Below are positions 1-64,000 of a stretch of 64,000 nucleotides of DNA, piece by piece. Location: NCBI GenBank assembly GCA_963422375.2, contig OY729428.2:2560001-2624000 (forward strand), read 5' to 3'. This DNA comes from Bryobacterales bacterium (GTDB taxonomy: Bacteria > Acidobacteriota > Terriglobia > Bryobacterales > UBA6623). The notes under the pieces were generated by a model. That model did not search any database, was not told where the DNA came from, and was given only the letters and a program-made list of their open reading frames with translations. Position 1 is the stretch's first letter. The number at the start of each line of letters is the position of its first letter. Made by a program: the position numbers and the translations under genes.

Positions 1-307
1 GGGAGCGGGTGCCGCGGGGCTGAGGCCGGGCTGGCAGCCCGCCGCGGGGACAGGGGCGCGGGGGAGCTGCGCCCGGACAGGCGCGGATTCGACCCTCCGG
101 GCCTTGCTGCGGTCGCTCCGCTCCCTGCGCAAGGCCCGGAGGGTCCCCGTTCCGGAAACGGGGCACGCATTCCCGCCTGCCCGGGACGCGGCCCCCCGCT
201 GCGGCCCGGCAGCGGCTTGTCCGGCGCCGCTGGATCTGCTACTATGGTCCTAGTATCCTAGCCCACCGTCCCTTACCCGCGTGTCGCACTTCGGAGTTGA
301 ATGGGCG
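1..307 (+). mobile_element. Right end of an IS30-family element (partial, runs off window start)
   Basis: Near-identical to about 52617-52924. Ends in the same 26-bp terminal IR TGTCGCACTTCGGAGTTGAATGGGCG (282-307). Confidence 0.9.
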
Positions 308-727
308 ACTTGAATCATTCTGTCACAGTATCCCTCACAAAATGCCGAGCCTCCAATTTCACTAAGCTCGCCTTTCTTAGCAATAAAGAACGGAAATATG
401 AGCTCTATCTTTGGCTAATAAGACGGACCAAGACGATATTTGATAGCACTAGAACACAGATTGGGTACCCCAGTAAGGAGTGCTTCCAAACTTTGAACCG
501 CACCGCTTCATAGATTCCTTCTAAGTGTCGCTGAGCGCTGGCGTCGTCCAATACATCCAAAGCACTGTGCCACTCTAGTCTGTGCTCTTCGATGATTGGC
601 TGAGTCCAATTGTGGCGACTTAAATAGAAACTGAAGCAGAAGAAAATGACCGTTATCTTATGTGCAAATCTAAGCAATATACTGATTCGTTATCTCAAAA
701 TGACGTAGGCAAGATAGTCAAATGAAA

Positions 728-2248
728 GGGAATTATATATCTGAGTGCCGCGGGAATCAAGTCGGCAAATTATCAAGCCATTATAAGATTTCATATTTCT
801 TCCGACTTTCCGTTGACATTCTGTGGTGCTTCTTGGTAGAATAGTTCCAGTAGGGGATACCGTAAATGAAGAAATCATGTCCCGGAAAGTGGTTCCGTAA
901 AGGCATCACATTGATCGAAGTGATCGCCATGTTCCCCGATGACGAATCCGCGGAAAAGTGGTTCGCCTCCATGCGCTGGCCGGACGGTCCCGCGTGCCCC
1001 CGCTGCCGCGGCTCCAGCGTGCAGTCCGACGCGGCCCACCCTTCGATGCCGTACCGTTGCCGCGGCTGCGGCAAGCGCTTTTCCGTGCGCGCCGGCAGCG
1101 TGATGGCCGACACCAAGCTCGGCTACCGCACCCGGGCCGTCGCCCTGTTCCTGCTGACTACCGGCATCAAGGGCGTCTCGAGCATGAAGCTGCACCGCGA
1201 CCCGGGCATCAGCCGGAAGTCGGCCTGGCACCTGGCGCACCGCATCCGCGCGTGCCGGGAGCGGGATCGGGGCCTGTTCGCCGGCCCGGTGGAGGTGGAC
1301 GAGACCTACGTCGGCGGCAAGGAACGCAACCAGCACGAGAGGAAGAAGGCCCGTGCCGGGCGCGGGCCCGTCGGCAAGACGCCCGTGGCGGGGGCGCGCG
1401 ACCGCGCCACGAACGCAGTGGCCGCGCGGCCGCTGGCGGGCACCGCCAAGGGCGACCTGCAGGGCTTCGTGCGCGCCCGCGTCGCGCCGGGGGCGCAGCT
1501 CTACTCCGACGAGGCGGCGGCCTACGCCGGCATGGAGGAGTTCCCGCACGAAGCCGTCAGGCACTCCGGCTGCGAGTACGTGCGCGGGGCGGCGCATACG
1601 AACGGCATCGAATCGTTTTGGTCCCTGTTCAAGCGCGGCCTGTACGGAACCTATCACCGGATGAGCGTCCGTCATCTCGGCCGCTACCTCACGGAGTTCG
1701 CGGGACGGCGCAACGACCGCGACTGCGACACGGCGGAACAACGGCGGAACGGATGCGGCGCATGGCGCGGGGCTTGGTCGGCCGGACGCTGACCTGCCGG
1801 CAGCTGACCGGCAAGGCCGCGGTCGCGGCCTGAGCGGCGCCCGCCGCGCTGAGCGCGGCAGCCCGCTGCGGGCGCGCGCTTCACGCTCGGTACGAGGGGC
1901 GCGCCGGATCCGGCATGCCCCGGCGCGACCCCGGTCCGGTCCGGACCGTCCATGCAGGCCGTCGAGCACCGGGGATCCGCTGTCTTCGGCCCTCGCAGGG
2001 CCTGCAAGCGGCTTGCAAGGCGTGCCCTGCCACCGCCAACCGGGTTTCACCGGGGCAACCGGGGCATGCGAGGCGGCCTCTCTAGTCCCTTCCTCGTCCA
2101 ATCCGCTGGCAGGCTCGATTCAGATACGATCCCACCCCTCCGTGCCTGCCGCGACCGCACTCGAATGACCCGAGCTCGACACCGACCTCCCTGCTCACAG
2201 CAGTTCTAGTCGGACCTGGCGTTGTCGGCACTCAGATATATAATTCCC
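728..2248 (+). mobile_element. IS1595-family element, type A, copy 1
   Basis: Terminal IRs GGGAATTATATATCTGAGTGCCG (728-750) and CGGCACTCAGATATATAATTCCC (2226-2248). No matching flanking direct repeat seen. Confidence 0.92.
866..1833 (+). pseudogene. IS1595-family DDE transposase, frameshifted near C-terminus
   Basis: Zn ribbon CPRC..CRGC, VEVDETYVGG, SDE, HTNGIESFW, HLGRYLTEF. An 11-nt duplication near 1730-1750 shifts the frame; the true C-terminus (ERMRRMARGLVGRTLT) ends at 1833. Confidence 0.88.
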
Positions 2249-2589
2249 ATTCGTTTCGAAGGACGCTCCCGACGAAGCCCATGCAAGGAATGATCCACGA
2301 ATGGGGTATCGCTACATGGCTCACGCCGCGGGTCCGTTCGCCGAATCCCTGCCTCGCCGCAGCCTCTCCAGCAATCTAGGGCAACAGGACCGCCGAGCGG
2401 CCGCTGGATGATAACACCGGACTGGTGACTTGGGACAGTATCTCCACGCAACCCACGAAACACTCCTGCCCAAGACGATCTTCGGCGAATGCCGGGCGCA
2501 GTCGAGCCTCCCCGGCCAGCAATCCCTGCAGTCCGCTCGCCGTGACCCGCTTCGGCATCCGACTACCGGGCTGGCCGTAGCTCTCGCCG

Positions 2590-3420
2590 TCATACCTCGA
2601 ATTCGCCTCTCCCGACGATTCGGGCGGGGCCAGTCAAGCGGATTCCGTCCGCCCAGTCGACGGACAGGCAGCCGCCTTCGGCATAGATATCGACAGGGTC
2701 TCCGACCCAGCCGTGGTGACGCGCAGCCATCGCGGCACCGAGGCAGCCGGTACCTGAACTCAGGGTCGCTCCCGCGCCGCGCTCCCAGAATCGAACATGG
2801 AGGTCCACGCGCCTCCCTGCAGCCGCATCGACCTTGACGAACGACACGTTCGACCCGTCCGGGAAGTGAGGATGGCACTCCAAGGCGGCGCCCAGCGACC
2901 GCCAGTCGAAATCAAACGTCTCGACGCGGTGGACACACTGGGGGTTCCCGACATCGACCGCTGTTACGGCAAGCCTGCGGCCTTGGACCTCCAGCAGCAG
3001 TGACTCGTCCACGACGCGGCAGGCGCGTGGGTCGGTTGCCATCCGGAATTCGAATTCCGGGGATTCCGCCCTAATGCGATCAAGCTGCCGCGGGCCCGCT
3101 CCAGTATCGATCATGAACCGGTCGGGCACTCCTCCACGGTCCGCCAGGTACGCCGCAACGCATCGCGTGCCGTTGCCCGAGATCTCCGCCTTGCTTCCAT
3201 CGCTGTTCCACAGCTGCGCCCGGGCGAGAGCAACCGGTGTCTCGAGCGCGCCCACGACCTCCATGCCGTCAGCGCCCATGCCGAAGCGCCGGCTGCAAAT
3301 CTGCCTTGCGAGCTCTGGAATGCGTTCCCCGACGATTCCTAGCCGATCAAGGTCGTCGCGCTCCACCACCAGAAAGTCGTTCCCCGCACCGTGAGCCTTG
3401 GTGAATGCAAGTGAAGGCAT
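2590..3420 (-). CDS. dapF: Diaminopimelate epimerase
   Basis: FTKAHGAGNDF, GADG, NSDGSKAEISGNGTRC, VDVGNPQCV, WERGAGATLSSGTG. Start taken at ATG 3420 rather than 3834. Confidence 0.93.
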   Translation of the reverse strand: MPSLAFTKAHGAGNDFLVVERDDLDRLGIVGERIPELARQICSRRFGMGADGMEVVGALETPVALARAQLWNSDGSKAEISGNGTRCVAAYLADRGGVPDRFMIDTGAGPRQLDRIRAESPEFEFRMATDPRACRVVDESLLLEVQGRRLAVTAVDVGNPQCVHRVETFDFDWRSLGAALECHPHFPDGSNVSFVKVDAAAGRRVDLHVRFWERGAGATLSSGTGCLGAAMAARHHGWVGDPVDIYAEGGCLSVDWADGIRLTGPARIVGRGEFEV

Positions 3421-3618
3421 GCCCCTAGTTTGGACCCACGCGGGCGGCGCCCGTTCGGACTTGCGAGGCGCTCGGCCATCCAGACGCCAACCGTTCAGCC
3501 ACCGGAGTCTCCGGCCGCAGGCATGACGGCAGCACCGACACCGACAGCCTCGCGACTCGTGGGGATGGGGTCGCGGGCAGCCCGCCGAAACTGACTGATA
3601 CGCTGATTTGAGGGGTCC

Positions 3619-5631
3619 ATGTCCAATCCTCTGACCGAGATCCAGTTCGACGTCCCGTTCGAGTCCATCCGGGCGGAGCACGTCAGGCCAGCTATCGACC
3701 AGCTGCTGGCAGGAGCCCGGAAGGCGCTCGACGCTCTGGTCGCCTGCGACGACCCTCCGACCTACGAGAACACCCTTGCAGCGCTCGAAGACGTCGGGGA
3801 GACGCTGGGATACGCCATCGGCGTCGTCGGGCACCTCGAGAGCGTCGCGACCTATCCGGACTTGCGAGCAGCCTACAACGACGTCCAGCCGCAGGTCAGC
3901 GAATTCTTCTCAGGGATCCCGCTGCACGAGGGCGTGTGGCGGCGGCTCCGGGCCCTAGCCGATTCACCCGAATCCGAGGTACTCAGTCCCATACGCAAGC
4001 GCTTCCTCAAGAAGACCTTGGACGACTTCCGCCGGAGCGGGGCAGCACTTGAGCCTGGCGCCAAGAAGAGGCTCTTGAAGATCAACGTCGAGCTAGCCAA
4101 GCTCACTACGAAGTTCGGCGAGAACGTTCTCGACGCCACCAACGCCTTCGAACTCATCATCGAGAACGAGGAGGGCCTAGCCGGCCTGCCAGCGACCGCG
4201 AGAGCGGCGGCCCGGGAGAGCGCCGCCAGCAAGAACAAGAAGGGCTGGCGATTCACCCTCCAAGCCCCGAGCTACATCGCGGTGATGACCTATCTCGACG
4301 ACGCTGCCATCCGGGAGCGGATGTACCGCGCCTATTCGGTACGAGCCGCGGACGGCGAATTCGACAACACCGGGAACATCCAGAAGATTCTGGACCTGCG
4401 GCGCGAGAAGGCCCGCCTCCTCGGTTACGGTGACTTCGCCGACCTGGTGCTCGAGAACCGCATGGCCAAGTCCGGCGCACGCGCTTGGGATTTCGTGAAC
4501 GATCTCCGTCGACGCACCCGAGCGGCTTTCGATCACGAGAACGGCGAGCTCCATGTGTTCGCCAACGGAACCGTCAGGCCTTGGGACTTGGCCTACCAAG
4601 CCGAGAAGCTCCGCAGGAGACTGTATGACTTCGACGAGGAGGATCTGAGGCCGTACTTTCCCTACGAGAGCGTGCTCAGCGGCATGTTCGGGGTCGCCCG
4701 GCAGCTCTTCGGCATCGAGATCCGGCAGCGGGACGGCGTGCAGGTATGGGACAAGGGAGTGGACGCGTACGAAGTCAGGGATTCGGACGGCAGTCACCTC
4801 GGCTCCTTCTACGCAGATTACTTCCCGCGCGAGAACAAACGCGGCGGGGCTTGGATGGACTCGCTGATCACAGGAGAGCCCATCGAAAATGGCTTCTCCC
4901 CGCATCTCGGCTTCAATTGCGGCAACCTGACCCCGCCCACGTCCGGCAATCCGGCCCTGCTGACTCACAGGGAGGTCGAGACGGTATTCCACGAATTCGG
5001 CCACCTGCTGCACCACCTGCTGAGCAAGGTCGAGGTCAAGAGCCTCGCCGGCACGAACGTGGCATGGGACTGGGTCGAGCTTCCCTCGCAGATCATGGAG
5101 AACTGGTGCTGGGAGCGCGAAGCGCTCGACCGCTTCGCCCGGCATTACGAGACAGGCGACCCGATTCCGGGCGAGCTGTTCGAGAAGATGCAGTGCGCTC
5201 GGAACTTCCGCGGCGCGAACGCGCAAATGCGGCAGATCAGCTTCGGCACGCTCGATCTCGCCCTTCACACGAGATTCGACCCCGCGGCCGACGGCGACGT
5301 CGTGAGCTACACGCGCGCAATCCTGCAGGATCACTCTCCCGCCAAGCTTCCCGCCGACCATGCGATGGTCGCCTCGTTCGGGCACCTGTTCTCGAGCCCG
5401 GTTGGATACGGAGCCGGCTACTACTCCTACAAGTGGTCCGAGATGCTCGACGCCGACGCGTTCACGCGCTTCGCGAGGGAAGGAATCTTCAATCCCGCGA
5501 CCGGCAGGTCGTTCCGCCGGAAGATCCTGGAGCGAGGCAACAGCGACGATCCGGAGCGCCTGTTCTATGCCTTCATGGGAAGGGACCCCGACCCGGAGGC
5601 ACTGCTGCGACGACTAGGCCTCGCAGCCTGA
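3619..5631 (+). CDS. prlC: Oligopeptidase A (M3A metallopeptidase)
   Basis: KRGGAWM, FHEFGHLLHH zinc motif, WDWVELPSQIMENW, YGAGYYSYKW; GAGGGG SD upstream. Confidence 0.95.
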   Translation: MSNPLTEIQFDVPFESIRAEHVRPAIDQLLAGARKALDALVACDDPPTYENTLAALEDVGETLGYAIGVVGHLESVATYPDLRAAYNDVQPQVSEFFSGIPLHEGVWRRLRALADSPESEVLSPIRKRFLKKTLDDFRRSGAALEPGAKKRLLKINVELAKLTTKFGENVLDATNAFELIIENEEGLAGLPATARAAARESAASKNKKGWRFTLQAPSYIAVMTYLDDAAIRERMYRAYSVRAADGEFDNTGNIQKILDLRREKARLLGYGDFADLVLENRMAKSGARAWDFVNDLRRRTRAAFDHENGELHVFANGTVRPWDLAYQAEKLRRRLYDFDEEDLRPYFPYESVLSGMFGVARQLFGIEIRQRDGVQVWDKGVDAYEVRDSDGSHLGSFYADYFPRENKRGGAWMDSLITGEPIENGFSPHLGFNCGNLTPPTSGNPALLTHREVETVFHEFGHLLHHLLSKVEVKSLAGTNVAWDWVELPSQIMENWCWEREALDRFARHYETGDPIPGELFEKMQCARNFRGANAQMRQISFGTLDLALHTRFDPAADGDVVSYTRAILQDHSPAKLPADHAMVASFGHLFSSPVGYGAGYYSYKWSEMLDADAFTRFAREGIFNPATGRSFRRKILERGNSDDPERLFYAFMGRDPDPEALLRRLGLAA

Positions 5632-5651
5632 AGCCGCAGCGGGGCTGGAAC

Positions 5652-6260
5652 GTGGAGCCGTCCGAGATCGATGCTCTGACGGCCGTCCCTAGCCGGGGCT
5701 TCTACGCCCGAGCCACCGAACAGGTGGCTCGGGATCTCCTCGGGACGGTGCTGACGCACTCCACCGCGGAGGGACTTCTAGCCGGGCGGATCGTCGAAGT
5801 GGAAGCCTACCTAGGCCGCGGCGACCCGGCCGCCCACAGCAGCGCCGGACGAACGCGTCGCACCGCCGTGATCTTCGGCCCGCCCGGTCACGCGTACGTT
5901 TACAGGATCTACGGCATGCACTGCTGCCTCAACGTCGTCGCCGAGTCGGACGAGAAGCCCGGATGCGTTCTCATCCGCGCCTTGGAGCCGCTTTGTGGAA
6001 TCGCGGCCATGCGGTCCCGTCGCGAGACGGCAAGGGCGCGACGCGACCTGGCCAGGGGGCCGGGGCGGCTGACGAAGGCCATGGCCATAGGCATGGAACT
6101 CTACGGTGCCGACCTGACACACGGGCCGCTGACGATACGGGTGCAGCGGGAACCCGCCCGGATCAAGGTCGCAACGTCGCGCAGAATCGGAATCACCAAG
6201 GCCACAGAGCTGGACCTCCGCTATTGGATCGCGAACAGCGAGTACGTCAGCCGCCCGTAG
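5652..6260 (+). CDS. mpg: DNA-3-methyladenine glycosylase (MPG/AAG family)
   Basis: GRIVEVEAY, PGHAYVYRIYGMHCCLNVV, VLIRALEP, GPGRLTKA, RIGI. GTG start at 5652. Confidence 0.92.
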   Translation: MEPSEIDALTAVPSRGFYARATEQVARDLLGTVLTHSTAEGLLAGRIVEVEAYLGRGDPAAHSSAGRTRRTAVIFGPPGHAYVYRIYGMHCCLNVVAESDEKPGCVLIRALEPLCGIAAMRSRRETARARRDLARGPGRLTKAMAIGMELYGADLTHGPLTIRVQREPARIKVATSRRIGITKATELDLRYWIANSEYVSRP

Positions 6261-6366
6261 GGCAGGACCCGGCGCGTTTGCCGGGCCCGACCAGCAAGCG
6301 CGTCGCGGCCGGCGTGCCGCGACCCCGGCCGCGCGCGAAGCGTCCGGACTCGCAGGAGCCCCCAAG

Positions 6367-8064
6367 TCATCGCTTCCAGCTCTCGGCGAGGTAGAAGCGA
6401 AGCAGGATCGGTTCCATCAGCGTGTTGAGCTGCTCGTTCTCCGTTGCCAGGTCGCTCTTGCCGAATGCCAGGGATGCCTTGAACCGGTCGAGCGTGAGGT
6501 ACTTCAGCCGCGCCCCGTCCAGGGCGAACCCGTCGAGCCCTAGAAGGCGCTCGCTCAGTTCCGCGTCCTGGGCCGCTGGCTTCCATGCCAGGACCCATCC
6601 CCAGTCCCCGAAGCTCGGGACGTTGTCATGATACGGAACCGCATCGTAGCCGGCACTCCGAATGGTCCTGAGGATGCACAGGAACGACTCCTTGGCATGG
6701 TACGGCGATGTCGACTGTACCGCCATCATTCCGCTAGGAGCGAGCAGCCGATTCACCTTGAAGTAGAATTCCCGGCTATAGAGCTTGACCAGATCGACAG
6801 AGTTCGGATCCGGGAAATCGATCAGAATCACGTCGTAGGGTCCGCTCAGGTCCTCGACGATCTTGTCTGCGTCGACTGTCAGCACATTGACAACTGCGGC
6901 TTGATCCGGGCTGTCTTCGGTATCGATTCCGAGACCCTTCGCATGCTCGAACACCGGTCTAAGGGATCGATCAGCCTCGGCCGCTTCCGGAGAAACGGCA
7001 GTTACGCGTGCGTCGCGGAACGCACCCGCGTTCAGTTCGTTCATGACGTGGTCTTCCCGAGCGAACTCGATCATTTCCGGATCAATGTCGACCAACGTGA
7101 CCTCTTCGGTTTCGCGATACTTCAGAATTTCCCGCAAGGCTAGGCCGTCGCCTCCTCCTAGAATCAAGACGCTGCGGCGGTTTCGTGCCAAGGCCATCGC
7201 AGGATGCACCAGCAGTTCATGGTAGATGTGCTCGTCTAAGCTGGAGAACTGCAGGTTGCCGTTGATAAAGAGCCGGTAGTCCGTCGGATCCAGCTTCGCA
7301 GTCATCACTACATGCTGGTACTTCGTGGTAGTAGAGGAGACAATGGGCTCGCTGTAGAACCGCTGTTCAAGCAACCGGCTCCAATCCCTGTTCTCGAAAT
7401 ATCCATAAACGAGCCCGGTTGCCGTCAAGCCGATCATCGCGATCACTGACCGACTCCTTGAAGCAACGCCGCGGAAGGAGAAATACGAATACGTGAGCAG
7501 CGCGACCGCGAAGTTCACTGCCGCTACAAGAAAACTGATCTCCGTCAACGGAAACGCCCTGAGCAAGACATACACCCACACAATAGCACCGACGAATGCA
7601 CCAATATAGTCTGTGCTGAATATCGATGCGATATTCGACTTGAGCTGCGGCAGAAACTGGCGATTGATGCGCAAGACCAAAGGAATCTCCAGTCCGATCA
7701 GGAATCCGATGGAAAGCACGAAGAAATACTGGACAAGAATGAAATGCGCGTCCATCGACGAATATGCCGCGTATACCGCGATTGGAGCGAAGCCGCCAAG
7801 CAGCGCCAGACCGGTTTCGACGAGCAGGAATTTTTCGACAAGCCGGTCGTCGCTGATCCTACGCTGCTGGATGCCCGCGAATCCCATCATGAGCATCATG
7901 AGCGATATCGTGACCGAGAATTGCTCGATGCTGTTCCCGAGGACGAACGTTCCCACAGTGCTGAGGATGCATTCGAAAACAAACCCGCTCGCTCCGGTCA
8001 GGAACATCGAGCTGGCCAGCAGAACCGTGGCGACACGGGGGCGGACTCTGGAATGCGCGGCCAC
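6367..8064 (-). CDS. speE: Membrane-fused polyamine aminopropyltransferase (spermidine synthase-like)
   Basis: About 7 N-terminal hydrophobic helices followed by TKYQHV, NGNLQFSSLDEHIYHELLVHPA, LILGGGDGLALREIL, IDFPDP, VPSFGDWG. Confidence 0.92.
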   Translation of the reverse strand: MAAHSRVRPRVATVLLASSMFLTGASGFVFECILSTVGTFVLGNSIEQFSVTISLMMLMMGFAGIQQRRISDDRLVEKFLLVETGLALLGGFAPIAVYAAYSSMDAHFILVQYFFVLSIGFLIGLEIPLVLRINRQFLPQLKSNIASIFSTDYIGAFVGAIVWVYVLLRAFPLTEISFLVAAVNFAVALLTYSYFSFRGVASRSRSVIAMIGLTATGLVYGYFENRDWSRLLEQRFYSEPIVSSTTTKYQHVVMTAKLDPTDYRLFINGNLQFSSLDEHIYHELLVHPAMALARNRRSVLILGGGDGLALREILKYRETEEVTLVDIDPEMIEFAREDHVMNELNAGAFRDARVTAVSPEAAEADRSLRPVFEHAKGLGIDTEDSPDQAAVVNVLTVDADKIVEDLSGPYDVILIDFPDPNSVDLVKLYSREFYFKVNRLLAPSGMMAVQSTSPYHAKESFLCILRTIRSAGYDAVPYHDNVPSFGDWGWVLAWKPAAQDAELSERLLGLDGFALDGARLKYLTLDRFKASLAFGKSDLATENEQLNTLMEPILLRFYLAESWKR

Positions 8065-8240
8065 GGGCTCTAAAACAGCGGAAGGGGGCAGCCGAGCAGT
8101 CCCACATGGGGCGCATCCGCTGCCGCCGGGCCTCCCGCGACACGTCGCGGCCGGTGCCGATGGCCGCCCGACCGCTGGTTCCGACTGTCCGAGCCCATCG
8201 TATCACCAGCCGAGGCCGCACGGTACCCTATACTGGGCGC

Positions 8241-9818
8241 TTGCTGCCCGCGAAGACCGGGGTATCGCGTCGAGCCGTCCTGCGCTCGGCAGCTTGGGCC
8301 GGCGGGATCGGCGCCGCTGCCGGCGCCGCGTTCCTGTTCCGAAAGCCCCGGCCCATCGAGGGCGCCTATGTCGACAACAGCCACCGGATCGGTCACGCGA
8401 TTCGGGACGGGCGGGCCGGGCGGCCGGGGGCGGAGCGCGCCCGGGTCCCTGTCGTCATAGTCGGAGGCGGCATAGCGGGCCTTTCCGCCGCTTGGCGCAT
8501 GCGGAGACTCGGATTCGAGGATTTCGTCCTCCTCGAAATGGAGTCGGACGCCGGAGGGAATTCCCGCTGGGGCCAGAACGAGATCTCGCCATACCCCTGG
8601 GGCGCGCACTACGTGCCGGTGCCGGACCGACGGATTCCGCTAGTCGAGGAGCTCTTCTCGGAACTTGGCGTGCTGCGCAATGGACGCTGGGATGCCAGCC
8701 ATCTCTGCCGGGAGCCGCTCTGGCGATTGTTCATCGACGGCGAATGGAGGCCCGACATCGAATCGGACAAGTCGACAGCCCAGGCGCATCACGACCAGTT
8801 CGACCGGTTCTGGGACCGGATGGACTACTTCCGCCGCGGCCGGGAGTTCACCATCCCCGTTCGCTCCCCTCCTAGCACGGCAGCCCTCGACGCGACTTCC
8901 ATGAAGAGCTGGATGGTCCGCGAGGGCTTCCACAGCGAGCGGCTGCGCTGGTACGTGGACTACGCCTGCCGCGACGATTACGGCTGCTCCTACGGCGAGG
9001 CTTCCGCCTGGGCCGGCATCCACTACTTCGCCGCGCGGGCGGAGGACGAGGAGGACTTCCTGACCTGGCCGCAGGGGAACGGCTGGATCGTGCAACGACT
9101 GACGAGCGAGCTCTCGCCGTGGCTCCGGCACGGCGCGCCAGCGCATCGAATCAAGGCGGACGGACAGTCCCTGGAAGTCGTCACCCGGGACGTGACCTAC
9201 GTCTGCGAGGCCATCGTATTCGCCGCTCCCTCCTTCCTCGCGCCCTATCTCATGCCGGATCTTGACCGACAGCTGCTGGCACCGGGAGAATTCGCGTACT
9301 CGCCGTGGTACACCGCGAATCTCGTGATCGACTGCCTGCCCGAACAGCGCGGCGCCGGTCCGGCGTGGGAAAACGTCATCTACGGTTCCCGCGGCCTCGG
9401 GTACGTGATTGCAACTCACCAAGAGCTCAGCGCGCCCGACGCCCCCACGGTTTGGACCTACTACCGTGCGTTGGCCGGCCAGAATCCGACCGAGGCGCGC
9501 CGCTCCCTGCTCGCAACGACGTGGAGCGACCGCAAGGAGGAAGTGCTCCGCGACCTCGAGCAGGCCCATCCGGACCTACGAGGCTGCGTGGCCCGCGTGG
9601 ACATCATGCGCCTAGGGCATGCGATGATCCGACCTGTCCCGGGCTTCCTGACCTCTTCCGCGCGAGAGCGCCTGGCGTCAGCGGACGGCCCGGTCCAGTT
9701 CGCCAACTCCGACCTGAGCGGAATTTCGATCTTCGAGGAGGCGCAGTACCGGGGAGTGCGTGCCGCCGACCGGACGCTCAGCCGGCTGGGATACAGGGAC
9801 TTGGAATACGCTGGCTGA
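8241..9818 (+). CDS. FAD-dependent oxidoreductase, flavin amine oxidase-like, with Tat-like N-terminus
   Basis: SRRAVL twin-arginine-like motif, VVIVGGGIAGLSAA dinucleotide fold, GGNS, WGAHY, SDLSGISIFEEA. Start uncertain; TTG 8241 lies 6 nt after TATACT. Confidence 0.85.
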   Translation: MLPAKTGVSRRAVLRSAAWAGGIGAAAGAAFLFRKPRPIEGAYVDNSHRIGHAIRDGRAGRPGAERARVPVVIVGGGIAGLSAAWRMRRLGFEDFVLLEMESDAGGNSRWGQNEISPYPWGAHYVPVPDRRIPLVEELFSELGVLRNGRWDASHLCREPLWRLFIDGEWRPDIESDKSTAQAHHDQFDRFWDRMDYFRRGREFTIPVRSPPSTAALDATSMKSWMVREGFHSERLRWYVDYACRDDYGCSYGEASAWAGIHYFAARAEDEEDFLTWPQGNGWIVQRLTSELSPWLRHGAPAHRIKADGQSLEVVTRDVTYVCEAIVFAAPSFLAPYLMPDLDRQLLAPGEFAYSPWYTANLVIDCLPEQRGAGPAWENVIYGSRGLGYVIATHQELSAPDAPTVWTYYRALAGQNPTEARRSLLATTWSDRKEEVLRDLEQAHPDLRGCVARVDIMRLGHAMIRPVPGFLTSSARERLASADGPVQFANSDLSGISIFEEAQYRGVRAADRTLSRLGYRDLEYAG

Positions 9819-9936
9819 GTTCCCCGCCCTCGGGTCTGCGCGCCTGTCCGCTCGTCCGGAGCGATTCCGGTCCGGGAATCAAGAACGTCGCGGCGCCCGC
9901 ACACCCTGAGTCCGAGCTGCTCGACGGCCGCTCGCT

Positions 9937-10839
9937 CTATATGACCAAGGAGCCGATCATGATCGCGAGCGCGATCTGGGCGCTGACCGTTACCGAGGAC
10001 GCAGCGACGTTTCGGTCCCGCTCCACTTCGATCTTCAAGGTTGTGTGCGGGAGGAAAGCCCGGTCGATGAGCCGTTGGAACGGCACGAGTAGCGCGATCC
10101 CGACCGTGCCACTGACCGCGAAGCCGACAATCCCTTCGACCCAGCCAGTAAAGGGGCCGGACACCGCGAAGGCGAGCACGACTCCCAGCGAGATCAACGT
10201 GCCGCCGAGGATCAGGCCCGCCGCGGTGTTGCCCTGCTTGATCTCCCCGAGGCAGTCGAACGGGGTGGCCCACTCGTAGAGGAACGCGAAGACGATCAAC
10301 GCCACCTGCCCCATCGCGAAGAAGGCTACGGACGTTTCCCATCCGCCGCCTTCGCCGTGGAAGGAGCCATAGGCAACCAGTCCGGTAGCCACCAAGATTC
10401 CGAATTCCGCGAAACCCACCGCGAGATTCCCGGCATGCAGCTCGCGCGCGTTGTGGACGTGACCGAGGATCACGCGCTCGGCGAGGAGCTGGGCCACGAA
10501 GAAGAACACCAGCAGGACGGCACAGTAGACGAGGATCTCCAGTGTGCTCTCGAGCAGCGCCTCCCATCCGTCGGCCCAATGCGCCACGCCGCCGCTGACC
10601 ACGCCGGCCAGCCCGAGACCGAAACCGACACCCAAGCCGCAGCGTCGCAGCGCGATCGCCAGATTACTCTTTTCCTCGATCTGGTGGTCGACGGTCAGTT
10701 CCGGGGAGTCCTCCATGCCGCTGCGGAGCAGCGAGGATCGTATGAAGCGGTCACTGACAACCTTCGCGACCAGCAGCGCGAGGAACACCAGAAGCGTGTC
10801 CGCCACCCCTTGGATCAGCGTTTCGAGAACCTCTATCAC
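9937..10839 (-). CDS. Tandem DUF350-like integral membrane protein
   Basis: Repeated short loop plus helix units (EEKSNLAIAL, HAGNLAVGF, KQGNTAAGL, RDRNVAAS) typical of DUF350; strongly hydrophobic; speE context. Confidence 0.8.
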   Translation of the reverse strand: MIEVLETLIQGVADTLLVFLALLVAKVVSDRFIRSSLLRSGMEDSPELTVDHQIEEKSNLAIALRRCGLGVGFGLGLAGVVSGGVAHWADGWEALLESTLEILVYCAVLLVFFFVAQLLAERVILGHVHNARELHAGNLAVGFAEFGILVATGLVAYGSFHGEGGGWETSVAFFAMGQVALIVFAFLYEWATPFDCLGEIKQGNTAAGLILGGTLISLGVVLAFAVSGPFTGWVEGIVGFAVSGTVGIALLVPFQRLIDRAFLPHTTLKIEVERDRNVAASSVTVSAQIALAIMIGSLVI

Positions 10840-10854
10840 AGCGTGCCTCCCTGG

Positions 10855-12465
10855 CTACTTGCCGCTTGCGCCAAACGCAGTGGTGCGGCCGGCGGGGCCA
10901 GCTCCTCTCACCGTCGAGAGAGGCTGGCGGAATCCGCCCGACCGCGCCAGAGTCGTGCCCTGCATCCTAGGGGAAGTCCGCACGGTCTGGCTTCGGGTGC
11001 CCCATTTCGGGGCTGAAGTCGTGCCTCCGTAGTAAGGCCTGCTGCCGCGATACCCGCCGGACCAGTCGGCCCACTCGCTGCGGCCGTATCGAACGGGCGA
11101 CCCGAAGAGCGTGGAATAGAACAGATAAGGCCCGGCCCAGGCCCAGATCGAGCCTCCCGCCCCGTCGGACCTCCATCGCCCGTAGTGCGGGTTGCCGACG
11201 TACGCCATTCCCGGCGGAGCCGCGTGCGCGAGCTTCTCCGATTCGAACGAGCCGTACGGTTTCGACTCCACGTCCATCCCGAGGTTGTCGATGTTCGCCA
11301 GGAAGAACTCCTCGCCGACCGGCGTCCAGTCGGACTCGTTCGTGGCGCCGTTTTCCTGCACCAGATACTTGTGGAAATAGCGCGAGTCGGCTTCCTGCAC
11401 CCAATACTCCGCATCGGTGTCCCCGCTGGGCCACCGCTGCAGAGGGTCGATCTCGAGCGCAGACCACATCCGTTCGTCAGTTCCGGACCGCATGGACAGC
11501 CGGGACCCAAAGAACGACCTCCTGTAGGCTGCCAGCACGCCTTGGATGCTAACGAGATGCTCGAATACCGGTCGCTCCACGTTGGTGAAGCGATAGTCCA
11601 GCCGGTTCGGCGTCGGATAGTCCAAGGCGTCATTCCAGCTCGCGCGCTGGATCAACAGGTCATGCTCGACCTTCATGTCCATGAGCGTCCGGGAGTAGCT
11701 GCGATCGAGCTCGGCTAGCCGGGCCCCGAGTTCCGGGACTCCCTTCAAGAACGCTTCAGCGTTCTGGCGCGCTTCCCGGCAGGAGTCCGCGAACACCGCC
11801 AGATCGAACTCGCCTCCGGCCTCGCGCTTGCGGAACTCGGCTCGCGCGGCTGCCACGGCGTCCACCGAAGGAGAGCGGAGGTCACTCAGCTGCGCGGCCC
11901 GCTGGCCGATGTCGTCGGCCCGGGCCGGGTGGGCGCGCTTCACGCGCTCGACGGAGAAGGCCATCCCGGCATGGGCTTCCTCAATCTCGGATGCCGCGGC
12001 CCCGCAGTCCTCCATCACGCTAGCGACGCTGTCGGAGACGCCCTTCAGGAAGTCCCGCCGTTCGACCCAATGGCGCGAGGACCGGCGCGCACCGTCGAGC
12101 AACGGAGGAATCTTCGCGAGAGCGGCTGTGGCGGCGCCCGTCCCATCCGGCGAATCCTGCTTGATCAGGGGCAGGATCTCCACCTTGTAAACGCTCTCCG
12201 CCGACCGGAGCTTTGCCTCGGCGGCGCGGAAGTGCGACGGCCACGCCTCGCGCTCGGCGTAGGCCTCGAAGGCGCCGTACTCAGGCGTCTGGCGAAAGCT
12301 CTCGAAATCCCGCTCGGAAGACGTGACGCGACGCGCTTCGCTCTCGATGAGGGCCTGCTGCCGACCGGCCTCGTCAACCACGGACTGCGGCAGCCCGGCG
12401 CACCCCGCGAGGACAACCGCGAGGGCGGCGGACGCCGCAACGCCCTTCACCATTGGGTACCGCAT
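10855..12465 (-). CDS. Large hypothetical lipoprotein with Gly/Ser/Arg/Tyr-rich tail
   Basis: Signal peptide with lipobox LAGC, helical middle region, C-terminal APPGMAYVGNPHYGRW..RPYYGG..RSGGF; GGAGG SD. Confidence 0.8.
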   Translation of the reverse strand: MRYPMVKGVAASAALAVVLAGCAGLPQSVVDEAGRQQALIESEARRVTSSERDFESFRQTPEYGAFEAYAEREAWPSHFRAAEAKLRSAESVYKVEILPLIKQDSPDGTGAATAALAKIPPLLDGARRSSRHWVERRDFLKGVSDSVASVMEDCGAAASEIEEAHAGMAFSVERVKRAHPARADDIGQRAAQLSDLRSPSVDAVAAARAEFRKREAGGEFDLAVFADSCREARQNAEAFLKGVPELGARLAELDRSYSRTLMDMKVEHDLLIQRASWNDALDYPTPNRLDYRFTNVERPVFEHLVSIQGVLAAYRRSFFGSRLSMRSGTDERMWSALEIDPLQRWPSGDTDAEYWVQEADSRYFHKYLVQENGATNESDWTPVGEEFFLANIDNLGMDVESKPYGSFESEKLAHAAPPGMAYVGNPHYGRWRSDGAGGSIWAWAGPYLFYSTLFGSPVRYGRSEWADWSGGYRGSRPYYGGTTSAPKWGTRSQTVRTSPRMQGTTLARSGGFRQPLSTVRGAGPAGRTTAFGASGK

Positions 12466-12486
12466 GCTCGAACCTCCTGCGACGAT

Positions 12487-13086
12487 TCAGACTCCGGCCA
12501 GCACACCGTGCTCCGCCCGGTCTCGAGCGGACGCGGCGACTCGCACGGTAGTTGCGCTGAACACGACCAGCCCTTCCGACGGATACGAATGCGCGGTTCG
12601 CGCGATCACGCCGCGCGGCTCGGCTGCAGCCCACACCAAGGTCTCGGGCGCGCCCGCGACTCGGACGGACGCGGGAAAGCGGTAGGTCAGGCCCAGCTGC
12701 GCCCGGAAGCGCTCCGCGCGCTTGGTAAGGCCTCGGAGCTGGGCCAGTTCGACGGCGGAACGCTCCAGGTCCAGCACTCGAGCCTCGAAGCGGTACCGAA
12801 TTCCCTTGCCAGCGATGTAATCGAGAGCGGAATCGCCCGGCTGCCACAGGGCCAGAAGCCGACCCGCCGGAGGCGCCTCGCACGCAAGCAGCTCGGTCAG
12901 CGAGAGCGCCCCCGCTCGAATCTGCATCATGTGGCTCGAGCCGATCACGGAGGCCCAGATCTCAAGGTCGCCCCGCACGGCCCTCCCGTTGGACAGCACG
13001 GCCGCGTCCGGCCAATCCGGAAAGCCGCCGTAGAGTCGCAGGCGCAACTCGTGAGCGGACCGGTCCTTGTAGTGGATCGCCGTCAC
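12487..13086 (-). CDS. DUF2617-like hypothetical protein
   Basis: VIGSSH and RTAHSYPSEGLVVFSAT resemble DUF2617; GTGA overlap with the upstream gene. Confidence 0.65.
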   Translation of the reverse strand: MTAIHYKDRSAHELRLRLYGGFPDWPDAAVLSNGRAVRGDLEIWASVIGSSHMMQIRAGALSLTELLACEAPPAGRLLALWQPGDSALDYIAGKGIRYRFEARVLDLERSAVELAQLRGLTKRAERFRAQLGLTYRFPASVRVAGAPETLVWAAAEPRGVIARTAHSYPSEGLVVFSATTVRVAASARDRAEHGVLAGV

Positions 13087-13694
13087 CTGTCCCCTCCCGC
13101 GACAACCACTTCGACAGCCTTCGGGTCGAGGTAGGCACTCAGAATGACGTTGTGCTCGTAGCCCTCGTTGTCATCCCCCCACTCCTCGACACCGATATAC
13201 TGCCGCAGATCCGCGTTCTTGAACAGGTACTGGTGGAACGGCGTGCCGGAACCCTTGCCGTCTCGATAGAACGTCACCGCCGAGTCCTCGAAATAGCCGT
13301 AGGAGACGCCCCGGTAGCGAACCTCTCCCTCTTCCGCCTCCGACAGCTCCCACAGGCGCTCCTTGTTCTTCAGGCCCACCTGGCCGAAGCCGAGCTTCTC
13401 CCGCGAGACGTAGATCGAGATCTCGTCTTCCTTCTCCCATTCCAAGTACTGCGTGGACCCGTCGTTCAGGCGATAGAGCGCCAGCTCGGGCCAGCGAGCG
13501 CCTTGCCGCTCGTAGATGTTGACGCCGGTTATCTCGTAGGTCAGGCCCTCGAAGCGGAGATAGCCGCCAACGCCGACATCCTCGATCGACACCCGGAACC
13601 GCTCGCCCTCCGGGATGGGGGCGGGCATGCGCCGGATGGCGGCGAACTGCTCGCTAATGCGCGCACGCTCGGCAGGCTGCAGCAGGGCGGGCAT
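13083..13694 (-). CDS. DUF4178-like protein
   Basis: VGGYLRFEGLTYEITG, W..YLEWEKEDE, YRGVSYGYFED, YIGVEEWGD pattern; operon context. Confidence 0.7.
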   Translation of the reverse strand: MPALLQPAERARISEQFAAIRRMPAPIPEGERFRVSIEDVGVGGYLRFEGLTYEITGVNIYERQGARWPELALYRLNDGSTQYLEWEKEDEISIYVSREKLGFGQVGLKNKERLWELSEAEEGEVRYRGVSYGYFEDSAVTFYRDGKGSGTPFHQYLFKNADLRQYIGVEEWGDDNEGYEHNVILSAYLDPKAVEVVVAGGDR

Positions 13695-13719
13695 AGGAGT
13701 GGACGGCTAGGTTCGGGGC

Positions 13720-14901
13720 CTAGTCCGACGCCGGTGCCTCCAGTCCGCCCGGAATGTCTGCCGCGGGAAGCTCCCGAGCGGCGCGCAGCGCCTCGACCTT
13801 CGGCTCGAGGGCGGCCGACATCTGCGACAGCTCGGCGATGCCCGCGCGGGCTTTCTCGGTTCCCACCGCCCGGATCTTCTCCATCTCGTCCATCGCCCCG
13901 ACCAAGGAGTTGTAGGCGTTCTTCACGCGGTCGAGGGCGATGACGGGATTGTTCTGCATCTCCCCGATCTCCTTGGTCTGCCGCCCGATGGACGCGGCGT
14001 TGGCCTCGAGCATCGCGGCAGTGCTGTCCTGTACCTGCTTGACCGCGCTGGCTATCTGCTTCTGGTTCGCCAGAGCGGCTTGGATCGCGAGGCCCACCGT
14101 CAGGAGGCTCTGCGTCACCATGACCGTGCGATCGATTTGTTCGCAGAGCGCGTCGTTGTTCTGCAGCGTCATGTCGATCGAGGCGAAGAACTGCAGGTTG
14201 ACCTGCTCCATCGTGCGCAGATCCTGCACGCGCATCCCCACCTTGTGCTCCATCGAATTGAGCTTCTGCCGCTGAGCGGGCTCGGTCGCGGTCAGGGACT
14301 CCTCCTCGATGCGCTGCATGAGCAGCTCGCCGACGTAAGCGCTCTGCTGGACGCCGTTCTGCGCCGCGCTGACCTGGTCGTACAGCTGCTCCAGCTCGGC
14401 GTTGTCCTGGATCAGCCTGTCCTTGCCGTGTCGCAGCCCCGCCATGATCCCGTCGATCTGCGTCTGGACTGATTCGTACTTGACGGCTATTCGCTTGAGC
14501 ACCTTGCCGATGCCCGGCGTCCGGCCCAGCAGCTTGGCTATGCCGCTCGGCTGGCCCAGCACCTGCGGGTTGATCTCGTCCATCGTATGCCGCAGCTGCA
14601 CGAGCGTCCGGGGGATTTCGGCCCCCTCGCCGTCGAGCTGCGAAAGCATGGTGCCGACCCTAGTCTTGAGAAGGCCGATCTCCTTGGAAGCCCTCTGCTG
14701 CTCGCGCACGCCCATCGCGCCGACCTGGCGGCCCAGCTTGCGGTCCCCCGGGTCAGCGATGACGGCCAGCGCGAGCTGGTCGGCCTTCTCGGCCAGCTGC
14801 GCCTGCCCTTGGGCGTCGAGACCGGCGGGAGGCTTGGCGTCGAGCGGCGAGGTGGCGGGGACGCTCGCGGAGTCGGACTGGGTGGGTTCAGCGGTTGCCA
14901 T
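13720..14901 (-). CDS. telA: Toxic anion resistance protein (TelA/YaaN family)
   Basis: Coiled-coil protein with KYESVQTQIDGI, RLIQDNAELEQLY, NNDALCEQIDR, ALANQKQ, typical of TelA. Confidence 0.85.
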   Translation of the reverse strand: MATAEPTQSDSASVPATSPLDAKPPAGLDAQGQAQLAEKADQLALAVIADPGDRKLGRQVGAMGVREQQRASKEIGLLKTRVGTMLSQLDGEGAEIPRTLVQLRHTMDEINPQVLGQPSGIAKLLGRTPGIGKVLKRIAVKYESVQTQIDGIMAGLRHGKDRLIQDNAELEQLYDQVSAAQNGVQQSAYVGELLMQRIEEESLTATEPAQRQKLNSMEHKVGMRVQDLRTMEQVNLQFFASIDMTLQNNDALCEQIDRTVMVTQSLLTVGLAIQAALANQKQIASAVKQVQDSTAAMLEANAASIGRQTKEIGEMQNNPVIALDRVKNAYNSLVGAMDEMEKIRAVGTEKARAGIAELSQMSAALEPKVEALRAARELPAADIPGGLEAPASD

Positions 14902-14910
14902 GCTTACTTG

Positions 14911-15489
14911 TTACAAACTCTGGACGAAGCGGGCGCGGAGAAAGGCCGCCTTGGCCTTGAAGTCGCCCATCTTGTCGCTCCGCACCAACTCCGCGACGTT
15001 GTCAACCTCGGCCTCGAGACCGTCCAAGCTGCGCAGGATCTCCGCGCGTGACCGTTCGCGGTCTTCGGACGAGAGGGCGAGATAGGGGTCCGTCACCTTG
15101 CGCAGGTACTCCTTGGCCATCTGGTTCACTGTCCAAGTCAGGTCGTGACCCGGGTGGCGCTCGTTGATCTCCTCGAGCAGGCCGCGGAGCGTGTCGATGA
15201 TTTGCTCCAGCCGCGCGACGACTTCCCCGGCCAGCGCCTGCTCCCGGATGCGGATATTGAGATCCACCAGACCCGCCAGCATGCGGAGCAACTCGGAGCG
15301 AGGATCCGGCTTAGACGATGCGGGCTGCGCCCTCCGCTCGCGGTAGCGCAGCACGAGGAGCGTGACCAGCGCGGCGACCGCCGCGCTCACGATGGCCACG
15401 ACGATCAGCTGCAGCAGGGCGTAGACCACGCCCAGCGCAACTAGGCCCGCAGCGATCAGCCAGATCCAGCGCTTCGCCGCTCGCGTCAT
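14911..15489 (-). CDS. Membrane-anchored hypothetical protein, XpaC-like partner of TelA
   Basis: Two N-terminal hydrophobic segments, then a helical domain (YLRKVTDPYL..AAFLRARF); lies directly upstream of telA as xpaC does upstream of yaaN. Confidence 0.6.
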   Translation of the reverse strand: MTRAAKRWIWLIAAGLVALGVVYALLQLIVVAIVSAAVAALVTLLVLRYRERRAQPASSKPDPRSELLRMLAGLVDLNIRIREQALAGEVVARLEQIIDTLRGLLEEINERHPGHDLTWTVNQMAKEYLRKVTDPYLALSSEDRERSRAEILRSLDGLEAEVDNVAELVRSDKMGDFKAKAAFLRARFVQSL

Positions 15490-15589
15490 ATGCGTCGTTC
15501 CGAGCGGGCCCCTGCCCGAATCCAGTATAAGCACAGCGGGCGGGCGCCCTCGCGGTCTCTTGGATCTAGACTGGGGGGCGGCCCCGCAC

Positions 15590-16867
15590 TTGGCAGAGAG
15601 CAACTCATCGCGGAGGGTGGTCTGCCATCTCGACATGGACGCCTTCTTCGTGTCCGTCGAGGAGCTCTCGGATCCGAGCCTGAAGGGCAGGCCGGTGGTG
15701 GTCGGGGGCCAGCCCGGGGAGCGGGGCGTGGTAGCCGCGGCCTCGTACGCTGCGCGCAGGCACGGCGTCCACTCGGCCATGCCTCTGCGCGAAGCGTACC
15801 GACTGTGCCCTCAGGCGGTGTTCCTCGAAGGCCGTCCCCACGAATACCGGAGGTACTCGCTCATGGTGCGGGCGACGCTGGCGGAATTCTCGCCCTCCGT
15901 CGAGGCGGCCTCAATCGACGAGGCGTACCTCGATCTGACCGGAACGGAGAAGCTGCTGGGCCCTCCGCTTGCGGCCGCGCATGGCCTGCACGAGGCAGTC
16001 CGAGCGAGGACTTCCCTGCCCTGCTCGATCGGAATCGGCACCTCCCGGCTCGTCGCGAAGATCTGCTCCGGCCTCGCCAAGCCGAACGGGGTGCTCTACT
16101 TAGTGCCCGGGGCGGAGTCGGCCTTCCTGGCGCCGCTGCCGATCCGAAAGGTCCCCGGCGTCGGGCGAGTGACGCACGAGAAGCTCAAGGGGCTGGGCAT
16201 CGAGACGATCGGGGACGTCGCTAGGTACGAGGACGAGATTCTCGAGCGCCATCTAGGCAAGCAAGGACCCGAGCTGGCGAGAAAGGCCCGGGGGATCGAC
16301 GCGGGTGCTTGGTTCAGTCCGGCCCTAGCGCCGGACGCCTCGCCCAAGTCCATCAGCCACGAGACCACGTTCGCGACGGACAAGTCGGACCCGGCCCTGA
16401 TCGACGCGACCCTAGCGAAGCTGTCGCAGCTGGTCGGGCGCCGCCTCCGCGAGCACGGTCTGTGGGCGGGCACTGTCCAGATCAAAATCCGGTTCGCGGA
16501 CTTCACCACGCACACCCGTTCAAGGACCTTGGAGGAAGCGACGCAGCTGGACACGGTGATCCTCGAAACGGCCCGTTCGCTCGCGCGGCGCGAGCGACAG
16601 CGCGGGAGGACAGTGCGCCTGCTCGGTGTCCACGCCGGCTCGCTGCGCGCCCGCCCGCCAAGGCAGGAATCCCTGTTCGAAGACCGCCGACCCAGAATGG
16701 GCTTGGCGCTGCAAGCGGTCGATACCCTGCGGGATCGCTTCGGCGAGGCGTCAATCGGCCTAGCGTCGGCGCTGCGCCACGGCCGCAGGGAGCGGGTCCA
16801 CGAGAACCCGGCAGGGCTGGCCGGCCCCAGTGGCCGGCGGAATGCGCAAGGCCCGGACCGGACCTAG
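15590..16867 (+). CDS. dinB: DNA polymerase IV (Y family)
   Basis: HLDMDAFFVSVE, GVVAAASYAARRHGVHSAMP, SIDEAYLD, AKPNG, KSISHETTF. Confidence 0.95.
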   Translation: MAESNSSRRVVCHLDMDAFFVSVEELSDPSLKGRPVVVGGQPGERGVVAAASYAARRHGVHSAMPLREAYRLCPQAVFLEGRPHEYRRYSLMVRATLAEFSPSVEAASIDEAYLDLTGTEKLLGPPLAAAHGLHEAVRARTSLPCSIGIGTSRLVAKICSGLAKPNGVLYLVPGAESAFLAPLPIRKVPGVGRVTHEKLKGLGIETIGDVARYEDEILERHLGKQGPELARKARGIDAGAWFSPALAPDASPKSISHETTFATDKSDPALIDATLAKLSQLVGRRLREHGLWAGTVQIKIRFADFTTHTRSRTLEEATQLDTVILETARSLARRERQRGRTVRLLGVHAGSLRARPPRQESLFEDRRPRMGLALQAVDTLRDRFGEASIGLASALRHGRRERVHENPAGLAGPSGRRNAQGPDRT

Positions 16868-16878
16868 TTGCGGGACCC

Positions 16879-17361
16879 TCAACCGGGGCGGAAGGGCAGC
16901 ACGGCCTCGTTCGGCCGGAACGGAGGCGCCACCTTCAGCTTGCGGGCGATCTGCTCGACGTCCGCCTTCGACCAGCTGACCATCGTGTGAGCGATGCTCC
17001 CGCCGGGCTCGACTAGGAACACCGTGGGCACGTTGGTGAGGCCGTACGCGTTCGAGACCGAGAATCCCGACTCCTGGAGGTCGAAGACCTGGCGCGTCTC
17101 GTACGCGAACTCCGCCTTGAACCTCGCGCCGTCCGACGGCGTGTCTTGGCAGACAGCAACCGCCGAGGCGGCCGCGCCGCGGAGCGAACGAGCGAGTCGG
17201 TCCAGGAACGGCAGCCCGTACTGGCAGGTCGGGCAGCCGGACTTGAAGAACGTCACCAGCACGGGCCCGGAGCGAAGTTCCTCGTAGAGACGGAACTCCG
17301 TGCCTCCGGCGTCGCCAAGGGTGAAGTCGGGCGCGCGCGAGTTCGGCGGCAAGGCAGCCAT
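16879..17361 (-). CDS. Thioredoxin-fold redoxin (TlpA/AhpC-like)
   Basis: APDFTL, FFKSGCPTCQ CxxC motif, AYGLTNVPTVFLV. Confidence 0.85.
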   Translation of the reverse strand: MAALPPNSRAPDFTLGDAGGTEFRLYEELRSGPVLVTFFKSGCPTCQYGLPFLDRLARSLRGAAASAVAVCQDTPSDGARFKAEFAYETRQVFDLQESGFSVSNAYGLTNVPTVFLVEPGGSIAHTMVSWSKADVEQIARKLKVAPPFRPNEAVLPFRPG

Positions 17362-17442
17362 GCCTTCAGTATGCAGCGTCAACGCGGTTCGCCCGGCTTC
17401 CGGGGCCGGCCCGGATCCGGCACCGGTACAATGGTCGCCGGG

Positions 17443-17745
17443 ATGAGGAAGCCGGTTTTGGCGGCGGTGCTGTTCGTCGCCGCCGTCCTAGTCGCGGTCG
17501 TGTACTTCTCGATGGGACTGCGGCAGTTCACCTGCGAGGTCTGCATGGACTTCCAAGGGCGCAGGAATTGCGCCACAGCCTCCGGTACCACCGAGGAGGA
17601 GGCTGTCCGCACCGCGACCGACACCGCCTGCGCGACCATCTCGGCGGGCATGACCGAGAGCATTCAGTGCAGCCGCACGCCGCCGCTCAGCGTGACTTGG
17701 AAGAGTGAGCTAGCGGCTCCGGGCCCGGTGCCAGGCGAACGATAG
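17443..17745 (+). CDS. Small exported Cys-containing hypothetical protein
   Basis: Basic plus hydrophobic N-terminus, CEVC..NC..AC..QC pattern, GC-rich third codon positions. Confidence 0.65.
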   Translation: MRKPVLAAVLFVAAVLVAVVYFSMGLRQFTCEVCMDFQGRRNCATASGTTEEEAVRTATDTACATISAGMTESIQCSRTPPLSVTWKSELAAPGPVPGER

Positions 17746-18339
17746 CAGCAGGACGGTGCCGACCGCCCCGAGAACCAGCGCCGTCACTCGCCAGTCGACG
17801 GGCTGGGCCGCGAGCGGACTTTCGGGAGCCGCCAGGGCGGGCACGACCAGCAACGCGCTGAGATGCGTCACGGCGGCGAAGCGGAGCGAGCCCGCCGCGT
17901 CCCGGCCCAGCAGGCCGGTTGCCGCGACCAGTCCGCTGGCACCCGCAAAGGCGCAGCCCAGAGCCAGTCCCGTCGCCAGGCCGGACGAGTCGTCGATCCG
18001 GGCCAGGGCGAGCCTGCCCGCGCCTACCATCGCGGCGCACAGCACGGGTCCGGGAAGGACGGAGAGCCAGTCCGGCGGCTTGCCAAGTCGGCTGCGTCGT
18101 GCGGACCCGTACGACAGGGCCGCGTGGACCGCTATCGCCGGAAGCCAGAACCGAACATCCAGGACGACCGCGAGCGCCCCGTCAGCTGACAGCGACTCGG
18201 CGGCAAGCCCGCACATCGCGCCGGCCAGCAGAAGCATAGGACCGTATGCGAAGGCGAGGCGCGGCCGGACACGCAGAAGCCGCGCGTCCCGGATGCAGAA
18301 CAGCACGGCGACCGCTCCGAACACGAGGCTGCGATCCAT
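17710..18339 (-). CDS. Hypothetical integral membrane protein
   Basis: About 7 hydrophobic segments; no recognised motif. Confidence 0.6.
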   Translation of the reverse strand: MDRSLVFGAVAVLFCIRDARLLRVRPRLAFAYGPMLLLAGAMCGLAAESLSADGALAVVLDVRFWLPAIAVHAALSYGSARRSRLGKPPDWLSVLPGPVLCAAMVGAGRLALARIDDSSGLATGLALGCAFAGASGLVAATGLLGRDAAGSLRFAAVTHLSALLVVPALAAPESPLAAQPVDWRVTALVLGAVGTVLLLSFAWHRARSR

Positions 18340-18397
18340 GAGCCGGGTCCAGACTACCAGCGACGCTACGCCGGGCGGGGACCGGCGGCGGGCCGAC

Positions 18398-18835
18398 TCA
18401 CTGCGACGAAGACTCCTCGGCCGCGCCGTCCAGAAACGACGTCAGCGTCTCGACGAGTTCGGCCGTGTCCCTCTTCTTGATCTGGCATTCCCAGATCGTC
18501 AGCACGCTCCAGCCGAGCGCCTCAAGCTCGGCCCTGTTCTCGGCGTCGCGCTCCTTGTTCCGCCGCAACTTCGGCAGCCAGTACTCCTGGCGCGAAGACG
18601 GGGGGCGACCGTAGCGGCAGTCGTGCGCATGCCAGAAGCAGCCGTGCACGAACACCACCTTCTTGCGCCCCGCGAAAACGAGGTCAGGGCGGCCAGGCAG
18701 GCCCTTCTTGTGGAGGCGATAACGGTAGCCGAGGCTATGGGCAAGCCGGCGCACGGCCATCTCGGGACCGGTGTCCTTGCTCTTGACCGCCTGCATGGCC
18801 CGCCGCCGCTGTTCTACGGTCAGCCAGTCGGCCAT
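18398..18835 (-). CDS. vsr: Very short patch repair endonuclease
   Basis: MQAVKSKDTGPEM, GYRYRLH, LPGRPDLVF, FVHGCFWH, LGWSVLTIWECQ. Confidence 0.95.
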   Translation of the reverse strand: MADWLTVEQRRRAMQAVKSKDTGPEMAVRRLAHSLGYRYRLHKKGLPGRPDLVFAGRKKVVFVHGCFWHAHDCRYGRPPSSRQEYWLPKLRRNKERDAENRAELEALGWSVLTIWECQIKKRDTAELVETLTSFLDGAAEESSSQ

Positions 18836-19026
18836 AGCAGGTCCAATGTAGCCGACTCGGCGCCGAGCGGCTTGCGGACGGAGCTAGCGATCCGGCCGGA
18901 GATTCAGGTTATACATTAATTTCAATGCTATATCTCAACGAATACAATTGCCAGCAAGTCCGTATCCTTGATTCGCCGTCCGGACTGCGGACAGGACGGT
19001 CGCCGGCTCGGTAGAATGTATGATTC

Positions 19027-19881
19027 ATGGGAGTCCGGATCGGGATCATCGGCGGGAGCGGCTTGTACCGCATGGACGCGCTCGAGGAGAGGCGCGAGGT
19101 ACGCGTGGACACTCCCTGGGGGGAGCCGTCCGATGCATTCGTCGTGGGGCGGGTCGCGGGCCGCGAGGCGGTCTTTCTCGCGCGCCACGGCCGGGGTCAC
19201 CACGTCATGCCCTCGAACATCAACTTCAGAGCCAACATCTACGGCCTGAAGGCGCTGGGCGCGGAGTACGTCCTCTCGTACAGCGCCGTCGGCTCCCTGC
19301 GGGAAGAGCTCGAGCCGATTCACTTCGTGCTCCCGGACCAGTTCTTCGACCGCACTCGCGGCCGGGCGTCGACCTTCTTCGACGACGGGCTCGTCGCGCA
19401 CATCACCTTCTCGCATCCGGTATGCACCACGCTCGCCGACGCTGCGGAGGCAGCCTGCCGGGCCGCGGGCGTCACGGTGCATCGCGGGGGAACCTACTGT
19501 TGCATGGAAGGGCCCGCGTTCTCGACACTCGCGGAGTCGAATCTCTACCGCTCGTGGGGGATGGACGTGATCGGGATGACGAACCTGCAGGAAGCCAAGC
19601 TCGCCCGCGAGGCGGAAATGTCCTACTGCACGGTCGCGATGGTGACCGACTACGACTGCTGGCATCCCGAGCACGATTCCGTGACAGTGGACAAAGTGAT
19701 GCAGTATCTCGCCAAGAACTCGGAGAACGCCCAGAGGGTGGCGGTCGAAGCGGTCAAGCGCATTCCCGAGACGCCCAGCCCGTACGCATCTTCCTTGAAG
19801 AACGCGATCATCTCGGACCGCGCCGCGATTCCGCAGCGCGTGCGCGAGAAGTACGCGTTGCTGGCGGGCAAGTACCTCTAG
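19027..19881 (+). CDS. mtnP: S-methyl-5'-thioadenosine phosphorylase
   Basis: IGIIGGSG, FLARHGRGH, INFRANI, MEGPAFSTLAES, IGMTNLQEAKLARE, VTDYDCW. Confidence 0.95.
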   Translation: MGVRIGIIGGSGLYRMDALEERREVRVDTPWGEPSDAFVVGRVAGREAVFLARHGRGHHVMPSNINFRANIYGLKALGAEYVLSYSAVGSLREELEPIHFVLPDQFFDRTRGRASTFFDDGLVAHITFSHPVCTTLADAAEAACRAAGVTVHRGGTYCCMEGPAFSTLAESNLYRSWGMDVIGMTNLQEAKLAREAEMSYCTVAMVTDYDCWHPEHDSVTVDKVMQYLAKNSENAQRVAVEAVKRIPETPSPYASSLKNAIISDRAAIPQRVREKYALLAGKYL

Positions 19882-19906
19882 GCTAGTGCCTCGCGGAAAG
19901 ACCGGG

Positions 19907-20821
19907 ATGCCCCTGCTCGTCGTCGGGTCCGTCGCGTACGACGGCATTGAGACCCCTCACGGAAAGGTTGACCGCGCCCTTGGAGGGGCGGGCTCCTACA
20001 TTGCGCTCGCCGCAAGCCATTTCACGGTCGTCCGGCTGGTAGCCGTTGTCGGCGATGATTTCGCGCCGGAGGACGAAGCGGTGCTGCGCCGACGCAACGT
20101 CGATCTTCAAGGCCTGGAACGAGCGCCGGGGCTGACCTTCTACTGGAAGGGCGTCTACCTCGAACAGATGAACCAGCGGCGCACGCTCGCGACCCACCTG
20201 AACGTATTCGCCCGATTCAGGCCCCGTTTGCCCGCGATCTATCGCGACACCTCGCACGTTCTGCTGGGCAACATCCACCCGGACCTGCAGTCCGAGGTCA
20301 TCGACCAGACCACGGCTTCCGGGTTCGTCGCGGGCGACACGATGAACTACTGGATCGAGCGGACGCCGGACGAACTGGCGCGGGCGGTCCGCCGTTGGGA
20401 TTCGATCCTCATCAACGACGAGGAGGCCCGCCAGCTCACCGAGATCACCAACCTCACGGGCGCGGCAAGGGCGGTTCGCGCGATGGGCCCGAACACGGTC
20501 GTGATCAAGCGCGGAGAGCACGGGGCGACCCTGTTCAGGGACGGCGAGTGCTTCGTCGCTCCCGGGTACCCGCTCGAGCGGGTCGTGGACCCTACCGGCG
20601 CGGGCGACGCATTCGCCGGGGGCTTCATGGGGTACATGGCGCATCGAGGGTTCCGCGAAGCTGGACAAGCGGACAGCGCGGACCTGCGTCGGGCGATGAT
20701 CTATGGATCGGTGATGGGCAGCTTCTGCTGCGAGCACTTCGGCGTCGAGGGGCTGAAGGGACTGACCCGCGAACAGATCGACAGGCGCTTCGAGGAGTTC
20801 CGCACGATGACTGCCTTCTGA
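19907..20821 (+). CDS. PfkB-family carbohydrate/nucleoside kinase
   Basis: LLVVGSVAYD, LGGAG, INDEEA, DPTGAGDAFAGG PfkB signature. Confidence 0.92.
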   Translation: MPLLVVGSVAYDGIETPHGKVDRALGGAGSYIALAASHFTVVRLVAVVGDDFAPEDEAVLRRRNVDLQGLERAPGLTFYWKGVYLEQMNQRRTLATHLNVFARFRPRLPAIYRDTSHVLLGNIHPDLQSEVIDQTTASGFVAGDTMNYWIERTPDELARAVRRWDSILINDEEARQLTEITNLTGAARAVRAMGPNTVVIKRGEHGATLFRDGECFVAPGYPLERVVDPTGAGDAFAGGFMGYMAHRGFREAGQADSADLRRAMIYGSVMGSFCCEHFGVEGLKGLTREQIDRRFEEFRTMTAF

Positions 20822-21027
20822 ACCTCTGCGCTCGGAGCACGCGTTGCCGGCCTACCCGGTCAAGGCGCCCGTCCGCGGCCAGTCACCCGTCGCACGGGCT
20901 CTTCGCGCAACTTCTCCGCCAGCTGGTCCAGGTGCATCGCCCTGCGCTGGAAGAAGGCCTCTTCCGCATCGCGAATGCCATTGATTCTAATCGGCCTCGT
21001 GCTGTCCCGGCCCACCTCGTGCCTGAA

Positions 21028-21810
21028 TCAGGCCTGGTCGCAGACGGCGTTGATCAGCCACAGCGGACCCTTCGTCCTGCACCGCAGGCGCCCCGCGGCC
21101 TCCGGCGCGAACGCCTTCCCCGTCTCCGCCGTGTGCTGGCTAGGAGCTCCGCGAATTCCGCGCGGCTGAACGCCCGCGGTCGCAGCGACCGGGCCCTGAT
21201 GTTGAAGCCGCTTCCGCCGCCACGGCCTCGCCTTTCCGGCCCGAGCGGAGGTGCCAATCGCGCTCATCGCACAGGACAATGCTCTGCGGAAAGCTCCTCG
21301 GGCGCATTCTGAAGCAGGAGCGCACCGGACGCAGCACCGGGAACGGGGTGCCGCCCGCTAGGGAGTCGATTTCGTCGAGCAGCGGCACCCGGGGCCGCGA
21401 GTCGGACTGTGCCCACGGCGAGAGGACTTCCGCCAGAGCGAAGTCCGGCCCGGCCACATCCAGGGCCGCTGCCTGCTTGCTCTCCACGAAGGCGTCGCCT
21501 AGCCGGAGACGGGCGAACCGGCCCAACGCCTCGAGGACGCCTCGCATGCCTCACTCCATCTCGTCGGGCGTCGTCCGGCCGCCCTCAACTCAGACGTGGA
21601 CGCAGCGGTAGGAGCCGTCGTCTCGCAATTGAGCAGGTCCCGCCAGGCTAGCAGCACGGAGGTCTTGCCCGTCTGCCGCGGCCGGTGCAGGACGAAGTAA
21701 CGGCACCGGGCAATCATTTTCAAGATCGAGTCCCGGTCTACCCTCGCCTGCGGCGCAGTGTCTTGGTGCCGCTCCTCCCCGACGGAGCCGGTGACGTTGA
21801 CAGTGCGCAT
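21028..21810 (-). pseudogene. Decayed P-loop ATPase (AAA-like) gene
   Basis: YFVLHRPRQTGKTS (Walker A), LLDEIDSL (Walker B), FPQSIVLC and FNIRARSL are spread over several frames. Confidence 0.8.
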
Positions 21811-22189
21811 GCAAGAGCCGTATCGTCCACTCGAACCTGGGGACCGCTACGGTCGCCCCGTCCGCTTTCTCGACTGAACTGGCATGGCGGGCAGGGCCAC
21901 TGGCGCCGGTCCAAGTACCATGGCGCGGTTGGACGAAGCGATGGGAGCCGACCGTCCCCTCGGTACGCGCAATGTCGATTGGCACGCATGACATGGAGTG
22001 TGTGCCCACTGAGGCGCAGTGCTGCCGAGGGGGCTCGGGCAGCGCTCGCGAGACTTCGCGTCACTCGGCCAGCGCCCGCCCGAGACGCATGGCAGGCTCG
22101 ATCGCGCATTCGACCCGGTTCAGCACGAACTTGAAGTCACGCCACGGGCCGAGAGTCCGGCGTCGGCAGTTCGTGTCCTCAATGGGAAT

Positions 22190-23192
22190 CCTGATTACCC
22201 ACGAGACTCAGCCAAGGTTAGGAGGCGGTAAGGCCTGGGCGGGGTGCGCACGGAGGCGTGGAGCAGGCGGGGGGCCAGCGCCTCCGGATCGTAGCGGCGG
22301 TTGAAGCGGTAGCGGAACTCGGCGAGGTACCGCGGCAGGTGCTTGCCGTCGAGCGCATGGCAGGCTCCCGCCAGGGACTGCTTGACGTGCGCCAGCATCG
22401 TGCTGACCCGGACGTTGACCCGGACGAAGCGGGAATCCCCGCAGCTCCGCTGCCCGCCTCCGGTGACGGTCGGCACGTGCTCGCAGCCGGCGCCGGCCAC
22501 GCCCCGCAAGCAGGCCGGGCCGTCGGAATGCACCTCCGTGCCGGGCTGCAGGTGCCGCCCGGCCCACGCTGCCAGCGTCTTCTTGCGCAAGCCCGCCACG
22601 CTGCTCAGGCGCATCCTGTCCGGCTGGCCGGCGGCGCTGACCTGCACGGCGGCGACGAACGGCGTCTTGCCCGCCGCTCCGCTCCCCGCCCCGGTAGGCG
22701 TCGTCCACCTGCACGATGCCGCCCAGAGGCACGCGCTCGTCGCGCTCCTTCATCACTTGCAAGAGCTTGTGCTTCATCTTCCAAGCCGTGTTCCGGCTCA
22801 CGCCCGGCTGCCGCGCCAGTTCCAGCGACGAAACGCCGTGCTGGCCCTGCGTCAGCAGGTGGAGCGCCAGCAACCGGACGGTCAGCGGCAGCTGGGTGGC
22901 GGCGAAGATCGTGCCGGCGACCAGGGAGGTCCGGCGGTGGCAGGCGTGGCACTGCCAGAGCTTGCGGGAGCGGATGCGGCAGTGCCGCCGGGAGCCGCAC
23001 TCCGGGCAGCGGGCGTTGAAGACGGCCTGCTCGCATGGCCCCTCGCTGCCGTAGCGCTGCAGGAACTTGCCCGGGCTGAGTCCCTTCTGCATTGCACGCG
23101 ATTGCGTTTCATCTGCTAGCCCCTTTCCTGTCAGAGATTTCCGACGTCCTTCAGTATAGCATATCCTCGGCTGACGTTCGTTGGTAATCAGG
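22190..23192 (-). mobile_element. IS1595-family element, type B, copy 1 (transposase frameshifted)
   Basis: IR CCTGATTACC/GGTAATCAGG; CPEC..CHAC, VQVDDAY, SDG, HLPRYLAEFRYRFNRR in different frames; paralog at 62791-63844; no flanking DR. Confidence 0.9.
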
Positions 23193-24941
23193 ATCTTCGT
23201 TGAGGAACCGCCCGTGAGGACCGCTCAGGAGATCCAGCTCACCCTTGGCCGGACTGCAATCGAGGATATCGATCCCGACGTCCGTTCCCGCGACGATATC
23301 CCGGCCATCTTGCTAGGAATACAATCCATCTATCGCACCGAGGAGTTGCGGGACAGGGTTTTCGGACTGCTCGAGAGCCGTATCCTCGGCCTCGGCGAGA
23401 GTAGCGGGAACGGCGGGAACGGAAGCGATCCTTCCGCAGGCGAGTCCGGCAGGATCAACCCTGCCCTCGGTCGTCCCGGCATGCAGCTGTGGAACATTCT
23501 CGTCCCGGGCCTGCTCAAGCAGGGATTGAATTGCGACTGCGACCGCGTGACGGAGCTGGCGAACAAGCACGCGGACGTCCGGCGCTTCCTCGGTCTGAAC
23601 GCGACGCTCGACGAGCGGGTCTTCAGCTACCGGACAGTCAACCGGAATCCGAAGCTTCTCACGCCCGGCCTCCTCGCGGAAATCAATCAGCTGGCCGTGC
23701 GGGAAGGGCACGCGCTGGCGGAGTGCGAGGAAGGCGAGCCGCTGAAGGCGCGGCGCGACTCGTTCGCGGTGGAAACGAACGTGCATTGCCCGACGGACGT
23801 GAGTCTCCTATGGGACGCGTTGCGCTGCCTGATTCGCTCTATTGCGCCGCTGTGCAAGGGGCGCGGCATCGCCGGCTGGCGGCAGAGCGCGCGGCTGCCG
23901 AAGACGCTGAAGCAGGAATTCAACCGGGTGCGGCAGGCGAAGAGGAGGAAAGCCAACCCGGAGAGGGTGCGGTCGTACCTGGAGGCGGCCCTGGAGATAG
24001 CGCGGCGGGCGGAGGGTGCGCTGGCGGCCCTGGCGCGGGCCGGGGAAGACGAGGGAACCTTGGGAGCGGCAAGGAGTGACCTCGGGTGCGTGCAGCTCCT
24101 GGCGGACCCGGTGGAGCGGCGCGTGCTGCGGGGGGAGAAGATCCCGCACGAGGGGAAAGTGTTCTCGATCTTCGAGGAACACACGCGCTGGTGCGTGCAA
24201 GGAAAAGCGGGGGTGCCGGTGGAGCCGGGCGTGCCGGTATGCATCGTGGAAAGCGAGCACCGCTTCGTGATGAATCACGAAGTGACGTGGAAGGGCAGCG
24301 ACGCGGACGTGGCGGTGGGAATCGTCGAGGGGGCGCAGGGGCTGTACGCGGGGCTGTCGAGCTGCAGCTTCGACAAGGGCTTTCACAGCCCGGCGAACCG
24401 GACGCGCTTGGCGGATACTGCTGTCGTGCCACGCGATGCCGCGGAAGGGGAGGCGGTCGAAGGCGGCGAAGGAGACGGAAGGCGCGCCCGAATTCGCGGC
24501 AGCGAGGCAGGCGCACCCGGCCGTGGAGTCCGCGATCAACAATCTCGAGTGCCGCGGTCCGGACGGGGTGACGGACCGGGGAGCGGAGGGATTCGAGCGG
24601 ATGATCGGGCTGGCGGTCCTGGCGGCGAACGTGCATCGAGTGGGCCGGATCGTGCGCGACAGAGAGCGCGACAGAGAGAGGGAGCGTCTCAAGACGGGAC
24701 CCTTGCCGCTGGCTGCATAGGCAGTCGGCAGCGATCTGAATTGCCCTGAATTGAAATCTTGAAGAGACGAGGTTCAGGAACAGTGTACAACTAGAACAGA
24801 ACTAACTGTATCCTCACAATGAAAATGGAATATGAGGCAATGAGTTCGGGTAATTGGCGCAGCCTGTTTCTTCCATAGCTATCATTTGGTGGGGATCTAT
24901 TAGCTAGAATCCCCAAAATATCAGGGTTTTGTCACAAGCAC
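23193..24941 (+). mobile_element. ISNCY (ISDol1-like) element, left end apparently lost; transposase 23214-24720 frameshifted
   Basis: RSRDDIP, DSFAVETNVH.PTD..LLWDA, KVFSIFEEHT, SFDKGFHSP; frameshift near 24420 to HPAVESAINNLE; right IR GGTTTTGTCACAAGCAC ends at 24941. Confidence 0.8.
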
Positions 24942-24951
24942 TAACTAAGCA

Positions 24952-25206
24952 GTGCTGGTGACAAAACCCCTGAATTCTGGCCTGATCAGCATTTCATACT
25001 ACATCCTGATGTCGGATGGATCTCCAAACACAACGTATAGGCCCCAAGGCCGGAAGTTGCTCAGCCGCCAATCGCGAAGATTTCCGCGCTCTACCCAGAA
25101 TTGGCAGGATTTCGGACCAGTCGTAGCATTCCAGTGAAATCTTCGCCTTGAGATATTGGATCTAACACCTTTTTTGTCAAGGGGATATGAGTTTTCTCAC
25201 AGGCAC
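24952..25206. mobile_element. 255-bp MITE, copy 1
   Basis: Ends GTGCTGGTGACAAAAC / GTTTTCTCACAGGCAC; flanks TAAGCA and TAAGTA; near-identical to 41245-41499. Confidence 0.88.
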
Positions 25207-25279
25207 TAAGTAAACCATATCCTAGCAGGTTGCGAGCGCACCTTGAGAAAACGCCGCGCACCCAGCTCCCACACTGCCT

Positions 25280-26650
25280 TCAGAACTTGATCGCCATCGC
25301 CAGGAACGAGAACGTGTTCCCGGCCCCTGGCGTGTTGGCCTTCAGGAACGGTCCCGGAAACATGTACCCGATGCCGCCGCTGAGCCCGATCGCGCCGGTC
25401 AAAGGCGTCGAGAACGTCAGGTTGATCTCGTCACCGACCTTCTTGTCCGCCACCCCGTCTGCAGGCGGCGACACGGTCAAGCGACCCCCGACGTTGTACA
25501 GCGCGTCGCGTGCGCTCACGAGCCAGAACGAATGGAAGTCGACTTGCAGCCGCAACTTCTCGTGCGGCTTGAACGCGCTTCCCAGGCGAAGGTTCTTGAT
25601 GTTGCGCCAGCCCACCAGATCGTTGTAGCCGTACCAGCGGTGCGCCGTGGGGTAGACGTCCACGAAGCCGCCGACCTCGCCATCGTTCGGATCGTCGTCG
25701 CCCGAGCCGAAGTTGTACTCCGCGTACAAGCGCGGCTGCCAGTCCGAGTCGAACTCGTAGCCGAGTTCGGTGTAGTAGGCCCAAGCGCGGATCGCCGCGC
25801 CGGCCAGGTTCCCGCGCTGCGCGACCAAGGCGACGTTGTAGTCCCACGGCCCGAGCCCGTCGCCCCAGATCCTCGTCCCGGTGGTGTAGCGATCCATGTC
25901 GCCGCGCATCTGCAGCTCATTGGCTACCGAAGGCGTTGTCTGCCACAGCACATAGGGCTCGATGGTCGAGCGCGGGATGACATTCCCAATCGCGGCATAG
26001 ATCCCGTGCAGGTTGTTACCTGCAGCGGACTGGTTGACGCGCCGTTCCGGATCCATCTGAACGACCGAGGCCGAAAACACATCGACCCGGACATTCTTCG
26101 CCCGCAACTCCAGCCTCACGGCATCGAACACTCGCGAGACATTGGACCAATCGAGAGCACCGACCAAGCGCTCGTCGCCGTACTTCAGCAGCTGCCGCCC
26201 GACCGTGACAGCCGCCCGGGACTTGGCGGAACCCATCCGGACATAGGCCTGGCGCACGTCGAAACGATCCTCGAACGCACCCAGTCGCGGGCCCTCGCGA
26301 AGGCCCGGCGCGAGCGAATCCTGGCCTTGAAAGTTGAACTCGAACCACGAAGCGGGCGTGATTCCGATATCCACGCGGGTGCGAACCAACGTGTAACCGT
26401 CGTCGCTACCCTCTTGGTAGCCCAAGCTCTGGCGACCCTCAAAGCGCGTGCGGAACTCGCCTCCCAGCGACAGCCAGCTCGGCATCTTGGTTGAATCGGC
26501 GGTCGGTGGCGATCCGCTCCTTGGCGGATCGGCAGCGCTCGGATCCTGGCCCTGCGCCTGAAGCGCCGCGACAGCGAGGACGGCGGCCATCGCTAGCGAT
26601 CCTGAGCGGCGAACCGCACCTGCTACGACTCTCTTTGTGGGCATAGTCAT
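25280..26650 (-). CDS. Alginate-export-family outer-membrane beta-barrel (putative nitrate/nitrite porin)
   Basis: Signal peptide, GGEFRTRFE, VGRQLLKYGDERLVGALDWSN..FDA, GSGDDDP, C-terminal Phe; last gene of the nitrate operon. Start uncertain. Confidence 0.82.
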   Translation of the reverse strand: MTMPTKRVVAGAVRRSGSLAMAAVLAVAALQAQGQDPSAADPPRSGSPPTADSTKMPSWLSLGGEFRTRFEGRQSLGYQEGSDDGYTLVRTRVDIGITPASWFEFNFQGQDSLAPGLREGPRLGAFEDRFDVRQAYVRMGSAKSRAAVTVGRQLLKYGDERLVGALDWSNVSRVFDAVRLELRAKNVRVDVFSASVVQMDPERRVNQSAAGNNLHGIYAAIGNVIPRSTIEPYVLWQTTPSVANELQMRGDMDRYTTGTRIWGDGLGPWDYNVALVAQRGNLAGAAIRAWAYYTELGYEFDSDWQPRLYAEYNFGSGDDDPNDGEVGGFVDVYPTAHRWYGYNDLVGWRNIKNLRLGSAFKPHEKLRLQVDFHSFWLVSARDALYNVGGRLTVSPPADGVADKKVGDEINLTFSTPLTGAIGLSGGIGYMFPGPFLKANTPGAGNTFSFLAMAIKF

Positions 26651-26678
26651 GATGGCCGGATTGCTCGGCGGATCCCCG

Positions 26679-28016
26679 TCACGCGGGTTCCGGCTGGGTC
26701 CGTGCTCGTGCCAGGCGGGCCTTGGTTTCGCGCGCAACGGCCGACTCGTCCGCCTCCGAGAATCGGACGGAGAATGCCAAGAAGGACACGACCGTGACGG
26801 CCGCTCCGAGAATGAGCAGCGCCTCCGTCCAGGCTAGGCTGTCGGCCCTGAACAGGAAGCCCGCGGCCACGGCTCCGGCGTTGCCCCCGGCACCGACGAC
26901 GCCCGCTACGGCCCCCAGCGCCCTCTTGTTGATGAACGGCACGACCGAGTACGTGGCTCCCTCCGACATCTGCACGCACAGGCTAAACAGGATCAGCGTC
27001 GCGATCGCCACCGGCAGGACAGTCTGCTGGGAGAACAGCATCAGAGCCAGCCCCTCGACGAAAAGAATCGTCGCAAGGAACCAGACGCGACCGCGCAGGC
27101 CCCAGCGCAGGCCCCACCGATCACCCACCGCTCCCCCGAGAGTCCGAGCGAATACGTTCATCAGCCCGAACAGGCCTGCCACGATGCCCGCGGTCGTGAG
27201 ACCGAGGCCGAAGTAGTCGTGGAAGTACAGGGCGGCGATATTGTTGATCGTCAGCTCGACGCCGAAGCAGGCACCGTAGACTACGAACAGGGCCCACACC
27301 CGCCGATCCGCCAGCGCCTTGAGAAAGGTGCCTTCCACCGTCCTCGAACTCGCGAGGGCCCCTTCGCGCCTCAGTCCTTCGTAGCTGCCGTCGGGGGAAT
27401 CCTCCGTGTACCGCCAGTACAGGACCGACATCGCCAGCAGGGCGAGTCCCGGCGCGACCATCGCCAGGCGCCATCCGACGGCCTCGTCGGCAACGAACGC
27501 CAGCGCCCCGGCGAAGACCAGCGGCATCGCCATCTGCGTTACGCCGCCGCCTAGGTTGCCCCAGCCGGCGGTGGTCGCGTTCGCCGTCCCTACGGTATTG
27601 GGCGCGAACATCACCGACGTGTGGTACTGCGTGATCACGAAGGAGGCGCCGATCGCGCCGATCGCCAGCCGGAAGAGCAGGAACGTCTCGTAGCTGTTCG
27701 CTAGGCCTACCGTGATCACCGGGATCGAGCCGAGCGCCAGCAGCCACGTGTAGGCCTTGCGCGGGCCGATCTTGTCGCACAGCCAGCCGACCGCCAGCCG
27801 GGCCAGCACCGTGATCGCGACCGAGGCGATGATGGTGTTCCCGACCTGCTCCTTCGTCAGGCCGAGGTCCTCGCGGACCACGGCCATGAGCGGGGCGATG
27901 CCGAACCAGCCGAAGAAGCATAGAAAGAACGCGACCCATGTCATGTGGAACGCCCGCATCGGAATCGTGCTGAAGCTGAAAAGGCGGATCTCGGTCGCTT
28001 TGCCGTTGAAGTCCAT
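26679..28016 (-). CDS. narK: NarK/NRT2-family nitrate/nitrite MFS transporter
   Basis: MRAFHMTW, nitrate signature ANATTAGWGNLGGG, FARTLGG, GVVGAGGNAG. Confidence 0.93.
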   Translation of the reverse strand: MDFNGKATEIRLFSFSTIPMRAFHMTWVAFFLCFFGWFGIAPLMAVVREDLGLTKEQVGNTIIASVAITVLARLAVGWLCDKIGPRKAYTWLLALGSIPVITVGLANSYETFLLFRLAIGAIGASFVITQYHTSVMFAPNTVGTANATTAGWGNLGGGVTQMAMPLVFAGALAFVADEAVGWRLAMVAPGLALLAMSVLYWRYTEDSPDGSYEGLRREGALASSRTVEGTFLKALADRRVWALFVVYGACFGVELTINNIAALYFHDYFGLGLTTAGIVAGLFGLMNVFARTLGGAVGDRWGLRWGLRGRVWFLATILFVEGLALMLFSQQTVLPVAIATLILFSLCVQMSEGATYSVVPFINKRALGAVAGVVGAGGNAGAVAAGFLFRADSLAWTEALLILGAAVTVVSFLAFSVRFSEADESAVARETKARLARARTQPEPA

Positions 28017-28156
28017 GTCGTCCTCCTGATTGCCGGACGCACCGCTCCGGCGCCGCGCGCGGCTCGGGCCGCGTCCGGCAGTCTTCCCTTTGCCTTCATG
28101 AAGGCCGGACGTCAGGGTCCGGCTCGCGCCCCGGGCGGACTAGGCGGGGCTGCTTG

Positions 28157-30388
28157 CTAGCGAGCGGCGCTGCGAGGGCCGCTCCTCTCGACGCGGACCG
28201 CTGCCTGCTTGTAGTTCGGCTCCCGCGAGATCGGGTCGAACGCGCTCTGGGTCAGCCGGTTCGAGTTCTTCTCCTCGTAGTGGAAGGGCATGAAGACCTG
28301 CCCGGGGGCCACGATCTCCGTAATCCGCAGTTCGACGTTGTCGATGCGGCCGCGCGGCGACGCGACCGTGACGAGGTCGTGCGGTCGCAGGCCCAGCTGC
28401 CTGGCGTCGCGCGGGTTCATCTCCAGCCACGCCGACGGCGCCATGCGCTCGAGGATCTTGACTTCCTTGGTCTTGGTGCGGGTGTGCCAGTGCTCCACCG
28501 TGCGCCCGGTGTTGAAGACGAACGGATACGCCTCGGTCGGCTGCTCCGGGTACGGCTCCCACTCGACCGCGAACAGCTTGGCGCGCCGGTCCGGCGACTC
28601 GTACCTCCCGTCCCCGTAGAGCCGCCTGGTCGCCGGACGGCCTCCGCCGGCCTCCGCTGCGTCGGCTGCGTCGGCTGCGTCGGCATGCGCGAAAGGCCAC
28701 TGGATCCCGTGATAGCGGTCCAGCAGCGCGTAGCTGAGGCCGGAATAGTCGCACAGGCGGCCCTTGGAGACCTTCCGCCATTCGTCGAAGGCGTCCTCGA
28801 CACCGGCCCAGCCCGGATAGAGCCTGTCGCGCACGCCGAGTCGCTCGGCGACTGCCATGCAGATGTCGAAGTCAGCGCGCGCCTCACCGGGCGGGTCGAC
28901 GGCCTTGTTCACCTTGCTGACGCGCCGCTCCGAATTCGTGTAGGTGCCGGTCTTCTCCCCCCAGATGGCCGCCGGCAGAACCAAGTCGGCGATTTCCGTC
29001 GTCGGCGTCGGATGGAAGCCGTCCTGCACCGCGAGGAATTCGAGGTTACGGAGGCCTTGGCGCAGCACGCCGATGTTCGGGAACGAGACGAGCGGATTCG
29101 TGGCGATGACCCAGAGAGCCTTGACCCGGCCCTTCACGCAGTCCTCGACGATGTCCGGGTAGGCGTGGCCGCGCGACCGAGGCAGTTCGCCGGGGTCGAC
29201 GTTCCAGAGCCGCGCCAGCTCGGCCCGGTCCGCCTCGCTCGCGAAATCCCGGTAGCCCGGCATCGACGCGGTGAACCCCGTCTCCCGCGTGCCCATCGCG
29301 TTGCACTGGCCGGTAATCGAGAAGGGCGATGCCCCGGGCTTGCCCACGTTGCCTGTCAGCAAGGCCAGATTGTTGATTGCGTTGACCGTCTCGGTCCCCT
29401 TCGTCGAGTGGTTGACGCCCATCGTCCATGCCAGCAGCGGCGCCTTGGCGCGTCCGTAGAGCAGCGCGGCGCGGTAGACCTGCTCTTCCCCGAGCCCGGT
29501 CGCGGCCGCGACGCGTTCCGGGGTGTATCGCCGGAGATGCCGCTCGAGCTCCTCGTATCCGGAGGTATGGGCGTCGATGTAGTCCCGGGCGATCAGGCCC
29601 GCCCGGATCAGGACGTGCGCCATCCCGTTGAGCAGGGCGATGTCCGAGCGCGGCCTGAGGGGCAAGTACAGGTCGGCCATGCGGGCGGTCTTGCTGACGC
29701 GCGGGTCGGCCACGACCACCGTCTTGTCCCGGTTCTGTTCCAAGCGGTAGCAGAGGATCGGGTGGTTGTCGGCGATGTTCGCCCCGATCAGGAACACCGC
29801 GTCCGCCTGCTCGAAGTCGTCGTAAGCCCCGGGCGGGCCGTCGCTGCCGAACGAGCGCTTGTACCCGGACACGGCGCTGGCCATGCAGAGGGTGGTGTTG
29901 CCGTCGTAGTTGGTCGTGCCGAACCCGAGCTGCACGAGCTTGCCCAGCGCGTAGAACTCCTCGGTTACGAGCTGGCCCGTGCTGATCACGCCCAGCGCCT
30001 GCGGGCCGTGCTCCGACTGCACCCGGCGGAACTCGCGGACTAGTGCGTCCAAGGCGTCGTCCCATCCGACCCGCTCCAGACGCCCCTTGCGGTTCCTCAG
30101 CAGCGGGTGCCGGGCGCGACTGGCGGCATGGAGGGTTTCGTGCTCCGCCAGGCCCTTGGGGCAGAGCTTGCCCAGATTCACCGGGTGGGCCTCGTTGCCG
30201 CGCACCGCGACGGCTCTGCCGTCGCGGACGCCGATCAGCATGCCGCAGCCGACCGAGCAGTAGCCACAGGTGGTGGGCACCCAGCGTTCGGGGATCTTCG
30301 CCGCGGAAACGAAGCCGTGCCGGGGGTCGCGGCCGTAGGCGTACTCTTCACTGCGGGTGTCGAAGCCGAGGATTCGCTTGAGATTCAT
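28157..30388 (-). CDS. Mo-bisPGD oxidoreductase, Nas/NarB-type nitrate reductase catalytic subunit
   Basis: TTCGYCSVGCG..LCPKG 4Fe-4S, STGQLVTEEFY, DGNTTLCMASAV, MGVNHS, TGQCNAMG, EPNYKQ; no Tat signal; ATG 30388 overlaps the upstream stop. Confidence 0.9.
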   Translation of the reverse strand: MNLKRILGFDTRSEEYAYGRDPRHGFVSAAKIPERWVPTTCGYCSVGCGMLIGVRDGRAVAVRGNEAHPVNLGKLCPKGLAEHETLHAASRARHPLLRNRKGRLERVGWDDALDALVREFRRVQSEHGPQALGVISTGQLVTEEFYALGKLVQLGFGTTNYDGNTTLCMASAVSGYKRSFGSDGPPGAYDDFEQADAVFLIGANIADNHPILCYRLEQNRDKTVVVADPRVSKTARMADLYLPLRPRSDIALLNGMAHVLIRAGLIARDYIDAHTSGYEELERHLRRYTPERVAAATGLGEEQVYRAALLYGRAKAPLLAWTMGVNHSTKGTETVNAINNLALLTGNVGKPGASPFSITGQCNAMGTRETGFTASMPGYRDFASEADRAELARLWNVDPGELPRSRGHAYPDIVEDCVKGRVKALWVIATNPLVSFPNIGVLRQGLRNLEFLAVQDGFHPTPTTEIADLVLPAAIWGEKTGTYTNSERRVSKVNKAVDPPGEARADFDICMAVAERLGVRDRLYPGWAGVEDAFDEWRKVSKGRLCDYSGLSYALLDRYHGIQWPFAHADAADAADAAEAGGGRPATRRLYGDGRYESPDRRAKLFAVEWEPYPEQPTEAYPFVFNTGRTVEHWHTRTKTKEVKILERMAPSAWLEMNPRDARQLGLRPHDLVTVASPRGRIDNVELRITEIVAPGQVFMPFHYEEKNSNRLTQSAFDPISREPNYKQAAVRVERSGPRSAAR

Positions 30389-31908
30389 GCGGCGGCCCTC
30401 CCCCCGAGGAACGGCATGGCCATGTTCTTGGGCACAACGCTGACGAAGAACAAGTAGCGCCCGAGCAGCGCGCCAGCGGCCGCGAGGCCGAAGCCCGCCG
30501 CGGCGTAGCCGAGAGCGGGCAGCACCGCCCCTCCGGCGGCGAGCAGGCCCAGCCGGGCCAGCAGCAGCCGCGCGAGCGGGCCCGACAGCAGCCGCGCGGT
30601 GGCCTGTCTCTCGTGCTCGTCGGACCGCACCAGTCCGAGGAAGCGCCAGATCTCCGCGAGGACGTGGGCGACCGCGGCCGCGGAGGCGAGCAGGGCCGCC
30701 TCGTGGGGGCCGCCCAAGGCCGCGAGGAGGAGCGGTCCCAGCGTGCAGCCGGTCAGGAAGAAGTCGGCGATCGTGTGCGGGCTGTTCCAAGCCGGGCGCC
30801 CGGGCACAAGATAGATGCGCGAGGTCGCGTACATGGCGATCAGCCCGACCGCCGTGGCGCAGCCGCCGACAGCGGCCGCGCTCCCCGGGAGTAGCGCCAG
30901 CAGACCCGCGTACGCCCCGGCCAGCAGGCCGAAGGCCGATAGAGCGACGATCTCCCGGCTGAGCCAGGAGGTCCGGACGTTCCGGACGGCGAGCGCCGCG
31001 AAGGCCGGCCGCCCGAGGTGGAGCGGGGACGCGGCGAACGCGGCGACGCCGAGCGCCAAGGAGACGAACGCGGCGGCTTCGAGGACGGCCGACCCGCCGA
31101 ACAGGCTCAGAAGCCAGGTCGTTGCGAAGCCGGCGACCGACAGTTGCGTGAGCACGGTCATCAGCACGAGCGAGTAGTGGGGCTTCGCTGGCCGCAGCCG
31201 GTGAAAGTCAGCCTCGCCGGCATCGAGCGGCATCTGGTCGGGCAGCGTCACGCGGGTCGTCGAGATGGTGTCGTCGGCGCTGGGCAGCCCCGGGGCGTTC
31301 GCTTCGCCGCGGTACTTGGCCCGCCACTCCCCGGCGTCCACGATTTCGATCGCAAGCGCCTCCGCCGGGCACGCGCTCACGCAGGCAGGCGCGTTCCCCT
31401 CCTCGAGCCGGCCGTGGCACATGTCGCACTTGCCGACCACGCCGCGCTCCGCGTTGTACGTCGGCACGCTGTAGGGGCAGTTCCAGATGCAGTACTCGCA
31501 GCCGATGCAGGCATCGGCGTTGTGATGCACGATGCCGGTCCGCGGGTCCTTCGTGTACGCGTCGGTGGGGCAGCCAGTCATGCAGGAGGGATCCAGGCAG
31601 TGATTGCAGGCCATCGACAGATGCAGGCTGTGGGTCTGCGGGAAGACGCCGCCCTCGATCTCGCCGACGCGCCGCCAGCTCACGTCGGGCGGGTTGTTGT
31701 TCTGCTCGGCGCAGGCCACCTCGCAGCACTTGCATCCCACGCACTTGGACATGTCGAAGTGGAACCGGTACTGCTGGCCGTCCTCGAGCGGGATGTCGGG
31801 CACCAAGGGGGAACGCCGGTCGAGCCCGCGATCGGCGCGGGACGGAGAAGCGTTCAGGATGGTGAAAGGGTTCCCGACGGACTGGTCGGTGTTGGCCGTA
31901 GCCTGCAT
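30385..31908 (-). CDS. Fused DmsB-like 4x[4Fe-4S] ferredoxin and DmsC-like membrane anchor
   Basis: CVGCKCCEVAC, CNHCLDPSCMTGCP, CIGCEYCIWNCP, CDMC..ACVSACP, then about 8 TM helices with LHLGRP, SWLSREI, GRYLFF. Confidence 0.9.
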   Translation of the reverse strand: MQATANTDQSVGNPFTILNASPSRADRGLDRRSPLVPDIPLEDGQQYRFHFDMSKCVGCKCCEVACAEQNNNPPDVSWRRVGEIEGGVFPQTHSLHLSMACNHCLDPSCMTGCPTDAYTKDPRTGIVHHNADACIGCEYCIWNCPYSVPTYNAERGVVGKCDMCHGRLEEGNAPACVSACPAEALAIEIVDAGEWRAKYRGEANAPGLPSADDTISTTRVTLPDQMPLDAGEADFHRLRPAKPHYSLVLMTVLTQLSVAGFATTWLLSLFGGSAVLEAAAFVSLALGVAAFAASPLHLGRPAFAALAVRNVRTSWLSREIVALSAFGLLAGAYAGLLALLPGSAAAVGGCATAVGLIAMYATSRIYLVPGRPAWNSPHTIADFFLTGCTLGPLLLAALGGPHEAALLASAAAVAHVLAEIWRFLGLVRSDEHERQATARLLSGPLARLLLARLGLLAAGGAVLPALGYAAAGFGLAAAGALLGRYLFFVSVVPKNMAMPFLGGRAAA

Positions 31909-32380
31909 GGACGTGCTCGACTCCTCTCCGGATTGCGCGGTGCGCACGGCTGACTAGCCGCCGGCGCGCTCCCGCGTTGCGGAAGCGCGCCGGGCGTTGC
32001 GCACGCTCGTCGTGGTGGTGGATTCCCCGCCCGGCTCCGCAGTGAGCCGGGCGATCAGCTGATCGCAAATCTACGGGGACTTGGCCGCCGGGACCGCACG
32101 GTCTCCGGGGCTGGCGGGCGGGAGGCCGGTCGCGACCTCTCCGCCTGCTCTAACGCTAGCACGGCCCGAGAGGCCGTGCGAAGCAAGAATTTCTTATCGG
32201 AGCCATAACCCCGCTGGGACGTCCGAAAGGGCTCCTACACTGGAATCGTACCGAGCGCCAAGCTCCTCGCCGAGCAAGGCCCGCGCCCGTTCAGCCCAGC
32301 GTAGATGCTGAACCGGTCACTTGGCGCCACAAGCGCCCGTGCCGGACCCGGGCGATTTGCATCGCGAGGAGGCTATTTGG

Positions 32381-35300
32381 ATGGCGGGTATTCCGAAGAC
32401 CGCCGTTGTGATCGGCAACGGCCCGGTCGGGCACCGGTTCTGCGAGAAGCTAGTCGAGTTCGACACCCGCGGCGCGTACCGCATCGTCACCTTCTGCGAG
32501 GAGCCGCGGCCCGCGTACGATCGGGTGCGCCTGACCTCGTATTTCGCGCACAGGGATCCCGGCAAGCTCGCCGTCGGCCGGGAGGGCTGGTACCGGGAGC
32601 ACGGAATCGAGCTCCGCGTGGGCGACCGCGCCACGCAAATCGACCGCTCGCGCAGGGTGGTCGTGTCCGCGGCCGGGAGCGAGATTCCATATGACCGGGT
32701 CGTGCTGGCAACCGGCTCGCGACCGTTCGTGCCGCCGATCAACGGTGTCGACAAGGCCGGCGTCTTCGCCTACCGCACGATCGAGGACCTGGACGCGATC
32801 ATCGACTTCGCCCGCTCGGCGCGCACTTGCGCCGTGATCGGAGGGGGCCTGCTCGGACTGGAAGCCGCCAAAGCAGCGCACGACCTCGGACTCGAGACGC
32901 ACGTCGTGGAGTTCGCGCCGCGCCTTATGCCGCGGCAGCTCGACGACGAGGGGTCGCGCCTGCTCGTCGGCAAGATCGAGGACCTCGGAGTGCACGTGCA
33001 TCTGGCCAAGGCCACGCGGCAGATCCGAGGCAACGGCAGGGTCCGCGGCCTGTCCTTCGCGGACGGGGGCAGCCTAGAGGTCGACATGGTCATCGTCTCG
33101 GCCGGCATCCGCCCGCGGGACGAGCTAGCGCGTACTTGCGGCCTGGCCGTCGCGGAACGCGGCGGCGTGGCCGTCGACGACCGCCTGCAGACATCCGCTC
33201 CGGAGATCTACGCCATCGGTGAGGCAGCCTCGCACCGCGGCACGGTCTACGGTCTGATCGCTCCGGGCTGGAGGATGGCGGAGGTCGCGGCGGGGCGGCT
33301 GGCGGGGCGGGATCTCCGGTTCGAAGGAGCGGACCTGGCGGCGAAGCTCAAGCTGATGGGGGTGGATGTCGCCAGCTTCGGCAGCCACGAGACCCCGCGC
33401 GAGGACGTCGCGCCCTTCGTGGTCAAGGATCCATTCGCGGGGACGTACAAGAAGCTGCTGTTTAGCGGCGACGGCACGAGGCTGATCGGGGGCGTGCTGG
33501 TGGGCGACGCGTCCGAATACGCCAGCCTGGCCGCCCTGGCCAGCGCGGGCAAGCGGCTCGAATCCACTCCGGCGGAACTCGCCGGCGTCGGCGCGGCGGG
33601 CGGCCCCGCGACCCTCGGGGACAGCGCCCCGGTATGCAGCTGCAACGGCGTGTCGAAGGCGGCGCTGCTCGCGGCGATTCGCGACCGAGGGCTGACGACC
33701 GTGGGAGCGGTCAAGGAACGCACCGCGGCCGGCACGGGCTGCGGCGGCTGCCTGCCTCTGGTAACCAGCTTGCTGAACTCCGAGCTGGAGGCCTCGGGCC
33801 GGACGGTGAAGCGCTACGTGTGCGAGCACTTCCCGCACACCCGCCAGGACCTTTTCGAGATCGTCAAGATCAAGGGAATCCGGACCTTCGAGGAGCTGCT
33901 CCGGGATCACGGCCGCGGCCACGGCTGCGAAACCTGCAAGCCGGTCGCGACATCGATCTTCGCCTCGCTCTGGAACGAGAGCATCACCGACCCGAGCCAT
34001 CACACGCTGCAGGACACCAACGACCGATTCCTAGCCAACATGCAGCGGGGCGGACTGTACAGCGTGGTGCCCCGCGTCCCGGGCGGGGAGATCACGCCCG
34101 ACAAGCTGATCGCGCTCGGCTCGGTCGCCAAGAAATACGGCCTGTACACCAAGATCACGGGCGGCCAGCGAGTGGACCTCTTCGGGGCCCAGGTCCAGCA
34201 GCTGCCCAGCATCTGGGAGGAGCTGATCGGCGCCGGTTTCGAGAGCGGACACGCCTACGGCAAGGCCCTGCGCACGATCAAGAGCTGCGTCGGCACGACT
34301 TGGTGTCGGTACGGCGTGCAGGACTCCGTCGGCTTCGCCGTCCGGATCGAGGAGCGCTACCGGGGCATTCGCGCCCCGCACAAGGTCAAGGGGGCGGTGT
34401 CGGGTTGCGTGCGCGAGTGCGCCGAGGCGCGATCGAAGGACATCGGCCTGATCGCCACGGAGGCCGGCTACGACCTGTACGTCTGCGGCAACGGCGGCGC
34501 GAACCCAAGGCATGCGGAGCTGCTGGCTGACTCCCTGGACGAGGAAACGGCTGTCCGCTACATCGACCGGTTCTTCATGTACTACATCTCGACGGCCGAC
34601 AAGCTAACGCGCACGGCCCGGTGGGTGGAAGGGCTTGAAGGGGGCATCGAGCGGATCAGGGATGTCGTAGTTCGCGACAAGCTCGGCATTTGCGACGAGC
34701 TGGAGAGGCGCATGCAGTTCCTCGTCGACAGCTACCGCTGCGAGTGGATGGACGTGGTGAAGGACCCCGCGCGGAGGAGGCTCTTCCGCCAGTTCGTCAA
34801 TAGCGACGAGAACGAGGCCGGCATTGAGATCGTGCGCGAGCGCGGACAGAGCAGGCCCGCCGACTGGCCGAAGGACTCCGTGAGCCTGGACCGGATCAAG
34901 CTGCCGGACGGGCGGCCGATTCAGGTCGCGCCCCCCGGGAAGGCGCAGCGGAAGCCCCGCAAGCTGCAATGGGTCCGCGTGGGACGGGTCGCGGACTTCC
35001 CGCCCGACGGCGGGGCGGCCGTGAAGTACGGCGACACGCAGATCGCCGTGTTCAACCTGACCAGGCAAGGGACGTGGCGCGCGTGCCAGAACATGTGCCC
35101 GCACATGAACGCCTTCGTGCTGGCGCGAGGGATCACGGGCAGCACCGAGACTGCTGCGAAGGTCACCTGCCCGCTGCACAAGAAGCCGTTCTCGCTCGCG
35201 ACCGGCGAGTGCCTGTCGGGCGAGCCGTACGCCCTGAAGGTGTTCCCCGTACGAGTCGCGAGCGACGCAATCTACCTGCTGCTGCCTCCCGCCAGGCAGC

Positions 35301-35383
35301 TTGACGCCGTCCTCGGCACGAACCTGCACGCGGTCCAAGCGTGCGACGCCGCGGGGGCGCACGTGCGCGCATCCCTCGCGTGA
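32381..35383 (+). CDS. nirB: NAD(P)H nitrite reductase, NirB fused to C-terminal NirD Rieske domain
   Basis: PAYDRVRL, LATGS, VIGGGLLGLEAA, CSCN, GCGGC, KSCVGTTWCRYG, VSGCVRECAEA; C-terminal CPH..CPLH Rieske; GAGGAGG SD. Confidence 0.95.
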   Translation: MAGIPKTAVVIGNGPVGHRFCEKLVEFDTRGAYRIVTFCEEPRPAYDRVRLTSYFAHRDPGKLAVGREGWYREHGIELRVGDRATQIDRSRRVVVSAAGSEIPYDRVVLATGSRPFVPPINGVDKAGVFAYRTIEDLDAIIDFARSARTCAVIGGGLLGLEAAKAAHDLGLETHVVEFAPRLMPRQLDDEGSRLLVGKIEDLGVHVHLAKATRQIRGNGRVRGLSFADGGSLEVDMVIVSAGIRPRDELARTCGLAVAERGGVAVDDRLQTSAPEIYAIGEAASHRGTVYGLIAPGWRMAEVAAGRLAGRDLRFEGADLAAKLKLMGVDVASFGSHETPREDVAPFVVKDPFAGTYKKLLFSGDGTRLIGGVLVGDASEYASLAALASAGKRLESTPAELAGVGAAGGPATLGDSAPVCSCNGVSKAALLAAIRDRGLTTVGAVKERTAAGTGCGGCLPLVTSLLNSELEASGRTVKRYVCEHFPHTRQDLFEIVKIKGIRTFEELLRDHGRGHGCETCKPVATSIFASLWNESITDPSHHTLQDTNDRFLANMQRGGLYSVVPRVPGGEITPDKLIALGSVAKKYGLYTKITGGQRVDLFGAQVQQLPSIWEELIGAGFESGHAYGKALRTIKSCVGTTWCRYGVQDSVGFAVRIEERYRGIRAPHKVKGAVSGCVRECAEARSKDIGLIATEAGYDLYVCGNGGANPRHAELLADSLDEETAVRYIDRFFMYYISTADKLTRTARWVEGLEGGIERIRDVVVRDKLGICDELERRMQFLVDSYRCEWMDVVKDPARRRLFRQFVNSDENEAGIEIVRERGQSRPADWPKDSVSLDRIKLPDGRPIQVAPPGKAQRKPRKLQWVRVGRVADFPPDGGAAVKYGDTQIAVFNLTRQGTWRACQNMCPHMNAFVLARGITGSTETAAKVTCPLHKKPFSLATGECLSGEPYALKVFPVRVASDAIYLLLPPARQLDAVLGTNLHAVQACDAAGAHVRASLA

Positions 35384-35442
35384 GAGTGGCGGATGCACTG
35401 GGAGACGATGGCTGGAAGGGAGCGGGAGTAGAGGTGAGAGGA

Positions 35443-36222
35443 ATGGACGGAGCCGCAGTGATCGATCCAACCGACATGAGAACGGAAGCCGACCGGCAAT
35501 TCGACGCATGGTCGGACCCCGACCGAGGCGACCATCTCGACTTCCTGCATCGGATCAGCGGGCGTCTCGCCGTGGCCGATCCGCTGCACGAGGTGCTTGA
35601 TCAGATCGTCGACTTCCTGAACGTCGTGGTCGGCGCCGACTCGTGCTTCATCTACGTGCTCGAGGGCAAGGCACTTGTCCTGCGAGCGTCAAAGAACCCC
35701 CATCCCGAGTCAGTCGACAACCTCCGCATTCCCGTGGGCGAAGGCATCACGGGGTGGGTAGCGCAGCACCGCGAGACCGTGGCGATTTCCCGCGGAGCAA
35801 CGCGCGATGCCCGCTTCCGGAGCTTCAGCCAGCTTCCGGAGGATCGATTCGAAGCGTTCCTGTCCGTGCCGATTCTGGCCGGAGGGCGCCTGATCGGAGT
35901 GCTGAACCTGCAGCACCGCGGCAGCCACGCCCACTCGCAGCAGGAGGTCAAGCTCGTGTCCACGATCGGTCATCTGGTCGGGGCGGAGGTCGAGAGGGCC
36001 AGGCTGGAGTCCGAGGTCACGAAGCTGACGGTCCAGCTGGAAACACGCAAGGTCACCGAACGAGCCAAGGGGATCCTGCAACGCGACCTAGGCTTGACCG
36101 AGGAGCAGGCCTACCTCAAGCTGCAGCAGGAAAGCCGCCGGCGCCGAATCCCGATGAAGCAGGTGGCCGAGGCCGTAGTTCTCTCGGACGACCTGCGGCG
36201 GGCCGGCGACGCGAAGCCTTGA
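35443..36222 (+). CDS. GAF-ANTAR RNA-binding regulator
   Basis: GAF domain (GEGITGWVA, FLSVPI..LIGVLN) and ANTAR domain (LETRKVTERAKGIL..EEQAYLKLQQESRRRRIPMKQVAEAV). Start may be 35476. Confidence 0.9.
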   Translation: MDGAAVIDPTDMRTEADRQFDAWSDPDRGDHLDFLHRISGRLAVADPLHEVLDQIVDFLNVVVGADSCFIYVLEGKALVLRASKNPHPESVDNLRIPVGEGITGWVAQHRETVAISRGATRDARFRSFSQLPEDRFEAFLSVPILAGGRLIGVLNLQHRGSHAHSQQEVKLVSTIGHLVGAEVERARLESEVTKLTVQLETRKVTERAKGILQRDLGLTEEQAYLKLQQESRRRRIPMKQVAEAVVLSDDLRRAGDAKP

Positions 36223-36549
36223 TCGCGACCGGCGGGGAGCGCAGGCCCGGCCCGCGGGGCCGCTCCGAGCCCACGGTTGGCGACGGACCCTCGCGTCGCG
36301 GGCGGGCTTGGCCCTCGGTACCGCAAGCGGCGACCAATCCCGGGCGAAGCCGGTTCATTTCCCGCGACGGGTTCGTGTCGAGCGCGTCTTGGCCTCGGAG
36401 GGCCTGCTCCAAACTCGAGGTCGTTGGAGCCCCCCGAGGCTTGCGATCACGGCTCTCGGCGTAGCAACGGACGGAGCGCCGACGGCACTTCGCAAACGGC
36501 TCGAGCGGGCTCGATCCTAGCCAGCCGAGCACCAGTTTCGGCCGCTGGT

Positions 36550-37015
36550 CGACGCGCCCCTCGCGGACTTCGCACTGCTCGCTGCGGCGATGCACACGGC
36601 ATGGATGCTCGCGGTGACCGGGGGGACGAAAAGCGATTGCATGTATTCCGTCGGCGTCGTCTACAACACTTTCCCTACGCCGCCCGCCCTAGCGAGCGGG
36701 CAGGCTGGCCCCTCGCCTCTGGCACCGCTCCCACGGGCCGGCCTCGATGCACGGGGCGCCCACCCCAGCGCGACGCTAGCGAGTCTCTTTGACCCCGACC
36801 TGACACCGCCGAAGCTCCGACGTGCTCGCCGAACGCTCGATCGCGCCGTGGACCGTCTTCTCCGCAAAGCCCAATTCACATCGAACCGCGAATGCGTGGA
36901 GTACCTGTTCGCTCTCCGAGAGCGCAGGCAAGCGCCGGTCACAGCGGAGACCAAGGACAGGGCCAAGCGACGACTGCGGGCAAGAATACCGCGTCGAGGC
37001 CACTCGAGCGGCTGA
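36550..37015 (+). pseudogene. C-terminal remnant of an MmeI-like (type IIL) restriction-modification enzyme
   Basis: MHTAWM..KSD.MYSVGVVYNTFP..LDAR.AHPSATLASLFDPD..LDRAVDRL; no N-terminal nuclease or methylase part is present. Confidence 0.78.
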
Positions 37016-37445
37016 AATCCCAGCCGCAGGCAGGGATTCCGCCCAGCCCCGCTCGCCAAACTGGCAACGCCGCCCCTCGGCGACGGGTCATGGTGCGGCT
37101 CGGGCCCCGCGCGTTCGGCCGAAGCCCGCGCCATATTGAGAGCCCACGCGAGCCGCTCTCAACGCGGAGCATCGCTGGGTTGCGGATCGCAGCCGCGTCC
37201 TCCGCCGGGCCGCCTGCACGTCCAACCGACATCGAGCCGGCCCGAACCCAACTTGCCTTCCCCCGCACGCCAGTTCATCACCTTCCTGTCCCCCGTGCTG
37301 TATGGTATGTACGGATGGCCGGGCAGTCGCGGCGTATCCGCCGGCATGGACGATGCCGCATGACATGCAGGCTGCACGACGGGCGATCCTGCAACATCGC
37401 GTCCGTGCCGCCTAGGCAGTGGATCGGGATGAACAGCGACATGAA

Positions 37446-38699
37446 ATGAAAGTGGACAGACGCTTCGCATTGAAGGGGATCGGGGGCGCGCTCACCCTGC
37501 CCCTCCTGGAATCCGCCGTGCCAGCCGCCCAGCCGCCACCTACGCGGTTCCTGGTCGTGGGCAACCCCTTGGGAATGCATCCGGAGCACTTTTTCCCGGC
37601 GGGTTACGGGAAGGGTGTCACGCTACCCGCAACCCTTCGATCTCTCGACTGGCTTCGGGATCGACTCACGATTCTGTCGCACACGGACCACGGCATGAAC
37701 AACGGCCACGGCCGTGAAATCTCGTTCCTGAACGGCATCCTGCCGGAGACCAGCTCGGCCTTCCCCGAAAAGAACGTCTCGGTCGACCAGTTGATGGCCC
37801 GTCGTACGTACGGCAGCGTGCGGTTTCCATCGGTTCATGCGGCTCTGGGAAACGGGATTCGGATGAGCTGGAATGCCAACGGCGTCGATCTCAAGCCGTT
37901 CACCGACCCGCACAGGCTCTTCGATCACCTATTCCTCAATCTGACCGCCGAGCAGAAGACGGCCCGAAGGGAGTTGATCGCACGCAACGGCAGCATACTT
38001 GACGCAGTGGGAGATCAGCTTGCAAGCTTGCAGCGGCGAGCCGGCAGACGGGATCTGGAGCGTCTGGATCAGTACGCAACCTCCGTCCGTGAGATGGAAG
38101 GGAGCCTCTCGGCCCGCAGCGAGTGGATCGACCGCAATAAGCCGAAATTCGACATTTCGCGGCACTTCGCCGGCTCCGAGACTACCATCGGAAACCAATA
38201 CAACGCGATCTTCGACATGGTCGGGTATGCCTTCGAAACCGACCTGACGCGCGTCGCCACCGTGGCTTTCCCGAACGAGCTGAGCTACACCGACATCGAC
38301 GGAGTGACGCGCGGCTACCACGCTTGCACGCACAACGGCAAGAAAGAGGACGTGATCGCCGAACTGGTAGCGATCGAGTCGTTCCAAGTCGCCCAGCTGT
38401 CTCGTTGCCTGCGCAAGCTCGACGCCGTTCGGGAGCGGAACTCGGACGGCACGCTGCTGGATCACACGATCGTACTGTTTGGCAGCGGCATGGGATACGG
38501 CGGGACGCATTCCAACCGGAACTTGCCGATCCTAGTCGCTGGCGGAGGCTTCCGGCATTTGGGCCACGTCGATGCGAGTGGACGGGACGGCATCAGTATG
38601 CCGCTATGCAACCTCTACGTCACGCTGCTGCAGCGCTTCGGCGTGGAGATGGACAGGTTCAACGTCAGCACCGGATCATTCGAGTTTCGTCATGGGTAG
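37446..38699 (+). CDS. DUF1552-family protein
   Basis: DRRFALKGIGGALTLPLLES, SVDQL, AFETDLTRVAT, LLDHTIVLFGSGMG..HSNRNLPILVAGGGF. Confidence 0.88.
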   Translation: MKVDRRFALKGIGGALTLPLLESAVPAAQPPPTRFLVVGNPLGMHPEHFFPAGYGKGVTLPATLRSLDWLRDRLTILSHTDHGMNNGHGREISFLNGILPETSSAFPEKNVSVDQLMARRTYGSVRFPSVHAALGNGIRMSWNANGVDLKPFTDPHRLFDHLFLNLTAEQKTARRELIARNGSILDAVGDQLASLQRRAGRRDLERLDQYATSVREMEGSLSARSEWIDRNKPKFDISRHFAGSETTIGNQYNAIFDMVGYAFETDLTRVATVAFPNELSYTDIDGVTRGYHACTHNGKKEDVIAELVAIESFQVAQLSRCLRKLDAVRERNSDGTLLDHTIVLFGSGMGYGGTHSNRNLPILVAGGGFRHLGHVDASGRDGISMPLCNLYVTLLQRFGVEMDRFNVSTGSFEFRHG

Positions 38700-41241
38700 C
38701 GCGCGCCGCGCGGCGCTACTGCTTGCCGCGTTCAACACGGTGCTATCGGCTGCCGCCGACGGTGACGGAACGCGTATCCCGCGCCTGCTCGACACACACT
38801 GTGCGAGCTGCCATTCCGGTGCTGAGCCGAGCGGCGGCTTTCGTGTCGTTTCGCTGGCCGGAAGCGCGGACCGAAGCAACGCCGATCTGTGGCGGAAGAG
38901 CCTGGAATACGTGCGAGCCGAATTCATGCCTCCGGCAGATGCAGGGCGGCTGGGGAACGCGGATCGACGCCAATTGATCTCGTTTCTTGAAGCAGGAATG
39001 CGCGGCACGGAGGCTCCAGCCGAAGAGCCAACGAGAGCCGTGCCGCGGCGATTGAACAATCGCGAACTCGCCAACAGCGTCCGCGACGTGCTGATGATCG
39101 AAGACGTCGGAACGCACCAGCCGATGGCCGACCTTCTCGGCGATACGCTGCATGACGGCTTCGATACGGACGGCGACGCCTTGGGGATGAGCCAGTTCCA
39201 CCTAGAACAGTACATCGGAGCGTTCCGGAAGATCGTGGACGCGACGGTCCTGTCTGGCCCGAGGCCGGAGGCGCGTCGCTACATGGTTGCGGCCAGCGAC
39301 TTGCAGATGACAAGCCTGTCGCAGCGGAGGGGACGGGAGAGAGCGAACCGCACGCCTGCGAGTATCGACTTCCTGGACCCGCGGCTGCGCGTATACTTCG
39401 CAAATTTCGAGAGGGCTCCGGCGACGGGCAGGTATCGCATCAGAATCCGAGCCGCGGGGATAGACCGCGACGTTTACGACTCAGAAGCGACAGGCATCTA
39501 CGGCAGCGATCCGATTCGCCTGAGCGTCCACCTCGGGGACCGGATCCGTACCTTTGACCTTCCCGACGGGACCTCGACCGAGATCGGCTTGGACGAGTGG
39601 ATCGCGGCGGGGACGAGACTCGAGCTGTCGTATCCGACGGACGGCTTGCGGCTGCGCGGCAACGGGAACTTCAAGTTCCAGTTCCAGATTGCGCACGATC
39701 ACATCAAGAGGACGGACCCGGAGCTGTTCGCGGCCGTCTTGAAGGACAAGCTGGTCAAGGCTCCGGCGCGAACCGCGCGCAGTCCGCGGCATTGGAGCCA
39801 CTGGACGGAACAGTGGCAAGGTCCGCGGCCGCGCCTGTTCAGCGCCGAGATAGAAGGTCCCCTCTACGAGAGCTGGCCGCCACGGCGGCAGGTCGCCTTG
39901 ATCGGGGCGGAAGCGAGGGTGCAACACGCGGACGCCATCCTTCGCCCGATCGCGGCAAGGGCGTGGCGTCGACGCCCGCGCGGAGAAGAGCTGGACCCGA
40001 TCATCCGCCTGGTACGGTCCAGAGCAGCCGAGGAACCGTCCGCCCGGGCGGACATCGAAGCACTAAAGGAAGGCATCGTTGCGATTCTCGCGTCACCAGC
40101 ATTCCTGCTCGTCAATTCGGACGATGGCACGCCCGCTGACCGCTTCGCGTCCAAGCTCAGCTACTTCCTCCAAGGCACGATTCCGGACGGGCGCATCCAA
40201 GAGGCTGCTCGCAGCGGCGAGCTTGCCACGTTCGAGGCGGTTCGCACCGAAACTCTCCGTCAGTTCGAGCGCTCGGAGGCCGACGAATTCCTGAGGGCGT
40301 TTCCTCATGCGTGGCTGGAACTGGATCGGATTAACTTCATGGCTCCCGATCCTGACCGCTTCCCGCTGTATAGCCGCAAGCGGCTGAGCGAGGACATGGT
40401 AGCCGAGGCGCTGCGGTTTTTTCGGCACGTGGTGGAGAACAACCGTCCTGTCTCCGAGCTGCTCTCGGCGGATTACACGTTCTTGAACGCGGACCTAGCC
40501 AAGGTCTATGGCATCGGTGACGTGCCGCGCGACTCGCAGCTGCGCAAGTACACGTTTGCCGACGGCCGGAGGGGCGGCCTGCTCGGAATGGGAGCTTTTC
40601 TTACCCTGACAGCCGACAGCCTTTCAACCTCGCCTATCCACAGGGCGGTATATGTCATGGAGAAATTTCTAGGGATTCGCCCGGCACCGCCTCCGGCCGA
40701 CGTCGAGATTGCGGAGCCTGATGTCCGCCAGGCGAGGACGATTAAGGAAATTCTCGCTGCTCACACAGCCGATCCGACCTGCGCATCCTGTCACCGGAGC
40801 ATCGATCCCTACGGCTACGCCTTCGAAAATTTCGATCCGATCGGCGCGTGGCGCGACGAATACACGGCGCATATCGCTTCCAAGCCATCCCGCCAATCGT
40901 TGCAGGAGATCGAGAATCAGGATCGTGTGAGAGCCGCTAGAGGATTGCCTCCCGTCGAGAAGCCATGGAACAACGAGCCGATTCCCATCGATGCCGCGTC
41001 CCAGCTCCCCGGCGGGGCCGACTACCTCAATATCGTCGAGTTTCGTAAGCACCTACTTGACGATGAGAACAGAGACCGGTTCGTACGCTGCTTCATCGAA
41101 ATGCTTCTGACCTACGCAAACGGCGGGAAACTCGAAAATCTATCTGACATCGAGACCATTCTGGCTAAGTCCGTGGAGAACGAATATCGGATTATCGACA
41201 CGATCGCCGCCGTGATCGACAGCCCGCTGTTCCGCAACTAA
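38692..41241 (+). CDS. Planctomycete-type cytochrome c / DUF1587-1595-1592-1588-1585 multidomain protein
   Basis: Two CxxCH motifs (both CASCH), RRLNNRE, ASKLSYFL, RRGGLLG, TSPIHR, IDPYGYAFENFDPIGAWR. Confidence 0.88.
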   Translation: MGSARRAALLLAAFNTVLSAAADGDGTRIPRLLDTHCASCHSGAEPSGGFRVVSLAGSADRSNADLWRKSLEYVRAEFMPPADAGRLGNADRRQLISFLEAGMRGTEAPAEEPTRAVPRRLNNRELANSVRDVLMIEDVGTHQPMADLLGDTLHDGFDTDGDALGMSQFHLEQYIGAFRKIVDATVLSGPRPEARRYMVAASDLQMTSLSQRRGRERANRTPASIDFLDPRLRVYFANFERAPATGRYRIRIRAAGIDRDVYDSEATGIYGSDPIRLSVHLGDRIRTFDLPDGTSTEIGLDEWIAAGTRLELSYPTDGLRLRGNGNFKFQFQIAHDHIKRTDPELFAAVLKDKLVKAPARTARSPRHWSHWTEQWQGPRPRLFSAEIEGPLYESWPPRRQVALIGAEARVQHADAILRPIAARAWRRRPRGEELDPIIRLVRSRAAEEPSARADIEALKEGIVAILASPAFLLVNSDDGTPADRFASKLSYFLQGTIPDGRIQEAARSGELATFEAVRTETLRQFERSEADEFLRAFPHAWLELDRINFMAPDPDRFPLYSRKRLSEDMVAEALRFFRHVVENNRPVSELLSADYTFLNADLAKVYGIGDVPRDSQLRKYTFADGRRGGLLGMGAFLTLTADSLSTSPIHRAVYVMEKFLGIRPAPPPADVEIAEPDVRQARTIKEILAAHTADPTCASCHRSIDPYGYAFENFDPIGAWRDEYTAHIASKPSRQSLQEIENQDRVRAARGLPPVEKPWNNEPIPIDAASQLPGGADYLNIVEFRKHLLDDENRDRFVRCFIEMLLTYANGGKLENLSDIETILAKSVENEYRIIDTIAAVIDSPLFRN

Positions 41242-41244
41242 GTA

Positions 41245-41499
41245 GTGCTTGTGACAAAACCCCTGAATTCTGGCCTGATCAGCATTTCATACTACATTCT
41301 GATGTCGGATGGATCTCCAAACACAACATATAGGGCCCAAGGTCGGAAGTTGCTCAGCCGCCAATCGCGAAGATTTCCGCGCTCTACCCAGAATTGGCAG
41401 GATTTCGGACTAGTCGTAGCATTCCAGTGAAATCTTCGCCTTGAGAGATTGGACCTAACGCCTTTTTTGTCAAGGGGATACGAGTTTTGTCACAGGCAC
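41245..41499. mobile_element. 255-bp MITE, copy 2
   Basis: Ends GTGCTTGTGACAAAAC / GTTTTGTCACAGGCAC; perfect 6-bp DR TAAGTA at 41239-41244 and 41500-41505. Confidence 0.92.
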
Positions 41500-41981
41500 T
41501 AAGTACTTGAGATAGACAGCAAGACCCTCGAGCCCGTTAATCGCGTTGGCTGCGCGCTCTCTGGGGCGGCTTGGCTTGACATCGTCAGGCCGAATCGTGC
41601 CACGATCTCGTTCGTCGATTTCAGCGACTGGATCTGCCAGTACGGGATCTTCTCGTGCCGAAGAGACGCAAGCATTGTCCTATGCCATGCGAACCTCATC
41701 TCAGGAAGGAAATTGGCGAGATCTAGGCGATGGAATTCCAAGTTTCACTGCAGGCAGACAGCTTGATCACTTACGGCAGACCGGACGGTCCGAAACGCAG
41801 GAGAACCAGAAGACATTATATCGGAAATGGTTTATGCCCAAGATGACTTCTGCGTAGCCCAAGTTGATCGGGTTCTCTGCCGATGCCGGGGTCTCGTACC
41901 CCGAAGGACTGGACCGGCAGCCGAGAGTTTTTCTGTCTCCTTCCGGCATGTTGCCGGAGCGGGGACAGGCATGGCCGCTGT

Positions 41982-44846
41982 TCAAGGCTCGAATCGAATC
42001 CAAAGCGGGCTGGCCCACGCCATCGCCTCGTTCCGCTGCTTGAGACGCACGTAGTACATGTTCCATTCTCCCGGCGCCGCTTCGGCGTCGGACCAGTCCA
42101 AGTCGATCTCCCGCTGACCCGGCTGCATGGATGCGACGACTCTCGGCTTCTGCAGGCCCACCTGCCGAATGATTTCTACGCTGTCGATCAGCGCCGTGCC
42201 CTGCGCCTCGATCTGTAGGCGCGGCGCGACGTCGGTAGAGAACTCGTCCCCCATCAACCGTTCCCCCGAACGGACGACGAGAGCGATGTTGTCGTGCGCC
42301 GCGTACGAATGCCTCTCCTTGAGCGCCTTGATGATGCCCTCGCGCGAGTTCTCTTCCGCAAGCACGATCCCGTAGCTGATGTGCGTGGAAACGTGGTCGC
42401 TGCTGGCTTGGAAGCCCAGCCGGCGGCCCTTCTGGAACGCCTCCCAGATAAATCCCGCCGGCCGGTAGCCCTGGATCGTGTCGTCCGCGCCGGTCGCGGC
42501 GTTCGGTCCTCCCGACAGCTCGTAGCTCTGGCGGTGCCCTTGGAACAGTTCCACGACGGGCTCGACCTCGATGTCGCCGTCGCGCCAGTCCGTTCCCATG
42601 TTCGTCGCGGATGTGTGCGAGGAGCAAATCGCGTCGAAGTGCCGCAAGTACGCGAACAGGTTCTTGATATCGGGCGATCCCTCCTCCTCGGAACCGTTGA
42701 CCAGATTCGCGCCTCTCATTCGCGGCAGCGGGCGAATGCCGCGCCTAGGCAGCATGACGTTGCGGTGACCGCTGGGAAAGCTCACGCTGCGCTCGTAGGT
42801 GTACATGGCGCTGAACCGGTCCGGCGCGTGGTAGATGTCGGCGAGCTTCTGCTGCAGCCACCAGAGATACCCGTGGCCGACTGCGTAGTCGTGGTCACCG
42901 GGACCGATCCAGTCCATGTCCGCAACGTCCAGGCCGTACCGCCAGACCTCCTCGAAGGGGCCGTCCCAGTCCCGGTGGGACGAGAACTCGGTATGACGGT
43001 GGAATTCCCCCCGCAGGAACCGGAACGTTCGACCGCCCGCCTGCACGCGCCTCGCCCGGATGCTTTCGATCTGTGCCCTCTCGTCCGGGTGGACCGGCGT
43101 CGCGGTCGCTCGGGGAGCCCGTGGGTCAGCTGCACGCAGCTCGGGCCGGGCTGGCTCGCCGGTCGCGGCCAGTACCGCTTCGTACAGGTCGCTGTCCTGC
43201 CTGTTCCGCGCCTGCACCCGCTTGTCGCCGGCGAATACCGCCAGCAGGCCTCCGCCCGGCAGGCTCGCCATGCCGGGCTGTCGATCCAGCAGATGGTCCG
43301 ACGAAAGCAGCGCGACGGGACGCGACCACGCCCGGCCGTCGTAGAAGGATCCGAAGCTGCGCCAGCGCTCGCCGCGGCCCGTCTGCAACGGGTGCATGCG
43401 GAAGAGCACCCAAGGCCGCCCGGCTCCGTCAAAGGCCATGGCGGGAATGCTGATGCGCTGCCGCAGGCTGGTAGCGATCCGGGTGTCGTCGTGGTGGTAG
43501 TCGATCGCCGGCCCGCGAGGCAGCTCGACGGTCTCGTTCAGCGATCCGTCCCACACCCGGACCAAGATGTTCTTGTTGAGATACATCGGCGAGGCCTGCC
43601 TGCCGGTCCATCGATCGCCTGCGTCCTTGCCCCAGCCTTCGTCGGAGTCCTCGAACGCCACCCAGATCCGGTCCCGTCCGTCCACGGACACCGACGCGCG
43701 CGCCTCGAACCGGGGCGATCTCGCCACCGCGACGGGCTCGCCTCGGTCCTCCCCGTCGAACCGGCGGAGGTACACGTCGTAGTTGCCGTCGTGATAGGTG
43801 TCCCACGCGATCCAGGCGGCGCCCTTCGAGTCGGTGTCGATGGACGGCCTCCAGTCGTTCGCCTCGCTCGCGGACATGCGCACGGGCTCGCCGCCAATCC
43901 GGGCCGCGAATATGTCGAACCCGCTCTCCCTGCGCCCCTGCCAGGCGATGAAGTCGCCGCTGGCGACTACATTGAAGTCGCTGCCCGGATGCTCGGTGAG
44001 ACGCGTTTCCGTGCTCAGCACGCCGCTCGCGGCGCGAAACTCGCGGGCGTAGATGTCCCAGTTCCCGCCTCTCTGCTCGGACCAGACGACCGCGGCGTTC
44101 CCGTCGGGCAAGGCAGTCACCACGGGACGCCAAATATCCCGGGCCGGCGGGGTGGCGTAGACGGGATAGCTCCAGTTCCCGCCAGAGCGGCGCACGAGGG
44201 CAATCCGATCCCCGTTGCCGTCGAACTCAATCGAGTCGAAGTTGCCGTCCAGCGCAGCCTCCTCGTCAATGGGCTCGCCGGGCCGGTACTCAACATACGC
44301 GCATAGCACGGAATCGTCGAGCAGCGCGACACACGACGGAAAGTCCTCCTCGACCGCGCCGTTGGCAATCTCGGGGTTCGCGGGAACCCGCTCTACCTCG
44401 ACCCGCCCGTCAAGGAGCAGCGCCGGGCGGCCCACCGGAAGTTCCAGCGGAGCGAATTCGAAGCTCCCCTGCCCGGTGGAGACCTGAATCGTCCGGGCGA
44501 GGTCCTCCTCGCTGCCGCAGGCCGACGGCGGCAAGGCGAGTCTCGCGGATCCCGGCAGGACTCGCGGTGCCCTGCCTCCTCCGGCCAGCTTCAAGGGACT
44601 CGATTCCGACCCAGCCTCGAACGAGGCTGACCATTCCGCAACCCATCCGGTCGCGGTGCCGCTCCAGTCTGTCGGCGCGGAATCTCCGAGCCCCAAGCGC
44701 ATGGTCACGAGGCTCGAGGACTCGCATACCGCGCTACCGGCCGTCTGGGCGAGCGCCCTGGCCGGAATCGATTCAGGTGCCCGCGAAGAGAATACGAGAG
44801 CGATCGCGGCAAGCCCCAGCAGGAAGGCAGCCAAGGTCTTGTTCAT
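41982..44846 (-). CDS. Large secreted protein with repeat region and C-terminal PHP-like metallohydrolase (DUF3604/CehA-McbA-like)
   Basis: Signal peptide; repeated W..x..GNWDIY / GNYDVY units; GEFHRHTEFS, GDHD, SHTS, ASSDH metal-ligand motifs. Confidence 0.75.
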   Translation of the reverse strand: MNKTLAAFLLGLAAIALVFSSRAPESIPARALAQTAGSAVCESSSLVTMRLGLGDSAPTDWSGTATGWVAEWSASFEAGSESSPLKLAGGGRAPRVLPGSARLALPPSACGSEEDLARTIQVSTGQGSFEFAPLELPVGRPALLLDGRVEVERVPANPEIANGAVEEDFPSCVALLDDSVLCAYVEYRPGEPIDEEAALDGNFDSIEFDGNGDRIALVRRSGGNWSYPVYATPPARDIWRPVVTALPDGNAAVVWSEQRGGNWDIYAREFRAASGVLSTETRLTEHPGSDFNVVASGDFIAWQGRRESGFDIFAARIGGEPVRMSASEANDWRPSIDTDSKGAAWIAWDTYHDGNYDVYLRRFDGEDRGEPVAVARSPRFEARASVSVDGRDRIWVAFEDSDEGWGKDAGDRWTGRQASPMYLNKNILVRVWDGSLNETVELPRGPAIDYHHDDTRIATSLRQRISIPAMAFDGAGRPWVLFRMHPLQTGRGERWRSFGSFYDGRAWSRPVALLSSDHLLDRQPGMASLPGGGLLAVFAGDKRVQARNRQDSDLYEAVLAATGEPARPELRAADPRAPRATATPVHPDERAQIESIRARRVQAGGRTFRFLRGEFHRHTEFSSHRDWDGPFEEVWRYGLDVADMDWIGPGDHDYAVGHGYLWWLQQKLADIYHAPDRFSAMYTYERSVSFPSGHRNVMLPRRGIRPLPRMRGANLVNGSEEEGSPDIKNLFAYLRHFDAICSSHTSATNMGTDWRDGDIEVEPVVELFQGHRQSYELSGGPNAATGADDTIQGYRPAGFIWEAFQKGRRLGFQASSDHVSTHISYGIVLAEENSREGIIKALKERHSYAAHDNIALVVRSGERLMGDEFSTDVAPRLQIEAQGTALIDSVEIIRQVGLQKPRVVASMQPGQREIDLDWSDAEAAPGEWNMYYVRLKQRNEAMAWASPLWIRFEP

Positions 44847-44999
44847 GCCCAACATTGTAGTCGGCCACCGGCGTCGACCGGCGCGAGCGGGCAACGGCAG
44901 GTCGCGAGTCCGGACCACCGGTACCCGCCAAGGCCGCGCGACGCGGGCGCGTCCGGTGGCGCCGTCTCGCGCGCCGAAGAGAAACGACCGCGTCTCCGA

Positions 45000-45968
45000 C
45001 TAGTCCGACGCGTTTTCCCCCGCCTCGCCCTCTGATCTGTCACGGGATCCTCGCACGAACTGCCAGCCGAAGCGCCCCTTGATGCACAGGTTGCCCGAGG
45101 TCACGTCCTGGTCGAGCGGGGACGTAGCCTTGACGATTCGATTGTCCTGCGTGTGGAGGGTCAAGGTGCAGCCGACCCCGCAATAGGGGCAGATCGTGTC
45201 CGTCTGCCGCTGCTCGGACTCGTCCCACTCGCCGGCCTGACGCAGGTCGTGCTCGCTCTTGAACATGAGCGCGCCAGTGGGGCACACGCCAATGCAGTTC
45301 CCGCAGTAAACGCATGCGGAGTCCGGCAGATCCCCGTCGAATTCGGTGGCGATGCGCGCGTCGAAGCCCCGACCCGCCACCGCGATCGCGAAGGTGTTTT
45401 GCGCATCCACGCCGCACGCTTCGACGCACTTGTAGCAAAGAATGCATTTCGCGTAGTCGCGGATGTACAGCTCGTTATCGATCTTCGGGGGTTCGTCGTT
45501 GGCTGCCGCGGGCGCGCCCTCGTCGCCGTAGCGACCGGGATCCGCTCCGTACCGTTCCAGGTACCCTCTCAGTTCCGGCGCGGTCTCGACGTTCGTGCTC
45601 GACGCCAGGAACTCCAAGACCATGCGGCGGCTCAGCCGGACGCGCTCGGAATCGGTGCGAACCTTCATCCCGGATTGCGCCTCGCGCGCGCAGGCGGGGA
45701 CCAGCGTCCGCGAGCCTTCGAGCTCGACCACGCAAACCCTGCAAGCGTTCACCGGCGTCAGCGTCTCCAGATAGCAGAGCGTGGGCGTGTCGATGCCGCA
45801 CTGACGGCAGGCGTCAAGGATCGTGGAACCCACCGGGATGCTGACCGAGGACCCGTCGACGGTCAGCTCGACCAGCGGGGCGGACGGGCCGGCGGGGCGG
45901 ACGGGCAATGGACCGGGCGGCACCGGAATCTCGAGGCGCGGCGCCGGCGCGTCGGGTTCGTAGCTCAC
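45000..45968 (-). CDS. Formate dehydrogenase Fe-S subunit (detached N-terminal part of FdsA/FdhA)
   Basis: 2Fe-2S (PTLC..ACRVCVVE..LVPAC), CILCYKCVEAC, CVYCGNCIGVCP, terminal TICPYCGVGC..NLCIKGRFG; GTG start overlaps the upstream TGA. Confidence 0.9.
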   Translation of the reverse strand: MSYEPDAPAPRLEIPVPPGPLPVRPAGPSAPLVELTVDGSSVSIPVGSTILDACRQCGIDTPTLCYLETLTPVNACRVCVVELEGSRTLVPACAREAQSGMKVRTDSERVRLSRRMVLEFLASSTNVETAPELRGYLERYGADPGRYGDEGAPAAANDEPPKIDNELYIRDYAKCILCYKCVEACGVDAQNTFAIAVAGRGFDARIATEFDGDLPDSACVYCGNCIGVCPTGALMFKSEHDLRQAGEWDESEQRQTDTICPYCGVGCTLTLHTQDNRIVKATSPLDQDVTSGNLCIKGRFGWQFVRGSRDRSEGEAGENASD

Positions 45969-47812
45969 TGAATGCTCCTCGAAAAGATGGGAAACCGCGC
46001 CAACGCGGAATCCACCGCGCTGGCGGCCGTGTGCCCGAGACCACAGATGGAGGCGTCGCGCATCACTTGGGAGATGTCCTTCAGCAGATCCTGCTCCCGT
46101 TCCAGGGAACCAAGCGGGCGTTCCGACCGCAGGCGGGCCAGCAGCTCCTGCTGGCGCACCGTGCCGACGCGACACGGCACGCACTGCCCGCAGCTCTCGT
46201 GGCGGAAGAACTCTGCGATCCGGCACAGGATCGCGCCAAGGTCGGCGCGGGCATCGAACGGCATCACCACGGCCGAACCGACCGTCGCGCCGATGGCGCG
46301 CATCGCTTCGAACGTGAACGGCACATCGAGCTCGTCCGGTCCCAGGAAGGCCCCGGCCGCCCCGCCGACGAGCACAGCCTGCATCTCCGACCCCTCTGGG
46401 ATTCCGCCGGCGAGATCGATCAGGTCGCGCACGGTGACGCCGAACGGGGCTTCGTACACGCCAGGGCGGGCCACGCTGCCCGAGAGGCAGAACAGCTTGG
46501 GCCCCGTGGACTTCGGCGTTCCCGTGGAGGCGAAGGCGCTCCCGCCCTCGAGAAGGATCCGGGGCACGTTGGCAAGCGTCTCGACGTTGTTGACCAGCGT
46601 CGGGCGACGGAAGAGGCCGGCCTGCGTCGGATAAGGGGGCTTGTTGCGAGGCTCGCCGCGATATCCCTCCACCGAATTGAACAGCGCCGTCTCCTCGCCG
46701 CAGATGTACGCCCCGCCGCCGCGCCGGATTTCGATAGGGCAGGCCGACTCCAGCAGGCCCGCTTCCTCGAACTCCGCGATCGCGCCTGCCAGCCTCTCGG
46801 CAGCGCGGGGATACTCCCCGCGGACGTATGCGTAGGCGCGCTCGCAGCCCGTAGCGAACGATGCGATAGCCATCGCCTCGACCACCGCGTACGGGTCGCC
46901 CTCCATGAGGACGCGGTCCTTGAAGGTGCCCGGCTCCGACTCGTCCGCGTTGCACACCAAGTACTTGGGGCCTTGGGCCATCATCACGGCGCGCCATTTC
47001 ACGCCCGCCGGGAAGGCGGCTCCCCCCCGCCCGACCAAGTTGGACTTCTCGACCTGGCTGACCGCCCAATCGGGACCCCTGGAGACGGCCCGGTCGAGCG
47101 CTTCGAGCCCTCCGCTTCTCCGGTAGCCCTCGAGGCTCTTCGAGCCGTCGGCGCCAATCCGGCGCAGAATCTGAAGCGACGGGTCGCCGGACTGCGGCAC
47201 CGAATCCGCGACTGGGCGCGCGTCGCATTCCCCCGGTCCGCCCTCCGCGAGGCAGGCCATGACCTGCGGAGGCTCGACCGGAGCCAAGACGCGGTTCCAA
47301 GGCCGCTCGCCAGCGCCGGTGACGAGGACGGCCGGCGCCCTCTCGCACAACCCCAAGCAAGGGCTCCGCACCCAAGGCGAGTCGCTGCTCTCGCCGTGCC
47401 TTCCCGGCGGGCCCAAGCCCCGCTGCATCGCCGAGCATATGTCCTCTGCCCCTTGGGCGATACATGCGATGTCGTCGCATACCCTAGCCACCACCGGAGG
47501 CCGCGGCTGCGTCGCCAGGAGGTCGTAGAAGCTGGCAACGCCATAGGCTTCGGCTGGAGGCACGTCGAGCCGCAGGCATGCGTAGTTCAGCGCCCCTCGG
47601 CTGATCCAGCCGACTCTCCCTTGGATAGCGAGCAGGACGGGTAGGAGCAGGTGCCGGCGGCTTCCGGGCCGGCCCATGGCCCGGGAAGTCCGCTCCTCCG
47701 CAGCCGAAGAACGGGAGCCTCCGTACCATCGCGATTCGGCCGATCCTAGGATCGAATCAACCGCTGATCGCTCGGCCTCGCTCGCCTCGTGCGCGGTGAA
47801 GTGTAGATCCAC
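45965..47812 (-). CDS. NuoE-NuoF-like fused diaphorase subunit (FdsG plus FdsB)
   Basis: LLLPVL..GVASFY, CDDIAC, CLGLC, GRGGAAFPAGVKW, CNADESEPGTFKDR, YICGEETAL, ESCGQCVPCRVG. Confidence 0.9.
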   Translation of the reverse strand: MDLHFTAHEASEAERSAVDSILGSAESRWYGGSRSSAAEERTSRAMGRPGSRRHLLLPVLLAIQGRVGWISRGALNYACLRLDVPPAEAYGVASFYDLLATQPRPPVVARVCDDIACIAQGAEDICSAMQRGLGPPGRHGESSDSPWVRSPCLGLCERAPAVLVTGAGERPWNRVLAPVEPPQVMACLAEGGPGECDARPVADSVPQSGDPSLQILRRIGADGSKSLEGYRRSGGLEALDRAVSRGPDWAVSQVEKSNLVGRGGAAFPAGVKWRAVMMAQGPKYLVCNADESEPGTFKDRVLMEGDPYAVVEAMAIASFATGCERAYAYVRGEYPRAAERLAGAIAEFEEAGLLESACPIEIRRGGGAYICGEETALFNSVEGYRGEPRNKPPYPTQAGLFRRPTLVNNVETLANVPRILLEGGSAFASTGTPKSTGPKLFCLSGSVARPGVYEAPFGVTVRDLIDLAGGIPEGSEMQAVLVGGAAGAFLGPDELDVPFTFEAMRAIGATVGSAVVMPFDARADLGAILCRIAEFFRHESCGQCVPCRVGTVRQQELLARLRSERPLGSLEREQDLLKDISQVMRDASICGLGHTAASAVDSALARFPIFSRSIQ

Positions 47813-47916
47813 TCTGGCTCCGTGTAGGCCGTGGCGGATAGCCGCAGCGACCGCCCGTGGCCGAGCGAGCCCCGGCCGGTCGCGCGGTCGCAATCCGGCG
47901 ACCGGGCCCGCCTGCG

Positions 47917-49836
47917 TCAATCGCCGCTCAGGGCGGCACCCATCTTATCAACGCGAATCGCCGTGGCCTTGAACTCGGCGGTGCCCGACTTGGGATCGAC
48001 AGCGTCGATCGTGAGCTTGTTGGTGTCGACCTCGTCGGGAAAGTGGGTCGTCATGAACGCCAGGCCCGGGGGCAGCGCCGGATCGAATCGGACCCTTGCC
48101 CGGACCGAGCCCCGCCGGGAGGTCACGATGACCCGCTCGAATTCCTCGAGGCCCTGCCGCGCCGCGTCTTCCGGCGACAGATCCAGCGTCTCGCCCCACC
48201 GAAGCGGCGACGAGTACAGCCCGCTCTGAACCCCGGTGTTGTACGAGTCGAGCCGACGGCCCGTGGTCAGGCGAATCGGATACTCGCCATCGAGCCGGTC
48301 GACCGGCGGGCGGTGCTCGGCGATTCCGAACGGAGCGCGAGGTCCGAGGAGCGGATAGGCCCAGAGGCGACCGTGCAGGAACAACTCGCCGGGGTGCGAC
48401 TCGTCGTAGCAGGGCCAGCGAAGACCTCCGTGCATCTCGAGGCGCTCGTAGCTCATGCCGGCGTGCATGGGGCTGAGCCCGCGCAGCTCGTTCCAAATGG
48501 TTTCAGCGTCCGGCTCCCCCCAATCCCGGCCCAGCTGCCGCGCAAGATCGAACAGAATCCGCATATCGTCGCGCGCCCCCGGCGGCGGGTCCACCGCGCG
48601 CCGCACTCGCTGAACTTTGCGCTCGCTGCTCGTGACCGTGCCCTCGCACTCCGCCCAGCCCGCTTGGGCCGGCAGCACGACGTCGGCAATCTCCGCGGTC
48701 TGGGTGAGGAAGATGTCCTGGACGACGAGAAACTCCAATCCCTGCAGGAGGCGGAGCGCGCGCGCTTGGTCCGCCTCGGACACGACCGGGTTCTCGCCAA
48801 GCACGAACAAGGTCGTCAGGTCTCCGCGTTCCATGGCGTCGAACATGCCGCTCAAGTGCCAGCCCTTCCTCGGCGGGATCGTGCAATTCCACCGCGCCTC
48901 GAACTTGGACCGGAGGGCCGGGTTCTCGAGGTGCTGGAAGCCGGTCAGGCGGTCCGGCAGCGCTCCCATGTCTCCGCCGCCCTGCACGTTGTTCTGCCCT
49001 CGCAGCGGGACGAGGCCCGAGCCGTACCGCCCGACGTGACCGGTGAGCAGGGCGAGGTTGATCAGGCCGCGTACGTTGTCCACGGCGTTGTGATGCTCGG
49101 TGATTCCGAGGGTCCAGCAGAGCTGTGCCGTCGGCGCCTTGGCGTATGCGTGCGCAAACTCCCGGATGGCCTCGCGCGGCACGCCGGTCTCGCGCTCGGC
49201 GTACGCGAGCGTGCAGTGCTCGATGGATTGCCTGAAAGCGTCGAGTCCGCTCGTCGCGCGCTCGATGAACTCGCGGTTCTCCAGACCCGATGCGAGGATT
49301 TCGCGCGCGACGGAATTGGCCAAGGCGAGGTCGCTACCCACGTCCAGCCCCAGCCAGCAGTCCGCCCACTGCGCGGAACTCGTCCTACGGGGATCGACCA
49401 CGTACAGCGAGGCGCCGCCGCGAATCCCCTTCAGGACGTGGTGGAAGTAGATCGGGTGTGTCTCGCGGGCGTTCGACCCCCACAGGACGATCAGATCCGT
49501 TCGCTGGGCCTCCTCGTAGGAGCTAGTGCCGCCCCCGGCTCCGAATGCTGCCGCCAGACCGGCGACGCTAGGGGCGTGTCAAGTGCGGTTGCAGCTGTCG
49601 ATGTTGTTGCTACCGACAACGCTCCGCACGAACTTCTGTGCAACGAAGTTCAATTCGTTGGTGGTCTTCGAACAGCTAAACATGCCGAACGAGCGCTCGG
49701 CCCCACGGTCCATCGCGTGCTGTATGGCTGCCGCGGTCAGGTCGAGCGCCTCGTCCCAGCCGGCTGGACGCAACGCGCCGTTCTTCCGTACGAACGGGCG
49801 GGTCAGCCTTGGAGATCGCTTTGCGTTTCGCGCCAT
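47917..49836 (-). CDS. fdhA: Formate dehydrogenase catalytic subunit, selenocysteine at codon 86 (UGA)
   Basis: ORFs 49579-49836 and 47917-49401 are in the same frame and are joined through TGA at 49581-49579 in NNIDSCNRT-U-HAPSVAGL; LRGQNNVQG with catalytic Arg; AEFKATA C-terminus. Confidence 0.92.
49547..49568 (-). promoter_or_regulatory. Bacterial SECIS hairpin
   Basis: GC-GUCGCC-GGUCU-GGCGGC-A-GC starts about 11 nt after the UGA; GGUCU loop as in the E. coli fdhF SECIS. Confidence 0.8.
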
Positions 49837-50418
49837 ACGGCCTAGATCATAGCCCAGAACTCAGTTCCGCGACGAGCGGCGTGATCCCTAGACATGGAGA
49901 TCGCACGCCCTAGCCTTGCCTGCCAAGAGCGCGGGGCCGCGCCAACCGAGCCAATCCCTCGGCAAGATGACTGAGGCGACGCTGCACGCCGTCCTCGAAC
50001 ATGTATGACGGGCCCGCCGGCCGCTGGCACGGCAAGTGGCACGGGAGCGCGGTGTGGGGGCAACCAACGTGCCGCAGTTCGTCGAATGCACTGCAACCAA
50101 CGTGTCGGGCAAATCCTCCGACCGCCGAGTGCCGGCTGGAGCGTGGCCAGGCAGTTCCAGGTTCGCACCGCGGTCACGTCCAAGGACATGAACGAGCGAG
50201 CACCGCGTGGCTGTCGACGAGCACGGGCAAGGCCAGCGGAGGGAGACAGGGCAAGAATTACACTGCCACACCCGGCCTGCGCCGAACCGGCAAAGGCCGA
50301 CATGCTCGAGCCGCCATGAATGGCGACTCCGATCTGGTCACGCGGAGCCCAGCCCGCTCACAAACCCCCTTTACGCGGGCTCCCTCGTGAGTCACTCGGG
50401 GGAGTGCTGCGAGGAACC

Positions 50419-50447
50419 TTGCGCGGAGGACAAGGCCGTGCTATGAT
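50419..50447 (+). promoter_or_regulatory. Putative sigma70 promoter
   Basis: TTGCGC-N17-TATGAT with extended -10 TG; 9 nt before GTG 50457. Confidence 0.55.
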
Positions 50448-50456
50448 AATCGGTCG

Positions 50457-50858
50457 GTGGCAGACTTGGCCCGTAATGGCAGCGGTGAGCCCTCGTCGGC
50501 AACCTTTGGTTCAGAACTTGGCGAGTGGCTTAGGACAATGCGGACTCAGTGGCTCGGACTCGTAGAGCCGGGACTTTCTAGACGCACTCGCTTTCTGTAT
50601 GCCCTTTTTGGCTCTCTAAGCCTCTTCCTGTATATTGTTCCCACGATTAATCTTCGAGAGAGTCCATCGCCTCCTGCGGAATTGGATCCTCTTCCTGAGG
50701 TCACAAAGTGGGTTATTGCTGTAGCTCTTAGTGGTCTCTTTGCACACTTGGCAAGTTGGAGGGAAGCAGGATACAGTCCTGCTAAATTGTAATTCTCAGG
50801 GCTAATGCTGCCTGCGTGGGCTGTATACGTTCTTTCGACAATCATCGGAGCTATATGA
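50457..50858 (+). pseudogene. Small 3-TM membrane protein interrupted by TAA at 50790
   Basis: Two hydrophobic segments before the stop; the frame continues as FSGLMLPAWAVYVLSTIIGAI after it; lower GC than the flanking genes. Confidence 0.45.
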
Positions 50859-51492
50859 TACCGTATGAATTTGAACGACCGGAAGGCACTGGACAGATCT
50901 GCACGGAGATATGAAATGCAGCACCTACTTGCTACTTGCGAGTCTAGTTCGATCCCTACGAATTCTATCTATCTGTAACGTCTACTCTTGGCGCTGGTCT
51001 AGCACTTGCAGACGAGGTGCCAGTATCCGTCGAGTCAGCCGAAAAGCAAGAGAAGAGTAGCGGGCAACAGAACGGTATCGAGCCTGTGGCGCAAGATGCA
51101 AGCCTGTCAGTGCGGCTAAGATTCGCCGTTCAGCTGTATCTCTACCCAAGAGAGTTTCGAAGCGTGTCTTCAATTCTTGGGTTTCGCCTTGCAACACTCT
51201 GTGATCACAAGAGATTGCAAGATGGACAATCAGAATCACCCGATCTAGGACGAGCCATTGTCATAGGAGACGAACGTAAATCGAAGAACGGCATGATTAC
51301 TGACCAATCTCGCAGACTATTGAAACTAGAAGAAGCACTTCAGCCGAACAGCAGCGACGGAACACAGACAATTGAAGCAATTTGTGACGCCTATCGCGAT
51401 AACAAGGATGGACTCGTTCTTGCAACTGTCCGTCATGGTGTGCCAATCCGAGCGACGAAGAGACATTAGCGTTCCATGATGGACAAAGGGGA

Positions 51493-52924
51493 CGCCCATT
51501 CAACTCCGAAGTGCGACAGGCGCCGAGCCACAAGATGGCAGGGAGGGGAGAGGGGGGGCAGCGAGCGGTGGTGTCGCGGCAGTAGGCTGGTAGGTGCTGG
51601 AAGGAGCAGGGAGGCGGATGCGGAAGAGGTACACGCACGTGACGCAGGAGGAGCGCTGCTGGATCGAGACGCTGCGGGCGGCGGGCTGGGGAGCGGACAG
51701 GATCGCCGGGCAGCCGGGCCGCAAGCGGGCCACGATCTACCGGGAAGTGGGCCGCAACGGCCGACCGGCGGAAGGCGAGCGCGCGGCGAGCTACAGCTTG
51801 GGGAGCGCGCAGGAGCGCGCGGAGCGGCGTCGTGCCGGCCGCGCCAGCTGACGTCGGCGCTGCGGGCGCGGAGCGAGGACTGCCTGCGGCAGGACTGGAG
51901 CCCGGAGCAGGAGCCCGGAGCAGGTCGCGGCGCGGCTGCAGCGGGAAGGGGCGCTGGAGATCAGTCCTGAACGGATCTACCAGCTGGTGCGCGCGGAGCG
52001 GCGGCAGGGGGGCCGGCTGTACCGGCACCCGAGGCAGGGCGGCCGCAAGCGCGTCCGGCGGGTCGGCCGGACGGCGGGCCGCGGCCTGATCCCGGGGCGC
52101 GCGGACATCGCGGAGCGCCCGGCGGAGGCGCGAGCGCAGGCGCGAGCGCAGGCGCGCGGCGGCGACCGGGAGGCCGACACCGTGATCGGCGGGCAGCGCC
52201 GCGGGGCGCTGGTGACGCTGGTGGACCGGTTCTCTAAGTACCTGCTAGTGCAGCCGGTTAGCCGGCGCACGGCGCAGCTGGTCGGGGCGGCGATGACGGC
52301 CATGCTCGCAGGGAGCGGGGCCGTGACGCACGCGATCACGGCCGACAACGGCAAGGAGTTCGCGGCAAGGAGTTCGCGGGGCACCGGGAGGTGGCGCAGC
52401 GGCTGGGGGCGGGCTTCTACTGCGCGCGGCCCTGCCACTCCTGGGAGCGCGGGCTGAACGAGCATGCCAACGGGCTGCCGCGGCAGTACTTCCCGCAGGG
52501 GACGGACCTGCGGCGGGTGGACCCGGCCCGGGTGCGGGAGGCGCGGGACCGCCTGAACCGGCGTCCGCGGAAGGTGCCGGGCGGGCGCACGCCGGAGGAA
52601 GTCTTCCCGGCGGAGCGCGAGCGGGTGCCGCGGGGCTGAGGCAGGGCTGGCAGCCCGCCGCCCCGGACAGGGGCGCGGGGGAGCTGCGCCCGGACAGGCG
52701 CGGATTCGACCCTCCGGGCCTTGCTGCGGTCGCTCCGCTCCCTGCGCAAGGCCCGGAAGGTCCCCGTTCCGGAAACGGGGCACGCATGCCCGCATGCCCG
52801 GGACGCGGCCCCCCGCTTCGGCCCGGCAGCGGCTTGTCCGGCGCCGCTGGATCTGCTACTGTGGTCCTAGTATCCCAGCCCACCGCCCCTTACCCGCGTG
52901 TCGCACTTCGGAGTTGAATGGGCG
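51493..52924 (+). mobile_element. IS30-family element; transposase 51618-52639 multiply frameshifted
   Basis: 26-bp perfect IRs (51493-51518, 52899-52924), 3-bp DR GGA; YTHVTQEER, EADTVIG, ITADNGKEF, SWERGLNEHANG, LNRRPRK. Confidence 0.93.
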
Positions 52925-52936
52925 GGATAATAGGAA

Positions 52937-54345
52937 AGGAATTATATATCTGAGTGCCGACGACTCCAAGTCCGGCTAGAACTGCCCTGATCGGGGAGGT
53001 CGGCGTCTAGCTCGGGTCATTCGTGTGCGGCCGAGGTGGGCACCGAAAGGTCGGTTCGTATCTGAATCGCACCGGCAAGCGGATTTCACGGCGCACGGAC
53101 TAGAGACACCGCCTCGCATGCCCCGGTGGAACCCGGTTTGCGGTGGAGAGGCTCCCCTTCCAAGCCGGCTGCCTGTAGGAATTGTCCGGGCTGGACACCG
53201 GTCGCGGCGGGGGATTCCGGATCCGGAGCGCCCTTTGCACCGAGCGTGAAGAGAGGCCGCAGCGGACCGGCAAGGCCGTGCTCGGGCCGTGACCGCAGCC
53301 GTGCCAACCAGTTGCCGGTAGGTCAGCGTCTTGCCGACCAGGACCCACGCCATGCGCCGCATCCATTCCACTGTGTCGCAGTTGCGGGCTTTGCGCCGTC
53401 CCGCGAACTTCGTGAGGTAGCGCCCGAGATGACGGACGCACATCCGGTGATAGGTCCCGTAGAGGCCGCACTTGAACAGGAACCGGAACGACTCGATGCC
53501 GTTCGTATGCGCTGCCCCGCGCACGTACTCGCCGCCGGAGTGCTTGACGCCCTCGTGCGGGAACTCCGCCATGCCAGCGCAGGCCAGCGCCTCGTCGGAG
53601 CGGACCTGCGCGCCCGGGGCGACTCCGGCCGCGCACGAAGCCCTGACAGGTCGCGCTTCGGCGTGCCCGGCGACGGGCGGGCGGACACTTCGTTCGTGGC
53701 GCGGTCCCGCGCGCCCGGCACGGTCCTCCTTGCTCTCGTGCTTTTTGCGCTCCTTGCCGCCGACGTAGGTCTCGTCCACTTCCACGGGGCCCGCGAAGTA
53801 GGTCCTCGTCCCGCTCCCAGCACGCGCGGATGCGGTGCACCAGGTGCCAAGCCGACTTCCGGCTGATGCCCAGATCGCGGTGCAGCTTCATGCTCGAAAC
53901 GCCCTTCAGGCCGGTGGTCAGCACGAACATAGCGATGGCCCAAATGCGGTAGCCGAGCTTGGTGTCGGCCATCACGCTGCCGGTGCGCACGGAAAAGGGC
54001 TTGCCGCAGCCGCGGCAACGGTAGGGCATCGAAAGGTGGGCCGTGCCGGACTGCACGCTGGAGCCGCGGCAGCGGGGCATACTGGACCGTCGGGCCAGCG
54101 CATGGAGGCGAAGCATTCTTTCGCGGATTCGTCATCGGAGAACATCGCGATCACGTCAATCAAGGTGATGCCTTTACGAAACCACTTCCCGGGGCATTTC
54201 TTCTTCATTGACGACCTCCTATATTGGAAATATTCTATAAAAAACTCCATCGAATGGCAACAGATCTCCGGACGAAATATGAAATTAATTTATGGATCGA
54301 TAATTTACCAAATCGGTTGCCTCGGCACTCAGACATATAATTCTC
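52937..54345 (-). mobile_element. IS1595-family type A, copy 2 (diverged, frameshifted)
   Basis: IRs GGAATTATATATCTGAGTGCCG and CGGCACTCAGACATATAATTCTC; transposase from ATG 54208 is split across frames. Confidence 0.9.
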
Positions 54346-54500
54346 TTCGAAAACGGGACAGGCCTTCCCGCCTGCTCGGGAACCAGAATCGCCCGCTGCG
54401 GCCCGGCAGTGGCTTGTCCGGCACCGCTGGATCTGCTCGTATCGCCCCAGCATCCCAGCCACTACGCCCTGCCCTTTTATCGCATTTCTGAGCTGCATCG
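54346..54500 (+). repeat. Degenerate copy of the IS30 right-end segment
   Basis: CCCGCTGCGGCCCGGCAG.GGCTTGTCCGGC.CCGCTGGATCTGCT matches about 195-240; ends in a decayed IR TCGCATTTCTGAGCTGCATCGG. Confidence 0.75.
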
Positions 54501-54728
54501 GTGTAGCAAACCTATTGGCACACGCCAGACTCGACAGAAATCCGGGCCGAGTGCTGTGTGTCTGACAGCCCAGCCGATTGACCCGGCCCGGGAGGGGGAA
54601 GCAAACGATGCATCTGCTCAAGGCCGTCACCATCGGCTTGCTTGGCGCGACCGCGCTCTCGGCCGAGTGCTTTGAGAGCGGGAAAGCGGCGTACAAGACG
54701 CCGGGCGGGAAGTGGCGCAAAGCCGTGA

Positions 54729-55708
54729 TACGGTTATGCACTTAGCTCTAGTCAGGCTGTTCCGGCCTGTCGATTAGCTCTTGGTACGTAGCCGCTCGCT
54801 GCAAGACCAGTTGCTCCAAGAGCCGGTAGAAGATCTTGCCAACGTGACGCGACCGACGCCGGTTGAAGCGGAACGTGAACTCGTCGAGATAGAGCTGCAA
54901 GTGCTTCGCGCCGACCTTGCCCTGATGCGTGGCCGGCAGCCAGCGCCTCAGCAGCGAGAGCACCCAGCGGACTTGCGGAAACGCCGTGCCCGCAACGTCC
55001 CCGCTTCCGCGCGTGACGGTCACTTGATGCCGGTACCCGCGCCGCTCGAGGCTGCGATAGCCGCTCCAACCGTCCGTCTGCACGAGGCTGCCCGGCTCGA
55101 CGCAGTCCGCTACGAAACCCGCCAGGCTCGCCCCCGAGGCGTCCGGCACGTGCCGCAGGCGGATGCGCCCCGCGCCATGCCCCTCCAGCTCCGCGGTGAC
55201 CGCGACCAGGCACTTTTCGGCCGGTTCCCTCCCGCAAACGCCCTTTTCCGCGCCTCTGACCTACGCCTCGTCAACCTCGACCGCCCCCTGCAGGCGTTCG
55301 CGGCCCAGCCTCGCCATCGCCGAGCGAAGCTTTGGCAGCAGCAGCCAGCAGCAGCCAGGCCGTGCGGTAGCTGCCCGGCCCGAGCTCGCGCTGCAAGCCC
55401 GCCGCGCCACGGCACGCGCGACTTGTGCAGGACCGTGCCGGCCGTCGGGGAGGTCTGCCGGCGGCACGCCTTGCAGAACAGGGTGCCGCGCGCGGTCGTC
55501 CACGCCTCGGCGCCCGCGCAGCGCGGGCAGGCGCAACCGCGCGGCCAGCGCACGGCGGCCAGGTACTCGGCGCACGCCCGCTCCGTGCCGAACCGCTCCA
55601 TGCATTCGAGGATGTTCCGCGGGAACGCCTCGGAATCGCTTCCCATCGCCCGACACCTCCGCTCGCAGCGCAAACTTTGAGCATACTAGAGCTAAGTGCA
55701 TAACCGTA
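54729..55708 (-). mobile_element. IS1595-family element, type C (transposase degraded)
   Basis: 24-bp perfect IRs TACGGTTATGCACTTAGCTCTAGT; 8-bp DR AGCCGTGA (54721-54728, 55709-55716); VEVDEA, VQTDGWSGY, HLQLYLDEFTFRFNRR. Confidence 0.93.
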
Positions 55709-55927
55709 AGCCGTGATATGCATCACGGACGACGGCGTCCAAGTGTTCGCTCGCAAGACGGGGCTGCTCGTAGCGGCGTTTCTCGATTCGAGTCACGACA
55801 CGAAGCACGACTTCTCGCCCGAAGCACGCAAGCTCTGGGCTGGCTCCGGGCTTGCTCTTGGTCGGTTTGAATGCCCTGCCGACCGAGCCTGGATACGTCT
55901 CGCACTGCTACTACACCGGCTACTATT

Positions 55928-57442
55928 GGGAATTATATACCTGAGTGCCGAGGCAACCGATTTTGCAAATTATCAGTCCATAAATTAATTTCATATTTCT
56001 TCGGGAAATCTGTTGAAAGTCGGTGGAGTATTTTGATAGAATAGTTCTAATATATGAGGTCGTCTATGAAGCAGAAAGGTCCCGGGAAGTGGTTTCGTAA
56101 AGGCATCACTCTGATTGAAGTGATCGCCATGTTCCGCGATGACGAATCCGCGGAAAAGTGGTTCGCCTCCATGCGCTGGCCGGACGGTCCCGCGTGCCCC
56201 CGCTGCCGCGGCTCCAGCGTGCAGTCCGGCACGGCCCACCCTTCGATGCCGTACCGTTGCCGCGGCTGCGGCAGGCGCTTTGCCGTGCGCACCGGCAGCG
56301 TGATGGCCGACACCAAGCTCGGCTACCGCACCCGGGCCGTCGCCCTGTTCCTGCTGACCACCGGCATCAAGGGCGTCTCGAGCATGAAGCTGCACCGCGA
56401 CTTGGGAATCAGCCGGAAGTCGGCCTGGCACCTGGCGCACCGCATCCGCGCGTGCCGGGAACGGGATCGGGGCCTGTTCGCCGGCCCGGTGGAGGCGGAC
56501 GAGACCTGCGTCGGCGGCAAGGAGCGCAACCAGCACGAGAGCAAGAAGGCCCGCGCCGGGCGCGGGCCCGTCGGCAAGACGCCCGTGGCGGGGGCGCGGG
56601 ACCGCGCCACGAACGCAGCGGCCGCGCGGCCGCTGCCGGGCACCGCCAAGGGCGATCTGCAGGGCTTCGTGCGCGGCCGGGTCGCGCCGGGCGCGCAGGT
56701 CCGCTCCGACGAGGCGGCGGCCTGCGCCGGCATGGCGGAGTTCGCGCACGAAGCCGTCAGGCACTCCGGCGGCGAGTACGTGCGCGGGGCAGCGCATGCG
56801 AACGGCATCGAATCGTTTGGGTCCCTGTTCAAGCGCGGCCTCTACGGAACCTATCACCGGATGAGCGTCCGTCATCTCGGCCGCTACCTGACGGAGTTCG
56901 CAGGACGGCGCAACGACCGCGACTGCGACACGGCGGAACGGATGCGGCGCATGGCGCGGGGCCTGGTCGGCCGGACGCTGACCTACCGGCAGCTGACCGG
57001 CCAGGCCGCGGTCGCGGCCCGAGCGGCGCCCTCCGAGCTGAGCGCCGCAGCCCGCTGCCGACGCACTCTTCACGCTCGATGCGCTTCACGCTCGGTGCGA
57101 GGGGCGCGCCGGATCTGGAATCCCCCGGCGCGACCCACGTCCGGCCCGGACCATGCATGCAGGCCGTCGAGCGCCGGGGATCCGCTGTCTTCGGCCCTCG
57201 CAGGGCACGCAATCGGCTTGCAAGGGGTGCCCTCCACCGCCAACCGGATTCCACCGGGCATGCGAGGGGGCCTCTCTTATCCGTGCCTCGTCCATTCCGC
57301 TGGCAGCTTCGATTCAGATACGATCCCACCTTGCTGTGCCTACCGCGGCCGCATTCGAATGACCCCAGCCAGACGCCGACCTCCCTGCTCACAGCAGTTC
57401 TCGTCGGACATGGCGTTGTCGGCACTCAGATATATAATTCCC
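55928..57442 (+). mobile_element. IS1595-family type A, copy 3
   Basis: Terminal IRs as in copy 1; 8-bp DR CTACTATT (55920-55927, 57443-57450); transposase frame open, with CGA where copies 1 and 4 have the TGA stop. Confidence 0.95.
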
Positions 57443-58000
57443 CTACTATTCCTATTGCGATGGCGATGGCAGGAGGGCAGGTACGCAGAGATCAACCCCA
57501 AATCGGCGCTGATCACGGCTGGAGTGACGGTCGCAGTCGCAGCGGCGGTGGCGCCACGCTCGCCCAACCAGTACAGATTTCGAGACGGCCTGCGAGAACT
57601 GACGGTACATGTCAGCAGGCGCGACGAGAAGCGTTGGGAGGCAGCGCTGCTCTCGCACGGTATCTAGTCCAACACGGATTGAATCACCGGAGGATTGTTT
57701 CCGCACATAACGTAGGTTTGGCGAGAGTATCGGATGCTATTCTGCTACTCGGTCACGACAAGAAGCCGCACAAAGATTTCAAGAATCGGAAACTCATGTC
57801 GACGTCGTTAGGTATACCGGTTCGGCCGTCGATTCGAGAATCTAGAGCGGTCTGGCCATCGGACCGCACGGTGAAGCAGGCAACCACACTACGGCCTTCA
57901 GAGGCGATCATCAAACGTCATTCGCGATTCGGGATGCTAAAGGCCGTCCGGTCTCGAATGCGTGGACGGAAAGCCTCGACACCCGCCGACAGCTGGCGAG

Positions 58001-58843
58001 TCATTCCGCTCTCAATCCCTCTAACTCGGCCAGGCGCGCCTGTAGCTCCTCGCGAAGGTGCCTCTCTTCGCGTGCGCGAGCCTCAGCGGCGTCTGCACGC
58101 CCCGACTCCCTGACCGCCCGCTCGGTCTCCCTCTCCGCCCGCTCGGTCTCGCGGTCCGCACGCTCGGTTTCGTCCAGCGGAGACAGGTATCTGTTGCGGT
58201 CGGGATCGAACACCGCCAGCCGCTGCCGTCCGTCGAAGCGCAGCTCCGCGCCCAGCACTTCGCTGCGAATCCACACCTGCCCCACCGCCGACGGCAGCAC
58301 ATCCATCCGGGAATAGCCCGACCGTTCCAGCCGGCCCGCCGTCAAGCGCGGCTCCAGCAGGCCGCCGACGGCGTCGAACTGCCAATACTCCCGCACCCCC
58401 AGCCGTGCGTAGATCCTAGCTTTTTCAGCATTGTCGCGCTTGATCGTGCTGGTGGAGGCGACCTCCAGCACGAAGTCCGGTGCCTTGCCCTCCTCCCAGA
58501 CCTTGTACGTCATCCGCGCGCTGCCCTCCAGGCCCAAGGCCACGAACACGTCCGGTGCCACCGAGAATCTGGGGGCGCCCCGCACGTAGTACAGCAGCAG
58601 GTTGCACTCCACGACCACATCAGCCCTGCGGCCGCGGAAGTACCGGCGCAGGCCCTCGGTCACGTCGATCATCGCCCGCCGCTGGGGCCCGCTCTCCGCC
58701 ATGGGCTTTCCGTCCGAGCAGGGATACTCGACATCCTCCTCCGGCTGGGGACGCCGCGACGGCGCGCAAGGCAGGGCCGCTGCCGGCCCGGCCTGGCCCG
58801 GCAGCGTCGCCGGCAGACTCTGCTGCGCTCGCTTGCCTCCCAT
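58001..58843 (-). CDS. Uma2/DUF820 family putative endonuclease with coiled-coil tail
   Basis: YPCSDGKPMAES, VAPDVFV, APDFVLEVAS.ST, YARLGVREYWQFD; ERAERET repeats. Confidence 0.9.
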   Translation of the reverse strand: MGGKRAQQSLPATLPGQAGPAAALPCAPSRRPQPEEDVEYPCSDGKPMAESGPQRRAMIDVTEGLRRYFRGRRADVVVECNLLLYYVRGAPRFSVAPDVFVALGLEGSARMTYKVWEEGKAPDFVLEVASTSTIKRDNAEKARIYARLGVREYWQFDAVGGLLEPRLTAGRLERSGYSRMDVLPSAVGQVWIRSEVLGAELRFDGRQRLAVFDPDRNRYLSPLDETERADRETERAERETERAVRESGRADAAEARAREERHLREELQARLAELEGLRAE

Positions 58844-59409
58844 GCAACCGTTGTCTTCACACGAATTGTAGCAGCCGCGACTCCTCCGGAATTGCCCGCC
58901 CCCTCGTGCCAGTCGTGGATGCGGGACCGCCGCTGGTCCGCACGCGCCTATGGCGCGCTGCCGGTTGGCGCGTATCCGGCAGCGGGACACGCTGCGGGGC
59001 CGGGGAGCGCCGACACCTCCAGGTGTACGGCCACCCGCCCGGATGCTCGGTGAACCCAGTTTGGCTGCGGCGGCCACCGACGGGTACCGAATGCAGGTTG
59101 CCTGAGCTCGCTACCGGGGAAGCGTCGCGGGCTGCGAGAGCCGCTGCGCGGGCACGAGATGCCAGCTCGGAACGGACCGCCAAGAGTTTGGGCGCGCCCT
59201 TCGGCCGTGAGATTCGACCGCGGTCCGTGTTGGGCCCTGCGAATGGTCCGGCCAATGGCAGCGCCGATCCTGACCATCCCGGGGATTCTCGGGGTCGACC
59301 ATCCATGCGATAGCCCGGACAAAAGGGCCGCACGATGTCCGGCACCTGCGGTTCCGCGTCGCGAACGCGCATGGTTCGTGCCGTACGGCCCGATGGGTCC
59401 GGCCAATCG

Positions 59410-59640
59410 CGGCTGGGGCCCTCTCGCCTCCGGCCGTACGGCTTCGGACTCTCGTTGCGGTGCTCCAGAGTCGACGTAGCGGTGCCGACGGGTCCCGGAC
59501 GCTCGCGCAGCCGCGCTCGCGGACACAGGTCGGCGAAGAAGCGCTCCGCGAGGTTCCTTCGGGAACCGCAGCCCGGCGCGGAGTGTATGCGGAACCGCTC
59601 GCGCTGCTTCAGCCGGTCCTTCGCCTGCGAGCGCCCGCAC
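59410..59640 (-). pseudogene. Remnant of an IS630-family transposase C-terminus
   Basis: Own translation: AKDRLKQRERFRIHSAPGCGSRRNLAERFFADL ... LEHRNESPKPY, which resembles the IS630 pattern W..RF..HFTP...SWLN.VERFF ... N..PKPF. Confidence 0.6.
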
Positions 59641-59772
59641 GCTCGACCTCGGTGTGGCGGGTGGAGGCCTCACACGCCCCCGTCCCAGAGCTTCTAATTG
59701 AAGGGAAATATATCGTCCTTGTGAATAAACTCAGTTGTTTGGGAGATTTTAGCCGATATAAGTCGATCACAT

Positions 59773-61316
59773 GAGCCTTTTGCAAAATTCAGAAAAGAGG
59801 GCTGACCGCCCCATGAACGACTAGTTTCTGGGCTGTTATTCTCGCCGAAAAAGACCCCCTTCAGCTGGGCTTGCTCGGCTTCGGGGCGCTCCTGCGAGGA
59901 GCGGCCCCGTGCAGGCGCAGCTCTCCCGGCGCGGCCCTGCGGGCGGGCGCTCTTCGCGGCTGTCCCGGCGGCCCGGGCTCTCGGAGCGCCAGGCGCAGGA
60001 GCTGCTCCACCGTCAGCGCGAGCACGCCGAACAGGAGGTGGCACAGCACCTTGCCGCGGCCGCGGACGCGCACGCGGCGCCCGCCGCAATCGTCCTTCAG
60101 GCGGCCGTTGACACGCTCCACCGTCGAGCGCTCCCGGTAGCGCAGCTTGGCGGGATCCGCCCGCCCGGCGCTGCGCAGCGCCTTGGCCTCCCGTTCCAGA
60201 TCCGCTTTCAGCTTCGTCCGGCCGCGCGGGTTGACATCGATGATCGGCACGTGCCCGAGCCGCTCGCTGAAGGCCCGGATCCCGGCCGCGTCGTACGCGC
60301 TGTCCATCAGGTCTTACAGGTTGTCGACGCGGCTCGCGGTCCGTGTCGCCAGCGGGATCGCGGCCTGGCTGTCGTGCAGCGAAGCCGCGGTGAGCAGGCA
60401 GCTGACCGGAATCCCGCCGTCGATCGCGTCGATATGCAGCTTGTAGCCGCACCAGCTGACGGTACGGCCCTTGGCGTTGCGCTTGGTGCCGGTATCGCAG
60501 TCCTGCGGCAGGTCGTGCAGCATTGCTTCGAGATTCATGTCGGGCTGCCGCGCCAGTCGGCGCGGATCGGGCGGCCGCTGCTCGCCCTTGCGAGGGCGCC
60601 CGCGCTTGCGTTTCGGCTCCGGTTCCGGCGCGGGCTTCCCGGCGGGCCGCTCGCGGCCCTCGATGGCGGTCGAGTCGCGGGAGACGTGCCCTGCCAAGTG
60701 GCCGTCGAGCGTCCGCGCGAGCAGCGCCTCGTGCAAGCGTCCGGGCAGTTCGCCGGCGGCGAACTCGGCGAAGGCGCGCGAGAAGGTTGCCTCGCCGGGC
60801 ACGGCCCCGGCCAGGTCCCGGCCGCACAGTCGGCGCAGGGTGCGATCGGTCTGCAGGCGCTCGACCAGCGAGCGCGTAGCGGGCTGGTCGAAGACGGCCT
60901 TGGCGAGGAAGGCGCGCGCCATGGCGGCGCGGCTTGCGAGGGGGCGGCCGCGGCCGCCCTGCCCGACGGGCAGGCAGTCCTCGACCTGCGCCAGTTCCAC
61001 CGCTTGGACGAAGCTGCGGCAGCGCTCGCCGAGGGGGCCGAGTTCCTGCTCGAGCCAGGGGAACAGCCCCTGCTGGAACGTGAACCAGTACGCGGATACG
61101 GTTTCTATCAAGGACATATTCGTTTGATCCTGCCAGCTGTTTACTAGGCTTGCATTACAATAATAGCACGGAGGGCAAGGGATTGTCAGGAAACTCAAAA
61201 CGCAGACAAGCCATTAAAACTACATTTACTACAGTTCTATTTCATTTATTATATCGAATACTTAATAGACTAACTAAATGATAATGCTATTAGCGCGGGA
61301 TTTTTGCAAAAGGCTC
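59773..61316 (-). mobile_element. IS1182-like element; transposase 59861-61117 with in-frame TAA at 60314-60316
   Basis: IRs GAGCCTTTTGCAAAA, 4-bp DR ACAT; SRDSTAIE, GYKLH, SLHDSQ, DNL*DLMDSAYD, YRERSTVERVN. Family call is tentative. Confidence 0.85.
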
Positions 61317-61325
61317 ACATGATAG

Positions 61326-63905
61326 GGGAATTATATATCTGAGTGCCGACAACGCCATGTCCGACGAGAACTGCTCTGAGCAGGGAGATCGGTGTCGAGC
61401 TCGGGTCATTCGAATGCGGCCGCGGTAGGCACAGAAAGGTGGGATCGTATCTGAATCGAACCTGCCAGCGGAATTGAGGAGGCACGGACTAGAGAGGCCG
61501 CCTCGCATGCCCCGGTGGAACCCGGTTGGCGGTGGCAGGGCACCCCTTGCAAGCCGCTTGCAGGCCCTGCGAGGGCCGAAGACAGCGGATCCCCGGCGCT
61601 CGACGGCCTGCATGGACGGTCCGGACCGAACCGGGGTCGCGCCGGGACATTCCGGATCCGGTGCGCCCCTCGTACCGAGCGTGAAGCGCACCGAGTGTGA
61701 AGCGCGCGCCCACAGCGGGCTGCCGCGCTCAGCGCGGCGGGCGCCGCTCAGGCCGCGACCGCGGCCTTGCCGGTCAGCTGCCGGCAGGTCAGCGTCCGGC
61801 CGACCAAGCCCCGCGCCATGCGCCGCATCCGTTCCGCCGTGTCGCAGTCGCGGTCGTTGTACCGTCCCGCGAACTCCGTGAGGTAGCGACCCGGATGACG
61901 GACGCTCATCCGGTGATAGGTTCCGTACAGGCCGCGCTTGAACAGAGACCGAAACGATTCGATGCCGTTCGTATGCGCTGCCCCGCGCACGTACTCGCCG
62001 CCGGAGTGCCTGACGGCTTCGTGCGCGAACTCCGCCATGCCGGCGCAGGCCGCCGCCTCGTCGGAGCGGACCTGCGCCCCCGGCGCGACGCGGGCGCGCA
62101 CGAAGCCCTGCAGGTCGCCCTTGGCGGTGCCCGGCAGCGGCCGCGCGGCCACTGCGTTCGTGGCGCGGTCCCGCGCGCCCGCCACGGGCGTCTTGCCGAC
62201 GGGCCCGCGCCCGGCGCGGGCCTTCTTGCTCTCGTGCTGGTTGCGCTCCTTGCCGCCGACGCAGGTCTCGTCCACCTCCACCGGGCCGACGAACAGGCCC
62301 CGATCCCGCTCCCGGCACGCGCGGATTGCGGTGCGCGAGGTGCCAGGCCGACTTCCGGCCGATTCCCAGGTCGCGGTGCAGCTTCATGCTCGAGACGCCC
62401 TTGATGCCGGTGGTCAGCAGGAACAGGGCGACGGCCCGGGTGCGGTAGCCGAGCTCGGTGTCGGCCGTCACGCTGCCCGTGCGCACGGAAAAGCGCTTGC
62501 CGCAGCCGCGGCAACGGTACGGCATCGAAGGGTGGGCCGCGCCGGACTGCACGCTGGAGCCGCGGCATGCCGGACCGTCCGGCCAGCGCACGGAGGCGAA
62601 CCACTTTTCCGCGGATTCGTCATCGCGGAACATGGCGATCACTTCGATCAAGGTGATGCCTTTACGAAACCACTTCCCTGGATTTTTCTGCTTCGCCTTC
62701 TTCAAAGACGACCTCCTATATTGGAACTATTTTATCAAGACACTCTACAGACTGTCAACAGATATCCGGAAGAAATATCAAATTAAGTTACCTGATTACC
62801 CACAAGACTCAGCCAAGGTTAGGAGGCGGTAAGGCATGGGCGGGGTGCGCACGGAGGCGTGGAGCAGGCGGGGGACCAGCACCTCCGGATCGTAGCGGCG
62901 GTTGAAGCGGTAGCGGAACTCGGCGAGGTAGCGCGGCAGGTGCTTGCCGTCGAACGAATGGCAGGTTCCCGCCAGGGACTGCTTGACGTTCGCCAGCATC
63001 GTGTTGACCCGGACGAAGCGGGAATCCCCGCAGCTCCGCTGCCCGCCTCCGGTGACGGTCGGCACGTGCTCGCAGCCGGCGCCGGCCACGCCCCGGAAGC
63101 AGGCCGGGCCGTCGGAATGCACCTCCGTGCCGGGCTGCAAGTGCCGCCCGGCCCACGCTGCCAGCGTCTTCTTGCGCAAGCCCGCCACGCTGCTCAGGCG
63201 CATCCTTGCCGGCTTGCCGGCGGCGGTGACCTGCACGGCCGCGACGAACGGCGTCTTGCCCGCCGCGCCGCGACCGCGCTGGCCGCCGCTCCGCTCCCCG
63301 CCCCAGTAGGCCCCAGTAGGCGTCGTCCATCTGCACGATGCCGCCCGGCGGCACGCGCTCGTCGCGCTCCTTCATCACTTGCAAGAGCTTGTGCTTCATC
63401 TTCCAGGCCGTGTTCCGGCTCACGCCCGGCTGCCGCGCCAGTTCCAGCGACGAAACGCCGTGCTTGCCCTGCGTCAGCAGGTGGAGCGCCAGGAACCAAA
63501 CGGTCAGCGGCAGCTTGGTGGCGGCGAAGATCGTGGCGGCGACGAGGGAGCTCCGGCGGTGGCAGGCATGGCACTGCCAGAGCTTGCGGGAGCGGATGCG
63601 GCAGTGCCGTCGGGAGCCGCACTCCGGGCAGCGGAAGCCGTCCGGCCGCCGTCCGGCCAGCGGGCCTTGCAGACGGCCTGCTCGCATGGCCCCTCGCTGC
63701 CGTAGCGCTGCAGGAACTTGCCCAGGCTGAGTCCCTTCTGGCATTGCACGCGATTGCGTTTCAGCTGCTAGCCCCTTTCCTGTCAGAGGTTTCCGACCTC
63801 CTCCAGTATAGCATATCCTCGGCTGACGTTCGTTGGTAATCAGGTTAAGTTATGGATTGATAACTTGCCAAATAGGTTGCCTCGGCACTCAGATATATAA
63901 TTCCC
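61326..63905 (-). mobile_element. IS1595-family type A, copy 4, interrupted by a nested type B element
   Basis: IRs at 61326 and 63905; 8-bp DR CATGATAG (61318-61325, 63906-63913); transposase 61748-62705 frameshifted. Confidence 0.93.
62791..63844 (-). mobile_element. IS1595-family type B, copy 2 (nested)
   Basis: IR CCTGATTACC/GGTAATCAGG; 8-bp DR TTAAGTTA (62783-62790, 63845-63852); a 10-bp duplication at 63301-63320 frameshifts the transposase. Confidence 0.95.
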
Positions 63906-64000
63906 CATGATAGCAACAGAAGGAACAGAATAAGACATGTTATCGGACCTCATCGTCTCATTTTTCATTCTCGTTGTGAGGATAAAGTCAGCTGTCATAT

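Follow-up and report, generated by a model that had tools for sequence, protein, structure and literature searches.

Two overlapping genes in a 64,000-nucleotide window of a Bryobacterales genome (the whole stretch of DNA that was analysed) encode a molybdoenzyme catalytic subunit of nitrate reductase type and a single polypeptide that joins an iron-sulfur wire to a DmsC-like membrane anchor. We propose, with a probability of roughly 0.8, that the pair is wired as a menaquinol:nitrate oxidoreductase at the inner membrane, facing the cytoplasm. That this wiring also serves nitrate assimilation as its main role we hold to be probable, somewhat less firmly.

In the proposed two-subunit enzyme, menaquinol would be oxidised at a His/Glu/Ser site that lies near the cytoplasmic surface in an inverted DmsC-type anchor. 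Through its four [4Fe-4S] clusters, the fused DmsB domain would then hand electrons to FS0, the cluster of the catalytic subunit, and FS0 to the Cys-ligated Mo centre, where nitrate imported by NarK would be reduced to nitrite. Nitrite would go on to ammonium through NirBD, or in other genomes through a NirA-type enzyme, and the system would be under ANTAR-type control. The quinol step would probably be electroneutral, because the side on which quinol gives up its protons would also be the one on which nitrate reduction takes protons up. The putative gain is that any quinone-reducing dehydrogenase could supply electrons, after complex I has pumped. The genome encodes futalosine-pathway menaquinone genes, complex I, a heme-copper oxidase family gene and MoaA. 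It has only three genes of the Mo-bisPGD family, of which this one alone is of the nitrate reductase type, and no NrfA was found in it above cut-off.

Gene pair, neighbourhood and role

Both genes lie on the minus strand. The DmsB-DmsC fusion (30385..31908, 507 aa) is a single open frame whose start at 31908 is backed by a conserved purine-rich site upstream, and it is followed by the catalytic gene (28157..30388, 743 aa). A sequence-only reading had claimed that the two are coupled by an ATGA overlap, which we read directly at 30385-30388, where the fusion's stop codon meets the catalytic start. A frameshift artefact as the fusion's origin was rejected, as the fusion is full-length in at least 120 listed homologs from several sources.

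On the same strand follow genes for a NarK-like nitrate/nitrite MFS transporter (26679..28016; TIGR00886 290 bits, just below the 311.7 cut-off) and an alginate-export-family outer-membrane porin (25280..26650; start uncertain, open frame to 26737). The suggestion that these belong to the same operon agrees with gene direction and with the 140- and 28-base intergenic gaps, in which no terminator-like site was found. The porin is a local feature, present beside the pair in just 6 of 80 loci and not a conserved part. As had also been claimed, the pair is divergent from nirBD, here a NirB-NirD fusion on the plus strand (32381..35383; NADH-dependent siroheme nitrite reductase, above cut-offs), after which comes a GAF-ANTAR RNA-binding regulator (35341..36222, plus; start uncertain).

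The control region between the two divergent fusion genes (31909..32380) contains a conserved TTAT-N7-ATAA palindrome (32194-32208) and, for the minus strand, a TG-extended -10-like box (about 32153-32161); a consensus promoter scan of this region gave no match. Both leaders carry short hairpins with six-base loops and G at loop position 4 (about 32066-32083 and 32027-32054 on the minus strand, 32262-32275 on the plus strand). Such hairpins were enriched in the leaders of 20 related sequences (52 vs 16.7 ± 4.1 in shuffles), with a further count in related sequences of 31 vs 7.5. Characterised ANTAR targets are tandem hairpins whose six-base loops have A at position 1 and G at position 4, and the leader hairpins keep G4, mostly without A1.

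Among species-representative genomes, at least 484 loci carry the fusion gene, many of them in Acidobacteriota, and the partner was checked in the best 80, which include many close kin. The catalytic gene lies directly downstream of the fusion in 79 of these 80 loci, with a start-capable overlap in 77. Of 41 related genomes, 23 have both genes, side by side, and none has one without the other. Acidicapsa dinghuensis (locus L050) is a cultured carrier. A search across the phylum with a threshold of E ≤ 0.001 matched 187 of 201 genomes, mostly through ordinary ferredoxin domains, and was rejected as a count; no claim here draws on the three of its genomes that are marked unpublished. In a plasmid collection, none of 139 matching records covered 80% of the fusion, so this source gave no named, annotated carrier.

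Within the best 80 of the 484 loci, a nitrite reductase is present in 71, a nitrate/nitrite-type transporter likewise in 71, and at least one of these or an ANTAR gene in all 80. NirB lies near the pair in 65-66 loci and a NirA-like nitrite reductase in 8, and the pair is retained while the nitrite reductase type changes. A NarK-like transporter stands beside the pair in 52 loci, ABC-type permeases are nearby in 3, and ANTAR genes occur in only 28-29. Nap partner genes were absent from the neighbour families that recur in at least three loci.

The same wiring could be dissimilatory, a quinone-pool electron sink at low oxygen with NirBD clearing nitrite (nitrate ammonification), which we regard as possible but unlikely. 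Respiratory enzymes typically take their electrons from quinol, NarK together with NirBD also serves ammonification in enterobacteria, and two genes for ammonium transporters are present in the genome. Two acidobacteria are also described, in PMC5900883, as reducing nitrate to nitrite with 'nasA' as sole gene, which may or may not be of this family. Against this role, the nearby ANTAR genes, NirA-type reductases and ABC-type permeases favour assimilation, G4 hairpins are enriched in the leaders, and same-side chemistry would conserve no energy.

Iron-sulfur wire, anchor and predicted complex

The fusion had been described as four [4Fe-4S] motifs and a DmsC-like anchor in one polypeptide, and its Pfam domains, Fer4_11 (96-187) and DmsC (244-402), bear this out. 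The four-cluster domain (31336..31776, minus; about residues 45-191) is DmsB-like (145 bits on the family profile). Its 16 cysteines form four DmsB-type groups (56/59/62/66, 101/104/109/113, 134/137/140/144 and 161/164/176/180), and all 64 aligned sequences keep every one of them. The anchor (30442..31176, minus; about residues 245-489) is of the eight-helix DmsC/NrfD type according to hydropathy and AlphaFold, and the AlphaFold model of the fusion (pLDDT 79.8) predicts PsrB-like and PsrC-like folds (2vpw_B, 2vpw_C).

Anchor residues S294, H297, S314 and E319 align with E. coli DmsC S62, H65, S82 and E87, given as quinone-site residues in Table 2 of PMC8076601. H297, S314 and E319 are kept in 64/64 sequences and S294 in 53/64, and we infer that quinol is oxidised at this site. 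Lys and Arg are distributed 15:0 between the N-terminal side of the anchor and the opposite side, vs 4:8 in E. coli DmsC, 5:12 in Azospirillum DmsC and 5:12 in NrfD; the bias has the same direction in all 64 aligned sequences (mean 16.9:1.1). Because it is reversed relative to E. coli DmsC, the wire and the quinol site are predicted to be cytoplasmic, in agreement with the orientation first suggested for the iron-sulfur domain.

DmsC anchors had been said normally to serve periplasmic enzymes, which is not exclusively so. In PMC8076601, SoeABC (Allochromatium vinosum, Aquifex aeolicus) is described as Tat-less and N-side, with SoeC expected to be inverted and to have an N-side quinone site; an inverted DmsC-like anchor has thus been proposed before, for SoeABC. 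A protein that we tentatively label SoeC-like (locus L104) has the same charge pattern as the fusion anchor, read over the first five loops only, which were re-read from the alignment as simple hydropathy missed one helix. It also scored highest of four unfused anchors against the family profile (65.7 bits; the others 61.1, 51.7 and 1.4).

Complex modelling, which had been suggested as a check, gave a confident prediction that the two subunits bind each other: the catalytic-fusion model scored 0.94 and the best of three controls 0.03. Of 157 solved complexes, 116 come up to the mark set for this score, as do 2 of 215 mismatched pairs. The score may, however, mirror resemblance to solved molybdoenzyme/iron-sulfur pairs. 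Model runs share at least 71% of contacts with a partner pLDDT of at least 77, and the FS0 loop (74-81) is predicted to sit on the first cluster motif (55-71). A conserved N-terminal extension of the catalytic subunit, of about 33 residues, is a further predicted partner contact.

R484 is invariant in 64/64 sequences and aligns with E. coli DmsC Arg271, which appears in the channel list of PMC8076601. It is distinctly unlikely that the half-channels proposed for the anchor let quinol protons out to the periplasm, making the pair an energy-conserving third quinol:nitrate architecture beside Nar and Nap with which acidobacteria respire or balance redox on nitrate. If this were true, acidobacteria scored as lacking a respiratory nitrate reductase could use nitrate via a gene annotated nasA.

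We also consider it improbable that the anchor is a tether only and that the wire draws on a soluble donor, either ferredoxin or, in the manner of some Nas systems, the part of NirB that oxidises NADH. NirB is indeed near the pair in most loci, and some NrfD-like subunits (ActF) are without quinone binding according to PMC8076601. However, the His, Ser and Glu of the quinol site never vary, the pair is also kept where the flank that was fetched has a NirA-type nitrite reductase or none at all, and the catalytic subunit is without the C-terminal extension of proteobacterial NasA, a Pfam domain search finding no 2Fe-2S or flavoprotein extension there.

Catalytic subunit and substrate

The catalytic subunit is of the Mo-bisPGD type with one [4Fe-4S] cluster (FS0, Cys41/44/48/76), and its Pfam domains are Molybdop_Fe4S4, Molybdopterin and Molydop_binding, with nothing else. 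It was held at the outset to be Cys-ligated and free of a Tat signal; the Mo ligand motif is Cys168-Met169, and a twin-arginine regex matched 0 of 62 aligned sequences and 5 of 5 periplasmic controls. The best solved match is the monomeric NapA of D. desulfuricans type (2jim, E 3.5e-145), with Cys-Met aligned. Near the active site, Thr166 replaces Arg (62/62) and His327 replaces Gln (58/62), unlike in NapA and proteobacterial NasA; Thr also occurs in haloarchaeal NasA.

In FastTree phylogenies, the catalytic family forms its own clade (support 0.998 and 0.999) among the Cys-ligated nitrate reductases and apart from FdhF, the placement that the sequence-only reading had wanted checked. Neither NapA nor the proteobacterial NasA/NasC references (Klebsiella, Paracoccus, Sinorhizobium) fall inside this clade, nor do the haloarchaeal branches, in a reference set without named cyanobacterial NarB, B. 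subtilis NasC or SoeA. The description as Nas-type is imprecise, as the family has a clade of its own and the subunit scores below cut-off on the NasC and haloarchaeal NasA models NF047855 and NF041323 (485/1100 and 499.5/1000 bits, both lineage-narrow models) and on the NapA model TIGR01706 (432.7 bits, cut-off 930.55). In the wider tree the sister clade (support 0.99) consists of proteins without names, and a neighbouring clade holds Cys-Thr proteins that lie outside nitrate clusters in the four records inspected, and the substrate can therefore not be read from the tree by itself. From motifs, tree and gene context together, we infer that it is nitrate.

Another substrate or the reverse direction, such as formate or nitrite oxidation feeding quinone in the way that SoeABC does with sulfite, seems very improbable. 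The top NCBIfam score is to the Fdh-alpha model (544 bits, cut-off 666), Thr166 and His327 are unusual, and the precedent in topology, SoeABC, works as a dehydrogenase according to PMC8076601. Yet formate dehydrogenase identity was rejected on the motifs (Cys-Met and TGQxNAxGxRE, not Cys/Sec-His and RGQNNVQG) and the tree, nitrogen genes accompany the pair in all 80 loci, and menaquinone (about -74 mV) lies too low to accept electrons from nitrite oxidation (+433 mV couple).

A complex that faces the periplasm, as DmsABC and Nap do, and is exported through a signal that escaped recognition, is scarcely credible: almost every characterised complex of the NrfD family has that orientation (PMC8076601) and some nearby tree branches carry Tat signals, but neither subunit has a Tat motif (fusion 0/64 by regex), a folded-cluster domain is fused ahead of helix 1, the charge bias is reversed throughout, and an inner-membrane nitrate importer is linked.

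Relation to known enzymes and implications

The pair has the marks of a complex iron-sulfur molybdoenzyme, with a four-[4Fe-4S] module and an eight-helix NrfD/DmsC anchor that retains quinone-site residues. It shares with E. coli DmsABC and Thermus PsrABC the DmsB-like wire, the DmsC quinol-site residues and the PsrB/PsrC folds, but differs in having no Tat export, a predicted inverted anchor, fused B and C parts and, relative to DmsABC, a catalytic subunit of Cys-Met nitrate type that the tree places far from DmsA. SoeABC is closer in layout, a Tat-less molybdoenzyme with a four-cluster subunit and an eight-helix DmsC-like anchor that is expected to be inverted (PMC8076601); here, however, the catalytic subunit is of nitrate reductase type by motifs and by a tree without a SoeA reference, B and C are fused, and electrons would go from quinol to substrate rather than from substrate to quinone.

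In textbook classes, assimilatory nitrate reductases use soluble donors. Like NasA, NasC and NarB, the catalytic subunit is predicted to be cytoplasmic, is Cys-ligated and FS0-bearing, and clusters with nitrite reductase, NarK and ANTAR genes; unlike them, it has no soluble-donor domain, and its obligate partner is a membrane protein in place of an NADH diaphorase, ferredoxin or flavodoxin. Monomeric Desulfovibrio-type NapA (2jim) is the closest solved sequence, of the same size and ligand motif and quinol-fed, whereas the subunit here lacks a Tat signal and recurring Nap partner genes, and the fusion is not NapG/NapH-like. NarG has an Asp ligand, and di-heme NarI oxidises quinol at the periplasmic side, giving a redox loop. 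The pair would resemble NarGHI in passing electrons from quinol to nitrate at the cytoplasmic face through a four-cluster wire, but has neither a NarG-type subunit nor a heme-b NarI anchor: its catalytic lineage is Cys-ligated and its anchor heme-free with a predicted cytoplasm-side site.

A literature search, with most subscription journals outside its coverage, found no description of the pair; genes of this kind may be among those in Table S6 of PMC5900883. One database cluster already bears the automatic name 'quinol-dependent nitrate reductase.' A 2020 phylogeny (PMC7331816) reports for the Nas/Nap/Aio/cytoplasmic Fdh clade no member with a four-cluster subunit or membrane anchor, and the pair is a partnership of the kind thereby excluded from the Nas/Nap clade. 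If the menaquinol:nitrate reading is true, automated 'nasA' or 'DMSO reductase' labels misplace the enzyme, and the pair would offer a two-gene system for studying inverted NrfD-type anchors. Nitrate assimilation in these bacteria would then tap the respiratory quinol pool, in a phylum, the Acidobacteriota, that is abundant in soils.

Gene pair and neighbourhood

The fusion gene (30385-31908, minus strand) encodes a 507-aa protein in which Pfam places a DmsC domain after a four-cluster ferredoxin domain, and an ATGA overlap links it to the catalytic gene (28157-30388, minus strand; 743 aa), whose only Pfam matches are three Mo-bisPGD enzyme domains. The sequence-only reading, which had proposed a quinol-fed, cytoplasm-facing assimilatory nitrate reductase, described both the overlap and the joining of cluster domain and anchor in one polypeptide correctly: the former is read directly from the sequence, and the latter is borne out by Pfam and by 16 cysteines in DmsB order. 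Based on Pfam and NCBIfam, the genes downstream encode a NarK-like transporter and a porin of the alginate-export family, and those lying upstream in divergent orientation encode a NirB-NirD fusion and a GAF-ANTAR protein. A gap scan found no terminator-like site between the catalytic gene, transporter and porin, and their co-transcription is putative.

A scan of species-representative genomes confirmed fusion relatives at 484 places. We fetched the best 80 loci; most carry Acidobacteriota labels, Bryobacterales among them, and a few are labelled Actinomycetota, Acidimicrobiia, Dormiibacterota and others. At 70-77% identity to Bryobacterales records, the genome of the window probably belongs to that order. 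The catalytic gene directly follows the fusion gene in 79/80 loci, the remaining one stopping at a contig edge, and a start-capable overlap lies at the fusion stop codon in 77/80. Among 41 whole genomes drawn from the genus and order, 23 carry the family catalytic gene (>1390 bits) and the same 23 carry the fusion, adjacent every time; four others lack the fusion, and their nitrate-reductase-like or Fdh-like genes are all more distant. Because these genomes are kin, the count is a description and not a statistical test.

Nitrite reductases accompany the pair in 71 of the 80 loci (65 NirB-like, 8 NirA-like, some loci both), transporters of NarK/MFS, FNT or ABC type in 71 and ANTAR genes in 28, and every locus has at least one of the three; with flanks of anywhere between 3 and 17.5 kb, a missing neighbour does not mean an absent gene. 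The context noted earlier (NarK, porin, divergent nirBD) is present here, but the porin is beside the pair in only 6/80 loci. Six loci (L050 from Acidicapsa dinghuensis, L062, L067, L068, L075 and L079) have a NirA-like siroheme enzyme and a CysJ-like flavoprotein in place of NirBD, with a HemD-GAF-ANTAR-type regulator nearby. Locus L092 (G110:C1) has a copy of the cluster whose fusion and catalytic genes appear fragmented; next to them is a NirA-like protein that also carries a fused Rieske domain.

In the divergent region, a TTAT-N7-ATAA palindrome and short hairpins are conserved. Hairpins with a six-base loop and G as its fourth base occur 52 times in the leaders of 20 related fusion genes, versus 16.7 ± 4.1 in 200 shuffles, and 31 times in nirB leaders, versus 7.5 ± 2.5. 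According to the available text of PMC3369931, the loops of characterised ANTAR targets carry A1 as well as G4; since A1 is mostly missing here, ANTAR-type leader control is a lead only.

Flanking the porin end of the cluster, 22208-24749 contains part of an IS1595-type transposase (22208-23092, minus) and a frame (23181-24749, plus) that resembles a transposase but has no Pfam match; contig C1 carries a porin paralog with 70% identity. Elsewhere in the window, 37419-41241 (plus) holds a gene pair, DUF1552 and DUF1592/1588/1587/1595/1585, of planctomycete-cytochrome-associated type.

Catalytic subunit

The closest solved structure is monomeric NapA (PDB 2jim, E 3.5e-145). The cysteines of FS0, the subunit's [4Fe-4S] cluster, the Lys between FS0 and pterin, Cys168-Met169, Met323 and Arg368 align to it and are invariant in 62/62 catalytic sequences (these, like the 64 fusion sequences, were chosen by hand among the top 120 matches for the respective protein). 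Formate dehydrogenases instead have Cys/Sec-His and RGQNN where this subunit has Cys168-Met169 and TGQxNAxGxRE. Two positions mark the family: Thr166, which replaces the Arg of NapA and is shared with haloarchaeal NasA, and His327 (58/62 sequences), where NapA has Gln.

FastTree trees of 46 and 76 sequences both place the family with the Cys-ligated nitrate reductases, as a clade of its own (support 0.998 and 0.999) that excludes FdhF, NapA and proteobacterial NasA/NasC. The earlier "Nas-type" label therefore holds loosely: the placement among nitrate reductases stands, but the family is separate from proteobacterial NasA/NasC and the subunit passes no NCBIfam cut-off. The absence of a Tat signal is upheld, with no twin-arginine motif in the 62 catalytic or 64 fusion sequences and matches in 5/5 periplasmic controls.

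The sister group in the wider tree (support 0.99) comprises six unnamed Tat-less proteins. In the database protein P0247 (929 aa), a sister-clade nitrate-reductase-like domain follows a succinate dehydrogenase/fumarate reductase-type iron-sulfur domain, possibly another membrane link. The next group includes Cys-Thr proteins annotated "nitrate reductase" in four plasmid records (L102, L108, L111, L112), each beside a small hypothetical gene; no nitrate genes were found in their flanks, and two of the small partners have no Pfam match.

Membrane partner and predicted complex

The 16 cysteines are invariant across the 64 fusion sequences, and the family iron-sulfur profile gives E. coli DmsB 145 bits and NapG and NapH <5 bits. 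Both hydropathy and the AlphaFold prediction (mean pLDDT 79.8, pTM 0.80) place eight membrane helices in the fusion, with Foldseek matches to PsrB (2vpw_B), PsrC (2vpw_C, target TM 0.76) and ActC. S294, H297, S314 and E319 align with E. coli DmsC S62, H65, S82 and E87, listed as a quinone site in the available text of PMC8076601; H297, S314 and E319 are invariant and S294 is kept in 53/64.

Loop Lys+Arg counts on the N-terminal versus the opposite side are 15:0 for the fusion, against 4:8 for E. coli DmsC and 5:12 for both Azospirillum DmsC and NrfD. The bias has the same direction in 64/64 fusion sequences (mean 16.9 in 109 residues vs 1.1 in 22). By the positive-inside rule, this reversal predicts a cytoplasmic N-terminus, iron-sulfur domain and quinol site, agreeing with the proposed orientation. 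An unannotated Rhizobium trio, which we infer to be SoeABC-like, shows the same pattern in the first five loops. A second DmsB-DmsC fusion family (L083-L087, L089-L091, L093) lies downstream of a different Tat-less molybdoenzyme, which has a Cys-Trp motif, shares ~27% identity with the nitrate-type subunit and resembles DmsA in NCBIfam at a score under cut-off; this suggests reuse of a fused inward-facing module.

ESMFold2 also favoured the proposed complex, scoring the catalytic subunit with fusion residues 14-245 at 0.94 against 0.03 for the best of three controls (at least 71% contact agreement between runs; partner pLDDT at least 77). The mark is reached by 116/157 solved complexes and 2/215 mismatched pairs; as like complexes are already solved, the pass may stem from likeness. 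The model brings the FS0 loop onto the first cluster motif, the arrangement that an electron wire requires, and the interface also takes in the family's N-terminal extension (11-31).

Known systems and predicted role

SoeABC, as described in the available text of PMC8076601, sets the precedent: a cytoplasmic molybdoenzyme on an inverted DmsC-like anchor. That text mentions nitrate once and describes no such nitrate complex. The available text of PMC7331816 states that the Nas/Nap/Aio/cytoplasmic Fdh clade never associates with four-cluster or anchor subunits, which this pair contradicts. The acidobacterial genes that PMC5900883, as available, lists as "assimilatory nitrate reductase" come with no description of a membrane partner, and the available portions of PMC10732223, PMC12769810, PMC10609526 and PMC10100899 do not describe the pair. 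No description was found in the literature covered (main texts, few subscription journals). In the ESM Atlas, automatic naming has given the nearest cluster the title "Nitrate reductase (Quinol-dependent), transmembrane subunit", so annotators had already inferred the idea of a quinol-dependent nitrate reductase.

Judged from sequence, the pair is real, conserved and coherent, and its activity is predicted. It falls outside NapA, NarGHI and DmsABC proper and can be called a Nas only in a loose sense. By analogy, we would class it as a variant of the complex iron-sulfur molybdoenzymes, working as an inward-facing SoeABC in reverse, with a nitrate-type catalytic subunit.

The genome (96% complete) holds two MqnA/MqnD-family (menaquinone) genes, complex I, a heme-copper oxidase family gene, MoaA and two ammonium transporters, with no NrfA above cut-off. 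Its three Mo-bisPGD-family genes are the nitrate-type gene, a Tat-bearing QrcB/ActB-like gene and a selenocysteine-type FdhF-like gene (47917-49836, minus), whose frame has an in-frame TGA at the metal-ligand position followed by His and is without the N-terminal [4Fe-4S] part.

Most likely, menaquinol would be oxidised near the cytoplasmic surface, electrons would pass through the four clusters to FS0 and Mo, and imported nitrate would be reduced to nitrite and handed to NirBD. Menaquinone lies at about -74 mV. The nitrate couple is far above it (+433 mV in the available text of PMC10100899). With protons released and consumed on one side, the step would be electroneutral, unless the anchor channels protons outward. 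An electron-sink role is the main rival to assimilation, the role that the context favours.
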